Assembly: GCA_041695105.1 (NCBI GenBank) | Contig: JBGFRN010000300.1 | Span: 1-34,762 of the forward strand | DNA length: 34,762 nucleotides | Source of the DNA: Bacillota bacterium | Lineage (GTDB): Bacteria; Bacillota; Sulfobacillia; JAMDAP01; JAJYMS01 | Reading direction: 5' to 3' | Shown here: positions 1-34,762 of the stretch, piece after piece | How positions within the stretch are numbered: position 1 is the stretch's first letter | Layout of the letters: each line of letters opens with the position of its first letter | Program-made: the position numbers and the translations under genes | The notes under the pieces: generated by a model | The model's database searches: none | What the model saw: only the letters and a program-made list of their open reading frames with translations | Told to the model about the DNA's origin: nothing

Positions 1-160
1 ACCGGGGACACACTGCGGCCTGGGGGTCATAGTTACACGCCTAAAAAACTCTGATTCCTGAAACCCTTGTGCGGCGCTTTGTTGCGCCTATCATTTATCT
101 AGTCACTGTCGAACTCGGGTTAGTTTCTAAACATTAAACCCTGGATATAGCGCCTCAACA

Positions 161-188
161 TTCAACCGCGAACCTTCAACCGCGAACC
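161..188. repeat. perfect tandem duplication of the 14-nt unit TTCAACCGCGAACC
   Basis: Read directly: TTCAACCGCGAACC at 161-174 and again at 175-188, in the non-coding leader upstream of the 234 ORF. Confidence 0.8.
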
Positions 189-233
189 GAACCCTAAGCA
201 GGAACTTCTCGACAGGCGGCCAATAGCTTTTAT

Positions 234-1448
234 ATGGTCCTAAATTGGACAAAAAAAGCCCGGCGTCCCTGGCGCCGGGCCATTCACGTCTCCCTCTTGT
301 GCGTGGGGCTGGCGCTGGGCGGCCTCGGTCCAGGCGCGGGCGTGCTCGGCGCCACCCTGGCCAGCGCCACCCAGGGCAGCGCTAGCCTGGAAAGCTCCGG
401 CCCCGGCCTGAGCCGGGCCCAGACTCCGGCGATCGAGGATCGGGGTGGAACCTTCCGCGTTCTCCAGCAGCGGGAGCAGGAAGTGCGGGAGACCTTCGAG
501 GCCCTGGCTAAGCTCCAGATCGAGATTCGCGGCCTGAAAGAGAAGCGGTCCGCTCTGGATCGTGAGATCGCCAAGACCGGAGAAGATCTGCTGGCCCTGG
601 AGGTTAAACTAAAAGAGGCCGAAGGGCGCCGGGAACAGACCAAAGCGGCCGCCTCCCGGCGACTGCAGGTGATGCAGGAAAACGGTCAAATCAGGTATTT
701 TGAGGTCCTTTTTAGGGCGGCCTCATTCAGCGACTTCGTTTCCCGATTTGAGACCATCCGGTTCATCCTTCAAAACGACCTGCAGCTTTTCCAGCGCTTC
801 CAGGCCCTGACCCGGGAGGTTGAAACCAGACTGGCCGAGATCAGGGAACGGCAGGAGAAATTGAAGACGGATCGACTCAATCTGAATCTGATCGAGACTC
901 GCCTTCAGGGGGCCGCCCTGGAAAAGGAGACCCGGCTCAGATCCCTGAGCGCCGACCGGGCCGAGGTCGAACGCCGCCTGGAGGAGCTCGACCGCCGGTG
1001 GTCCAAGGGTTTTGGCCAGGTTCGGGCGCTGTACGACCACCTGGGCGAGATCGGCCAAGATCTGCGTCTGGTGGGGGCCAGGACCGAAATCCGCTGGTTC
1101 CCTTTCCGCCTCACTATCGTATTGACACAGGACAACTTGGCTATCTACCTGGCTGCCAAGGGCTCCGGGGCCTTCCTTCCTCGGATCGAGGACGGTCGCC
1201 TGACCTTCACCCTGCCGGGCCAGAACGGCGGGCTTTTCCTGAAGGTGCGGCCCGTGCCTAAAGGCAACCAAATTGATCTGGTGGCTGAAGAAATCAAGCT
1301 TGACGGTATTCCGATCTCGCGGGGGGCCTGGGAGGACTTGCTCGGCCGTCGCGAGTTGCGGATCCAGGCCCGTTCCGTTCCGGGCGAGTACCGGATTTCC
1401 GAGCTGGTCGCCGAGTCCGGCCATCTGGTGATTCAGGTGGAGCGGTAA
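234..1448 (+). CDS. membrane-anchored/secreted coiled-coil protein (CwlO/PcsB-like N-terminal coiled coil, uncharacterised C-terminal domain)
   Basis: 404-aa ORF. Basic N-terminus plus hydrophobic segment (HVSLLCVGLALGGLG). Long heptad-like E/R/K/L-rich region (about residues 70-260). No recognisable hydrolase motif in the C-terminal part. Confidence 0.5.
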   Translation: MVLNWTKKARRPWRRAIHVSLLCVGLALGGLGPGAGVLGATLASATQGSASLESSGPGLSRAQTPAIEDRGGTFRVLQQREQEVRETFEALAKLQIEIRGLKEKRSALDREIAKTGEDLLALEVKLKEAEGRREQTKAAASRRLQVMQENGQIRYFEVLFRAASFSDFVSRFETIRFILQNDLQLFQRFQALTREVETRLAEIRERQEKLKTDRLNLNLIETRLQGAALEKETRLRSLSADRAEVERRLEELDRRWSKGFGQVRALYDHLGEIGQDLRLVGARTEIRWFPFRLTIVLTQDNLAIYLAAKGSGAFLPRIEDGRLTFTLPGQNGGLFLKVRPVPKGNQIDLVAEEIKLDGIPISRGAWEDLLGRRELRIQARSVPGEYRISELVAESGHLVIQVER

Positions 1449-1511
1449 GCGCGAGAGGCCGCTCCGGTCATTATTTGCTACCGCATTGTATCTGCCGCGG
1501 TGCGAATCCGG

Positions 1512-1556
1512 AGCCAGATAAGCCAGATAAGCCAGATAAGGTAGATAAACCAGTAG
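1512..1556. repeat. 9-nt tandem repeat (AGCCAGATA x3, then degenerate AGGTAGATA and AACCAGTAG)
   Basis: Read directly in the intergenic region between the 234..1448 ORF and tatA. Confidence 0.8.
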
Positions 1557-1634
1557 TTGCGTTTTCAAGCCTGATAGGGGTAAGATAGAAACATTCGAGA
1601 AACCACGGTGACATGCATACAAGGAGGACAAGGC

Positions 1635-1811
1635 ATGCGTTTTGGTATTACCGAGCTGATCGTGATCCTGGTGATTGTCCTTCTGATCTTCGGCCCGAGC
1701 CGGCTCCCGGATCTGGGCAAGGCCATCGGGAGAACCATCCAGGGTTTCAAGGGCGCCTCCAAAGAAGAGGAGGCCGAGAGCAAGGAGGCCAAGGACGGCA
1801 AAAAGGCATAG
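1635..1811 (+). CDS. tatA: twin-arginine translocase subunit TatA/E
   Basis: [41 protein letters not shown] matches the TatA signature (TM helix, FG hinge, amphipathic helix, acidic/lysine tail). AAGGAGG lies 6-8 nt upstream of ATG 1635. The track start at 1608 is probably an N-terminal over-extension. Confidence 0.85.
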
Positions 1812-1827
1812 TTCTGCCGGCTGACTA

Positions 1828-2562
1828 ATGAACGATTTTAGAATGACCGTTTTTCAACATTTGGAGGAGCTTCGCCGGCGTATAATGTATTCAGCGCTGG
1901 CTTTTTTGGTTGGCACCATCGCCGCCTATAACTTCTCCGGGTACCTAATCGAGTTGGCCCTGCGCCCTGGGTATAAGTTCATTGAGGCCGGCGGCGGGCA
2001 ATTGATCTTCAAGACGGTTACCGAAGGCTTCATGCTTAACCTTCAGGTCGCTGTTTACGCCGGGCTGATTCTGGCCTCGCCGGTGGTTCTTTACAACCTG
2101 GTGGCCTTTATCATTCCTGGACTGGAGCCGCACGAGAGGCGGTACATCTATTCTATCCTGCCGGCCTTCCTAATTTTGTTTGCGATTGGGGCCACCTTTG
2201 CTTACAAACTTTTTCTCCCCTACACCTTCGAGTTTTTTGCTTCGTTCACCAGTGAGAGCATCAAGACCATGGTTTCGGCCCAAGACGTCCTCGCCTTTTC
2301 GCTTCGTTTCATCATACCGTTTGGCCTGATCTTTGAACTTCCGCTGCTGGTCTTTTTTTTGACCAAGCTCGGTATCATCTCGACCGGGTTCCTGGCCCGC
2401 AACAGGAAATACGCCATACTCATTATTTTCATCATCGCGGCCGCCCTGACCCCGCCGGACGTGGTTTCTCAGACCGCGATGGCGCTGCCGATGATCATTC
2501 TTTACGAAGCCAGCATTTGGCTGAGCCGCTTCGTCACCCCGATGAGGCGTCCACAGGAATAG
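1828..2562 (+). CDS. tatC: twin-arginine translocase subunit TatC
   Basis: 244 aa, six hydrophobic segments. N-terminus FQHLEELRRRIMYS is typical of TatC (HLxELRxR). Immediately downstream of tatA. Confidence 0.9.
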   Translation: MNDFRMTVFQHLEELRRRIMYSALAFLVGTIAAYNFSGYLIELALRPGYKFIEAGGGQLIFKTVTEGFMLNLQVAVYAGLILASPVVLYNLVAFIIPGLEPHERRYIYSILPAFLILFAIGATFAYKLFLPYTFEFFASFTSESIKTMVSAQDVLAFSLRFIIPFGLIFELPLLVFFLTKLGIISTGFLARNRKYAILIIFIIAAALTPPDVVSQTAMALPMIILYEASIWLSRFVTPMRRPQE

Positions 2563-2604
2563 TCCGAACGCCGGTTCGATTTACTCACACTTTGTGGACA
2601 TCTT

Positions 2605-3183
2605 GTGGATAAGGTGTTCGCATTTTCTTTTTGGAGGTTGATCGTATTGCGCTACCGGCTTCTGGCGGTGATTGCCGCCGGGCTCCTCCTCGGCCTGGTC
2701 TACTTCACGGCTGGCCGGGGTTGGCTTGGCCCCGAAGGGGGAACGGCCCTGCTTCTGGTCTGGGAATTGCGCGACGGGCAGCCGGTGACGAGGGCCAGAA
2801 CCGTGGAAACAGCGGCGGCGGATTTCGAGCCACCTTCGTTCTCGCCGACCTCGGGTGAGTTTTTCCTGCCCCAGTGGGCCTCCCGCCCCTGGCTGAAACA
2901 GTCTCTTCTGATCTGGCGCCCGGACGATTCCGGCCCGATCTCGCTCCGCTGGGCCACCCCACGTCCCTGGCGGCTGGTCCCCCTGGTGAGCCATGATCCC
3001 GGCGGTCCGGCCATGACCGGGGTAGATTCGGAGGGCCGGGTGAATATAGTTCACCGTGGGGAAAAGGCCGTGTTATCCCCGGGAGCGGACTGGGGTGCTG
3101 TTTGGACCGAAGGCTCAGTTCAAAAGGGCATCAGGGTCGTCCACCGGGGGCTTTACCGGGTGGCTACCAGGGCCGCCGACTGA
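2605..3183 (+). CDS. hypothetical membrane-anchored protein
   Basis: 192-aa ORF with a GTG start, one N-terminal TM (LLAVIAAGLLLGLVYF), and a Trp/Pro/Arg-rich remainder. No family recognised. Confidence 0.4.
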   Translation: MDKVFAFSFWRLIVLRYRLLAVIAAGLLLGLVYFTAGRGWLGPEGGTALLLVWELRDGQPVTRARTVETAAADFEPPSFSPTSGEFFLPQWASRPWLKQSLLIWRPDDSGPISLRWATPRPWRLVPLVSHDPGGPAMTGVDSEGRVNIVHRGEKAVLSPGADWGAVWTEGSVQKGIRVVHRGLYRVATRAAD

Positions 3184-3237
3184 GGCCGCGCCCGGACCAA
3201 AGCCGTACGGGATATTATTGATTGCCGGGGGTCTGCC

Positions 3238-3948
3238 ATGGAAGAGGTAGGAGTCGCCGTTGCTTTCGCCGCGGGCTTGGCGTCGTTTTTGTCCCCTTGC
3301 GTCCTGCCCCTGGTTCCGACCTACCTGAGCTACCTGACCGGGGCCTCGCTCGACGCCTTGACCTCCCGCGACATCTCGGGCCTGCGCGCCAGGGTCCTGG
3401 CCAATTCGGGGGCCTTCATCCTGGGCTTCAGCCTGCTGTTCATGGCCTTTGGTGCCGGTGCCAGCGCCGTCGGGGGCTTTTTGCAGCAGCACGCCGATAC
3501 TGTTCGCCGGGTCAGCGCCGTCCTGATTATCTTCATGGGGCTTAACCTGATGGGCGTAATTAAGCTCGGCTTCATGCAGCAGGAGCGACGGTTCGACCTT
3601 GGAAGCGGCCGGGGCGGCAGCCCGGGACGATCGTTTCTGCTCGGGATGGCCTTCAGCGCCGGCTGGTCGCCCTGTATCGGCCCGATCCTGGCCTCGATCC
3701 TCGCCCTGGCGGGCACCTCCGGCGGGCTTGGCCGCGGGGTTCTGTTGCTGGCCGTTTATTCGCTGGGGCTAGCCATACCTTTTTTCCTGGCGGCTTTATC
3801 GATCACCGGATTCCAATCCCTGTTCCACCGCTTCCGAACTTACCTGGGCTACGTTAACCTGGCTAGCGGGCTGTTGATGGTCGCGGTCGGGCTGCTGATG
3901 TACTTCAATTATTTCGTCCGGCTCTCGAGCTACGTGATCTGGGGCTGA
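3238..3948 (+). CDS. ccdA: cytochrome c biogenesis thiol-disulfide transporter CcdA (DsbD-beta family)
   Basis: 236 aa, polytopic. Two conserved Cys-containing motifs: FLSPCVLPLVPTYLSYL and SAGWSPCIGPILASIL. Confidence 0.85.
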   Translation: MEEVGVAVAFAAGLASFLSPCVLPLVPTYLSYLTGASLDALTSRDISGLRARVLANSGAFILGFSLLFMAFGAGASAVGGFLQQHADTVRRVSAVLIIFMGLNLMGVIKLGFMQQERRFDLGSGRGGSPGRSFLLGMAFSAGWSPCIGPILASILALAGTSGGLGRGVLLLAVYSLGLAIPFFLAALSITGFQSLFHRFRTYLGYVNLASGLLMVAVGLLMYFNYFVRLSSYVIWG

Positions 3949-3975
3949 GCCGGGAGACCGGCAACCCCATGCGAG

Positions 3976-4536
3976 GTGGTGTTTTGGTTGCCAAACACGA
4001 GACGCTTGATCTCCATTGTGGCGGTTTTAATTTTGGCTCTGATGTTGGCCTGGGCGGTTTATCAGGACCTGTTTCCCGGAGCCGGCCGCCCGACCGAGGA
4101 GCGCCCGGCTGTCGGCTTTCTGGCTCCCGATTTTGCCGGGATCGACGTGGCCACCGGCCGGACGGTCAAACTGGCCGATCTGAAGGGCAAGCCGGTCTTG
4201 CTCAACTTCTGGGCTACCTGGTGCCCACCCTGCCGTGAAGAAATGCCGGATCTGGACCAACTCAGCCGCGACTTTAAGGATAAGGCCTACGTCATCGCCC
4301 TGGGGGCCGATCCGGGTGAGCCGGCTGAGCTCCTGGCCGGCTACGCCAAACAGAATAATCTGGCCGGCCTGACCATTCTTCGGGACGCCACCGGTTCGGC
4401 CGCCCGTCGCTTCCAGGTGCGGGCGATACCGACCAGCTTTTTCATTGACGCCCAAGGGGTCATCCGAGACTACAAGCTCGGGGCCATGAGTTACCAAACC
4501 ATGGTTGAAGGTCTAAAGAGAGCCGGGGCCAAATAG
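3976..4536 (+). CDS. membrane-anchored thioredoxin-fold thiol-disulfide oxidoreductase (TlpA/ResA/CcmG family)
   Basis: N-terminal TM anchor. KPVLLNFWATWCPPCREEMPDL carries the WCxxC active site typical of ResA/CcmG. Adjacent to ccdA. Confidence 0.85.
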   Translation: MVFWLPNTRRLISIVAVLILALMLAWAVYQDLFPGAGRPTEERPAVGFLAPDFAGIDVATGRTVKLADLKGKPVLLNFWATWCPPCREEMPDLDQLSRDFKDKAYVIALGADPGEPAELLAGYAKQNNLAGLTILRDATGSAARRFQVRAIPTSFFIDAQGVIRDYKLGAMSYQTMVEGLKRAGAK

Positions 4537-4579
4537 CCGGTTCATTAGCGGGGCCATCCGGCCATAGACATGGTACGAG

Positions 4580-4840
4580 GTGGTCGAAGTGACCCTGGAT
4601 CAGGCCCCTCTGGGGAGACCGGTCCTGCTGCGAGATTTCCTCGACCGCAGGATTGAGCATCAGGCGGTCCGGCTCGGCCTGGTCGAGGGCACCTTGGTCG
4701 TTCCCCTGGAAAGGATCCCCGGCGGGCCGACCGTTTTGGGCCTGGGCAACCGGGAGATCGCCGTCGGGCTGGAGTTGGCCCGGGCCGTCCTGGTCAGGCC
4801 GTTGGTCAGGCGACTGGTCTCCGGGGCCGAGCGCCCATGA
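4580..4840 (+). CDS. feoA: ferrous iron transport protein FeoA
   Basis: 86 aa. SH3-like FeoA pattern (LDQAPLGRPVLL...RLGLVEGTLVV...GGPTVLGLGNREIAVGLELARAVLV). Stop overlaps the feoB start (ATGA at 4837-4840). Confidence 0.7.
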   Translation: MVEVTLDQAPLGRPVLLRDFLDRRIEHQAVRLGLVEGTLVVPLERIPGGPTVLGLGNREIAVGLELARAVLVRPLVRRLVSGAERP

Positions 4841-6594
4841 GCACCATCGTTTTGGTTGGGAACCCAAATGTAGGCAAATCGGCCGTTTTCGGCGCTCTGA
4901 CCGGCACCTACGCCGAGATCTCAAACTTCCCCGGCACCACCGTTGAGGTCTTCGAGGGCCGGTTGGGGGATCACTGGGTGATCGATACCCCCGGGGTTTA
5001 CGGCCTGTCCGGTTTAAATGATGAAGAAAGAGTGGCCGGTTCCGTCTTGCCCGGGGCCGATCTGGTGGTCAATGTCGTTGATTCGGTCAACCTGGCCCGG
5101 GATCTGTTTTTGACCCTTCAACTCCTGGGAATGGGCCTGAGGCCGGTTCTCTTTCTAAATATGAGCGACGAGCTGTGGGCCCGGGGAATGGAGATCGACG
5201 CCCCCGGGCTTTCCGCCCTTCTTGGCCTGCCCGTGATCCAAGGGGCCGCCGTCAGGGGCCAGGGGATCAAAGAACTTACAGAGGGAATCACTTCAGCCCT
5301 TGAGGCCGGAGGAAGCGGTTCCCGCCCGCTGGGTCTAGCCATGCGGGGTCAAGCCCCGCAGGGTCTGACCCAGGCACCGTCCATGGCCCCGGATGATTAC
5401 CGCGCCCTGCGAACCGAAGCCGACCGTATCGCCGATCGGGTTCTGAAGGGCCGAGGTCGCTCGCGGCCAATGGCCTGGTGGCTGGGGCGGGCCAGCCTCA
5501 ATCCTTGGACCGGATTGCCGATCCTGGCTGCCGTCCTTTGGAGCGTTTACTACGTATTGGGCGACCTGGTCGCCCAGCGGCTGGTCGACTTCACCGAAAA
5601 GACCGTGATGGAGGGTCTCCTGGTGCCGTTGCTGGCAGCTGGGCTCTACCCGTTGACCGGTAACGACGGGCTTTTCCACGCCCTGCTGGCCGGCCGGTAC
5701 GGGCTGGCCACCATGGCCGTCTCATATATCTTCGGTTTGCTCCTGCCTCTGGTGGCGGCATTTAACCTGATCATGGGGCTGCTCGAGGATTCCGGATATC
5801 TGCCCCGGGTTGCGGTTTTGTCCGACCGCCTGTTGACCTGGGTGGGTCTGAATGGACGGGCCGTCATTCCCCTGATCCTGGGTCTGGGGTGCGTGACCAT
5901 GGCTACCATGACCACCAGGATCCTGGGAAACCGGCGGGAGAGGTTCATCGCGAATTTCTTGCTCGCCCTGACGGTGCCCTGCTCGGCCCAACTCGGGGTG
6001 ATGGCGGCCATGCTCGGTCCGCTTGGGGGAGAGTATGTCCTGGCCTGGGGGGCGGGTCTGATGGCTGTGTTTCTTGCCTCCGGGCGGATGCTGGAGAGGC
6101 TGCTGCCCGGGCGGCCGACTCCACTGTTAGCTGACCTGCCGCCGCTGAGGCTGCCCAAAACCGGCAACATCCTAAGCAAGGCCTACCGCCGCTCCAGGTG
6201 GTTCTTGATCGAGGCCGGGCCCTTGATGGCCCTGGCTTCGCTCGGAGTGGCCCTGGCCGATTACCTTGGCTGGCTGGCCCGTTTGGAACAAAATCTAGGC
6301 CCATTCTTTGAGGGCTGGCTCAGGCTTCCGGCCGGGGCGGCCCCGGCCTTCCTGGTTGGTATGCTCCGGCGCGATTTCGGGGCGGCCGGACTTTACGGGC
6401 TGCCCCTGGACCCGGGCCAGAAGCTAGTGGCCGTCTTTACCATGACCCTCTTCGTCCCCTGCTTGGCCTCGACCATGATGGTCGTCAAGGAACGAGGCCG
6501 TGTTGAGGGGGTTTTTCTTTGGGCGGCGGCAATGGTCACCGCGGTCGCTCTTGGCGGGATGGCCGCACGGTTAGTTCATTGGGCTGGCTTATGA
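4837..6594 (+). CDS. feoB: ferrous iron transporter FeoB (G-domain plus permease)
   Basis: N-terminal GTPase motifs (VGNPNVGKSAVF; DTPGVY) followed by a polytopic membrane domain. 585 aa. Confidence 0.9.
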   Translation: MSTIVLVGNPNVGKSAVFGALTGTYAEISNFPGTTVEVFEGRLGDHWVIDTPGVYGLSGLNDEERVAGSVLPGADLVVNVVDSVNLARDLFLTLQLLGMGLRPVLFLNMSDELWARGMEIDAPGLSALLGLPVIQGAAVRGQGIKELTEGITSALEAGGSGSRPLGLAMRGQAPQGLTQAPSMAPDDYRALRTEADRIADRVLKGRGRSRPMAWWLGRASLNPWTGLPILAAVLWSVYYVLGDLVAQRLVDFTEKTVMEGLLVPLLAAGLYPLTGNDGLFHALLAGRYGLATMAVSYIFGLLLPLVAAFNLIMGLLEDSGYLPRVAVLSDRLLTWVGLNGRAVIPLILGLGCVTMATMTTRILGNRRERFIANFLLALTVPCSAQLGVMAAMLGPLGGEYVLAWGAGLMAVFLASGRMLERLLPGRPTPLLADLPPLRLPKTGNILSKAYRRSRWFLIEAGPLMALASLGVALADYLGWLARLEQNLGPFFEGWLRLPAGAAPAFLVGMLRRDFGAAGLYGLPLDPGQKLVAVFTMTLFVPCLASTMMVVKERGRVEGVFLWAAAMVTAVALGGMAARLVHWAGL

Positions 6595-6624
6595 CGTGAT
6601 GGTATGGTTCGTGATGGTATGGTT
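6595..6624. repeat. perfect tandem duplication of the 15-nt unit CGTGATGGTATGGTT
   Basis: Read directly, starting one nt after the feoB stop. It lies about 120-150 nt upstream of the sigma-54-type promoter at 6743-6758. Confidence 0.8.
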
Positions 6625-6742
6625 ATAGTGAAGTTCGTATTAATGAAGTATCTCAAGCAACCGGTGCGGGATATCGCTCAAAAAGAATATAAGTTCACCC
6701 CCAAAAATCACAGGGAGCCGTGGCTGGCGCGGCTTTTTGTTG

Positions 6743-6758
6743 TGGCATGAATTTTGCT
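6743..6758 (+). promoter_or_regulatory. sigma-54 (RpoN) -24/-12 promoter candidate
   Basis: TGGCATGAATTTTGCT against the consensus TGGCACG-N4-TTGCW. GG (6744-6745) and GC (6756-6757) are separated by exactly 10 nt. It is intergenic, and a sigma-54-dependent activator is encoded at 16697-18070 on the same strand. Confidence 0.6.
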
Positions 6759-6798
6759 ATACTTAGAATAATTGGAGGCACAATTGGAGGCGGGCATT

Positions 6799-7329
6799 TT
6801 GAAAAAACCAGTTGCTATTTTTGCCGTTTTTATCTTGATCTTGGCTGGATACCTGGTTTACCGCAACATTATTTCAGGGCCTGTCTCGGCCGGCCCGCTG
6901 GGACCGGCACTGGATTTTCCCGGTGAGTGGGAGGGGTTGAAGCGCACGGCTCTGATTTCGGGTGACAGCGCCTTGCTTGAGTTCAAGAGGCTTCATGGAA
7001 AATCGATCCCCGTGGTGGGGGGTTACAAGGTTGATTACACCGGCCCTTCAGAAAAGGTCATCCTTTGGGTGGCCGTTGCCCAGGACCCGCGGGAGGCCGA
7101 AAAACTGGTTAAAGAAATGACCGATAAGATGATCGAGGCCGCCGGGACTCCGAGGGAGCACTTTTCCTCACCGGTTAAAGCCCCTTTGGGGAACCTGACG
7201 CTCTATTTCACCAGGGGTTCGGGCATGAACAACTACTATTACGCGCGCCAGAACCTGGTCTACTGGGTCGGTCTCAACTCTCAGCGGGAAGGCAACCTGA
7301 TGATGAAGATCGCCGAGGGAGGTCTGTGA
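6799..7329 (+). CDS. hypothetical membrane-anchored protein, first gene downstream of the sigma-54 promoter
   Basis: ORF 6772..7329. I prefer the TTG at 6799 (MKKPVAIFAVFILILAGYLVY), because GGAGG at 6786-6790 lies 8 nt upstream. The predicted sigma-54 transcript start (about 6768-6771) also leaves no leader for a 6772 start. No family recognised. Confidence 0.5.
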   Translation: MKKPVAIFAVFILILAGYLVYRNIISGPVSAGPLGPALDFPGEWEGLKRTALISGDSALLEFKRLHGKSIPVVGGYKVDYTGPSEKVILWVAVAQDPREAEKLVKEMTDKMIEAAGTPREHFSSPVKAPLGNLTLYFTRGSGMNNYYYARQNLVYWVGLNSQREGNLMMKIAEGGL

Positions 7330-7332
7330 TCG

Positions 7333-7674
7333 ATGAACCGCCGGTGGCTGTTTCTGGTCGCGATTCTGGCCGCCATAACCCTGTATAACACCATTGGATA
7401 CCACTATTTTGACGGGGTATGCTGGCTGGCCGGGCGCGGGGTAACCGGTGGGGTGTGGAGTCAGAACCACGTCAATTGGGCCTTGACCCTCTTCCATTCC
7501 GGGGTGGTTATTGCGGTAGTCCTGCTGGCGGTAGGGTTTTTTGCCAGCCTAGGCCTGACCCCGGGCCAGGACCAGGGGGCCGAAGGTGAGTGCCCCCGCT
7601 GCTCGCGTTCTGTCTCGGCCGGCTGGAAGCTTTGCCCGTATTGTGGTTTGGATGCCCTGGGGCTGAGCAGGTAG
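7333..7674 (+). CDS. two-TM membrane protein with C-terminal zinc-ribbon (CPRC-x11-CPYC)
   Basis: 113 aa, two hydrophobic helices, C-terminal CPRCSRSVSAGWKLCPYCG. Paralogous in motif to 11804..12274 and 18073..18249. Confidence 0.55.
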   Translation: MNRRWLFLVAILAAITLYNTIGYHYFDGVCWLAGRGVTGGVWSQNHVNWALTLFHSGVVIAVVLLAVGFFASLGLTPGQDQGAEGECPRCSRSVSAGWKLCPYCGLDALGLSR

Positions 7675-7759
7675 CAATTGAAGATTGGATGTTGGAAATA
7701 GTACAGTCAAGGCCCTTTTGACTAGTCGCCAAAACCGCGCCATGGCTACAATTCGCTAC

Positions 7760-7789
7760 TTGACCCTTTCAAAAAGCGGCTGTCATAAT
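7760..7789 (+). promoter_or_regulatory. possible sigma-70-type promoter (TTGACC-N18-CATAAT with a TG extended -10)
   Basis: TTGACC at 7760-7765, TGTCATAAT at 7781-7789, about 28 nt upstream of ATG 7817. By-eye match only. Confidence 0.3.
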
Positions 7790-7816
7790 TGTAGAAAGGA
7801 TTGAGAGGGGAAATCC

Positions 7817-8836
7817 ATGAAGATAAAAATTTTGGCTCTCCTGATGGCTATGATTCTTGGTCTCGGATCGGTGACGGCCGCCGCGCCGGCCAAAGAGACC
7901 CTGGTTTTTGAAGTCATGGATGTACAGATCATGCCGGAGTATGACCTGGACTATCCTCAGGTTCTGGTTATTCTCCAGGGGGCCCTGATTAACAAAGGGA
8001 CCGAGCCCTGGACCGGCGAGATCACCTTTCGGGCTCCGAAGAACGCTGACATTCGCTCGGCCTGTGAGCTGAGCGCTGATCCGCTCAAGAACCCGAACGC
8101 CGTCCACACCAATATGGTGACCCTGGGCAGGGCCAAGATCACCGAGAAGGGCGATTACAAGGAGATCACTTATACCACCGACAAGGTGATCGAGCCCGGC
8201 AAGGCCTATCCCTACCATATGGAATGGTACTACCCCGCCATCACCGGCGGTCCTGACAAGAAGGTCAACTTCAACCTTCCGGTTCCGTTCGGGGCCGACA
8301 AGGTCACCGTAGAAGTTGTCATTCCGGCCCGCGCCTCAAACTTCAAATCCAACCTCCAGGCCGCCCAATCGGGCGACGGAGGGAACGGCACCAAGATCTA
8401 CCGTTACGAGCTTCCGGCCATGAAGGCCGATCAGCCCCTGGCCCTGGATTTCTCGTATACCAAGGCCGATAATAACAAAACGGTGGCCTCTTCCAGCATG
8501 TCCCGGCCCAATGCCAGCTCCGACCTCAGCCTGGCCGGCAATCAGACTGTCCTTTGGGTGGCCCTGGGCATGGTCATCTTGCTCGGATTCTTCATTTTCT
8601 ATGGCGGCTCATCCAAAAAGGCCAGCGTGAGCTCCAAGCCCAATAAGGTTCAGGCTAAGGCTCAGAAACCGGCCCCGCCGGCCCCGCCGGTACCGGCCAA
8701 GGGCAAGGCCAACGCCGCCAACCTGGCCCGGGTCGAAGAAGAAAAAAAGAAGGCCCGCAAGCTGCTTCTGGATGGCAAGATCAGCGAGGAAACCTACCGG
8801 GAGATTGTTCGCGATTTGGATAACGGGAACCGGTAA
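7817..8836 (+). CDS. secreted beta-rich ectodomain protein with C-terminal TM anchor and cytoplasmic SHOCT-like tail (module copy 1)
   Basis: Signal peptide MKIKILALLMAMILGLGSVTAAAPA. About 200-aa ectodomain, Ser-rich linker, TM (VLWVALGMVILLGFFIFYGG), Lys/Pro/Ala-rich stretch, and tail LLLDGKISEETYREIVRDLD (SHOCT-like). Distant paralog of 12271..13317. Confidence 0.6.
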   Translation: MKIKILALLMAMILGLGSVTAAAPAKETLVFEVMDVQIMPEYDLDYPQVLVILQGALINKGTEPWTGEITFRAPKNADIRSACELSADPLKNPNAVHTNMVTLGRAKITEKGDYKEITYTTDKVIEPGKAYPYHMEWYYPAITGGPDKKVNFNLPVPFGADKVTVEVVIPARASNFKSNLQAAQSGDGGNGTKIYRYELPAMKADQPLALDFSYTKADNNKTVASSSMSRPNASSDLSLAGNQTVLWVALGMVILLGFFIFYGGSSKKASVSSKPNKVQAKAQKPAPPAPPVPAKGKANAANLARVEEEKKKARKLLLDGKISEETYREIVRDLDNGNR

Positions 8837-8867
8837 ATATCTGGTCCCGTTAAAGGGGGAAAATCCG

Positions 8868-9287
8868 GTGAAAAAACAGACCAAGGTCTTTGTCGGGGTC
8901 GGGATTATTCTGGCAGCCATCGGCTTTCTGATGTTTTCCGCCTTCTCCGGCAATCAGATGTATTTCTTCACCGTTGACGAAGTATTGGCCAAGTCCAAGA
9001 CCCAGAACCTGACGGGCAAGCCGATCCGGATTCAGGGTGCCATCGTTCAAGAGTCGGTTGAATTCGACATTCGGAAGCCACTACTTAAGTTTAGGATCAA
9101 GGGCGAATCGGGCGAGACCGTTTTGGTTGAGTACGCCGGGGTTAGGCCCGATAACATGACCGAGGCCACTTCGGCCATCGTCGAGGGCAAGCTAAACACT
9201 CAGGGCACACTGATTGCCAGCAAGGTGATGATGCAGTGTCCCACTAAGTACGAAGCCGAAGACGGGAAGAAGGGATCAAGCCAATGA
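8868..9287 (+). CDS. ccmE: heme chaperone CcmE, Cys-type (CxxxY) variant
   Basis: GTG 8868 preceded by AAAGGGGGA. N-terminal TM, OB-fold-like body (IRIQGAIV...), C-terminal QCPTKYEAE where canonical CcmE has HxxxY. Stop overlaps the ccmF start. The track start at 8772 overlaps the upstream gene and is rejected. Confidence 0.8.
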   Translation: MKKQTKVFVGVGIILAAIGFLMFSAFSGNQMYFFTVDEVLAKSKTQNLTGKPIRIQGAIVQESVEFDIRKPLLKFRIKGESGETVLVEYAGVRPDNMTEATSAIVEGKLNTQGTLIASKVMMQCPTKYEAEDGKKGSSQ

Positions 9288-11254
9288 ACCAAGTCGGTTC
9301 TATATTGATGACGATTGGGTTTTTCATCAACCTCTGGACTATAGCCGCCTACATCTATGGGCTTCGCAATCAGAACCAGCGATATCTCGACAGCGCCAGG
9401 GGCGGGGTCGGAGCCATGGCCCTGCTGGTGACCGTCTGCATCTCCATCCTCTGGGTTCTCTTCATGACCGATAATTTCTCAAACAATTATGTCGCCGGCC
9501 ATTCTTCCAGCGACCTATCCCCGGGCTACAAGTTCTCGGCGCTCTGGGCCGGCAACGAAGGCTCGCTGATGCTGTGGGTCTGGGTGCTTTTGGTTTACAA
9601 CTGGATAGTCGTTTACTTCCCCGACCCAAAAGGGGAGGAAATGATCCCCTACGTCGGAGCCGTGATGTCGGCCGTCGCCCTATTCTTTATGTTTATCCTT
9701 AACTTTGTGAGCCTGCCCTTCGCCGAGCTCAGCCCGGCCCCGGCTGAGGGGATGGGCCTCAACCCGCTGCTCCAAGATCCCGGAATGATTATTCACCCGC
9801 CAACCCTCTACCTGGGCTACGTCGGGTTCACTGTACCGTTCGCCTTCGCGATAACCGCGCTGCTCACCCGCAAGGTCGGCGATACCTGGATCAAGCTGAC
9901 CCGGCGCTGGACGCTGACGGCCTGGCTTTTCCTATCGGTCGGCATTATTTTCGGCGCTCAGTGGGCCTACACCGTCTTGGGTTGGGGCGGCTACTGGGCC
10001 TGGGATCCGGTCGAGAACGCCTCACTGCTGCCCTGGTTGACTGGAACCGCCTTCTTGCACTCGGTCATGATCCAGGAACGCCGCGGGATGCTCAAGGTCT
10101 GGAACGTGATGCTGATCATCATTACCTTCCTGCTGACTGTCTTTGGGACCTTCCTCACTCGCTCCGGGGTCATCGCCTCGGTTCACGCCTTCTCTGACAC
10201 CAAGCTTGGCGCCTGGTTCATGATCTTTATGGGGATGACCCTGGCGGCTTCACTGTATCTGGCCTTCGACCGGATGCACCTGCTCAAGGAGGAAAACCAG
10301 TTCGAGGCGATTATCTCGAAGGAATCAAGCTTCTTGCTCAACAACTTGCTCTTCGTCGGCTCGGCCTTCGCCGTTTTCTGGGGGACGATCTTCCCCCTGA
10401 TCTCCGAGGCCGTTCGCGGGGTCAAGGTGACTGTCGGACCGCCTTTTTATAACCAGGTCAACGTGCCGATCGGCCTGGCGCTGATCCTTCTGATGGGGCT
10501 CTGCCCGCTCATCCCCTGGCGCAAGGCCACAGCCCGGCATTTGATGACCAACTTCCTTTATCCGGCTATCGCCGGCGTCGCGTTCGCAGTGATCGCCTTC
10601 GCCCTCGGGATGCGCAGCGTTGTCGCCTTGATCGGTTTCACCATCTGTGTTTTTGTAATTGCAACCATCGTCCTTGAGTTCTACCGGGGGGTCAACGCCC
10701 GGCGAAAGATGACCGATGAGCCAGTCCTGGAGGCTTTCTGGCACCTGGTGATGCGTAACCGCCGGCGCTTCGGGGGCTATCTGATCCACATGTCTATGGT
10801 CCTGATGGTAATCGGGTTCACCGGCGAGGGCGTCTATAAGCAGGAAAAGATCTATACGGTTACTCCTGGACAAGTAATGGCTATCGGCGACTATAACCTG
10901 AAGTACAACGGCTTGGCCGGGGATGTTCGGGGCCGGACCGAGATCGTCTACGCCGACCTCGAGGTCTCACAATACGGACGGCCCCTTCCTGGAGCCCTCC
11001 GTGCCAGCAAGGAGTTCCACCCGAACTCCGAACAGCCGACTACCGTGGTCGGCGTCAAGGGCGGCCTGAAAGAGGACCTTTTTGTTATCCTTAACGGCTG
11101 GGAAAAGGACATGACCGCCAACTTCAAGATCTACGTCAACCCACTGGTGGCTTGGATCTGGCTGGGCGAGTACCTGATGGTCGCCGCCACGATCTTTGCC
11201 ATCTGGCCGGAACGCCGCCGTCTCGGCTACGGAGTCTCCCTGACCGGCGACTGA
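9284..11254 (+). CDS. ccmF: cytochrome c heme lyase subunit CcmF
   Basis: 656 aa, polytopic. WWD-family motif WAYTVLGWGGYWAWDPVENASLLPWL. Confidence 0.9.
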   Translation: MNQVGSILMTIGFFINLWTIAAYIYGLRNQNQRYLDSARGGVGAMALLVTVCISILWVLFMTDNFSNNYVAGHSSSDLSPGYKFSALWAGNEGSLMLWVWVLLVYNWIVVYFPDPKGEEMIPYVGAVMSAVALFFMFILNFVSLPFAELSPAPAEGMGLNPLLQDPGMIIHPPTLYLGYVGFTVPFAFAITALLTRKVGDTWIKLTRRWTLTAWLFLSVGIIFGAQWAYTVLGWGGYWAWDPVENASLLPWLTGTAFLHSVMIQERRGMLKVWNVMLIIITFLLTVFGTFLTRSGVIASVHAFSDTKLGAWFMIFMGMTLAASLYLAFDRMHLLKEENQFEAIISKESSFLLNNLLFVGSAFAVFWGTIFPLISEAVRGVKVTVGPPFYNQVNVPIGLALILLMGLCPLIPWRKATARHLMTNFLYPAIAGVAFAVIAFALGMRSVVALIGFTICVFVIATIVLEFYRGVNARRKMTDEPVLEAFWHLVMRNRRRFGGYLIHMSMVLMVIGFTGEGVYKQEKIYTVTPGQVMAIGDYNLKYNGLAGDVRGRTEIVYADLEVSQYGRPLPGALRASKEFHPNSEQPTTVVGVKGGLKEDLFVILNGWEKDMTANFKIYVNPLVAWIWLGEYLMVAATIFAIWPERRRLGYGVSLTGD

Positions 11255-11284
11255 CGGTCTGGTCGAAAGAGAGGGCTATCTAAA

Positions 11285-11794
11285 ATGAGATTTACCGGAA
11301 GAATGCTACCGTTGCTTTTAATGGCGGCCGCCCTTTTGGCGTGGGCCCCGGCCGTGGCTTCGGCCCAGGTGATGAAGCCTCCGGTCGAGATCAACCGCCC
11401 GACCCGGGCGGTGGAGCAGCAGTTAATCTGCCAGTGCGGCTGCACTATGGTCGTAGACGTCTGTGACTGCGGCACGGCCGAGAACACCCGCAAGGACATC
11501 CTGGCCAAGATGAATTCGGGCATGTCGAATCAGCAGATTCTGGCCGCTTTTATGGCTCAGTACGGTGAAAAGGTCCTGGCCTATCCTGAGAAGAAGGGCT
11601 TTAACTGGGCGGCCTGGATTACCCCCTTCGCTGCCATTATCGCTGGTGCCACCCTTCTATATTTCATCTTGCGTAATTGGGTCCGATCCTCCCGGCGCTC
11701 CGAGGCCGCCGCCCCACAGGCGGGCCGCCTGAGCGAGGAGGAGGGCAAAATCTATGACAGCAAGCTTCAGGACGTGTTAAAGAAGCACTTCTAG
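11285..11794 (+). CDS. ccmH: cytochrome c biogenesis protein CcmH/NrfF family, atypical Cys pattern
   Basis: Signal peptide and a C-terminal TM. Family-like segment SNQQILAAFMAQYGEKVLAYPEKKGFNWAAWITPF. The redox motif region reads LICQCGCTMVVDVCDC instead of LRCxxC. Confidence 0.75.
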   Translation: MRFTGRMLPLLLMAAALLAWAPAVASAQVMKPPVEINRPTRAVEQQLICQCGCTMVVDVCDCGTAENTRKDILAKMNSGMSNQQILAAFMAQYGEKVLAYPEKKGFNWAAWITPFAAIIAGATLLYFILRNWVRSSRRSEAAAPQAGRLSEEEGKIYDSKLQDVLKKHF

Positions 11795-11803
11795 CGAGAG
11801 GTC

Positions 11804-12274
11804 GTGACCGTAGTGACCATAGCCGTTGTCATAATCGGCGTCTTTACCGGTTTGGCCGCCATCCTTCTGATTGGTCTCCCGCTGCTTCGGGCCCAAAGCG
11901 ATGAGATGCGGGAAGTCGAACTTGATGAGGTCGAGCTTGAAGAGATTGAGCGTGAGAAGGTTTTCGCCGCTCTCTCCGACATTGAGTACGACTATCGGAT
12001 GAATAAACTTTCTGAGGAGGACTACCAGGAACTAAAGGCCCGCCTGGCCAAGAAGGCGGTTGAGTTCATCAAAGAAGAAGAAGAGGCCGAGGCCACGACC
12101 GGGCCCAATCTTGAGGATGAGATCGAGGCCGAGGTGGCCGCCGAACTCGGCAAGCCCGATCCCGAACCTTCCGGCCCGGCCGCCAAAGCCGGCGGATACT
12201 GTCTTCACTGCGGGGCCAAACTGGCCAATAGCGATCAGCGTTTCTGTCAATCATGCGGGGGTAAGCTGGCATGA
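11804..12274 (+). CDS. N-terminally TM-anchored acidic coiled-coil protein with C-terminal zinc-ribbon
   Basis: GTG start after GAGAGG. TM (VVIIGVFTGLAAILLIGLPLL), E/D-rich helix, CLHCGAKLANSDQRFCQSCGGK. Stop overlaps the next start (ATGA at 12271). Confidence 0.55.
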   Translation: MTVVTIAVVIIGVFTGLAAILLIGLPLLRAQSDEMREVELDEVELEEIEREKVFAALSDIEYDYRMNKLSEEDYQELKARLAKKAVEFIKEEEEAEATTGPNLEDEIEAEVAAELGKPDPEPSGPAAKAGGYCLHCGAKLANSDQRFCQSCGGKLA

Positions 12275-13317
12275 TTAATAAATGGCTGGCCGGGCTGGTA
12301 GCCTTGTCGCTGGCCCTGTCTGTAGCCGGCAGCGCCCTGGCCGCCCAGGCGGCGACCGGGGTATCATCCGAATTTACCCACCTGTTGTTCGGAGTCAAAG
12401 ACGGGCAGCTCAAGGTCTTCCATCTGGTGAAGCTCAAAAACCAAGGGGCGTCTAGTTCCGGTCCAATCGAACTATCGCTTCCCAAGGGGTACCAAAACCC
12501 GGCCTTTTCGGGCGATGCCGGTGGGGCGATGGCCAAAGAGGTTCAGCTTGGATCGGAGGGCCTAAAGGATCCCCGGGGTCTGGAGCCGGGCGCGGCCAGG
12601 GACTATGTGCTGACCTACGACCTGCCGATGCCGCCGGATGGTCAGAGCCTGCGGGTCAACGTCAACTACCCGACCCAGATGATCCTGATTCTGGCTGACC
12701 AGGCCACGGTTCAGATGGTTCCCCTGCAAAACCGGGACTTCAGCTCTCAGGGTTCCGTCCAATACGGGCAAAAAACCTTTGAACAGTTTGCCCGGAACGA
12801 TGTTGCTCCCGGTACTACCCTGACCATGACCCTCGGACCGGCCACACCCGGGGGCGCACAGCCCGGCGGGGCCGGACAACCCGGCGGCGGGATGGCCCAC
12901 GAGCCTCCACCCGGAACCGTGACCAAAGGCACGATTGCCCTGCTCAACCAGGCCTTCCACGGCGGGGCTTCAAATATGATGATGTGGCAGCGCTTTACCG
13001 GCACCACCGGGCACGGTGGACTGGTCGGGAGCATCATCATTCTGGCCGGGCTGACCGTCCTGATCTTCGGCCTGGGCCGGACTTTCTATGTTCGCTGGCA
13101 GCTCAAGCAGGGGATCAACCCCGAGACCGGTGAACGGCCCGAGGAGACGTTCGAAAAGCTCCTCAAGGAAAAAAGCATTTATATTAAGAAAATCGCCGAC
13201 CTTGACCGTAAGGCCGAGGCCGGAGAGATCACCTCCGAAGAGCATCAGGAGCGCCGCTCGGCCTATAAGCGCCGTCTGGTCAAGGTTCTGGCCCGGCTGA
13301 AGGAGGTGGAGAATTGA
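12271..13317 (+). CDS. secreted beta-rich ectodomain protein with C-terminal TM anchor and SHOCT-like tail (module copy 2)
   Basis: Signal peptide (LVALSLALSVAGSALAAQA), ectodomain, Gly/Pro-rich linker, TM (LVGSIIILAGLTVLIFGLG), tail EAGEITSEEHQERRSAYKRRL. By eye it aligns with 7817..8836: LLFGVKDGQLKVFHLVKLKNQG vs LVFEVMDVQ..VLVILQGALINKG, and LEPGAARDYVLTYDLP vs IEPGKAYPYHMEWYYP. Its stop overlaps the ccmA start. Confidence 0.6.
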   Translation: MINKWLAGLVALSLALSVAGSALAAQAATGVSSEFTHLLFGVKDGQLKVFHLVKLKNQGASSSGPIELSLPKGYQNPAFSGDAGGAMAKEVQLGSEGLKDPRGLEPGAARDYVLTYDLPMPPDGQSLRVNVNYPTQMILILADQATVQMVPLQNRDFSSQGSVQYGQKTFEQFARNDVAPGTTLTMTLGPATPGGAQPGGAGQPGGGMAHEPPPGTVTKGTIALLNQAFHGGASNMMMWQRFTGTTGHGGLVGSIIILAGLTVLIFGLGRTFYVRWQLKQGINPETGERPEETFEKLLKEKSIYIKKIADLDRKAEAGEITSEEHQERRSAYKRRLVKVLARLKEVEN

Positions 13318-14015
13318 CTGTCCTTTTGGCCCGCGGCCTCGAAAAGAGAATCGGAACCAAATACGTCCTGTCGGGCTTCGATCTGGAGCTGCGGCAGGGG
13401 CGGTTCCTGACCATCTTCGGACCGAACGGGGCTGGCAAGTCCACCTTCCTCAGGGTGGCCGCCGGCCTCATTTCACCTTCGGCCGGCGAGCTGCAACTGA
13501 TGGGCCAAAGGCCAGCCGAGGGTGAGGGCGGCTATCGCAAGGGCTTGGGTTTTCTATCACACGGATCGTTTTTGTACGATAACCTGACGGCGGCAGAGAA
13601 CCTGGCTTTTTACGCCAAGATCTATGGAGTAAGAGATTCGGGGGCTATCATTCCCCGGCTGCTCAACGAGATCGGTCTAAGCCTTTTCGCCAACGATACC
13701 GTCCGGGGGTTTTCCCGGGGGATGATCCAGCGCTTGGCTATTGCCCGGGCGATTATCCACGACCCGGAGATCCTCTTTCTCGACGAGCCCTATACCGGCC
13801 TTGATCAGAGGGCGACCGCCATTTTGGACGGGGTACTCAGGCGTTTCAAACGCGCTGGAAAAACAGTGGTCATGGTCTCGCATAACTTTGCCGAGGGGCT
13901 GGCCCCGGCCGACGAGGTGGCGGTAATCGCCCGCGGGCGGGTGGTCGTTCACCGGGAAAAGGGGGAGCTCACCCCCGAGACCTGGAGCCGGGAATACCAC
14001 CGGGCGGTTGAGTAG
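13314..14015 (+). CDS. ccmA: heme exporter ABC ATPase CcmA
   Basis: Walker A GPNGAGKST, signature-like FSRGMIQRLAIARA, Walker B ILFLDEP. Followed by ccmB and ccmC. Confidence 0.85.
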   Translation: MTVLLARGLEKRIGTKYVLSGFDLELRQGRFLTIFGPNGAGKSTFLRVAAGLISPSAGELQLMGQRPAEGEGGYRKGLGFLSHGSFLYDNLTAAENLAFYAKIYGVRDSGAIIPRLLNEIGLSLFANDTVRGFSRGMIQRLAIARAIIHDPEILFLDEPYTGLDQRATAILDGVLRRFKRAGKTVVMVSHNFAEGLAPADEVAVIARGRVVVHREKGELTPETWSREYHRAVE

Positions 14016-14028
14016 CGGGGGTGTGTGA

Positions 14029-14721
14029 TTGGGCGACTACCTGCGCGTAGTGCTGGCCATAGCCGGAAAAGACCTGCGGGCCGAGAGACGGAGCAAGGAA
14101 ATGCTCTCGGCGATGCTGATTTTTTCCTTGCTGGTGGCGGTGATTTTTTCATTTGCCTTTAACATCGAATCGGGCATTTTGCGTGAAACCTTCCCAGGCG
14201 TGGTCTGGGTGGCCTTCTTCTTCGCCGGAACCCTTGGGCTGAACCGGTCTTTCGTTGGTGAGCGCATGAACGCCGCCATTCACGGCCTGATGCTGGCTCC
14301 GGTCGAGCGGAGCGCCATCTATTTCGGCAAGGTTCTGAGCAACCTGGCCATCATGTTTTTGACTCAGTTGGTTGGTTTGCCAATTTTTTTGATCTTCTTT
14401 GACGCCACGGTCGGCGGCTCATGGGCCTACCTGCTGCTCTCGCTGGTGGCATCCACCTTTGGATTCGTCGCCGTCGGCACCTTTTTGGCCGCTTTGTCGG
14501 CCAACACCAGGACCAGCGAGATCCTCCTTCCGATCATCCTCTTTCCGGTGGTGGTCCCAGTCGTCCTTGGCGCGGTTCAGACTACGGCCGGGGCGATGGC
14601 CGACCCGAACACCCTGGCCGACCCGACGGGGTACCTTAACTGGTTCAAAGTATTGCTGGTCTACGATCTTGTTTTTCTGATCGTTCCGTTCCTGCTCTTT
14701 GATTACGTCCTGGAGGTGTGA
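14029..14721 (+). CDS. ccmB: heme exporter membrane protein CcmB
   Basis: 230 aa, six hydrophobic segments. VVWVAFFFAGTLGLNRSFVGER resembles the conserved CcmB loop. Positioned between ccmA and ccmC. Confidence 0.85.
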   Translation: MGDYLRVVLAIAGKDLRAERRSKEMLSAMLIFSLLVAVIFSFAFNIESGILRETFPGVVWVAFFFAGTLGLNRSFVGERMNAAIHGLMLAPVERSAIYFGKVLSNLAIMFLTQLVGLPIFLIFFDATVGGSWAYLLLSLVASTFGFVAVGTFLAALSANTRTSEILLPIILFPVVVPVVLGAVQTTAGAMADPNTLADPTGYLNWFKVLLVYDLVFLIVPFLLFDYVLEV

Positions 14722-14722
14722 A

Positions 14723-15400
14723 ATGACCCCCGAACGCCACAGGGTATTGGGCTATACCACTTTCATCATGGTGACCCTGGGCCTGATCTGGGCCTTCCTG
14801 GTCTCGCCGACCGAAAAGGTGATGGGTGACGTCCAGCGGATCTTTTACTTTCACGTTGCCTCGGCCTGGAATGCCTTTCTGGCCTTCTTCGTCGTCTTCA
14901 TCGCCAGCATCCTTTACCTCAAAACGCGCGACAGGCGCTGGGATCTGTTGGGATACTGTTCGGCCGAGGTCGGGGTGCTCTTCACCACTATCGTCCTGCT
15001 CACCGGGCCGATCTGGGCCAAACCGATTTGGCTAACCTGGTGGACCTGGGATCCCCGGCTGACGACGACCCTGGTCCTTTGGTTCATCTACCTGGCTTAC
15101 CTGGTTATCCGCTCCACGGCCGAGGGCAGCGAGGCTCAGGCCCGCCTGGCGGCTATCTTCGGAATTATCGGCTTTTTGGATGTCCCCCTCGTCTTCGTTT
15201 CGGCCCGCTGGTGGCGCTCGATTCACCCGGTGCTGATCGACAAGGACAAGATGAACATGGAGCCGCCGATGGTGGTGGCCATGATCCTGGCCGTCTTGTC
15301 GTTCACCCTGCTCTATGCCTATTTAACCTCGGCCAGGATGCGCGTCGAGCGCTTGGCCCAGGAGGCCCAGGAACTTAAAGAAGCCCTCAGGTCGCGCTGA
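14723..15400 (+). CDS. ccmC: heme exporter/heme-handling protein CcmC
   Basis: WWD motif PIWLTWWTWDPRLTTTL. ATG 14723 lies 2 nt after the ccmB stop and follows GGAGG. The track start at 14699 overlaps ccmB. Confidence 0.9.
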   Translation: MTPERHRVLGYTTFIMVTLGLIWAFLVSPTEKVMGDVQRIFYFHVASAWNAFLAFFVVFIASILYLKTRDRRWDLLGYCSAEVGVLFTTIVLLTGPIWAKPIWLTWWTWDPRLTTTLVLWFIYLAYLVIRSTAEGSEAQARLAAIFGIIGFLDVPLVFVSARWWRSIHPVLIDKDKMNMEPPMVVAMILAVLSFTLLYAYLTSARMRVERLAQEAQELKEALRSR

Positions 15401-15437
15401 AGCGTGGCCGCAAGCATACAAGGGAGGCCGCATTGTT

Positions 15438-15581
15438 ATGAAAGAAGAGCTGATCTATCTCTTTGCCGGCTACATGGTCATCTGGACGGCCATCTTCGTC
15501 TACACCCTGACTTTGGGGGGGCGCCAGAAGCGGCTTGAGGCCGAAATCGACCTGCTTAAGCAGGCGGCCGGGCGCCGCTAG
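15438..15581 (+). CDS. ccmD: small CcmD-like membrane protein (47 aa; below the ORF-track cutoff)
   Basis: My translation: MKEELIYLFAGYMVIWTAIFVYTLTLGGRQKRLEAEIDLLKQAAGRR. One TM followed by a basic/coiled tail, AGGGAGG 8 nt upstream, positioned directly after ccmC as in ccm operons. Confidence 0.6.
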   Translation: MKEELIYLFAGYMVIWTAIFVYTLTLGGRQKRLEAEIDLLKQAAGRR

Positions 15582-15605
15582 GCCACCCGAAACCCAGAGG
15601 GCGGC

Positions 15606-16700
15606 TTGACGGTTAAAGAGCGCCAGCGAGACTTTTTGATCATTGCCCTGGCCTTCGCCCTGATTACGGCCGGGCATATCGTTCATGGCTACTACCGGGT
15701 TGAGTACCGAACCCTTTACCGCCTCCTGTACTTCATCCCGGTTATTTTTGCCGCCTTTCGCTTTGGGCTGAAGGGCGGCATCGTCGCCCCGCTGGTCGCC
15801 TCGGTTCTTTACTTGCCTGACATTGCCTTGTTCGTTGGGCGCATATCGGCCGATCAGATCCCGGACATCCTCGACGTCCTGTTATTTAACGTTATCGGCT
15901 GGATCACCGGGGTCATGGTTCACCTGGAATCACGCCGCAACCTGAGCTACCGGGCCCTGGTCCGGGAACTGGCCTTCAGGGCTTACGAAAAGCGCCAGCT
16001 TGAGGAACAGATCCATCGCTCCGAGCGCCTGGCCAGCCTGGGCCAACTGGTGGCCGGCATGGCCCATGAGATTAGAAACCCGCTCGGGATCGCCAACACC
16101 ACGGTCCAGGTGATGAAAAAGGAGTACCGGGACGACCAAAACCTGCAAGAGTACGCCACTGTCATCCTTGATGAACTCGACCGGATGAACCGGGTGCTGG
16201 GGCAGTTCCTGAACTTTGCGCGGCCGGCCGCGGGAGAAAGTAAGCCGGTCAAGATCCCGGAACTGATCGAAAGCGTTCGCTCCCTGACCTCCCGCTATCT
16301 GAAAGAACACGCCGTGACCTGCTTCGTCGACGTGCCCGGGGGGCTGCCGGAGATCACCGCCGACGCCGGGGCCCTGAAGCAGGCCCTGGTCAACCTGATC
16401 TTCAACAGCGTTGACGCCATGCCCTCGGGAGGGCGGCTGATGCTTTCGGCCGGCCTCAGCCAGAACCACTTGAAAATCACCGTCTCTGACACCGGCCTTG
16501 GCATTCGCCCCGAGGACCGGCCCAAGATTTTCGACCCTTTTTTTTCGACCAAGGAGACTGGATTTGGCCTGGGGCTGGCGGTTGTTCATCGAATCATTGA
16601 TGCCCACGGCGGCTACATCGAGGTTGATAGCGAGCCCGGAAGCGGTGCCTCGGTCAGCTTGAATCTTCCCCTGAAGGTTGGAGAGGAGGGCGGAGCTTGA
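15606..16700 (+). CDS. intramembrane-sensing histidine kinase (HisKA + HATPase_c)
   Basis: 3-4 N-terminal TMs with no periplasmic domain. H-box GMAHEIRNPL, N-box LVNLIFNSVDAM, G-boxes DTGLGI and GFGLGLAVV. The TTG start is uncertain. Confidence 0.85.
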   Translation: MTVKERQRDFLIIALAFALITAGHIVHGYYRVEYRTLYRLLYFIPVIFAAFRFGLKGGIVAPLVASVLYLPDIALFVGRISADQIPDILDVLLFNVIGWITGVMVHLESRRNLSYRALVRELAFRAYEKRQLEEQIHRSERLASLGQLVAGMAHEIRNPLGIANTTVQVMKKEYRDDQNLQEYATVILDELDRMNRVLGQFLNFARPAAGESKPVKIPELIESVRSLTSRYLKEHAVTCFVDVPGGLPEITADAGALKQALVNLIFNSVDAMPSGGRLMLSAGLSQNHLKITVSDTGLGIRPEDRPKIFDPFFSTKETGFGLGLAVVHRIIDAHGGYIEVDSEPGSGASVSLNLPLKVGEEGGA

Positions 16701-18070
16701 AGACGATCCTGATCGTCGACGACGAGAAGAATATGCGCTGGGCGCTGGAAAAGGGCCTGCGGCAGGCCGGCTACCGAACCCTCTCCGCGCCGGATGGACC
16801 TGAAGGACTCGATCTGGCCGCCTCCGAGGCACCCGATCTGGTTTTGCTCGACCTTAAGATGCCGAAGATGGACGGTCTCGAGGCCCTCAGGCTGATCAAG
16901 GAGCAGCGGCCCGAGCTTCCGATCATCATTATCACCGCCCATGGATCGGTGGCCACTGCCATCGAGGCGATCAAGGCCGGGGCCTACGACTATATCTCCA
17001 AGCCCTTTGATTTAGAAGAGATCCAGATTGTCATCAAAAAGGCCCTCGAGGTCAGGGCCCTGACCGAAGAAGTGGCTAAACTTCGCTCAGAGGTAGAAAG
17101 AAAATACAGCTTCCAAAACATCATTGGTAAGAGCTCCAAAATGCAGGCCGTCTTCGACCTGGTCGAGCGGGTGGCCGGCACCTCGGCCTCGGTCCTGATA
17201 TATGGGGAGTCGGGCACCGGCAAGGAACTGGTGGCCAAGGCCATCCACTACCTGAGCCCGCGCCGCCACCGGCCCTATGTCCAGGTCAACTGCTCGGCCC
17301 TGCCCGAGACACTGCTCGAATCGGAGCTTTTCGGGCACGAGAAGGGGGCCTTCACCGGGGCGATCGCCCGCCGCCAGGGCCGTTTCGAACTGGCTGACAC
17401 CGGTACCCTTTTCCTTGACGAGATCGGGGAGCTGAGCCCCCCGGTCCAGGTCAAGCTGCTCCGCGTCCTGCAGGATAGAACCTTTGAGCGGGTTGGGGGC
17501 ATGGAATCGATTAAGGTCGACGTCCGGATCATTGCCGCCACTAACCGTGACTTGACCCAGGCGATGGTCGAGGGCAAGTTTCGCGAGGATCTCTACTATC
17601 GCCTAAATGTGGTGCCGATCCAGCTTCCGCCGCTGCGCGAGCGGGCCGAGGACATTCCCCTGCTGGTTGAGCATTTCCTGAAAAAGTTCTCTGCCGGCCC
17701 CGACCCGGCCGGGGCGAGGGTCAAGACTCTGGCCCCCGAGGCCGCCCGCCGCCTGGCTGAGTACCGCTGGCCCGGCAACGTTCGTGAACTGGAGAACGCC
17801 ATTGAACGGGCGGTAATTATCTCCCGGGGAGACCGGATCACTGTCGAGGATCTGCCCCGCGAGCTGCAGCAAACGTCTGCTCATCCGCACCGGCGCGCGG
17901 CTTTTAAGCTGCCCGAGGGCGGGGTCAACCTTGAGGATGTCGAGCGCGATCTGATTCGCCAGGCCCTGGATCGTACGGGGGGGAACCAGACCCAAGCCGC
18001 CCGGCTGCTCGGGATCACCCGGCATACCCTGCTTTACCGTTTGGACAAGTACGGCCTGAAGGGGAACTGA
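16697..18070 (+). CDS. sigma-54-dependent response regulator (NtrC/AtoC family: REC + AAA+ + Fis-type HTH)
   Basis: REC (LIVDDE...DLVLLDLKMPKMDG), Walker A GESGTGKE, GAFTGA sigma-54 contact loop (EKGAFTGA), C-terminal HTH GNQTQAARLLGITRHTLLYRL. Start overlaps the kinase stop. Confidence 0.9.
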   Translation: MKTILIVDDEKNMRWALEKGLRQAGYRTLSAPDGPEGLDLAASEAPDLVLLDLKMPKMDGLEALRLIKEQRPELPIIIITAHGSVATAIEAIKAGAYDYISKPFDLEEIQIVIKKALEVRALTEEVAKLRSEVERKYSFQNIIGKSSKMQAVFDLVERVAGTSASVLIYGESGTGKELVAKAIHYLSPRRHRPYVQVNCSALPETLLESELFGHEKGAFTGAIARRQGRFELADTGTLFLDEIGELSPPVQVKLLRVLQDRTFERVGGMESIKVDVRIIAATNRDLTQAMVEGKFREDLYYRLNVVPIQLPPLRERAEDIPLLVEHFLKKFSAGPDPAGARVKTLAPEAARRLAEYRWPGNVRELENAIERAVIISRGDRITVEDLPRELQQTSAHPHRRAAFKLPEGGVNLEDVERDLIRQALDRTGGNQTQAARLLGITRHTLLYRLDKYGLKGN

Positions 18071-18072
18071 AT

Positions 18073-18249
18073 ATGGTTTTCTTCTTCCTTCTACTCGCCG
18101 GCCTGGTTATTTATGAGATTTATTCACGTGAGCCCGGTTACGAGGAGATCCTCAAACAGGCGAAATACTGTCCGAGTTGCGGGCGGCCGGTTGAGCCCGA
18201 TTTCACTCTGTGTCCCTATTGTGGAGGAAAACTTCCCAGGGGACGTTAG
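18073..18249 (+). CDS. small TM + zinc-ribbon protein (58 aa; below the ORF-track cutoff)
   Basis: My translation: MVFFFLLLAGLVIYEIYSREPGYEEILKQAKYCPSCGRPVEPDFTLCPYCGGKLPRGR. Starts 2 nt after the regulator stop. Same CPxC-x11-CPYCG ribbon as 7333..7674. Confidence 0.45.
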   Translation: MVFFFLLLAGLVIYEIYSREPGYEEILKQAKYCPSCGRPVEPDFTLCPYCGGKLPRGR

Positions 18250-18256
18250 ATATAAA

Positions 18257-18286
18257 TTGACTCGAAAGAACTAGGAAGTATATACT
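18257..18286 (+). promoter_or_regulatory. possible sigma-70-type promoter (TTGACT-N18-TATACT) in an AT-rich intergenic region
   Basis: TTGACT at 18257-18262 and TATACT at 18281-18286. This would give a leader of about 170 nt before GTG 18462. By-eye match only. Confidence 0.3.
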
Positions 18287-18461
18287 TATTTCATCGGCTT
18301 TTTTAATTATGTAACCTGAATATTGTATCAATAAGTAATGCTTATCACTTGAGGCTTAATATAATCAAAGAGGGGGACTGTTCCAGGGAACTACAGGGAC
18401 GGGTGTGGGTTAAGAAGATGCTTATAGAGACGTAAGAAATCTAGAAACCGGAGGGGAAACC

Positions 18462-19820
18462 GTGGCGAATCCAAAATGGATGCTCAAGACCAACAAAAAG
18501 ATCGAGCTCGATAATGTCGCTGAGCCCAATCTGCTTCGGGACCAGTTCCCGTACAGTGAACCGCCCAAGATAGCCTTTGACGGCGTCGAGGTTCCGATTG
18601 ATCCGCCCGAGGATATCTTCATCACCGACACCACCTTCCGTGACGGCCAGCAGGCTCGTACTCCGTATACCGTCGACCAGATCGTCGACCTATACGACCT
18701 GCTGCACCGGCTGTCCGGCCCGAACGGTGTCATCCGCCAGTCGGAGTTCTTCCTCTACAGCGAAAAGGACCGCAAGGCGGTCGAGAAGTGCCTGGAGCGC
18801 GGCTATAAGTTCCCCGAAGTCACCGGCTGGATTCGCGCCGTCGCCTCCGACTTCAAACTGGTTAAGGACATGGGTCTAAGAGAGACCGGCATCCTGACCT
18901 CGGCCTCCGACTACCACATCTACCTCAAGCTCGGCTGGGACCGCAAAAAAGCCCTGGACAACTACCTCGGAATCGTTAAGGCCGCCCTGGAGGCCGGAGT
19001 CAAGCCCCGCTGCCACTTTGAGGACGTCACCCGCGCCGACATCTACGGCTTTGTGGTTCCGTTTGCGATTGAGCTAATGAAGCTAGCCGAAGAGTCAAAG
19101 GTCCCGATCAAGGTTCGCCTGTGCGACACTATGGGCTACGGCGTTCCCTACGCCGGTGCCACCCTGCCCCGCAGCGTGCCGCGCCTGGCCTACGCCATGG
19201 TCCACGACGCCGGCGTGCCAAAGGAGCAGCTCGAGTGGCACGGCCACAACGACTTTTACAAGGTGCTGATCAATGCCTCGACCGCCTGGCTTTACGGTGT
19301 GGCTGGTGCCAACGGCACCCTGCTCGGTTTCGGCGAGCGGACCGGTAACACCCCGATTGAAGGCCTAATTTTTGAGTATGCTATGCTCACCGGCAGCCTC
19401 AACGGGGCCGATCCTACTGCTATCACTGATATCGCTAACTACCTCAGAGAGAACTGCGCCTATACCGCCCCGGTCACCACCCCGTTCGTCGGTGAAAACT
19501 TCAACGTCACCGCCGCTGGTATCCACGCTGACGGTGTGGTTAAGAATGAAGAAATCTACAATATTTTCGACACCGCCAGGCTCCTCAACCGTCCTTTGGG
19601 CATCAATATCACGGACAAGTCGGGTTCGGCCGCCATCGCTTTCTGGGTCAACCAGTACCTGAAGCTTAGTGGCGACCAGAAGATCGACAAGCGGCATCCG
19701 GGCATCGATGCTATCTACAAATGGACCATCGAGGAGTTCTCGACCGGCCGCACCACCTCGCTATCAACCGAGGAGATGCTGGCCCAGGGCCACCGGCACC
19801 TGTCCGAGTACTTCAAATAG
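18462..19820 (+). CDS. HMGL-like (homocitrate/isopropylmalate synthase family) enzyme, probably Re-face citrate synthase
   Basis: FITDTTFRDGQQA active-site motif and TIM-barrel metal motifs (RLCDTMG, EWHGHNDF). 452 aa. Directly upstream of icd and mdh, with no leu or nif neighbours. Confidence 0.6.
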   Translation: MANPKWMLKTNKKIELDNVAEPNLLRDQFPYSEPPKIAFDGVEVPIDPPEDIFITDTTFRDGQQARTPYTVDQIVDLYDLLHRLSGPNGVIRQSEFFLYSEKDRKAVEKCLERGYKFPEVTGWIRAVASDFKLVKDMGLRETGILTSASDYHIYLKLGWDRKKALDNYLGIVKAALEAGVKPRCHFEDVTRADIYGFVVPFAIELMKLAEESKVPIKVRLCDTMGYGVPYAGATLPRSVPRLAYAMVHDAGVPKEQLEWHGHNDFYKVLINASTAWLYGVAGANGTLLGFGERTGNTPIEGLIFEYAMLTGSLNGADPTAITDIANYLRENCAYTAPVTTPFVGENFNVTAAGIHADGVVKNEEIYNIFDTARLLNRPLGINITDKSGSAAIAFWVNQYLKLSGDQKIDKRHPGIDAIYKWTIEEFSTGRTTSLSTEEMLAQGHRHLSEYFK

Positions 19821-19878
19821 ACAGCGGCCAAAGGGCCACTGCGGCCATAGAGCCGCCCGATCTAGCCGGATAGGTACA

Positions 19879-19918
19879 CCACAGGGCCCCTTCAGGGGGG
19901 CCCTGTGGCTGTGTTTGC
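19879..19918 (+). terminator. intrinsic terminator-like hairpin after the citrate-synthase-like gene
   Basis: CCACAGGGCCCC-TTCA-GGGGGGCCCTGTGG (stem of about 12 bp) followed by CTGTGTTTGCGG. Confidence 0.55.
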
Positions 19919-19957
19919 GGATATAAGTTTACCATAATCAATAGGAGGAAGAGAGAT

Positions 19958-22192
<2,235 letters not shown>

Positions 22193-22216
22193 AGCCTATA
22201 AACTTCAGAGTAGAAA

Positions 22217-22254
22217 AAACGGGGCTGACTCAAAAGCATTTGAGTTAGCCCCGT
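22217..22254. terminator. bidirectional intrinsic terminator between convergent mdh and the - strand protease gene
   Basis: AAAAAACGGGGCTGACTCAAA-AGCA-TTTGAGTTAGCCCCGTTGCTTGTTT. 17-bp stem (one G:U) flanked by an A-run and a T-rich run. Confidence 0.7.
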
Positions 22255-22266
22255 TGCTTGTTTAGA

Positions 22267-23901
22267 TTACCCGCTGACCGCCAAAACGTTGACTGTATAG
22301 TCCACCTTATACTTTCCAGCCTTAGGAGTGCTGACATCAAGCTGGTAAAGTCCGGGGCCGTTTAGGAGGGGGAAGTAAAGCTGTAATGGCTGCCCCGCCT
22401 TGGCCGGCCGGCCAAAAATCGCAATCTGGTGGTCTGCCTGCCTCAACTCCAGCCGGGTCAGCTCGTCGGACGGTGTGATCTCGATGGCCAAATAGGTTGA
22501 ATTCAACACCGCGTAAGCATCTCCGTTCACTCTCACCGTGACCGGAGCTTCCCGGACAGCCGTCAGCGGCTGGCGTGGCACCCGGGACCAGAGTTCCTCG
22601 AAAAGAACCTTCAGGGCTTCGGTCTGCCCTGGATACTCCCTGGGGTCGCCGTGAACCGTCCTTTGCTTGACCTTGGCCGTCCACCATTCGCCCAGGACGA
22701 TCCGAACATCCTCGGCCATCGAGTCAAGAACCGAGTCTTGTCGCAGGCCATAAACGTCCTCTGTTACGCTGAACGGCGCGATCCCTTTGATCGCCCCGTA
22801 CCGGTTCCAGAAGGCAGGATCGTCATTATAACCGGCCGAGTACCGCTGCTGCAGGTGGTGGCCGAACTCATGAGCCATAGTGGTCAGCAGCGCCTCGTAG
22901 ACGGCCACGTGATCGCCGTCCGGAGCGTGGCCGATCAGAGTTCGGTAAGCTTTGGTCGTTCCTGCGACGCGGCCGTTTTTATCCATGAACTCATTGGGAA
23001 TCAAATAAACCTCGAGGCCGCTAACCGCCTGGTCGGGAACCGCGATTTCGTCGAGAGCCCGGTGAATTGGGGGATGGTGCGGGTCATGCTGGAATTTCCG
23101 GGGTTCCAGGCGCAACCCGCCCTCGACCAGGAAGTCCGGGTACTTCAGTTCAGGTGTTGTATGCCCAGGTTTATAGCGGGTCAGCAAGCCGGCCCGGGCT
23201 GCCGCGGCCAGTTCGAGCGCTCTCAGCTTGAGGGCGGTCTCCTTCATGTAGACGGAATAGCCTCGGATCGGGTGCCTTCCTTCACGTCCCTTGATGTCCT
23301 TGATGGCCACCAGCAGGTGTCCCAACTCTTCACTAATCGATTGTATTTTTTCCGGGTTGGTTGACAGGCTGGCCCGAAGTTCCTCCAGGTGCCTGAGGTC
23401 GGTCTGGTGCCAGGCAAGGTAATCTTTCTCTGGGAGTCGCAGAGTAGATCCGAAGACAAGAGGGTATCTGGCATTTATTTCAACCGTCCGGGTTTCAGCG
23501 TTCCAATAAACCGAGGCATTCAGGCTCTCGGCCACAAACCTGACCGGTACCATGGTTCGTCCGGCGATAATCTGGGACGGGACGTCGAGTTTATGAGGAA
23601 CTCCGTTTATCCACGCAGTCCTGAGACCAACCGGCAGCTCGATGGTTGTTTTCCCCTGGGTGGCAACTACCGTGCGACTTTCGGATTCCCAGGACACTTC
23701 AGCCCCCAAGGCGCTGAAAATGACCCGGAGCGGAACTAAGGTCCGGCCTTGATCTATGATCGGTAAGACATCGAATACTAACTTCCGGCCGTTCACGGTA
23801 ACATTAATCAGCGGGTCAAAGGCTTGGACTGGCCGGGCAAGCAAGAGTGAGATCAATAGCGTCAAGCAGTACGTTCGGCGTAAGATTATCCTAAATCTCA
23901 T
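22267..23901 (-). CDS. secreted putative zinc metallopeptidase with N-terminal copper-amine-oxidase-N (stalk) domain
   Basis: Signal peptide (LLISLLLARPVQA). Duplicated VNG..L..D..P.I..GRT(L/M)VP(L/V)R motif typical of the Cu_amine_oxidN1 domain. HEXXH motif TMAHEFGHHLQQ. C-terminal beta-rich domain. Confidence 0.7.
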   Translation of the reverse strand: MRFRIILRRTYCLTLLISLLLARPVQAFDPLINVTVNGRKLVFDVLPIIDQGRTLVPLRVIFSALGAEVSWESESRTVVATQGKTTIELPVGLRTAWINGVPHKLDVPSQIIAGRTMVPVRFVAESLNASVYWNAETRTVEINARYPLVFGSTLRLPEKDYLAWHQTDLRHLEELRASLSTNPEKIQSISEELGHLLVAIKDIKGREGRHPIRGYSVYMKETALKLRALELAAAARAGLLTRYKPGHTTPELKYPDFLVEGGLRLEPRKFQHDPHHPPIHRALDEIAVPDQAVSGLEVYLIPNEFMDKNGRVAGTTKAYRTLIGHAPDGDHVAVYEALLTTMAHEFGHHLQQRYSAGYNDDPAFWNRYGAIKGIAPFSVTEDVYGLRQDSVLDSMAEDVRIVLGEWWTAKVKQRTVHGDPREYPGQTEALKVLFEELWSRVPRQPLTAVREAPVTVRVNGDAYAVLNSTYLAIEITPSDELTRLELRQADHQIAIFGRPAKAGQPLQLYFPLLNGPGLYQLDVSTPKAGKYKVDYTVNVLAVSG

Positions 23902-23950
23902 ACCTTAAAATTCATTTCAACGGAGCAAATTCCCTGCAGGACTTAATCTT

Positions 23951-23971
23951 AATAAGAGTGAAAATAAGAGT
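23951..23971. repeat. direct repeat AATAAGAGT-GAA-AATAAGAGT in an AT-rich divergent intergenic region
   Basis: Read directly at 23951-23959 and 23963-23971, between the divergent protease and cytochrome genes. Confidence 0.6.
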
Positions 23972-24010
23972 CATTAAAATCCATCGGGGAAGGACGAGGT
24001 AATACCTTCG

Positions 24011-27000
24011 GTGGCAGGCAGTTCAAAAAAATCTTTCGCTTGGTTACTGATTCTAGTTTTAGTTTTTTTCGGATTCTTTGGGCTAAAGGTTCTGGCCGAC
24101 CAGACCGGCGACAAGTTCGGGAGCAGCGCCACTGGTACTGTTTCAGGCGGCGCCGCCAGCGATGCCCTGACTTTGAACAACGCCGGACCGAGCCTGGACT
24201 GGGACAAGAACGATTGGGTAAAGGTCCAGGGTTTCAGCAGCAGCGGTGTTTCGGGGACCATCAACTTTGTCAGGGTCAAAGTTACCGTGAGAACCGACTC
24301 CACCGACCCGCGGGGCGACTGGGTCTTGCGTTATACCTATAACAACACGGATAACTTTACCACGGCCGGACAGGGATATACCGCCTTTGATTGGCACCGG
24401 ACCCTGTCGACTAGTTTTGTTACCGAAACGGTTGATCTAACCACCAGGGACGGCAGCGCCAGGTGGACGACGACCGATATTGACAATCTTCGCTTTCGTA
24501 TGGATACCAGACGCTCGGCCTCGGGAGCTAGCGGTCAATTTATTATACCCGACGCCATTTACATCCTGGTTGACTACACTCCCCCCGACACCACGCCGCC
24601 GACCGACCCGTCCAACCTCCGGTCAACGGGGAAGGGCGGGAGCTACATCGATCTGGCCTGGGACGCCTCCAGCGACTCCGGGAGCGGGGTGGCCGGCTAT
24701 CAGGTTTACCGGAACGATGTAGCCGTGGCTTGGGTGGCCGCACCAACCACGACCTACCGCGACAGCGGGCTGGCCGAGTTTACGACATACAGCTACAAGG
24801 TTTCGGCCAAGGACAATGCCGGCAACTGGTCGACCGGATACGCCGGGCCGATCTCGGAACAAACCCTGGACACGACCGCCCCGAGCGCCGTCAGTTCGGT
24901 GACGATCACGGCCTATAGCGCCTATCGTTTGAGGGAACTCGACATCACCTGGCTTCCGTCGTCGGACCCGAGTCCGGGCAGCGGGGTTTCGCATTACCAA
25001 ATTTTTGACGCTGGTACCAACGTTTTATTGCAGACCTACACTCATAGCGGCTCGGTCAGCAGCTTTACCTATCGGACGAGCGGATTGGGCTACTTGCCCA
25101 ACCAGACGCGCACCTATTATTTCAAGACGTTTGACAACAGCGGCAACAGCTCGACCAGCGGCAACTTTTCCGGAACGACCGACCCGGACACCCTGGCTCC
25201 AACCCCGGTCAACACCCTGACGGCGGTGGCTGAAAGCAGCAGCAGGATCCGGCTTGACTGGGACCCGGTGACCGACGACTGGGGCGTCTCACACTATATG
25301 GTCTACCGCAACACCGTCTACCTGCGCCGGATCGACTCAACTGGCGCCACCCATTATCAGATTTTCGACACCGGTCTGAACGCGGACACATCTTACTCTT
25401 ATTATGTCCAGCCGGTAGACATTTACAGCAACGTTCAGACTTCGGGCAATAACACCGCCAGCGCCACGACCTTCCCCGTCGACACTACGCCGCCGAGCAA
25501 GCCAGGCAACCTGACGGCCAGCGCGGTCGGCACCTCGGAGATTGATCTGAGCTGGACAGCCTCGACCGATAACGTCGGGGTGGTCGGCTATTACATCTAC
25601 CGGAGCGTCAGCGGGGGAACCTATTCTTACCGGGCGACCGCCGCCGGAACCAGCTATACCGATACCGGATTAACCCATAACACGCTATATGGCTATTACG
25701 TTAGAGCCTATGACGAGGCCGGGAATATTTCCGATCCGAGCGACACGGCTTCGGCCACAACCAAGACGGACACCACCCCGCCGTCGGTCGTGTCGACCAG
25801 CCCTTCCGCCGGCGCCAATAACGTGGGGCGGGCCGTTTACCCCAGCGCTAATTTCAGCGAGGCGCTGGATGCCAACACGGTCAACTCGACCAATGTTGTT
25901 CTTAAAGATGTCTACGACAACACGGTCACCAGCGGCGTCTACCTGATCAATAACTCGACGGTGGAGATCAGACCTAACGCCAGGCTGGCGGCCAGCACCC
26001 TTCACACCGTTTATCTCAAAACCGGGATCAAGGATCTGGCCGGTTTATCGATGTCCTCAGAGTACTCCTGGAGTTTCACCACTGGCACGTCTGATTACTT
26101 TGTGCCCCACGGCAACTACGGGCAGACCCCGAACGCCTGCATCAATTGCCACTCGTCTCACTATGGTCAGAACGCCCGGATGATCCGGGCAGCCAACGTC
26201 TCGTCGGTCTGTTTTACCTGCCATAACGGGACCGGGGCCAAGGCCTTGAACGATATCGACAACCAGTTCAAGACCGGCACCAACACGGTCTTTCATCCGG
26301 TCAAGAACACTCAGGCCTCGGCCGGGGGAGCTTACACCGGGTTGATCGAGTGTGTCACGTGTCATAACCCGCACGGCGACGTAAATACGGTTACAGGTCA
26401 GGTTTACCCCAGGCTTCTAAAGCAAAAAAACGCGTCGGGCAACTACGTCTTCCAGGGTAATGCCTTCTGCTTGACCTGTCACGGCCCGACTGACCGGCAA
26501 TGGAGCGCGACTTATTACTCAAACACTGCTGGCGATCACAGTTCGGCCAGCACCAAGCATTACGATTTGAACGAGGCGGATCTGGTTCCGCCGTCGGGAA
26601 CACAGATCACCTGCGTCATGTGTCATAACAAGCACGCCAGCCCATACCGCCGGCTCGGCCTGGCTCTTGAGGAGAACCTTTGCTTTAACTGCCATAATAA
26701 GGTGGCCAATTCAATCGACGGCAACCGCAATATTCAGGATGAGTTTAACCGGACCGGTTCCAAGCACGACATCGGCGCCAATGGGTCCGGAGGCATCCGG
26801 GTCGAGTGTTACAACTGCCACAATACTCATTTGGTTACCAACGTCAGGGTTTCGGCCAAGCAGTCGGTCTCAGACGTGACCAATCCCGACAATACCAAAC
26901 AGTACTTCACGGATACCGTCAGCGGAAAGATCACCGGCTTCTGCCTCAAGTGTCACGATGGGTCGCCGCCGGTGGCGGTGGTTAATTCAACCACTTTGGT

Positions 27001-28249
27001 GCCTTATACGGTGACTTTCCCCAATGTCTCTTTTACTAACAATCTCGGGGGTTGGGACAAGTCGTTGTTTACCGACTCTGGTCATCATGTCAACTCTACA
27101 GTCTACGTCGACTGTGGCAGTTGTCACGAGCCGCACGGGTCAAACTACGACCGGCTCCGTTTAAGGGATGAGGATACCGCCACCACCAACGGGATCTGCC
27201 TCACCTGCCACGCCGGGCAATACGCCAATAGTGTCGCGCCCAACGTCAAGACTGACCTGACCAAGGCCTACCGGCACCCGACACTTTACATCGCGGGTGT
27301 CCACACCGACACCGAAAACCACAACTTCAACACGGCAACGAACCGGCACGCCGAGTGCTATGACTGCCACGATATGCACGCCGCCAAGCAGGGTGGGGCC
27401 GTCGCCGCTTCAGGGAACACCCCTCCCAAGGCTTCAAACATCCTCAGGAACGTTTACGGGATCAGCGTGACGACCGACCCGAACGTTCGGACCGTTGCCA
27501 GTATGGGCTACAAGCCCGCCTCGATGGCATATAATTCTTCGGGGTATTCAGTGACTTCGGTGGTCTATATGTTCAACCTGTGCTACAAGTGTCACTCTAG
27601 CTACAGCTTCGGCAACACCCCGCCAACGACCCCGAACCCCCCATATACCGACATCGCCGCCGAATTCAACCCTAATAACGAGTCGTACCATCCGATCGAG
27701 GCCAAGGGGAAAGCCTGGTCAAGCATCCCTAATACTAGCTTTACCGGGACCGACAGCTTCGGCACCGCCATTACCAGGGATACGATCCTGTTCTGCACCG
27801 ACTGCCATGGTAGCAATAATTCGGGTGTGAAGGGCCCGCACGGTTCGGACAATCGCAGTATCTTGAAGAAACCGTGGACGACCACCACCGGCGGGAATAG
27901 CACCGACTTCTGCTTCAATTGCCACAATCCCGATGTTTACGGTCCCAACGCCACCGCTGGTTATACTTCGACCGGTTTCAACGACGCCGACACCCGGAGG
28001 GGCAACCTGCACAAGTACCACGGCGCGGACAAGGGATACCGGAATTGTCAGTACTGCCATGTCAGGATCGTTCATGGCTGGACCCGGCCGCACCTGATCG
28101 GGCACCAGGACGACCCATTTCCCTACATTGACAAGGATGGCAACGGTAACGCCACGGTTAACCGGATTACTTACTTCCCGCCTTATGTCGCTTCTGGCGG
28201 GTATAGGAGAGGCGGACCTTGGTGCTCAGTCTCTCACGGGCAGCACTAG
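24011..28249 (+). CDS. giant secreted FN3-repeat / Ig-like / 15-heme c-type cytochrome
   Basis: GTG start after GGGGAAGGACGAGG. Signal/anchor WLLILVLVFFGFFGLKVLA, then a Cys-free N-terminal beta domain of about 160 aa. Four FN3 repeats follow (e.g. IDLAWDASSDSGSGVAGYQVYRN, IDLSWTASTDNVGVVGYYIYRS) joined by TTPPS-type linkers. One SbsA/Big_5-like Ig domain (SPSAGANNVG...VVLKD). Then 15 CXXCH motifs between 26138 and 28060. Confidence 0.85.
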   Translation: MAGSSKKSFAWLLILVLVFFGFFGLKVLADQTGDKFGSSATGTVSGGAASDALTLNNAGPSLDWDKNDWVKVQGFSSSGVSGTINFVRVKVTVRTDSTDPRGDWVLRYTYNNTDNFTTAGQGYTAFDWHRTLSTSFVTETVDLTTRDGSARWTTTDIDNLRFRMDTRRSASGASGQFIIPDAIYILVDYTPPDTTPPTDPSNLRSTGKGGSYIDLAWDASSDSGSGVAGYQVYRNDVAVAWVAAPTTTYRDSGLAEFTTYSYKVSAKDNAGNWSTGYAGPISEQTLDTTAPSAVSSVTITAYSAYRLRELDITWLPSSDPSPGSGVSHYQIFDAGTNVLLQTYTHSGSVSSFTYRTSGLGYLPNQTRTYYFKTFDNSGNSSTSGNFSGTTDPDTLAPTPVNTLTAVAESSSRIRLDWDPVTDDWGVSHYMVYRNTVYLRRIDSTGATHYQIFDTGLNADTSYSYYVQPVDIYSNVQTSGNNTASATTFPVDTTPPSKPGNLTASAVGTSEIDLSWTASTDNVGVVGYYIYRSVSGGTYSYRATAAGTSYTDTGLTHNTLYGYYVRAYDEAGNISDPSDTASATTKTDTTPPSVVSTSPSAGANNVGRAVYPSANFSEALDANTVNSTNVVLKDVYDNTVTSGVYLINNSTVEIRPNARLAASTLHTVYLKTGIKDLAGLSMSSEYSWSFTTGTSDYFVPHGNYGQTPNACINCHSSHYGQNARMIRAANVSSVCFTCHNGTGAKALNDIDNQFKTGTNTVFHPVKNTQASAGGAYTGLIECVTCHNPHGDVNTVTGQVYPRLLKQKNASGNYVFQGNAFCLTCHGPTDRQWSATYYSNTAGDHSSASTKHYDLNEADLVPPSGTQITCVMCHNKHASPYRRLGLALEENLCFNCHNKVANSIDGNRNIQDEFNRTGSKHDIGANGSGGIRVECYNCHNTHLVTNVRVSAKQSVSDVTNPDNTKQYFTDTVSGKITGFCLKCHDGSPPVAVVNSTTLVPYTVTFPNVSFTNNLGGWDKSLFTDSGHHVNSTVYVDCGSCHEPHGSNYDRLRLRDEDTATTNGICLTCHAGQYANSVAPNVKTDLTKAYRHPTLYIAGVHTDTENHNFNTATNRHAECYDCHDMHAAKQGGAVAASGNTPPKASNILRNVYGISVTTDPNVRTVASMGYKPASMAYNSSGYSVTSVVYMFNLCYKCHSSYSFGNTPPTTPNPPYTDIAAEFNPNNESYHPIEAKGKAWSSIPNTSFTGTDSFGTAITRDTILFCTDCHGSNNSGVKGPHGSDNRSILKKPWTTTTGGNSTDFCFNCHNPDVYGPNATAGYTSTGFNDADTRRGNLHKYHGADKGYRNCQYCHVRIVHGWTRPHLIGHQDDPFPYIDKDGNGNATVNRITYFPPYVASGGYRRGGPWCSVSHGQH

Positions 28250-28334
28250 AGGCCCTCGACGGTAAACACCTGGGCCAACAACTGGGAAGGAATAAACCTT
28301 TCGACTGCAGAAACAAACCTCACACTGCTGCAAA

Positions 28335-28363
28335 GGGCCGGAGGTCACCGGCCCTTAGTTTTT
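28335..28363 (+). terminator. intrinsic terminator after the multiheme cytochrome gene
   Basis: GGGCCGG-AGGTCA-CCGGCCC followed by TTAGTTTTT. Confidence 0.6.
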
Positions 28364-28417
28364 AGCCGTGGTTGGGAGGTCCTTTCTATTCTCAAGCGCT
28401 GGCACTATGCCTGGATT

Positions 28418-29716
28418 GTGATCGGGGTTACCTTTCTGGCCCTTTTAGCCTCAGGAGGAACCCGGGCTTCGTTCGGGGTCTTCATTAAGCCGATTGAGAC
28501 CGAATTCGGATGGGATCGGGCCACCGTCTCGCTGGCCGCCTCGATCAGCGCCATGATGTACGGGGTTGGGCAGCCCCTGGTCGGCTACCTGATTGACCGC
28601 TGGGGGGCGCGCCGGGTGCTGGTGCTGAGCGTGCTCGGATTGGGTTTGGGCGCCGGCTTGACCGCCCTGACCCCAGGGGTAATGTATCTTTACGTTGTCT
28701 ATGGCCTGCTGACCACATTAGCCGCCAGCGGCCCGGCCGTAGCTATGGCCTCCTCGGTTGTCGCCCGCTGGTTCCAGACCAACCGCGGCCTGGCGATGGG
28801 CATCTGCGCCTCGGGCATCTCGGCCGGTCAGTTGGTGATCATCCCGCTGGCCATGCATCTGAACATCATGTTCGGATGGCGCTACAGCTTTGCCGTGCTG
28901 GGCGGGCTGATGCTAGTCCTGATCCTGCCGCTGGTTTTTCTTTATATGAAGAATTCCCCAGGGGATCTTGGCTTAAAGCCTTTCGGTGCCGAGGAGGAGG
29001 GGCGGCGCACCGCTGGGGACCGGTCAGGGATGGCCAGTTCGAGCCCGGCTGCCTTTCCCCCTGCTCTCGCCCCACCCGCCGCGACGGTCCCAGCGGCTGG
29101 TGTTCACCACTCTCTGGCCTCGGCCCTGAGGAACCGCGACTACTGGCTGGTGGTCTTCACCCAGTTCGTCTGCGGCTTTACCAGCCTGGGCAGCGTCACT
29201 ACCCACCTACCCGCCCATTCGATCGAGCACGGCTTTTCTCCAATGGTTGTGGCTGGTGCTATGGGGCTGATGGGCGGCATGAACTTCATCGGAACCATCC
29301 TCTCCGGCTGGATGACCGACCGGGTCGGGCGGCGGCAACTTCTGTGCGGCATTTACGGCTTTCGGGGCCTGGCCGTGGTCTACCTGATGTTCGTCCATGA
29401 CCCCATGGCTCTGAGCCTTTTTGCTATTGTTTTCGGCCTGACCTACATTGCCGCCACCCCTCCGACCGCCTCAATCCTGGTCGACCACTTCGGGCCGGGG
29501 TCGGCCGCCAGCCTGCTCTCCTGGGCCTTCGTCGGGCACCAAATCGGGGCGGCCATTGGAGCTTACTTCGGGGGTCTGCTCCACGACCTGACCGGGGGCT
29601 ACACTTACTCGTTCATCGCCTCAGCCATCCTGGCCCTCGCCGCCGCGGCCGCCAGCCTGCTGATCAGGCCCAGCCCGGCCCCGCACCGCATCTCGAACCC
29701 TTACCCCCATGTTTAA
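28418..29716 (+). CDS. MFS transporter (12-TM, oxalate/formate-antiporter-like layout)
   Basis: 432 aa. N- and C-terminal six-helix halves separated by a Pro/Ala-rich loop, with a GYLIDRWGARRV motif in loop 2-3. The start is uncertain: conserved-looking in-frame residues (KRWHYAWIV) lie upstream of GTG 28418 without a canonical start codon. Confidence 0.75.
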   Translation: MIGVTFLALLASGGTRASFGVFIKPIETEFGWDRATVSLAASISAMMYGVGQPLVGYLIDRWGARRVLVLSVLGLGLGAGLTALTPGVMYLYVVYGLLTTLAASGPAVAMASSVVARWFQTNRGLAMGICASGISAGQLVIIPLAMHLNIMFGWRYSFAVLGGLMLVLILPLVFLYMKNSPGDLGLKPFGAEEEGRRTAGDRSGMASSSPAAFPPALAPPAATVPAAGVHHSLASALRNRDYWLVVFTQFVCGFTSLGSVTTHLPAHSIEHGFSPMVVAGAMGLMGGMNFIGTILSGWMTDRVGRRQLLCGIYGFRGLAVVYLMFVHDPMALSLFAIVFGLTYIAATPPTASILVDHFGPGSAASLLSWAFVGHQIGAAIGAYFGGLLHDLTGGYTYSFIASAILALAAAAASLLIRPSPAPHRISNPYPHV

Positions 29717-29787
29717 GCGATAATCCATGCTCAAACCGGGCACCCTAAACTGGCTACCCTGATCGGGAAACTAGCGGGGGTGATCCG

Positions 29788-31179
29788 GTGGTTAGTCTAA
29801 GAAATTACGCCATGTGGATCCTGCTGGCGGCCGTTACCCTGGCTGCGGCAGGATACGCTTTTTATCGGGGCGTCTTACCCGGGCCGAGGCTTCGCGCCGA
29901 GGGCAAAACCGGCAGGATGGGCTACGTCTATGTCGTCAACCAGACCTCCAATGATGTCCACGCCATTGACATTGCCACCCTGCGGGTGGTTGAGCGGGTC
30001 AAGGTCGGGCGGACCAGTCATAACCTCTGGGTTAGCCCGGGTGGACGCTGGCTGGCGACGACTAACTATGGCGATGGGACGGTCTCCCTGATCAATCGGG
30101 CGACCCTGCGCCAGGTGGCAACCATTCAGGCCGGAAAGTGGCCGACCCACGTCGTCTTCAGCCGCGACGACAGATACGCCTATGTCCCGGACGCCGTCGG
30201 GGTACTCAGGGTGCTCGACCTGCAGGCCAGGGCGCCGGTAGGCGAGCTGAGAATCAAGTACGGCCCGCACGGCATTTTTAATTCTGAGGCTAACCCTGGG
30301 CCCCAGGCGGCCGGGTCGGCCGGTGGGATGCTGGCCATTGCTTCGACCGAGAGCAACCTGATCACCCTGGTCGACGTCTCCAGCCCTACAGCCCCACGGC
30401 TGGTGGCTGAGGTTCCGATCAGCGGGAAAGTCCCGATTGGAAGCGCCTTGAGTCCGGACGGCCGCTGGGCCGCCAGCGGCAACGCCGGGAGCAGCACCGT
30501 CTCGGTGGTCGATGTGATCGGCCGCCGGGAGATCGCCCACGTTCCGGTCGGTCATACTCCAATTCAAGTAGCCTTTTCTCCCGACGGGCGGCATCTGGCT
30601 TCGGCCAATTCCAAGGATTCGAGCGTCACCCTGATCGATACCGCCACCTGGGCCCCGGTGGCCGAGATCAAGATCCAGATCGGAAACTTCGGCCCCAAGG
30701 AAGTCGGGGCTCACGGCCTGGCCTGGACGCGGGACGGTGGTTCCTTATTCGTCACCAACACCGGTTCCAACTCGGCCAGCCTAATCGACGTCCCCCGGCG
30801 GGCAGTGGTCGCCCACGTGACGGTTGGCAACCAGCCTCAGGGGGTGGCCCTTTGGGAACCGGAGGTTGTCGCCGCCAGGCCGGTCCGTAACTTCATTGTA
30901 GTAGCCCGCCAGTGGGACTTTGTTGACGAGGGGGGCGCGGCCCTTGAGCCACAGGTCGACCTTGGCGACCTGATTGTGATGCGCCTGCGCAGTCCCGACG
31001 TCCCGCACGGCGTAGCGTTAAACGATTTTAAGGTTATTCAGACGGTCAATCCGGGGAAAGAGGAGACGGTGGCCTTCGTCGCCACCGCCCCGGGAGCCCT
31101 GAAATATTATTGCTACCTCTACTGTGGGCCAGGACACTTTCCGATGGAGCGGACGCTGACCGTTCGTGGCCCGAGCTGA
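29788..31179 (+). CDS. membrane-anchored YVTN/lactonase-type beta-propeller fused to a CuA-type cupredoxin domain
   Basis: N-terminal TM (MWILLAAVTLAAAGYAF). About seven ~43-aa repeats with SPGG/SRDD/SPDG/TRDG signatures. The C-terminal domain has DVPHGVAL (His 31006-31008) and CYLYCGPGHFPM (31111-31146), i.e. H-x34-C-x3-C-x3-H-x2-M, the CuA ligand spacing of COX subunit II and NosZ. Confidence 0.75.
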   Translation: MVSLRNYAMWILLAAVTLAAAGYAFYRGVLPGPRLRAEGKTGRMGYVYVVNQTSNDVHAIDIATLRVVERVKVGRTSHNLWVSPGGRWLATTNYGDGTVSLINRATLRQVATIQAGKWPTHVVFSRDDRYAYVPDAVGVLRVLDLQARAPVGELRIKYGPHGIFNSEANPGPQAAGSAGGMLAIASTESNLITLVDVSSPTAPRLVAEVPISGKVPIGSALSPDGRWAASGNAGSSTVSVVDVIGRREIAHVPVGHTPIQVAFSPDGRHLASANSKDSSVTLIDTATWAPVAEIKIQIGNFGPKEVGAHGLAWTRDGGSLFVTNTGSNSASLIDVPRRAVVAHVTVGNQPQGVALWEPEVVAARPVRNFIVVARQWDFVDEGGAALEPQVDLGDLIVMRLRSPDVPHGVALNDFKVIQTVNPGKEETVAFVATAPGALKYYCYLYCGPGHFPMERTLTVRGPS

Positions 31180-31238
31180 AGCCGGCCAAAAGCCGGCCAA
31201 AAAGGTTCTGGGCTCTCCCTGGCGAATCTTGTCTCATT

Positions 31239-33473
31239 ATGCATATTTGTCCGGGGAGGGTTTTGGGTTTGGCCCAACAGGGGTACATCTTTGCCCTTGA
31301 CATCGGTACCCGCAAGGTTATGGGGATCCTGGCCCGTCAGGACGGCAAGGGCTGGCAAATTGTCGCCGCCGAGCGGATGGAGCACCCCACCCGCTCGATG
31401 TACGACGGGCAGATCCATTATGTGGCCGAAGTGGCCGAGGTCGTAAGCCAGGTCAAGGGCAAGATCGAATCCAGGGCCGGAGTCAAGCTGACCCATGCCT
31501 CGGTGGCGGCGGCCGGCCGCGCCCTGCGTACCTTCAGGGGACGCGCCCTGCGCGAAAACGATGCCATGGTGGAAATGACGGCCTCCGACGTCATGGCTCT
31601 GGAACTTCAGGCGGTACAGGACGCTCAGCACCGGCTGCTGGAGGAGATGAAAAAACAGGGCGAAGAAGCCATCGAGGCCGAGTACCATTACGTCGGCCAT
31701 ACTGTTTTGACCTCCGAGTTAGACGGCAAGCCGATCGCCTACCTGGCCGGGCACCTGGCCCGTACCGCTTACATCGAGGTCATCGCCACTTTTCTCCCGC
31801 GCGAGGTGGTCGACTCGCTGCTCTCCGTGCTCGAACGCTCCGATCTTGAGGTGCACAGCCTCACCCTCGAGCCGATCGCGGCTATCAGCGTTGTTGTCCC
31901 ACCAACCATGCGTCACCTTAACCTGGCACTGGTCGATATCGGGGCCGGAACCTCGGACATTGCCATGACCAGTAAGGGAGCCGTCGTCGCCTATGACATG
32001 GTCCCGGTGGCCGGCGATGAGATTACCGAGCAGATCTCACACAAATACTTACTTGACTTTTCGGTGGCCGAGGCCGTCAAGCGGTCCCTGGCCAAGTCGG
32101 AGACGGTCAAAATCACCGACATCCTCGGCCACAAGCAGGCGCTGCCCCGGACCGAGGTGATCGACTGGCTGGCCCCTCACGTCGAGGAATTCGCCCACCG
32201 CCTGGCCAACCGCATCCTCGACCTGAACGGCGGCCCCCCGGTCGCCGTGGTGCTGGTCGGCGGCGGCAGCCAAACCCCCTTGCTTCCAGGCTTCTTGGCC
32301 AAGGCCCTCAGCCTGCCAGGTAACCGGGTGGCCGTCCGCGGCCGTGAGGCGATCTCTGGTTTCACCGGGGGCGGCCCGATCCTTCAAGGGCCCGACTCAG
32401 TCACCGGCATTGGCATCGCCGCCACCGCGTCGGATTCAGCCGCCCTGGGCTTTGTCTACGTTACGGTCGGAAGCAAGCGCGTCCGCCTCTTTCATCCCTC
32501 CCGCCAGCTCACTGCCGGCGACGCCCTGCTGACCGCCGGCGTGTCCCTTGAGGAACTCCGGGGCCAGGTCGGTAAGGGGCTCACGGTGACGGTTAACGGG
32601 CAGCTCCGGCTGATCCGGGGCACCATCGGCCGCCCCGCCCAGATCATGGTCAACGGCGAACCGGCCCAGCTCGACACAGGTATCCGCCCGCGCGACAAGA
32701 TAGCGGTCGTCCCCGGGGTCAGAGGGGAACCGGGGAGGGCCACCCTGGGCGAGATCCTCGAAGGCATCGAGCCCTTCGAGGTAACAGTCAACGGGGATGT
32801 CCGCCGGGTCGAGCCGAAGGTTTTCCTCAACCGCCGGGCGGTCAGCGATTTTTCGGTGCAGCTCGCCGATAACGACTCGGTTGAGGTCAGGGCCTCGGCC
32901 AGCCTGGCCGAATGGTTGCCTGAATGGGGGTACACCGGTGGTTCCGCTGGGGATTCGGCTGGGGATTCCGCTGGGGATTCCGCCCACCCATCGTTCATCT
33001 TTTCCCTGAACGGCCTCAAGGCAAGGATTCATGCCCCGCCTTACGAATACCTGGTCAACGGCAAACCGGTTGAGTTGACCTGCCGGATCGGACCGGGTGA
33101 CAGCGTCGAAATCGCGCCGAAAAAACTCAGCCTGGCCGACGCCCTGGCTTCGGTCCAACCCGCGGCCTTCCTTCCGGCGGCTGGGTCGGTGCGGGTTAAG
33201 TGCAACGATCGGATCGTAGTCTTTGAGACCAGGCCCCGGATCACTGTCAACGAGCGGGACGCCGATCTAAACTGCCTGCTTGATCCCTGGGACGAGGTGG
33301 CCGTTTCCTCGGAGGGGTCAGACCCAACCGTGGCCGACTTGCTCCTCAAGATTGGCTTTTCGCCCTCACCGCCGGCGGGGAAACGCTCCCTGGTCATCGA
33401 GGTCAATGGCCGCCCGGCCGCTTTTACCGATGTCCTGGCCGACGGCGATCGAATTCGGATCGATTGGGCATAG
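31239..33473 (+). CDS. FtsA-like actin-fold ATPase with five to six C-terminal beta-grasp (ThiS/MoaD-like) repeats
   Basis: Phosphate-1 FALDIGTRKV, phosphate-2 ALVDIGAGTSDI, adenosine motif VVLVGGGSQTPLLPG. Then repeats of the type VNGxP..L...I..GD.IEI (e.g. IMVNGEPAQLDTGIRPRDKIAVVPG, YLVNGKPVELTCRIGPGDSVEIAP, IEVNGRPAAFTDVLADGDRIRIDW). The start is ATG 31239 or TTG 31269 (after GGGGAGGG). The track start at 31110 overlaps the upstream gene. Confidence 0.6.
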   Translation: MHICPGRVLGLAQQGYIFALDIGTRKVMGILARQDGKGWQIVAAERMEHPTRSMYDGQIHYVAEVAEVVSQVKGKIESRAGVKLTHASVAAAGRALRTFRGRALRENDAMVEMTASDVMALELQAVQDAQHRLLEEMKKQGEEAIEAEYHYVGHTVLTSELDGKPIAYLAGHLARTAYIEVIATFLPREVVDSLLSVLERSDLEVHSLTLEPIAAISVVVPPTMRHLNLALVDIGAGTSDIAMTSKGAVVAYDMVPVAGDEITEQISHKYLLDFSVAEAVKRSLAKSETVKITDILGHKQALPRTEVIDWLAPHVEEFAHRLANRILDLNGGPPVAVVLVGGGSQTPLLPGFLAKALSLPGNRVAVRGREAISGFTGGGPILQGPDSVTGIGIAATASDSAALGFVYVTVGSKRVRLFHPSRQLTAGDALLTAGVSLEELRGQVGKGLTVTVNGQLRLIRGTIGRPAQIMVNGEPAQLDTGIRPRDKIAVVPGVRGEPGRATLGEILEGIEPFEVTVNGDVRRVEPKVFLNRRAVSDFSVQLADNDSVEVRASASLAEWLPEWGYTGGSAGDSAGDSAGDSAHPSFIFSLNGLKARIHAPPYEYLVNGKPVELTCRIGPGDSVEIAPKKLSLADALASVQPAAFLPAAGSVRVKCNDRIVVFETRPRITVNERDADLNCLLDPWDEVAVSSEGSDPTVADLLLKIGFSPSPPAGKRSLVIEVNGRPAAFTDVLADGDRIRIDWA
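32943..32984 (+). repeat. in-frame 12-nt tandem repeat (TCCGCTGGGGAT x3.5) encoding (SAGD)3
   Basis: Read directly. Lies in a linker between beta-grasp-like repeats of the FtsA-like protein (GGSAGDSAGDSAGDSAH). Confidence 0.85.
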
Positions 33474-33508
33474 GGTTGGGCATAGGGGCGGCAAGAGCGG
33501 GGCATAGG
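33466..33508. repeat. three copies of GGGCATAGG (33466, 33478, 33500)
   Basis: Read directly. The first copy overlaps the stop codon of the FtsA-like gene. Confidence 0.7.
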
Positions 33509-33565
33509 CACAAGTGTAGGACGTTGAAAGTTGCCTAGAGCCAAATGCCAATAGCAGAGAAGGCA

Positions 33566-33625
33566 GCGACAAAATGGCTAGCGACAAAAAAGCTGTGACA
33601 AAAATGTTAATGACAAAAATGTTAG
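33566..33625. repeat. four phased ~15-nt repeats with core GACAAAA (last two are TGACAAAAATGTTA, identical)
   Basis: GACAAAA cores at 33568, 33583, 33597 and 33612 (spacing 15/14/15), immediately upstream of the AAGGAG RBS (33631-33636) of the 33646 gene. Confidence 0.7.
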
Positions 33626-33645
33626 TGAACAAGGAGCCCGATGAA

Positions 33646-34080
33646 ATGCCGAGAATCAGTTTCATCCCCGATGACGACGCCCTGATCTACCTGCGTCTGG
33701 ACGGCGAGTTCGACCGCCCTGAGGATAACGTCACGGTGGCCGGGGCTAGCCTGACCTTCAGGCGGCTCAGTCTCTCGTTCGACCAGGCGGTTCTCGCGGC
33801 CCAGGAGATCGCCCGGGAAGTCAGTACGGGTGCCCGAGATATGAAATCGGCCGCCCCCGACCTCGAAATGCAGCTCACCCGGGCTGCCTGGGCCGCCGTC
33901 AGGGATGGCCGCGATTTTGCCGCCGAGGCAGCCGAGATCATCCGGGCGGTGGTGAATGTTTGGCCGGAATCGACCCCGGCCGGGGCCGTCGAGCTTCTCG
34001 AGCAGGCCCTGTCCCGCCTGAACCAGGTTCAGGTCAAGAAAGATGTCGAGGAGATCGATGATTTGTTGGTTTATACTTAG
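33646..34080 (+). CDS. hypothetical protein (acidic, helical)
   Basis: ORF 33574..34080. ATG 33646 is preferred because AAGGAG lies 9 nt upstream, and the upstream part of the ORF is the repeat array. No family recognised. Confidence 0.4.
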   Translation: MPRISFIPDDDALIYLRLDGEFDRPEDNVTVAGASLTFRRLSLSFDQAVLAAQEIAREVSTGARDMKSAAPDLEMQLTRAAWAAVRDGRDFAAEAAEIIRAVVNVWPESTPAGAVELLEQALSRLNQVQVKKDVEEIDDLLVYT

Positions 34081-34159
34081 CCTGCTGCCTGACGATTAGC
34101 TGGGGCCGCTGCCTTTAAGTCGGAGGAGAACGTCACCACCGACCCCGGTGTGCGGAGAT

Positions 34160-34201
34160 TGACACAAAAGGAGGCCCAGTCCCCAGTTGGGGGCTGGGCC
34201 T
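34160..34201 (-). terminator. strong hairpin that reads as an intrinsic terminator only on the - strand
   Basis: AGGCCCAGTCCCC-AGTT-GGGGGCTGGGCCT (13-bp stem, 34172-34201). On the - strand it is followed by CCTTTTGTGT; on the + strand no T-tract follows. No convincing - strand gene lies upstream of it inside the window. Confidence 0.3.
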
Positions 34202-34391
34202 CAGGCAATGTACCCCCGGCATGGGCAGTAGCTATAGGGTGAAAGACCCGAACGGAGGGTGACAGCCCCAACCGTTAGCCAAGGGCAAGGGTGTCCACCG
34301 TGAGGTGGAATCTGAAGGAAGCTGGAGGCAAACTCCCGACCCGAGGTACACGAACCGCATACGAGGCTGTTGCATCCGCGGCGAGGCGTGC

Positions 34392-34568
34392 CTCCGTCCG
34401 TTCTTGCAAGCAACCCCCATCAATTTACATGCAAAAATGGACAGAGCGGAGGGCCAGACCCCACTCAGGGGCTAAATTGGGCAGAAATTAACCTAAAATC
34501 AATGGGCGGAAACCGCCACCGTCCGTTTTTGCATGCCAAGCGGCCCTCCATCGTGCAAAAATGGACAG
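34392..34568 (+). repeat. two copies of a long hairpin built from the motif TGCAA(A/G)AA(T/C)GGAC in alternating orientation
   Basis: Hairpin A pairs CTCCGTCCGTTCTTGCA (34392-34408) with TGCAAAAATGGACAGAGCGGAG (34430-34451). Hairpin B pairs CCGTCCGTTTTTGCATG (34519-34535) with CGTGCAAAAATGGACAG (34552-34568). Confidence 0.6.
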
Positions 34569-34762
34569 ACCCAACGGGCAAGGATAAGGGCTTGTTATGG
34601 ACTGGCATGACACATAGGGCGGCTGCTTATCGGACAGCCGCCTCTTAGAGCCATTACGCCTTTCAGATCAATCGCCATCGGATCAAATCTCAAATCCAAT
34701 GGGTAACCGATAGTCAGATCGCGGGGAAAAATACGGTCGACAGTTTTCCCGCGACCTTTGTC

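Follow-up and report, generated by a model that had tools for sequence, protein, structure and literature searches.

Two-component systems in which an activator of the NtrC family acts on a sigma-54 promoter are exemplified by NtrB/NtrC with glnAp2, by AtoS/AtoC and by ZraS/ZraR. Classical System I operons for cytochrome c maturation (ccmABCDEFGH), known for instance from E. coli and Rhodobacter, rely on sigma-70-type promoters for their transcription. The control of the machinery for haem attachment to c-type cytochromes is poorly understood, a question of relevance for organisms engaged in extracellular electron transfer. Cytochrome genes under sigma-54 control have been described in Geobacter sulfurreducens (RpoN regulon, PMC2725144; CbcBA/BccR, bioRxiv 10.1101/2021.04.15.440034), and in Desulfovibrio vulgaris the Ohc octahaem complex is controlled by the sigma-54-dependent DVU3142 (PMC4641369). 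Searching the two regulon papers by term did not bring up ccm genes, and a quality-control regulator of System I is not described in the literature searched.

The locus reported here is contained in a 34.8-kb stretch of DNA, which we refer to as the window. It resembles the NtrC-type systems in the pairing of a histidine kinase with an activator of REC-AAA+(GAFTGA)-HTH_8 architecture, in a -24/-12 promoter close to TGGCAC-N5-TTGCW, in a 16-bp TG...CA dyad about 100 nt upstream of the predicted start, and in the linkage of the activator gene to its putative target. It differs from them in that the targets are accessory genes of cytochrome c maturation rather than nitrogen, acetoacetate or zinc genes, in that the sensor part of the kinase is exclusively membrane-embedded, and in that the regulated string carries the activator gene in its tail, 10 kb downstream; moreover, a single dyad is visible, whereas glnAp2 possesses several. 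As in the Geobacter and Desulfovibrio cases, respiratory cytochrome functions appear to be controlled by sigma-54 together with an activator of their own, and the Geobacter consensus TTGGCACGGTTTTTGCT is nearly identical to the promoter of the window; unlike these regulons, which comprise cytochrome structural genes, the promoter studied here heads a maturation operon, and does so in a probably Gram-positive (Bacillota-type) lineage. The uncultured, probably Bacillota-type family from which the locus originates also encodes very large multihaem cytochromes. Its assignment to Bacillota is based on the named homologues closest to the activator.

With classical System I operons the locus shares ccmA-F and ccmH as well as a conserved, ordinary sigma-70-type promoter (7760-7789). 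It departs from them through an extra sigma-54 unit upstream, a kinase/activator pair in the operon tail, a set of accessory genes (gene X and those for three zinc-ribbon proteins), and through the lack of ccmG inside the operon. The regulatory mechanism is a textbook one and the unusual part is its target genes; the value of the locus lies in these targets and in a corrected annotation of its enhancer and operon structure. The reading that we prefer, with a probability of roughly 0.7, is that of a working sigma-54 promoter driven by the operon's own kinase and activator via the dyad, supplemented by a basal sigma-70-type promoter and by probable read-through.

The sigma-54 promoter and its boundary with feoB

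A preliminary description of this DNA had claimed a sigma-54 motif with GG and GC 10 nt apart at 6743-6758, and the sequence bears this out: the + strand reads TGGCATGAATTTTGCT at this position, its GG (6744-6745) and GC (6756-6757) being exactly 10 nt apart, and the site (TGGCAT-N5-TTGCT) deviates from TGGCAC-N5-TTGCW by a single change of C to T, which is itself common. The motif exceeds what chance would give: the 2.93-Mb genome, both strands counted, contains only 14 exact matches to TGGCAY-N5-TTGCW. Scoring with a weight matrix, which had been proposed as a check, gave 21.7 out of a possible 22.2 and rank 1 among approximately 5.9 million genome positions, the matrix being an approximate one modelled on the published consensus; the second-best site in the window scores 12.7, and 6743-6758 is the only strong one on the contig. 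The site is intergenic, 41 nt before the start codon at 6799, and its position predicts a transcription start near 6769.

Perfect -24/-12 elements with variable spacers also precede the homologue of gene X in L017, L018-L023, L025, G001 and L042. When the intergenic regions are aligned with those of these relatives, which represent about five independent lineages and are all metagenome-derived, the -24/-12 elements form the sole block that is invariant in six lineages (the window included), while the spacer and the surrounding sequence diverge. In the order- or class-level relatives G003, G033 and G022, sigma-54-like matches occur only within coding regions and at chance frequency, and hence the promoter does not extend beyond the family and its uncultured relatives; G003 and G033 possess ccm genes and gene X without either an activator orthologue or a sigma-54 site.

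The genome encodes the sigma factor that such a promoter requires, a further point that had been marked for checking: rpoN (G000:C98:1417-2781) scores 427 bits with TIGR02395 against a cut-off of 277. Thirteen full and two partial genes for sigma-54 activators accompany it, and almost all of them have a sigma-54 site in their vicinity; about 12 of the 15 strong sites of the genome are intergenic and directed at a gene, and 10 of the 13 best are found on activator-bearing contigs, which constitute 8.5% of the genome (P ~4e-9). A search of the genome for Spo0A yielded no match above the cut-off. The invariance of the elements in six lineages, the presence of rpoN and the co-occurrence of an activator orthologue (see below) support the prediction that 6743-6758 is a genuine sigma-54 promoter.

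That the motif is merely a look-alike, and that the true promoter is a sigma-70-type extended -10 element TGcTATACT (6755-6763) overlapping the -12 region, strikes us as barely credible. TGCTATACT can indeed be read in the sequence, a sigma-70 scan reports a weak site at 6742-6769, and L018 shows TGCTACAAT at the corresponding place; however, L017, G001, L025 and L042 do not share the -10-like hexamer, a good -35 element is absent, and it is GG-N10-GC, with the bases flanking these dinucleotides, that is invariant in the six lineages.

On the 5' side, the promoter is bordered by feoB (4837-6594, + strand; Pfam FeoB_N, Gate and FeoB_C), which is the upstream neighbour in L017, L018, L025 and G001 as well. 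A terminator-like hairpin with a T-run (6710-6741, + strand) directly adjoins the -24 element; its fold energy is -19.2 kcal/mol, and the terminator scan places it at 6722-6734, followed by TTTTGTTGTG. An equivalent hairpin with a U-run is found in L017 (z -2.9) and, in weaker form, in L018. The feoB transcript probably ends at this hairpin just 5' of the sigma-54 site, and with feoB transcription ending there, the genes downstream need a promoter of their own; at the same time, the hairpin would shield the sigma-54 promoter from feoB transcription.

Gene string, internal promoter and probable read-through

From 6799 to 18249, the genes form a string on the + strand, as had been described; the string consists of 15 genes and not of the 16 that had been counted, and its largest gap is 142 nt (7675-7816) instead of about 140 nt. 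The sigma-54 unit opens with gene X (6799-7329, + strand), which codes for a membrane-anchored protein of 176 amino acids that belongs to no Pfam family and travels with ccm genes. Its start codon at 6799, for which the preliminary description had also argued, is favoured by homologues that begin with MKK, and a duplicated ribosome-binding region lies in front of it (AATTGGAGGC present twice, 12 nt apart; 6770-6791, + strand). In the most distant lineage, the identity of the gene X protein falls to 38-39%, and the -24/-12 elements of the gene are still invariant there. The predicted model of the protein (pLDDT 80) has a weak fold likeness (TM ~0.4) to domains of the PknH-sensor/TiME/PsbP type. 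No confirmed relative emerged from a scan of the genome contigs with gene X, and a metagenome scan with a three-sequence alignment recovered one distant locus, L024. Gene X is followed by the gene for a membrane zinc-ribbon protein (7333-7674, + strand; weak Pfam zinc-ribbon matches), a homologue of which occupies the equivalent place in L025, L017, L018 and L042; the sigma-54 unit of the L017 and L018 lineages additionally contains a gene for 158-166 amino acids and one for a second CcdA-like thiol transporter.

The ccm core (7817-15581, + strand; Pfam CcmE, CcmF_C, Cytochrom_C_asm, CcmH, ABC_tran and CcmB) contains a 339-amino-acid accessory gene, ccmE, ccmF, ccmH, a zinc-ribbon gene, a 348-amino-acid accessory gene, ccmA, ccmB, ccmC and ccmD, the last of these being a ccmD-like open reading frame of 47 amino acids at 15438-15581. 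With ccmA, B, C, D, E, F and H all present, the machinery is of the System I type. The tail of the string agrees with the earlier account and comprises the histidine kinase, the activator with its GAFTGA loop and, as the last gene, that of a 58-amino-acid zinc-ribbon membrane protein (18073-18249, + strand), which follows the activator gene in G001, L038 and L041 as well.

The preliminary description had taken the sigma-54 site to be the promoter of the ccm genes and had itself named an internal promoter at 7760-7789 as a possible refutation. This sigma-70/SigA-type promoter, TTGACC-18-(TG)CATAAT on the + strand, fits the consensus at 10 of 12 positions, carries a TG extension, and faces the 339-amino-acid gene as well as the ccm core. 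Neither hexamer varies among the window, L017, L018, L025 and G001 (about four independent lineages), although the spacer between them diverges, and L042 has TTGCTT-17-TATAAT at this position. Given this conserved housekeeping promoter of their own, the ccm core genes and those of kinase and activator would not depend on sigma-54, and this part of the earlier interpretation is not supported; the genes predicted to depend solely on sigma-54 are only gene X and that of the zinc-ribbon membrane protein (7333-7674).

Whether the two units are separated depends on the 142-nt gap between them. The hairpin that can be folded there lacks a T-run and is no better than those of shuffled sequences (z -0.94), and terminator-like sites along the operon (19) are not commoner than in shuffles (15.9 +/- 4.2). 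With no convincing terminator between the units, induced transcripts would probably read through into the ccm, kinase and activator genes, which makes positive autoregulation plausible. It may be argued instead that the sigma-54 transcript covers gene X and the zinc-ribbon gene only, and that ccm, kinase and activator are expressed solely from 7760-7789 with no autoregulation. The conservation of the internal promoter is indeed just as strict as that of the sigma-54 site, the 142-nt gap is present in all lineages, and a modest hairpin is possible within it; yet the folding and terminator data just given do not favour a stop at this point, and the presence of the activator in the string of every lineage makes more sense given feedback. 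We consider such a separation of the two units possible, with limited chances of being correct.

The kinase/activator pair and its candidate enhancer

The histidine kinase (15606-16700, + strand; Pfam HisKA and HATPase_c) has an N-terminus of about 110 amino acids that crosses the membrane several times and offers no sizeable external domain. Two histidines in its first membrane helix were considered as haem ligands, an idea that we dropped because they are not conserved in a 55% identical orthologue. The kinase gene overlaps the start of the activator gene by 4 nt, and the pair is kept at all orthologous loci. The NtrC-type activator (16697-18070, + strand) combines a REC domain (PF00072, 1e-34), an AAA+ domain (PF00158, 9e-75) whose loop reads GHEKGAFTGA, and an HTH_8 domain (PF02954, 4e-18). 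Its orthologues (88, 84, 77 and 70% identical) are all encoded after ccmABCD and the kinase and before the small zinc-ribbon gene; two more (74-75%) are located on short contigs, and the next homologues reach at most 64%. The HTH with its recognition helix is nearly invariant among the orthologues, and activator orthologues and the sigma-54 promoter co-occur, both being jointly absent from the relatives without them. Judged from these patterns, the operon-end activator is the likeliest regulator of the 6743 promoter.

One could suppose that another of the approximately 15 activators of the genome, and not the product of 16697-18070, acts on this promoter. The distance of 10.4 kb between promoter and activator is the farthest in the genome, the other same-contig pairs of strong site and activator lying 0.5-7 kb apart, and L017 has the promoter but a poor dyad. 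Such an assignment is nevertheless decidedly unlikely in our view, given the joint occurrence and loss of promoter and activator orthologues, the status of the 6743 site as the only strong one on the contig, and the fact that no other sigma-54 site adjoins the activator gene.

As a candidate enhancer (UAS) for the operon-end activator, we propose the imperfect 16-bp dyad TGCGGGATATCGCTCA at 6665-6680, which stands out by its conservation, palindromy and uniqueness. About 72 nt separate its centre from the -24 GG downstream, which puts it at about -97 relative to the predicted start. It is the best-conserved 16-mer of the 195 nt upstream, with a score of 62 against 52.4 +/- 1.0 (maximum 56) in 200 shuffles. 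The pattern TGNGNGATATNNCNCA has no second match in the genome; among 37 loci, those with the promoter (L018-L023, L025, L028, G001) contain it a single time each, and the others lack it. The dyad is kept in four of the five related lineages, if one includes L042, the match of which (13/16) has poor symmetry and lies farther off (126 nt); the distances between its centre and the GG in the other cases are 40, 70, 72 and 83 nt. L017, the closest relative, possesses the promoter, and the HTH of its activator is identical, yet the dyad is only degenerate (10-11/16), and the upstream region carries a different palindrome, CCACGGTAATCGTGG. A regulon search of the window's genome found one near-match to the dyad, inside an aminopeptidase gene, and the G001 genome has one further match with no sigma-54 site nearby.

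The locus can be viewed as a defined circuit of one promoter, one candidate 16-bp enhancer, one kinase/activator pair and apparently a single target locus. According to our preferred reading, sigma-54 RNA polymerase would bind at 6743-6758 and be unable to open the DNA alone; the membrane-bound kinase would phosphorylate the activator, which may then bind the dyad and, by using ATP, allow transcription to start near 6769. The promoter at 7760-7789 would furnish a basal supply of the ccm core, the kinase and the activator, and induced read-through would raise the levels of all three, that is, provide positive feedback. This two-promoter design, with a basal sigma-70-type and an inducible sigma-54 promoter, would explain how the activator can be present before induction despite the position of its gene at the operon end. 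A more far-reaching proposal holds that the pair is a feedback circuit dedicated to cytochrome c maturation, in which the kinase responds when the Ccm machinery is loaded or fails (through haem, apocytochrome or the membrane thiol-redox state) and raises the accessory factors (gene X, the zinc-ribbon protein and, in relatives, the second CcdA) via sigma-54 and the whole operon by read-through; we regard this extension as doubtful.

The tandem repeat and the csoR-like gene

The perfect 2 x 15-nt tandem repeat CGTGATGGTATGGTT that had been noted at 6595-6624 is present as stated and begins directly after the feoB stop codon (6592-6594). In the preliminary description, it had been taken as the binding site of the activator, a role for which its location 120-150 nt upstream of the promoter (a typical enhancer distance) and the capacity of a repeated sequence to bind a multimer might speak. 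We hold this to be very improbable: the repeat is lineage-specific, missing from all five related lineages that have the promoter and an activator with a nearly identical HTH, it does not figure among the conserved 16-mers, and it is a direct repeat and not a dyad. The dyad at 6665-6680 is the better enhancer candidate.

The repeat is situated at the junction where the closest relatives, L017 and L018, possess a csoR-like gene between feoB and the promoter; in L042, this gene is found further upstream. Sequence identities give the tree ((window, L017), L018), from which it follows that the csoR-like gene was lost in the window. Absent from the relatives and located at the position of this gene, the tandem repeat is probably a deletion or duplication scar rather than an enhancer. 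A search for a csoR remnant in the window detected a weak C-terminal similarity (VLMKYLK versus VLMKFVK, E 0.1), which is suggestive of a retained csoR-like remnant.

The sigma-54 promoter and its conservation

The preliminary description had read a sigma-54 promoter from TGGCATGAATTTTGCT at positions 6743-6758, and this reading is borne out: its GG (6744-6745) and GC (6756-6757) stand at the canonical separation of 10 nt. The proposed scoring with a sigma-54 weight matrix gave 21.7 out of 22.2, which places the site at the top of about 5.9 million positions of the organism's own genome (a 2.93-Mb assembly of 344 contigs with 60% G+C); the matrix is approximate, being built on the published consensus. 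With the same approximate matrix, the runner-up inside the window reaches 12.7. Exact matches to TGGCAY-N5-TTGCW number only 14 on both strands of the genome. This motif class is clearly in use in the organism, because rpoN is present, as the preliminary description had proposed to verify, alongside 13 full and two partial activator genes, because among the 15 strongest sites about 12 occupy intergenic DNA and are oriented toward a gene, and because 10 of the 13 best sites fall on activator-bearing contigs, a set that covers 8.5% of the genome (P ~4e-9).

A perfect -24/-12 pair precedes the gene X homologue (gene X being the first gene behind the promoter, 6799-7329) in five of five related lineages; close relatives are rare, and the lineages recovered are few and all metagenome-derived. 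The promoter reads TGGCACGTTGTTTGCT in the metagenome contig L017 (gene X 74% identical to that of the window), TGGCACGGATCTTGCT in the metagenome contigs L018-L023 (63%), TGGCACGCGCCTTGCT both in G001, the only other genus of the family (39%), and in L025, a contig close to it (38%), and TGGCATGGGAGTTGCA in the metagenome contig L042, whose activator is 70% identical. The -24/-12 elements are the sole invariant block in a six-way alignment of the intergenic regions and the sole segment that can be aligned in pairwise local comparisons. The order- and class-level relatives G003 and G033 contain no such site, although gene X lies inside or behind their ccm genes.

Several further features of the genome were recorded. 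The rpoN gene itself (C98:1405-2829, minus strand) lies outside the window, and a sigma-54 site that ranks second genome-wide, TGGCATGGTTTTTGCT, is located ahead of it at C98:2863-2878 (minus strand), about 35 nt upstream of the first in-frame start, which suggests possible autoregulation of rpoN. Near almost every activator gene (contigs C86, C11, C103, C318, C195, C163, C31, C134, C113, C126, C251, C314 and C146), a strong sigma-54 site is found within 0.5-7 kb, a proximity that would permit a near-complete map of activator-target pairs for this organism. A 27-nt tandem repeat in five copies containing TGGCCCGATTTATGCT is present near a contig end (C258:125-233), and a search of the genome for Spo0A returned nothing above the cut-off.

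Candidate enhancer elements upstream of the promoter

The perfect 2 x 15-nt tandem repeat CGTGATGGTATGGTT (6595-6624), previously taken for the binding site of the activator, starts one base past the feoB stop codon and is absent from all five related lineages. In L017 and L018, a csoR-like gene (PF02583) stands between feoB and the promoter, and in L042 such a gene is found farther upstream. Protein identities yield the tree ((window, L017), L018), from which it follows that this repressor-like gene was lost after feoB in the window lineage (region 6595-6742), where at most a faint C-terminal remnant may be left. The repeat sits at the very junction of this loss; its position there and its absence from the relatives make it a very improbable enhancer.

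A better candidate emerged when the 195 nt preceding the promoter were compared, 16-mer by 16-mer, with the five other upstream regions. By far the highest-ranking was TGCGGGATATCGCTCA (6665-6680), a palindromic element scoring 62, whereas 200 shuffles gave 52.4 +/- 1.0 and at most 56. It is matched in the same register by TGTGCGATATGACGCA in L018, TGCGCGATATGGCGCA in L025, TGTGCGATATGGCGCA in G001 and, at 13 of 16 positions, TGTACGAAATGCCGCA in L042. In the window's genome, the pattern TGNGNGATATNNCNCA has no second occurrence. Across 37 loci, it was confined to the promoter-bearing ones of L018-L023, L025, L028 and G001, with one occurrence in each; G001 has one extra match with no sigma-54 site nearby. 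From the dyad centre to the GG of the -24 element, the distance is 72 nt in the window, 70 in L018, 83 in L025, 40 in G001 and 126 in L042, and that these values differ by roughly whole helical turns is suggestive only. The main counter-evidence comes from L017, whose activator has an identical helix-turn-helix, yet whose upstream region offers two degenerate dyad copies (10-11 of 16 positions) and a different palindrome. Because of this exception, our confidence in the dyad as the enhancer is only somewhat above even.

The gene string and its internal promoter

The gene string has the composition previously described, but 15 genes were counted instead of 16. Gene X, which lacks a Pfam family, and a zinc-ribbon membrane protein (7333-7674) are followed by a 339-aa gene, ccmE, ccmF and ccmH, then by a second zinc-ribbon gene and a 348-aa gene, by ccmA, ccmB, ccmC and a ccmD-like ORF (15438-15581), and finally by the histidine kinase (15606-16700), the NtrC-type activator with its GAFTGA motif (16697-18070) and a 58-aa zinc-ribbon protein. 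Directly 5' of the -24 element lies a hairpin with a trailing T-run (6710-6741), which has counterparts in L017 and L018; its presence explains why the genes behind feoB require a promoter of their own. The TTG start of gene X at 6799 holds, since its homologues begin with MKK; a 12-nt tandem duplication in the ribosome-binding region (AATTGGAGGC twice, 6770-6791) also permits an in-frame TTG at 6784, and the homologues favour 6799. Gene X accompanies ccm genes in several orders, including relatives with a different gene order or operon position. Its predicted structure (pLDDT 80) combines one membrane helix with an alpha/beta domain weakly resembling extracytoplasmic domains of the PknH-sensor, TiME and PsbP types, and it is presumably a membrane-anchored accessory factor of cytochrome maturation. 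Its invariant residues are His66, Tyr80, Tyr136, Tyr146, Trp90 and Trp156, and it has no cysteine.

The preliminary description placed the ccm genes under sigma-54 control and named an internal promoter as a possible objection. A conserved sigma-54 promoter does head the string, but the ccm core probably has a promoter of its own: a sigma-70-type element with a TG extension, TTGACC-18-CATAAT (7760-7789), lies in the widest gap of the string (142 nt, 7675-7816). Both hexamers are invariant in the window, L017, L018, L025 and G001, whereas the spacer differs between the two groups at 11 of its 18 positions, and L042 has TTGCTT-17-TATAAT at the equivalent position. This conservation argues that a housekeeping-type promoter of their own serves the kinase and activator genes as well as the ccm core; sole dependence on sigma-54 would then be limited to gene X and the adjacent zinc-ribbon protein. 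Read-through from the sigma-54 unit into the ccm core is plausible, because the gap between the two units holds no convincing terminator (its hairpin has a z of -0.94 and lacks a T-run) and terminator-like sites along the operon occur at chance level. The sigma-54 unit of L017 and L018 contains two further genes, a 158-166-aa gene and a gene for a second CcdA-like thiol transporter, neither of which has a close counterpart in the window's genome; relative to these loci, the window lineage has lost both (region 7675-7816). Behind the last operon gene, a 212-nt gap contains a sigma-70-like promoter, TTGACT-18-TATACT (18257-18286), ahead of an HMGL-like gene that follows the operon in all relatives.

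The activator, its kinase and the proposed circuit

The orthologues of the activator form a sharp group (88, 84, 77, 75, 74 and 70% identity), below which stand, at 64% or less, generic NtrC/AtoC-like proteins of Desulfotomaculum, Desulfosporosinus and other Firmicutes. The names of these homologues make Bacillota the probable phylum of the organism. In every locus with readable context, they are encoded behind ccmABCD and the kinase and are followed by a small zinc-ribbon gene, an HMGL-like gene and icd. The recognition helix RHTLLYR is near-identical in all of them. G003 and G033 lack an orthologue; their best matches (45-49%) cover the AAA+ part only. Promoter and activator thus come and go together across the relatives, and this co-occurrence and joint absence is the main argument that the activator serves the promoter at 6743-6758. 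In the kinase, it is the membrane region that is conserved, which suggests that the signal is a cue from the membrane or envelope.

A standard NtrC-type circuit is the best-supported reading of these sequence comparisons. The activator, phosphorylated by the membrane kinase, would act from the dyad (at about -97) to remodel the sigma-54 holoenzyme at 6743-6758, with transcription starting near 6769; the internal promoter would provide a basal supply of kinase and activator, and read-through would add positive feedback. Cytochrome structural genes are under sigma-54 control in Geobacter (PMC2725144; bioRxiv 10.1101/2021.04.15.440034) and Desulfovibrio (PMC4641369). No ccm genes came up in a term search of the two papers on regulons, and a full-text literature search, of incomplete coverage and hence absence of evidence only, yielded no account of a ccm operon under sigma-54 control. 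We regard the locus as a putative instance of a familiar type of regulation acting on an unusual target, its architecture corrected: the original observation is confirmed, and its interpretation stands in part, without the proposed enhancer or sole sigma-54 control of the ccm genes. Elsewhere in the window, positions 34294-34465 match domains D1-D4 of a group II intron (Rfam RF02001, 57 bits).

Follow-up and report, generated by a model that had tools for sequence, protein, structure and literature searches.

Large multihaem cytochromes of ANME archaea are reportedly fused to S-layer domains; the cytochromes of these archaea are treated in PMC9012536. For the Gram-positive Thermincola, a wall-crossing model has been put forward that involves ImdcA, PdcA, CwcA and OcwA and sees CwcA, an OmcS-like hexahaem cytochrome, as the proposed peptidoglycan-crossing stack (PMC7911101). 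OmhA, an undecahaem cytochrome associated with the S-layer, comes from a Gram-positive iron reducer (PMC9250108, PMC7829351), and both OcwA and OmhA contain penta-coordinated haems and have reductase activities in vitro, including nitrite reduction (PMC9250108). In Dethiobacter and other Gram-positive iron reducers, clusters of multihaem, NHL and TPR genes are under discussion as electron-transfer loci (PMC10376724), and iron-reducing soil communities have been seen to express genes in which multihaem and fn3 parts are fused (PMC6199725). Here, we describe a gene whose product joins an Ig-like half to a 15-haem cytochrome; it lies in a window of 34,762 nucleotides, i.e. the whole stretch of DNA from a Bacillota bacterium that was analysed. 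In the literature searched, there was no experimental study of any member of this 15-haem family.

Results

The 15-haem gene is a complete open reading frame with a GTG start, near which sequence reading found no other in-frame start. A Shine-Dalgarno-like GGACGAGG sits 11 nt upstream of the GTG within a 110-bp AT-rich divergent intergenic region, a terminator-like hairpin follows 84 nt past the stop codon, and the gene appears to be monocistronic. Its GC3 (0.73) falls inside the range of the neighbouring genes (0.67-0.82) and so gives no compositional sign of recent transfer. The frame and domain order proposed by the first-pass annotation both stood: the gene codes for a genuine exported protein with an N-terminal haem-free Ig-like half and a C-terminal haem half, laid out as follows.

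23992..23999, + strand: Shine-Dalgarno-like GGACGAGG (direct sequence reading)
24011..28249, + strand: complete open reading frame, 1412 aa, GTG start
24011..24097, + strand: Sec-type signal peptide, aa 1-29 (Kyte-Doolittle scan, motif inspection)
24098..24586, + strand: orphan all-beta domain, aa 30-192, candidate binding or tether module
24587..24880, + strand: fn3 domain 1, aa 193-290, opening with a DTTPPT linker (Pfam/NCBIfam, self-alignment)
24881..25198, + strand: fn3 domain 2, aa 291-396 (self-alignment)
25199..25489, + strand: fn3 domain 3, aa 397-493 (self-alignment)
25490..25759, + strand: fn3 domain 4, aa 494-583, best Pfam fn3 stretch 496-579
25769..26083, + strand: Big_5 bacterial Ig-like domain, aa 587-691 (Pfam PF13205)
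26096..28246, + strand: conserved 15-haem domain, aa 696-1412, ~717 aa (motif scan, Pfam, alignments)
28223..28237, + strand: C-terminal C1405-S-V-S-H1409 (family alignment)
28333..28356, + strand: terminator-like GC-rich hairpin, then a T run

The signal peptide, with its KK n-region, 17-residue hydrophobic core and predicted V-L-A/D cleavage site, is the sole hydrophobic segment of the 1412-aa protein in a Kyte-Doolittle scan, and neither an LPXTG nor an SLH wall anchor was found by Pfam and motif inspection. Together with the full Ccm, CcdA and thioredoxin set in the window, this signal bears out the earlier view of an exported multihaem c-type cytochrome; the mature protein is computed at ~149 kDa, or ~158.5 kDa with 15 haems.

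As had been noticed, the N-terminal half is free of Cys (the first is residue 710) and its domains are joined by recurring linkers, five D-T-T-(P/A)-P-(S/T) at residues 193, 287, 393, 491 and 587, one per domain boundary. Pfam recognises fn3 at 62.6 bits in 3 stretches, self-alignment resolves four fn3 repeats of 36-43% mutual identity, and Big_5 matches over its full length (79 bits, 1-105/105), directly ahead of the haem domain and at the same junction as in several relatives. The orphan domain had no match in Pfam, NCBIfam or the PDB sequences, and a word-index search likewise brought up no homologue; phmmer, run exhaustively against 1.84 billion representatives, returned only itself and one weak match (E 1.4e-4), the thrice-repeated domain of a protein with a dockerin-like C-terminus. 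Its single-sequence AF2 model is unusable (pLDDT 36), and the strands predicted for it are all beta.

All 15 CXXCH motifs of the haem domain start where first read (26138, 26210, 26351, 26468, 26612, 26681, 26807, 26942, 27113, 27197, 27356, 27581, 27794, 27911 and 28046). They account for 30 of the 31 Cys in the protein, the other being C1405, and they go far beyond chance, since 2000 residue shuffles gave a mean of 0.02 and a maximum of 2. CxxCHxxH (motifs 1, 3, 5, 7, 9 and 11) alternates exactly with plain CxxCH, as the first-pass annotation had it. Its paired unit likewise holds, with Paired_CXXCH_1 scoring 111 bits (cut-off 20.6) over 5 stretches of a Pfam search, but its figure of about six copies does not: the unit alignment gives seven paired units of the form C..CH..H-x3-R(L/V)...C..CH plus one single motif. 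In a 44-sequence family alignment all 15 CXXCH are invariant, as are 14 non-motif His, and 5 more His are near-invariant, which leaves at least 19 candidates for the distal ligands of 15 haems. A motif scan of the 1412-aa protein detected no CXXCK or other catalytic-type or atypical haem motif. Judged by these residues, the domain probably carries 15 c-type haems, mostly bis-His coordinated. Towards its C-terminus, the haem motifs of a four-haem region are set far apart and are accompanied by conserved non-haem motifs (FNPNN.SYH, GPHGS in the family alignment), and the lone C1405 occupies a near-invariant column where stalk-less relatives have C-x5-CH and one relative (P0014) C-x3-CH. An AF2 model of the haem domain made with the alignment, no haems placed, reached pLDDT 75.5 and pTM 0.75.

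There is no close solved structure for this domain. By profile, its nearest solved relatives are MtrA (E 5.8e-15), OmhA (1.5e-9) and OmcS (1.7e-7), and also OmcE. All four are cytochromes of extracellular electron transfer, and the haem motifs account for most of the similarity in the case of MtrA, OmhA and OmcS. The match to NrfA is weak (~1e-4), and the DmsE family model (TIGR03508) scores 67 bits against a cut-off of 192. Foldseek returned MtrA as its sole match (E 0.04) and no NrfA, HAO, OTR, OmhA or OcwA for the haem domain. Pfam, the unit alignment and the profile match thus agree with the proposed construction from MtrA-type paired CXXCH units.

By alignment, the haem domain defines a conserved, uncharacterised family, mainly of Bacillota and annotated 'cytochrome c3 family protein', with 15 and sometimes 16-17 haems; our protein is a divergent member. 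Its ~700-aa haem part aligns to relatives at 93-100% coverage and 37-45% identity (best homologue 45%). Full-length members centre on Bacillota lineages including known iron reducers (Thermincola, Desulfitobacterium metallireducens, Carboxydocellales) and one comes from Thermodesulfitimonas autotrophica (P0027), while partial homologues in Gallionellaceae, Sulfurimicrobium, Thiobacillus and Nitrosomonadales MAGs cover part of the domain at 26-32% identity. Several members share the order fn3, Big_5, 15 haems, namely P0001 (12 cluster members), P0259 from a Thermincolia MAG and L001 from a Bacillota MAG (1699 aa), whereas the orphan domain has no clear counterpart in the family. In the homologue of a Thermincola ferriacetica MAG (L008, 1754 aa), the spacers are invasin-type Big_1 domains.

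Conservation of the stalk, set beforehand as a test, was not found: among 43 family members, fn3 occurs in 7, Big_5 in 10, and ~13 have no extension at all. Where present, the extension reaches ~1,000 aa and consists of fn3, Big_5 or Big_1/invasin domains, the same haem core standing behind 0 to ~10 Ig-like domains of differing types, as would be expected if the extension were a spacer. The idea that the stalk is part of the haem wire has to be dropped, since it contains neither Cys nor haem, which leaves it the role of tether or spacer. The N-terminal half is redox-inert and most likely acts as a tether or spacer of ~20-30 nm by which the haem domain is held in place within the cell envelope or outside it.

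Maturation genes are found upstream of the cytochrome.

3238..4536, + strand: CcdA/DsbD-type thiol transporter and ResA-like thioredoxin (keep apocytochrome CXXCH cysteines reduced)
7817-8836: orf339, paralogue of orf348, just upstream of the ccm span and overlapping the CcmE start
8772..15400, + strand: System I genes CcmE, CcmF, CcmH, CcmA, CcmB, CcmC
12271-13317: orf348, unknown membrane protein, within the ccm span, which also holds two zinc-ribbon genes

The first-pass annotation took this operon to be dedicated to the cytochrome. It is, however, general haem-attachment machinery: it ends 8.6 kb upstream of the cytochrome, with a two-component system, three genes of TCA type and one divergent gene in between, the synteny from ccm to MDH is kept in an 85%-identical relative, and such a CcmF is frequent among Bacillota. 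The 34.7-kb window encodes no partner cytochrome, quinol dehydrogenase or NHL protein. In this the gene differs from its relatives, which usually adjoin other multihaem genes: 58 of 80 related loci have, within 10 kb, other cytochromes of 4 haems or more, and in the closest ones the gene is accompanied by hexahaem cytochromes and, in the only annotated locus, by NHL and TPR proteins as well. In the Thermincola ferriacetica MAG, the homologue adjoins two hexahaem cytochromes and NHL/TPR proteins; comparison of these hexahaem neighbours did not establish kinship to CwcA or OmcS.

Discussion

On balance, we favour a Sec-exported, Ccm-matured, MtrA-like 15-haem conduit that is carried on a redox-inert stalk and passes electrons to extracellular acceptors. 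Following Sec export, haem attachment by Ccm would yield an extracytoplasmic multihaem cytochrome whose working part is the C-terminal ~717-aa domain with its seven MtrA-type paired units. In each unit, the His three residues past the first motif (CxxCHxxH) is free to ligate a neighbouring haem, so that a continuous electron-hopping chain is expected; haem loading and wire geometry are inferred. The shared paired unit, the profile match and MtrA as sole Foldseek match likewise suggest that the domain works as a linear haem chain. It would take up electrons from further envelope cytochromes, whose genes would lie outside the window, and pass them on to extracellular acceptors such as minerals, electrodes, humics or partner cells; localisation, cell-proximal end, direction of electron flow and physiological acceptor are what we infer here. 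That relatives sit in multihaem/NHL/TPR clusters, including that of the Thermincola ferriacetica MAG, which resemble the Dethiobacter electron-transfer loci, makes extracellular electron transfer, as first suggested, the best reading. Most likely, the protein would serve a monoderm envelope as a tethered, MtrA-like conduit for electrons or as a terminal reductase. Against this reading count the absence of a partner cytochrome, quinol dehydrogenase or NHL protein from the window, the lack of an LPXTG or SLH motif that would account for retention at the surface, and a resemblance to MtrA, OmhA and OmcS that owes much to the haem motifs. Given the haems and in vitro activities of OcwA and OmhA, a catalytic side function is possible.

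Alternatively, the stalk may have nothing to do with wall crossing. The protein could be released, its orphan domain binding an insoluble target (a mineral surface, matrix polymer or partner cell) and its fn3 repeats serving as flexible linker to a 'catalytic' haem domain that shuttles or delivers electrons at the bound surface, much like clostridial extracellular enzymes with binding module, fn3 linkers and catalytic domain. The predicted cleavable V-L-A/D without membrane or wall anchor would fit, and so would the fn3 repeats, which score best against the linkers of exoglucanase CbhB (E 3e-82, far below the family cut-off), the resemblance of the orphan domain solely to the repeated module in the protein with a dockerin-like C-terminus, stalk-less homologues showing that the haem domain works by itself, and the precedent of SmhA-C, secreted multihaem cytochromes of Gram-positive iron reducers (PMC7829351). 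To our minds this is nevertheless unlikely: the orphan domain has no known binding function and only that weak similarity (E 1.4e-4), a ~25-nm insulating linker between anchor point and haems brings no obvious gain for electron delivery, and the Thermincola ferriacetica MAG homologue uses Big_1 spacers. In invasin and intimin, domains of this type keep the functional domain at the C-terminus at a distance from the anchor at the N-terminus. Quite improbable, too, is that the protein acts outside the cytoplasm on soluble substrates, such as nitrite, sulfur oxyanions, metal chelates or shuttles, as a redox enzyme or a store of electrons with one or more penta-coordinated catalytic haems as in the NrfA, OcwA and OmhA group. 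The weak profile matches to OmhA (E 1.5e-9) and NrfA (~1e-4), Cytochrom_C552 matches in 2 of 44 family members as well as the homologue of the Thermincola ferriacetica MAG, the widely spaced C-terminal four-haem region with FNPNN.SYH and GPHGS, and nitrite reduction by OcwA and OmhA in vitro (PMC9250108) speak for it; yet the protein lacks CXXCK or any other atypical motif, its invariant His suffice for bis-His ligation of all 15 haems, NrfA-family models stay far below cut-off and Foldseek gave no NrfA, HAO or OTR match. Given the haems and in vitro activities of OcwA and OmhA, a catalytic side function is possible.

Multihaem wires are reversible in principle, and the same molecule might draw electrons inward, with Fe(II) minerals, cathodes or, by direct interspecies electron transfer, a syntrophic partner as their source. 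Fe(II) oxidation involves MtrA homologues (MtoA), such homologues have been noted in the Gram-positive Dethiobacter (PMC10376724), and partial homologues occur in the Gallionellaceae, Sulfurimicrobium, Thiobacillus and Nitrosomonadales MAGs. As these proteobacterial matches are partial and distant (26-32% identity), the full-length family centres on Bacillota with known iron reducers and the window has no sign of lithotrophy, we give this direction a slim chance. Even harder to credit is an artefact, be it a pseudogene in decay or a cytochrome joined by misassembly to an fn3 surface protein. Pointing that way, the window is a contig of the MAG type, the protein forms a singleton cluster without any homologue above 45% identity, and the contigs of the closest relative all stop just short of the cytochrome locus; but the frame runs uninterrupted for 4.2 kb with ribosome-binding site and terminator, composition is uniform across stalk and haem part, all functional residues are intact in the family alignment, and P0001, P0259 and L001 independently show the order fn3, Big_5, 15 haems.

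Coming back to the tethered conduit that we prefer, MtrA (PDB 6R2Q chain A) has the same paired unit, C..CH..H(G)...C..CH, and aligns with it over four successive units (E 5.8e-15). MtrA and DmsE, however, hold 10 haems in ~330 aa as compared to 15 in 717 aa, and while they form a periplasmic-to-outer-membrane wire, our protein has no MtrB-type porin context and is fused to an Ig-like stalk. OmhA (PDB 6QVM, Carboxydothermus ferrireducens) and OcwA (6I5B, Thermincola potens) come from a similar kind of organism and are, like our candidate, proposed surface terminal reductases without covalent wall anchor (PMC7829351, PMC6703420, PMC9250108). Although the C-terminal module of OmhA matches our protein by profile (E 1.5e-9), both belong to an NrfA-like group with 11 and 9 haems, respectively, two of them penta-coordinated, and differ from it in haem count, haem arrangement and the lack of an Ig-like stalk. 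The Thermincola model deals with the same task, getting electrons through a wall of 20-80 nm (PMC7911101). There, stacked haem proteins cross the wall, whereas here the long part is haem-free. The ANME and soil fusions likewise combine haems with a structural or adhesive surface module, albeit with different haem modules and structural domains.

A 15-haem cytochrome on a cysteine-free stalk

Scanning and translation of open reading frames identify 24011-28249 (+) as the longest ORF of the window and place its 15 CXXCH motifs exactly where the first-pass annotation had located them; by residue shuffling, the mean number expected by chance is 0.02. All but one of the 31 cysteines sit within these motifs, the exception being C1405, and the first is residue 710, so the N-terminal half is Cys-free, as had been noticed. 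Four fn3 domains and one Ig-like domain, likewise proposed earlier, are borne out by Pfam (fn3, PF00041, 62.6 bits against a gathering threshold of 25; Big_5, PF13205, aa 587-691, 79 bits against 23.6 with the full-length model covered), by NCBIfam and by self-alignment of the inter-linker segments, which yields four fn3 copies of 36-43% mutual identity, and five D-T-T-(P/A)-P-(S/T) linkers lie at the domain boundaries. No tandem repeats were detected in the DNA, and DNA-level tandem duplication of the fn3 units was rejected on this ground. Within the haem domain (aa 696-1412), Pfam model Paired_CXXCH_1 (PF09699) scores 111.1 bits (threshold 20.6) in five stretches and NCBIfam model TIGR01905 82.5 bits (threshold 25.2). 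Motifs 1-12 alternate between CxxCHxxH and CxxCH, and unit alignment resolves seven pairs of the form C..CH..H-x3-R(L/V)...C..CH, then one single final motif; the paired unit recognised earlier therefore stands, while its count of about six does not.

The mature protein has a computed mass of ~149 kDa, or ~158.5 kDa with 15 haems, and joins an acidic stalk (pI 4.6) to a near-neutral haem domain (pI 7.9). Its sole hydrophobic segment (aa 5-32) combines a KK n-region with a V-L-A↓D site. Tat export was rejected because a twin-arginine motif is absent, and the TatC encoded in the window is to our minds a coincidental neighbour. Sequence inspection finds neither an LPXTG-like motif nor a C-terminal hydrophobic segment or anchor, and SLH, LysM, CWB or other wall-binding Pfam domains give no match on the protein. 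Judged by its conserved CXXCH motifs, predicted export signal and the haem-attachment genes in the window, the product is a multihaem c-type cytochrome.

Cytochrome gene and adjoining features
22267-23901 (-), divergent gene for a secreted 544-aa protein
24011-28249 (+), cytochrome gene, GTG start
28223-28237, C1405-S-V-S-H1409 near the C-terminus of the cytochrome

Because the gene has its own Shine-Dalgarno-like element (GGACGAGG, 11 nt upstream of the start) inside a 110-bp AT-rich divergent intergenic region, and a GC-rich hairpin with a T run beyond the stop codon, it looks monocistronic. Its GC and GC3 are in line with those of neighbouring genes, a native-looking composition on which recent horizontal transfer was rejected. 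The divergent gene uses the same 110-bp promoter region, and its product carries an N-terminal Cu_amine_oxidN1 domain and, in the C-terminal part, an HEFGH zinc-metalloprotease-like motif.

The C-terminal Cys at position 1405 is near-invariant in the family. Stalk-less relatives have C-x5-CH here (e.g. CSTVPGCH) and a single relative, P0014, has C-x3-CH; the fn3-stalk subgroup, to which the present protein belongs, has another residue in place of the second Cys (C-x-x-[ST]-H). Such patterns may point to a disulfide or to a 16th haem site of unconventional type.

A conserved haem core behind a variable stalk

A search with the haem domain returned 705 proteins, the top identity being just 45%. 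More than 25 of these align to 93-100% of the domain (37-45% identity, E down to 8e-159), and such near-full-length relatives are Bacillota wherever a taxon is named, comprising MAGs and a few cultured species. Named taxa in the family are Desulfitobacteriaceae, Thermodesulfitimonas autotrophica, Carboxydocellales and, with a shorter 13-haem protein, Desulfitobacterium metallireducens; database annotation is merely 'cytochrome c3 family protein'. Shorter 8-11-haem proteins from other phyla (Actinomycetota, Chloroflexota, Gammaproteobacteria, Eisenbacteria) match the haem domain partially. The protein itself is a singleton at both 90% and 50% clustering, and close relatives are lacking both from GTDB genomes (best identity 43%) and from JGI metagenomes (one distant match, 22%).

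Most members have 15 CXXCH motifs and some 16-17. In an alignment of 44 sequences all 15 motifs are invariant, as are 14 non-motif histidines, all six 'xxH' histidines among them, and five more are near-invariant. The fn3 stalk is not constant among homologues: fn3 occurs in only seven of the 43 other aligned members, and Big_5 in ten.

Length of sequence preceding the first haem motif in family members
~13 members: 21-69 residues, the signal peptide leading directly onto ..AQA↓YENPHG
~20 members: 96-190 residues
Several members: 222-454 residues
Present cytochrome: 709 residues
L001 and L008 proteins: ~1,000 residues

The domains themselves differ too. In the L001 protein (Bacillota MAG, 1699 aa) the haem core follows Big_5, which is itself preceded by at least seven fn3 domains, and the stalk of P0001 consists of three fn3 domains and Big_5. 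P0259 (Thermincolia MAG, 1455 aa; 35% identity across 1276 aligned residues) interleaves fn3-like domains with two probably beta-rich stretches lacking a domain assignment, and the L008 protein (Thermincola ferriacetica MAG, 1754 aa) carries seven Big_1/invasin domains in place of fn3/Big_5. Since both length and domain type vary among relatives, the stalk behaves, on comparative grounds, as a spacer or tether module. Lacking cysteines, it can neither carry haem nor conduct, and a 'wire' could lie in the C-terminal domain alone. Extracellular electron transfer, as proposed in the first-pass annotation, remains a reasonable inference, but a mechanism centred on the stalk, which has neither Cys nor haem, is not supported. 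Fusions of multihaem and fn3 domains have been noted before (PMC6199725); what is new is a conserved core of 15 haems, of which no member has been characterised or structurally solved, behind a highly variable Ig-like spacer and, here, an orphan N-terminal module.

The orphan N-terminal module

Searches of Pfam, NCBIfam and PDB with aa 30-192 gave no match, a word-index homology search with aa 28-200 found no homologue, and a BLAST comparison with the protein P0005 matched in the linkers only. Run exhaustively against 1.84 billion representatives, phmmer recovers the protein itself and otherwise weak hits only. P0242 was rejected as a spurious match to a repetitive junk protein. The sole interpretable match, itself weak (E 1.4e-4 by phmmer, 5e-6 by BLAST), is a protein in which a module 'W..TDI.N..FR..TR' is repeated thrice and whose C-terminus is dockerin-like in appearance. 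A single-sequence AF2 model is unusable (pLDDT 36) and predicts beta strands alone. Candidate roles of the domain are anchoring to the wall or S-layer and, alternatively, binding of a substrate at the tip.

Genomic context

The first run of window genes encodes TatC, CcdA, a ResA-like thioredoxin, FeoB and CcmE, F, H, A, B and C; the middle a histidine kinase with a sigma-54 activator, an HMGL-like synthase, isocitrate dehydrogenase (IDH) and malate dehydrogenase (MDH); and the last run the divergent Cu_amine_oxidN1 protein, the cytochrome, an MFS transporter and a membrane-anchored YVTN-type beta-propeller.

Further features of the window
6743-6758 (+), near-consensus sigma-54 promoter TGGCATGAATTTTGCT, 1 mismatch
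7333-8836, zinc-ribbon/~340-aa gene pair just upstream of ccmE
8772-9287, CcmE ORF as listed, 171 aa
11804-13317, similar gene pair between ccmH and ccmA
15606-18070, histidine kinase and sigma-54-dependent response regulator, directly after ccmC
29788-31179 (+), membrane-anchored YVTN/cytochrome-d1-type beta-propeller, two genes downstream of the cytochrome
31110-33473 (+), 787-aa ORF
34294-34465 (+), near the contig end, group II intron domain D1-D4 match

The System I genes had been taken as an operon dedicated to the cytochrome. We find instead that they are general maturation machinery, because they end 8.6 kb upstream with unrelated genes between, because the order from ccm to MDH is kept in a relative with an 85%-identical CcmF, and because this CcmF type is widespread in Bacillota (Carboxydothermus, Calderihabitans, Limnochorda and Metallumcola among them).

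The sigma-54 promoter is placed 14 nt ahead of orf185, which opens the run leading to ccmE-F-H-A-B-C. Over the whole window sigma-54 matches are not above chance (16 observed against 13.2 expected); the only good one is that upstream of the ccm operon, and none was found in front of the cytochrome gene. With that promoter ahead of the run and the histidine kinase and sigma-54-dependent response regulator just after ccmC, cytochrome c maturation may be subject to sigma-54 two-component control. Each of the two similar gene pairs in the ccm region encodes a small zinc-ribbon protein, then a ~340-aa protein without a Pfam match, in which an extracytoplasmic domain lies between a signal peptide and a C-terminal TM helix with a charged coiled tail; similar-sized proteins (347 and 343 aa) are kept in L081, a locus of the relative, and the pairs may be accessory factors of System I in Bacillota. 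As the listed CcmE ORF overlaps the preceding gene by 65 nt and the relative's CcmE has 158 aa, its true start is probably a downstream codon.

Four Logan contigs of that relative (L081-L084) keep the order ccm, histidine kinase, response regulator, HMGL, IDH, MDH, and all stop at or before MDH, L083 within about 160 bp past it. In the window this point corresponds to 22192-22267, where the stretch with the Cu_amine_oxidN1 gene and the cytochrome opens. The protein collection contains no orthologue above 45% identity. The locus of the cytochrome may mark a point where strains differ by insertion, or a region at which assemblies break.

Downstream, the YVTN beta-propeller is not homologous to the NHL-type beta-propellers of L008, and tblastn matches it in the relatives' loci L040 and L051 alone. 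In the 787-aa ORF, an FtsA/PilM/MreB-like actin-fold ATPase region is joined to a ThiS/MoaD-like ubiquitin-fold segment at the C-terminus, an unusual fusion. Because the TTG start of this ORF falls 70 nt inside the beta-propeller gene, translation probably begins further downstream. The intron match (Rfam RF02001, 57 bits, E 4e-9) belongs to a mobile element, which probably explains why the contig ends here.

No second ORF with even one CXXCH motif occurs in the 34.7-kb window. In 58 of 80 related loci (and in ten of the 12 closest) a further cytochrome with four or more haems lies no more than 10 kb away; in the closest ones it is typically a hexahaem protein, and L008, the one locus annotated with Pfam, also encodes NHL-repeat and TPR proteins. 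Similar multihaem/NHL/TPR clusters have been discussed as electron-transfer loci in Dethiobacter (PMC10376724), and a wall-crossing model for Thermincola has been presented (PMC7911101); the hexahaem neighbours in L008, examined for likeness to OmcS or CwcA, gave no PDB match, which leaves no link to the published CwcA. At the level of the family, genomic context supports an electron-transfer role, the present copy being itself 'solo'.

Extreme cytochrome islands occur among the related loci. In L009, from a MAG carrying the label Thermaerobacter marianensis, a stretch of 17 kb (762-17447) contains seven ORFs of 6-15 CXXCH motifs each, and in L010 a 1921-aa 14-haem protein with FG-GAP repeats adjoins an 18-haem protein (10386-16151 and 17712-19910).

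Proposed mechanism and alternatives

In the best-supported scheme, Sec would export the apoprotein, CcdA and thioredoxin would hold the CXXCH cysteines reduced and Ccm would attach the haems. The C-terminal domain would form an MtrA-like chain of 15 largely bis-His haems, taking electrons from other envelope cytochromes to extracellular acceptors, and the six beta-sandwich domains arrayed at the N-terminus, whose extended length we estimate at roughly 20-30 nm from a typical domain size of 3-4 nm, would tether or position it.

How the array is oriented is where readings diverge. The predicted cleavable signal and the CBM-like layout speak for a protein that is released or binds by its tip, and a substrate-targeting or adhesin layout is a rival of the same kind; by analogy, the invasin-type stalk of the L008 homologue speaks for anchoring by the N-terminus, the haem domain then projecting outward. 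A reductase of soluble substrates is another rival, on which the weak NrfA match of the family profile (see below) bears; NCBIfam models for NrfA, NrfB and NrfH score far below cut-off, and the histidine content of the haem domain would fit electron transfer rather than catalysis, since the conserved histidines suffice to give every haem a distal ligand and neither CXXCK nor another atypical haem motif is present. Reverse flow, with uptake of electrons through the same chain, is a further rival. That the protein is an artefact would have to be squared with motifs invariant across the family; its singleton status is an observation on the other side.

Taken as one package, we think it rather improbable that the core is a new haem-wire class without a solved relative, borne on a 'height-adjustable' mast and ending in an orphan module that is a new non-covalent wall/S-layer anchor or a mineral-binding tip. 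The mast would mean, within that same doubtful package, that lineages vary Ig-like spacers (fn3, Big_5, Big_1) from 0 to ~10 and so bring the same terminal reductase to the outer face of envelopes differing in thickness.

Relation to known multihaem cytochromes

Work on surface cytochromes in Gram-positive iron reducers is well established (PMC6703420, PMC7829351, PMC7911101), yet what is understood of electron passage across the thick monoderm wall still comes from very few proteins, namely OcwA, OmhA and CwcA, the last as a model. The present protein belongs to a sizeable uncharacterised family, mainly of Bacillota, with a 15-haem core that no solved structure approaches closely and a strikingly modular, redox-inert stalk that would act as a spacer. 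Should the core prove to be a surface terminal reductase, extracellular electron transfer in Gram-positive bacteria would gain another type of component, and the family would be a natural experiment on spacer length versus envelope architecture, of interest for bioelectrochemical systems and for the cycling of iron in thermal and subsurface habitats; if it is a mere wall-zone electron carrier, the finding is ordinary.

A PDB search with the single haem-domain sequence returned nothing, and MtrA, OmhA and OmcS were reached by the family profile alone.

Matches of the family profile in PDB
MtrA: E 5.8e-15, four successive paired units
OmhA (6QVM): E 1.5e-9, residues 376-665, weak
9YUQ, unnamed multihaem protein: E 1.3e-7
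OmcS: E 1.7e-7, weak, short motif-rich stretches
OmcE: E 1.1e-6, weak, short motif-rich stretches
NrfA: E about 1e-4, weak

6QVM is the S-layer-associated undecahaem cytochrome of Carboxydothermus ferrireducens (PMC9250108, PMC7829351). An AF2 model of the haem domain built with the family alignment is moderately confident (pLDDT 75.5, pTM 0.75) and consists chiefly of coil with short helices; Foldseek matches it in PDB to MtrA alone (6R2Q chain A, E 0.04, TM 0.46 on the query) and not to the NrfA/OcwA/OmhA group. Genes for an MtrB-like porin and an outer-membrane cytochrome were not found among the 28 window genes scanned. We would tentatively place the protein outside the OcwA/OmhA/NrfA and the OmcS/OmcE groups. 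The likeness to MtrA, as drawn from these comparisons, would thus be one of the repeated unit: with 15 haems against ten and 67.0 bits against the 192.2 cut-off of the DmsE/MtrA model (TIGR03508), the cytochrome falls outside that family.

Follow-up and report, generated by a model that had tools for sequence, protein, structure and literature searches.

To our knowledge, nitrous oxide reductase (NosZ) was before 2025 the one protein known to combine a seven-bladed propeller and a CuA domain. Divergent propeller-CuA versions had been overlooked: N2O reductases made of a lactonase-type propeller and CuA are now characterised, as L-NosZ of clade III (He et al. 2025, Nature 646:152, cited in PMC13477213). 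According to PMC13477213, L-NosZ genes lie without adjacent canonical nos accessory genes, and lactonase-type propeller-CuA proteins of ~480 aa with no adjacent nosDFYL can reduce N2O. A NosZ-like propeller can also hold a copper site other than CuZ, for which thiocyanate dehydrogenase (TcDH; Tikhonova et al. 2020) is the precedent. As described in PMC9456337, three copper ions occupy the tunnel of its seven-bladed propeller and electrons pass to cytochrome c. Unlike the protein analysed here, TcDH has no fused CuA, and we liken the two by description, not by sequence relationship. The nitrite reductase NirK serves as a working analogy only: its cupredoxin passes electrons one at a time to a catalytic copper with His ligands, but it has a trimeric cupredoxin fold with a type-1 centre instead of CuA, and our protein matches it at chance level only.

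The gene described here lies in a stretch of 34,762 nucleotides, which in its entirety is referred to as the 34.8-kb window. Its reading frame, with a GTG start and 463 codons before the stop, agrees exactly with the original prediction. From the N-terminus, the target protein consists of a transmembrane helix, a seven-bladed YVTN propeller and a cupredoxin (Table 1). A membrane anchor in place of a Tat signal had been proposed, and indeed the twin-arginine motif is absent and the AlphaFold2 (AF2) model shows an N-terminal hydrophobic helix. In the alignment, the N-terminal sequence MVSL(R/K)xY...WILLAA is kept in the two homologues P0002 and P0003. Positively charged residues follow the helix (R27, R34, R36, K40 and R43), and the topology is formally ambiguous, as the charges flanking the helix show no clear preference for an outside location. 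An extracytoplasmic location is favoured by the cleavable Sec signal peptides found at the same place in the stand-alone propeller homologues.

Table 1. Features of the propeller-CuA gene and its upstream neighbours (positions in the window)
Feature	Position	Strand	Basis or remark
Secreted multihaem cytochrome, 1412 aa, 15 CXXCH, fn3 + Big_5	24011..28249	+	Neighbour; candidate redox partner
Terminator-like hairpin, 9 pairs (7 GC) + T-run	28333..28356	+	3' of cytochrome gene
MFS transporter (oxalate/formate and lactate-transporter-like)	28418..29716	+	72 nt upstream of target
Shine-Dalgarno-like GGGGGTGA	29776..29783	+	Sequence reading; 4 nt upstream of GTG start
Whole gene: TM-anchored YVTN propeller fused to CuA cupredoxin	29788..31179	+	463 aa; stop codon 31177-31179
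N-terminal hydrophobic helix, residues 4-26	29797..29865	+	AF2/DSSP; signal anchor or uncleaved Sec signal
YVTN beta-propeller of seven blades (28 strands), residues 44-356	29917..30855	+	DSSP; TIGR02276 139 bits
His78, blade 2, start of innermost strand (TSHN)	30019..30021	+	Invariant in 15 sequences of A4; on NosZ PHG His (propeller-only hhalign)
His121, blade 3 (WPTH), one residue deeper in strand	30148..30150	+	Invariant in A4; on NosZ GPLH His (propeller-only hhalign)
His161, blade 4 (GPHG)	30268..30270	+	Invariant in A4; on NosZ PHG His (family hhalign)
Gln260, blade 6 (TPIQ)	30565..30567	+	Invariant in A4; on NosZ 'VGH' CuZ His (family hhalign)
His309, blade 7 (GAHG)	30712..30714	+	Invariant in A4; on NosZ EPH His (family hhalign)
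Gln351 (QPQG), strand closing blade 1	30838..30840	+	Asn here in stand-alone relatives (A4)
C-terminal CuA-type cupredoxin, ~residues 371-463	30898..31176	+	Profile matches, AF2, alignment to Thermus CuA
His407, N-terminal CuA ligand (SPDVPHG)	31006..31008	+	On SPDVIHG His of Thermus CuA and on NosZ CuA His
CuA loop CYLYCGPGHFPM with C442, C446, H450, M453	31111..31146	+	Motif reading; alignment to Thermus CuA and NosZ

The family is exceedingly small, as the target, P0002 and P0003 are its three sequences among ~15 billion proteins. Two peptide patterns retrieved no member from the GTDB species-representative genomes, and a degenerate DNA pattern for CGPGHFPM gave nine matches in the same genomes, all out of context and about as many as expected by chance. 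Compared with the 87%-identical P0002 gene, dN/dS is 0.09 with purifying selection in both domains, and 0.06 for the CuA domain alone. Because there are only three sequences, all closely related, conservation within the family says little by itself. None of the organisms carrying a family member is in culture.

The nearby cytochrome had been put forward as a 15-haem protein and a possible electron donor. We counted the 15 CXXCH motifs in this neighbour, and at the four loci L001-L004 an orthologue immediately precedes the P0003 gene. Adjacency is the one point in favour of the donor role, and terminators stand between the cytochrome and the target: the strong terminator-like hairpin after the cytochrome gene makes co-transcription unlikely, and at L001 the orthologue is likewise followed by an equivalent GC hairpin with a T7 run. 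An operon with the cytochrome was rejected on account of these terminators in both lineages. The MFS gene is present at the P0002 locus and absent from the P0003 loci. P0004, the closest stand-alone propeller, is also MFS-adjacent, but the transporters are unrelated (24 bits) and we regard this link as a coincidence. Genes for copper handling, or for CuA assembly (Sco, PCuAC), are absent from the window.

The cupredoxin domain follows a linker (residues 357-370) of low confidence in the AF2 model, where the domain itself forms a beta-sandwich of moderate confidence (pLDDT 60-83). A complete CuA ligand set with the spacing H-x34-C-x3-C-x3-H-x2-M had been read from the sequence, and all five residues fall on ligand positions: the phmmer alignment to the CuA domain of Thermus thermophilus ba3 oxidase (2cua, 1ehk), gapless over 72 residues with an E-value of 2e-8, places H407, C442, C446, H450 and M453 on them. 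C442 and C446, both within CYLYCGPGHFPM, are the only cysteines of the whole protein, with H407 34 residues upstream, and the CuA ligands are invariant across all three family members. An exhaustive profile search with the CuA module yielded 2234 relatives; since C-x3-C-x3-H-x2-M is present in 148 of the best 149, the motif is not due to chance. The best relatives are orphan CuA cupredoxins of 130-210 aa scoring 60-104 bits (Cupredoxin_1/COX2), themselves relatives of the ba3-type CoxII (2cua/1ehk) and the closest kin of the C-terminal domain of the target. They share with it the full ligand signature, in the motif ...YC..CG.GH..M. In contrast to the target, they stand alone, in tandem repeats, or fused to cell-surface domains (SLH, fn3, DUF7282), and no propeller accompanies any of the best 149 of the 2234. 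COX1 adjacency was absent for the two orphan CuA cupredoxins examined. As close relatives score 31-71 bits on Pfam COX2 (PF00116), above its gathering score of 22 bits, the target domain with its 14 bits is a divergent COX2 member. Judged by these profile comparisons, the CuA module of the target is closest to the small orphan cupredoxins, not to NosZ. Given the complete ligand set, we predict that it binds copper as a binuclear CuA and would act as a one-electron relay.

The preceding region had been described as about seven YVTN blades with nine histidines. The AF2 model (mean pLDDT 86, propeller blocks mostly >93) shows seven blades of four strands ahead of the cupredoxin, with the last propeller strand, residues 350-356, apparently closing blade 1. 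The NCBIfam YVTN repeat model TIGR02276 covers five stretches (cut-off 27.85 bits), and the YVTN S-layer propeller 1l0q is the top match both in sequence and, by Foldseek, in fold. The nine histidines are found at residues 58, 78, 121, 161, 251, 256, 269, 309 and 343. Among the five that had been assigned to the hub, H78, H121, H161 and H309 are conserved, whereas H256 (GHTPIQ) is off the strand-start position and replaced by Leu in P0003. The proposed survey of homologues bore out this reduced set: the closest propeller relatives are stand-alone secreted YVTN propellers with 27-34% identity, and in an alignment of 15 sequences (A4) the four histidines and Q260 are invariant in the target and these propellers alike. 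The target follows the shared pattern at the innermost-strand starts, PHN / PxHV / PHG / PxQ / (G)AHG / P(N/Q)G. The position of residue 351 is occupied by His in 19 of the 48 sequences of a wider YVTN alignment, and across the wider YVTN set no residue is more frequent than His at the hub repeat position, where it stands in 163 of 665 aligned repeats. The strand assignment and the NosZ alignment together would place the four hub histidines at the tunnel.

The suggestion of a NosZ-like architecture holds for the fold and as remote homology, and not for its reading as an N2O reductase with a CuZ-like site. When the AF2 model was submitted to the Foldseek check originally proposed, the other 49 matches listed behind 1l0q (hits 2-50) were all NosZ, with E ~1e-19 and TM 0.58; this TM value, with an rmsd of ~15 A, suggests that the superposition is limited to the propeller. 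The recommended alignment was carried out with hhalign, in which the family matches ten NosZ with 97% probability (E 6.6e-11) and the CuA ligands aligned. In this alignment, H161 and H309 coincide with the His of PHG and EPH, respectively, while the His positions of GPLH and 'VGH' are taken by Gly218 and the invariant Gln. The propeller alone (92%, E 7.5e-7) instead places H78 on the PHG His and H121 on the GPLH His. As the two registers are two blades apart, the hub residues cannot be paired one by one with particular CuZ ligands. By these alignments, the conserved hub histidines sit where CuZ ligands sit within a blade, but they are four compared with seven. The seven CuZ histidines (DxHH, xHG, PHG, GPLH, VGH, EPH) were taken from an alignment (A5) in which they are invariant in 10 NosZ, and two of the four aligned positions are kept in the family alignment. 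A motif scan found none of DxHH/GxHH, GPLH and EPH in the target; the absence of a DxHH-type motif had been recognised before, and the HH dipeptide is in fact missing from the entire protein. PHG is present as GPHG at residues 159-162, and a second PHG, at 406-408, contains the CuA His.

The target thus resembles the canonical NosZ of clades I and II (for example 3sbp of P. stutzeri) in its seven-bladed propeller and C-terminal CuA. On the other hand, it is ~120-180 residues shorter, and its transmembrane anchor replaces a Tat or Sec signal. Consistent with the earlier reading that nosDFYL are not adjacent, the window contains no nosD/F/Y/L, R/X or B. Canonical membership was rejected, as TIGR04244 and TIGR04246 gave 41 and 32 bits compared with 625, the match being the CuA loop only, in the last ~57 residues. 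The likeness to L-NosZ lies in the lactonase/YVTN-type seven-bladed propeller followed by CuA and in the size, the NCBIfam model NF052460 having 480 aa; the target CuA loop aligns to its positions 418-478. The criteria of the L-NosZ discovery study, taken second-hand from bioRxiv 10.64898/2026.07.10.737647, comprise a length of 400-900 aa and the CuA and CuZ motifs. The target falls within this length range, but it lacks three of the four CuZ motifs, and in place of CX2FCX3HXEM it has CYLYCGPGHFPM, with Tyr for Phe, Pro for Glu and the ligand residues present. Its NF052460 score of 75.2 bits, compared with a cut-off of 700 bits, is made up of 57 bits from the propeller, matched out of register, and 22 bits from CuA. 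Cupredoxin-free propellers score higher (P0004, 119; P0008, 106; cupredoxin-free YVTN proteins, 107-120), and canonical NosZ reaches 195, so that membership in L-NosZ was also rejected. When metagenomes were scanned for the CuA motif of NosZ, most matches were canonical NosZ, and a single L-NosZ, incomplete, was among them. This verified fragment reaches 277 bits and covers 43% of the model; it has only the CuA loop in common with the target (28 bits), and its last blades are canonical-NosZ-like (LNKFS..., EPH), unlike YVTN repeats. By these sequence tests, the target falls outside all described clades of N2O reductases.

The stand-alone propellers share H78, H121, H161, H309, Q260 and N/Q351 with the target, but they differ in having a cleavable signal peptide, no cupredoxin, and His/Met-rich loop insertions in blade 2. 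These B-C loops would lie on the tunnel-mouth face. Four of the five homologues examined (P0061, P0067, P0095 and P0040) are encoded in copper-resistance islands, among Cu P-type ATPases, CusRS, multicopper oxidase/CopB, CusF, DUF305, DUF411 and small cupredoxins, the last encoded as separate genes in the islands of P0061 and P0095. The fifth, P0028, is outside copper islands, and the target window is not a copper-resistance cluster. P0024, with the same hub pattern as the target, has PF03713 (DUF305) in its precomputed Pfam list; DUF305 is the copper-binding domain of CopM (PMC4335983). In a second family (P0019/P0073/P0113), a His-ringed YVTN propeller is fused to a type-1 cupredoxin. Our literature search on the copper-island YVTN propeller found nothing; judged from the alignments, these propellers form a family without a name, whose hub residues match CuZ-ligand positions. 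The copper-island context supports a metal-binding hub.

We therefore favour, tentatively and as a little short of an even call, an extracytoplasmic, membrane-tethered two-centre copper redox protein, with CuA and a smaller copper site at the hub, that is not an N2O reductase. The four histidines, Gln260 and Gln351 may encircle the opening of the central tunnel and bind copper in a mono- or binuclear site smaller than CuZ. CuA would then exchange electrons between the hub copper and c-type cytochromes, perhaps across a head-to-tail dimer as in NosZ, with the neighbouring 15-haem surface cytochrome as the obvious candidate partner. The most likely cases would be oxidation of Cu(I) at the hub with the electron passed onward via CuA, or reduction of a small oxidant at a fixed hub copper. 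The NosZ design would thereby be re-used, convergently or by very distant kinship, from an island-type propeller and an orphan-type CuA module. The hub histidines also occur in propellers lacking a redox domain, and their role could instead be structural, or lie in carrying copper as cargo or in binding a different metal.

That the target is a miniature true N2O reductase, in which a CuZ-like copper-sulfide cluster of the hub, supplied by CuA, reduces N2O to N2, appears very improbable to us. The NosZ-like overall fold, the remote homology and the hub histidines at CuZ-ligand positions speak for it, as does the L-NosZ precedent in size and gene context (PMC13477213). Yet the family models, the missing CuZ motifs and HH pair, and the comparison with the verified L-NosZ fragment all argue against it, as does the window without nos accessory genes. 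The question whether such proteins had already been characterised as atypical N2O reductases is answered by L-NosZ (same source), whose tests the target fails. Nor was the notion of a catalytic CuZ-like hub fed by CuA upheld, in view of four conserved histidines and Gly and Gln at the GPLH and VGH positions; as the hub His set is common to propellers without an electron-transfer domain, supply from CuA is not what it evolved for.

Those propellers lend themselves to another, rather unlikely explanation, namely copper homeostasis, in which the hub carries periplasmic Cu(I)/Cu(II) as cargo, the role we propose for the island propellers as well, and CuA oxidises the bound Cu(I), passing the electron to cytochromes. 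Such an O2-independent cuprous oxidase would be useful to an anaerobe, and the reverse, Cu(II) reduction, is also conceivable. The copper islands, the His/Met-rich loops, the DUF305 fusion and the separate cupredoxins of the same islands are in line with this role, and the adjoining multihaem cytochrome offers a possible electron sink. However, the His/Met-rich capture loop is lost in the target family (A4), P0028 is outside a copper island, the 34.8-kb window contains no Cu ATPase, CsoR/CueR, CopZ or multicopper oxidase gene, and the literature search on the propeller family returned no experimental reports. Somewhat more weight, though still a minority share, goes to a CuA that is simply a tethered one-electron carrier of the envelope, the propeller being a non-catalytic scaffold or interaction domain whose hub histidines have a structural role or coordinate an ion without redox activity. 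Elsewhere, this CuA module is joined to many cell-surface domains or occurs alone or in tandem, YVTN propellers are common in surface proteins (1l0q), and His is frequent at the repeat position in general. A purely structural feature would nevertheless hardly account for the copper-island association of the homologues, for the four histidines and the Gln that stay unchanged at 27-34% identity, always on the same blades and in an asymmetric arrangement, or for their coincidence with NosZ ligand positions.

To conclude, our analyses describe a further lineage of the NosZ design, with a different and smaller set of hub ligands and built from two separately circulating modules. As it has the same design with a different, smaller hub set and separate modules, the target shows what the NosZ scaffold lets vary. 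It also calls for caution in metagenome surveys, since a lactonase-type propeller-CuA protein need not be an N2O reductase. If the island propellers bind copper, they would be a part of bacterial copper handling that has so far been missing, and their fusion to cupredoxins (CuA in the target, type 1 in P0019/P0073) would suggest redox chemistry at the hub site. More speculatively, and we consider this distinctly unlikely, the hub could be a new type of copper site, made of four His and Gln/Asn and redox-wired by the fused cupredoxin, at which the target and its island relatives oxidise toxic Cu(I) without O2, the electrons passing via CuA to multihaem cytochromes. If true, O2-free Cu(I) oxidation at the hub would give the multicopper cuprous oxidases an anaerobic equivalent, built on a NosZ scaffold.

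The gene under study encodes a miniature propeller–CuA protein, as the original prediction had held: the open reading frame is exactly the one proposed, its CuA ligands align with those of Thermus, and the AlphaFold2 model contains seven blades. Cysteine occurs only twice, as C442 and C446 within CYLYCGPGHFPM, and H407 is found 34 residues before this CuA loop. When the last 107 residues were compared with PDB sequences by phmmer, the CuA domain of the Thermus thermophilus ba3 oxidase (2cua, 1ehk) gave a 72-residue gapless match (E 2e-8), with SPDVPHG opposite SPDVIHG and YCYLYCGPGHFPM opposite IICNQYCGLGHQNM; all five CuA side-chain ligands are therefore present. The model, for which a 48-sequence alignment was the input, has a mean pLDDT of 86. 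The YVTN repeats score 139 bits (NCBIfam), and the YVTN S-layer propeller 1l0q is the top PDB relative in both sequence and fold. Ligand conservation, which the original prediction had wished to see surveyed, is complete in both full-length homologues: P0002 (87% identity) and P0003 (73%) retain every ligand. Compared with the P0002 gene, the sequence shows a dN/dS of 0.09, with low values in each domain. The gene is genuine and under constraint. The topology is formally open owing to the charges that follow the N-terminal helix (R27, R34, R36, K40 and R43); the secreted homologues argue for an extracytoplasmic location.

A word-indexed search of 5.8 billion clusters returned P0002 and P0003 as the only full-length relatives, the next best being propeller-only proteins with about 30% identity. 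An exhaustive HMMER search with the CuA-domain profile against 1.84 billion representatives left a single cluster below E 1e-30, namely our protein, followed by 2234 weaker relatives, and no family member was found in the GTDB species-representative genomes. The family thus far comprises three members, closely related to one another.

Features of the propeller–CuA protein, its window and the loci of stand-alone propellers
Feature	Position	Strand	Remarks
Propeller–CuA gene	29788-31179	+	GTG start, 463 aa
Ribosome-binding site	4 bases before the start of this gene		GGGGGTGA
N-terminal helix	residues 4-26		AlphaFold2 model
Seven-bladed propeller	residues 46-356		AlphaFold2 model; 28 strands, 4 per blade; pLDDT mostly >93
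C-terminal beta-sandwich	residues 372-460		AlphaFold2 model; pLDDT 60-83
System I cytochrome c maturation cluster	8772-15400		Complete; CcmE, F, H, then ABC ATPase, CcmB, CcmC
544-aa protein	22267-23901	-	Copper amine oxidase N-terminal (stalk-like) domain; divergent, upstream of cytochrome gene
15-haem cytochrome	24011-28249		15 CXXCH in C-terminal half; fn3 and Big_5 domains before
Actin-fold ATPase ORF	31110-33473		Probable start ATG 31239; FtsA/PilM/MreB-like; several ThiS/MoaD-like beta-grasp domains
P0061 context			CusRS, Cu P-type ATPase, propeller, multicopper oxidase, CopB, cupredoxin
P0067 context			CusRS, ATPase, DUF411, propeller, multicopper oxidase, CopB
P0095 context			ATPase, DUF2933, DUF305, propeller, CusF, cupredoxin, multicopper oxidase, second ATPase
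P0040 (Actinoplanes) context			HMA ATPase, DUF2933, propeller, two-component system

The build of the protein had prompted the idea of an atypical N2O reductase, together with the question of whether lactonase-type propeller–CuA proteins had been characterized as such. They have: these are the clade III L-NosZ enzymes (He et al., Nature 646:152, 2025; cited in PMC13477213). On the dedicated L-NosZ model NF052460 of NCBIfam (cut-off 700 bits), however, our protein reaches 75 bits and is outscored by cupredoxin-free YVTN propellers (107-120 bits) and by canonical clade I NosZ (195 bits), so that its score holds no L-NosZ-specific signal. By comparison, 277 bits were obtained with a genuine though incomplete L-NosZ of metagenomic origin (L129:1-744), which covers the final 43% of the model. 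Its similarity to our protein is confined to the CuA loop (28 bits), and its terminal blades are closer to canonical NosZ (LNKFS..., EPH) than to YVTN repeats. This fragment carries CTHFCGPLHLEM, and the position 34 residues before its first Cys is not His, reading NPDVTMG. By the L-NosZ motif criteria, taken second-hand from a preprint applying them, PHG is the only CuZ motif in our protein, and its CuA loop departs from the L-NosZ motif at two positions. The HH dipeptide, GPLH and EPH are absent throughout its sequence, the canonical NosZ models match only its last ~57 residues, and the 34.8-kb window contains no nos accessory genes, in line with the earlier remark that a DxHH-type motif and adjacent nosDFYL genes are missing. 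As models, motifs and gene content are all negative, membership in any NosZ clade was rejected, and we consider it highly improbable that the protein is a true N2O reductase.

The likeness to NosZ emerged from the structure and profile comparisons that the original prediction had advised. Among the Foldseek PDB matches listed, 1l0q came first and the remaining 49 were all NosZ (E ~1e-19, TM 0.58), with an rmsd of ~15 Å suggesting that the modelled propeller alone superposes. Ten canonical NosZ sequences were collected from a metagenome scan and aligned; the His conserved in all of them comprise the seven CuZ ligands (DxHH, xHG, PHG, GPLH, VGH, EPH) and the CuA set. Against this alignment, hhalign matched our protein with its propeller relatives (97%, E 6.6e-11, 278 columns), aligning residues 138-460 with NosZ blades 4-7 and CuA; the His of PHG, EPH, GPLH and VGH are then matched by H161, H309, Gly218 and the invariant Gln260, respectively. 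The stand-alone propellers by themselves also matched significantly (92%, E 7.5e-7), in a register two blades off, with PHN (H78) opposite PHG and PAH, whose H121 lies one residue further into the strand, opposite GPLH. Because the two runs differ by two blades, as expected with repeat proteins, the blade register is ambiguous. Both alignments agree that the hub His sit at the within-blade position that supplies CuZ ligands, four as against seven. The protein is NosZ-like by design, yet not NosZ by cofactor or family.

Among the 15 aligned sequences of our protein and stand-alone propellers (27-34% identity), H78-N79, H121-V122, P160-H161-G162, P258/Q260, H309-G310 and P350/G352 are invariant, among others. 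The blade pattern H / xH / H / V / I / H is common to 9 of the 12 propeller-only relatives examined; P0004, P0040 and P0028 deviate slightly, at non-His positions only. These relatives have cleavable signal peptides and a His/Met-rich insertion in blade 2, which our protein lacks. One of the five contexts examined, that of P0028, lies outside any copper-resistance cluster. P0024 has the hub pattern of the family and PF03713 (DUF305) in its precomputed Pfam list, DUF305 being the CopM copper-binding domain (PMC4335983). Since the same His set occurs in stand-alone copper-island propellers, it is that of a propeller family associated with copper, and did not arise for feeding by CuA. The proposal of a His-lined hub is thereby strengthened as regards metal binding in general and weakened as regards a CuA-fed, CuZ-like role; the hub would bind metal, most likely copper.

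The stand-alone copper-island propellers (loci L018-L022 and L025-L026; P0040, P0061, P0095, P0067; alignments A4/A6) form an apparently unstudied secreted family of 330-380 residues, with four invariant hub His plus Gln/Asn, His/Met-rich loops, and hub residues that align with NosZ CuZ-ligand positions. A literature search found no publication on this family, and a PDB sequence search no solved structure. P0061 weakly matches PDB 8q9x / 8yu5 (26.6 bits, residues 200-287 against 378-468), a 489-residue entry titled 'Twin-arginine translocation signal domain-containing protein'. Other YVTN propellers (P0031, P0032, P0052, P0071, P0106, P0087), from which the hub His are largely missing, are fused with di-haem peroxidase/MauG and cytochrome c, or with multihaem domains. 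In a further family (P0019/P0073/P0113), a His-ringed YVTN propeller is fused to a type-1 cupredoxin. This family is separate from ours and larger (one 90% cluster has 36 members), with five hub His (H H H R H H) and an amicyanin-like, single-Cys C-terminal domain (locus L016:6001-7278); P0073 adjoins a divergently transcribed ECF sigma / anti-sigma pair.

The best 149 of the 2234 CuA-domain relatives (60-104 bits) are mostly proteins of 130-210 residues with a single N-terminal hydrophobic segment; C-x3-C-x3-H-x2-M is present in 148, usually with His 34 residues upstream, and a propeller in none. The relatives match Pfam Cupredoxin_1 and COX2, some being fusions with SLH, fn3 or DUF7282 and others tandem CuA domains. 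In a single-sequence PDB search with our CuA domain, NosZ CuA domains scored 22-27 bits against 37 for Thermus CuA; on curated models it scored 33 bits for clade II NosZ and for CoxB, 32 for clade I NosZ and 22 for L-NosZ. From these comparisons we infer that the module was probably drawn from among the small orphan CuA cupredoxins and did not descend from an ancestral NosZ. These orphans (P0121-P0269, e.g. P0121, P0122, P0123, P0131, P0179, P0132, P0146, P0233) form a large family of 2234 representatives, often from DPANN-like archaea, and include double and triple tandem CuA domains (loci L027 and L029 examined; not beside COX1). Haem-copper oxidase subunit I adjoined the orphan in neither of the two gene contexts examined; at L029, the surroundings include another cupredoxin and a propeller dehydrogenase of the GSDH type.

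The IDH relatives of the window come from Symbiobacteriia and Heliobacteria (~75% identity) and sporulation genes adjoin the P0003 homologue; the genome looks like that of a deep-branching, spore-forming Bacillota. Upstream, TatC, CcdA, thioredoxin and FeoB are followed by the System I set, a sigma-54 two-component pair, TCA-cycle genes and the giant cytochrome, for which the haem count first reported proved correct. Zinc-ribbon proteins and two family-less ORFs (7817-8836, 12271-13317) are interspersed in the System I cluster. The copper amine oxidase N-terminal domain of the 544-residue protein is a cell-envelope domain with no sign of copper chemistry. The actin-fold ORF has a GDSAGDSAGDSA repeat and also lies immediately downstream of the homologue in P0003 loci; read mechanically from TTG 31110, it would overlap the 3' end of our gene by 70 nt. 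The cytochrome is secreted, and matches to MtrC/MtrF-like domains point to extracellular electron transfer. Its partial, contig-truncated orthologue L001:2-4687 has 14 CXXCH, and all four P0003-lineage contigs break inside the cytochrome gene. In that lineage the orthologue lies directly upstream of the homologue; in the window, as in the P0002 contig, the two genes are separated by an MFS transporter gene. A GC-rich hairpin and T-run lie 3' of the cytochrome gene in both lineages. Of the proposal that the cytochrome acts as electron donor, the conserved proximity survives, and a shared transcript is unlikely given these terminator-like hairpins; the cytochrome is therefore a plausible redox partner by adjacency only.

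The complete CuA ligand set, the seven predicted blades, the four invariant His and Gln at CuZ-equivalent strand positions and the copper-island kinship are the firm part of our analysis. The hub residues would line the tunnel mouth and coordinate one copper ion or two. CuA would carry electrons singly between the hub and cytochromes, perhaps from one subunit to the other of a head-to-tail dimer like that of NosZ; as substrate, either Cu(I) or a small oxidant is a candidate. Thiocyanate dehydrogenase, whose NosZ-like propeller contains another kind of copper cluster and which passes electrons to a cytochrome (PMC9456337), offers a precedent for the proposed non-CuZ hub copper and cytochrome partner. 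We tentatively favour a two-centre copper redox protein, taken broadly, at slightly short of an even chance. A pure electron carrier would account for the complete CuA centre, with the propeller, whose top PDB relative is an S-layer protein, serving as scaffold; set against the invariant hub His, this is doubtful. Copper as the substrate, within or beside the two-centre reading, fits the copper-island kin, from whose His/Met-rich insertion our protein departs, and is somewhat less probable still. For the two-centre reading, the separate small cupredoxins beside stand-alone propellers (P0061, P0095), together with the type-1 fusions, suggest that electron transfer from cupredoxin to hub is what these proteins are for.
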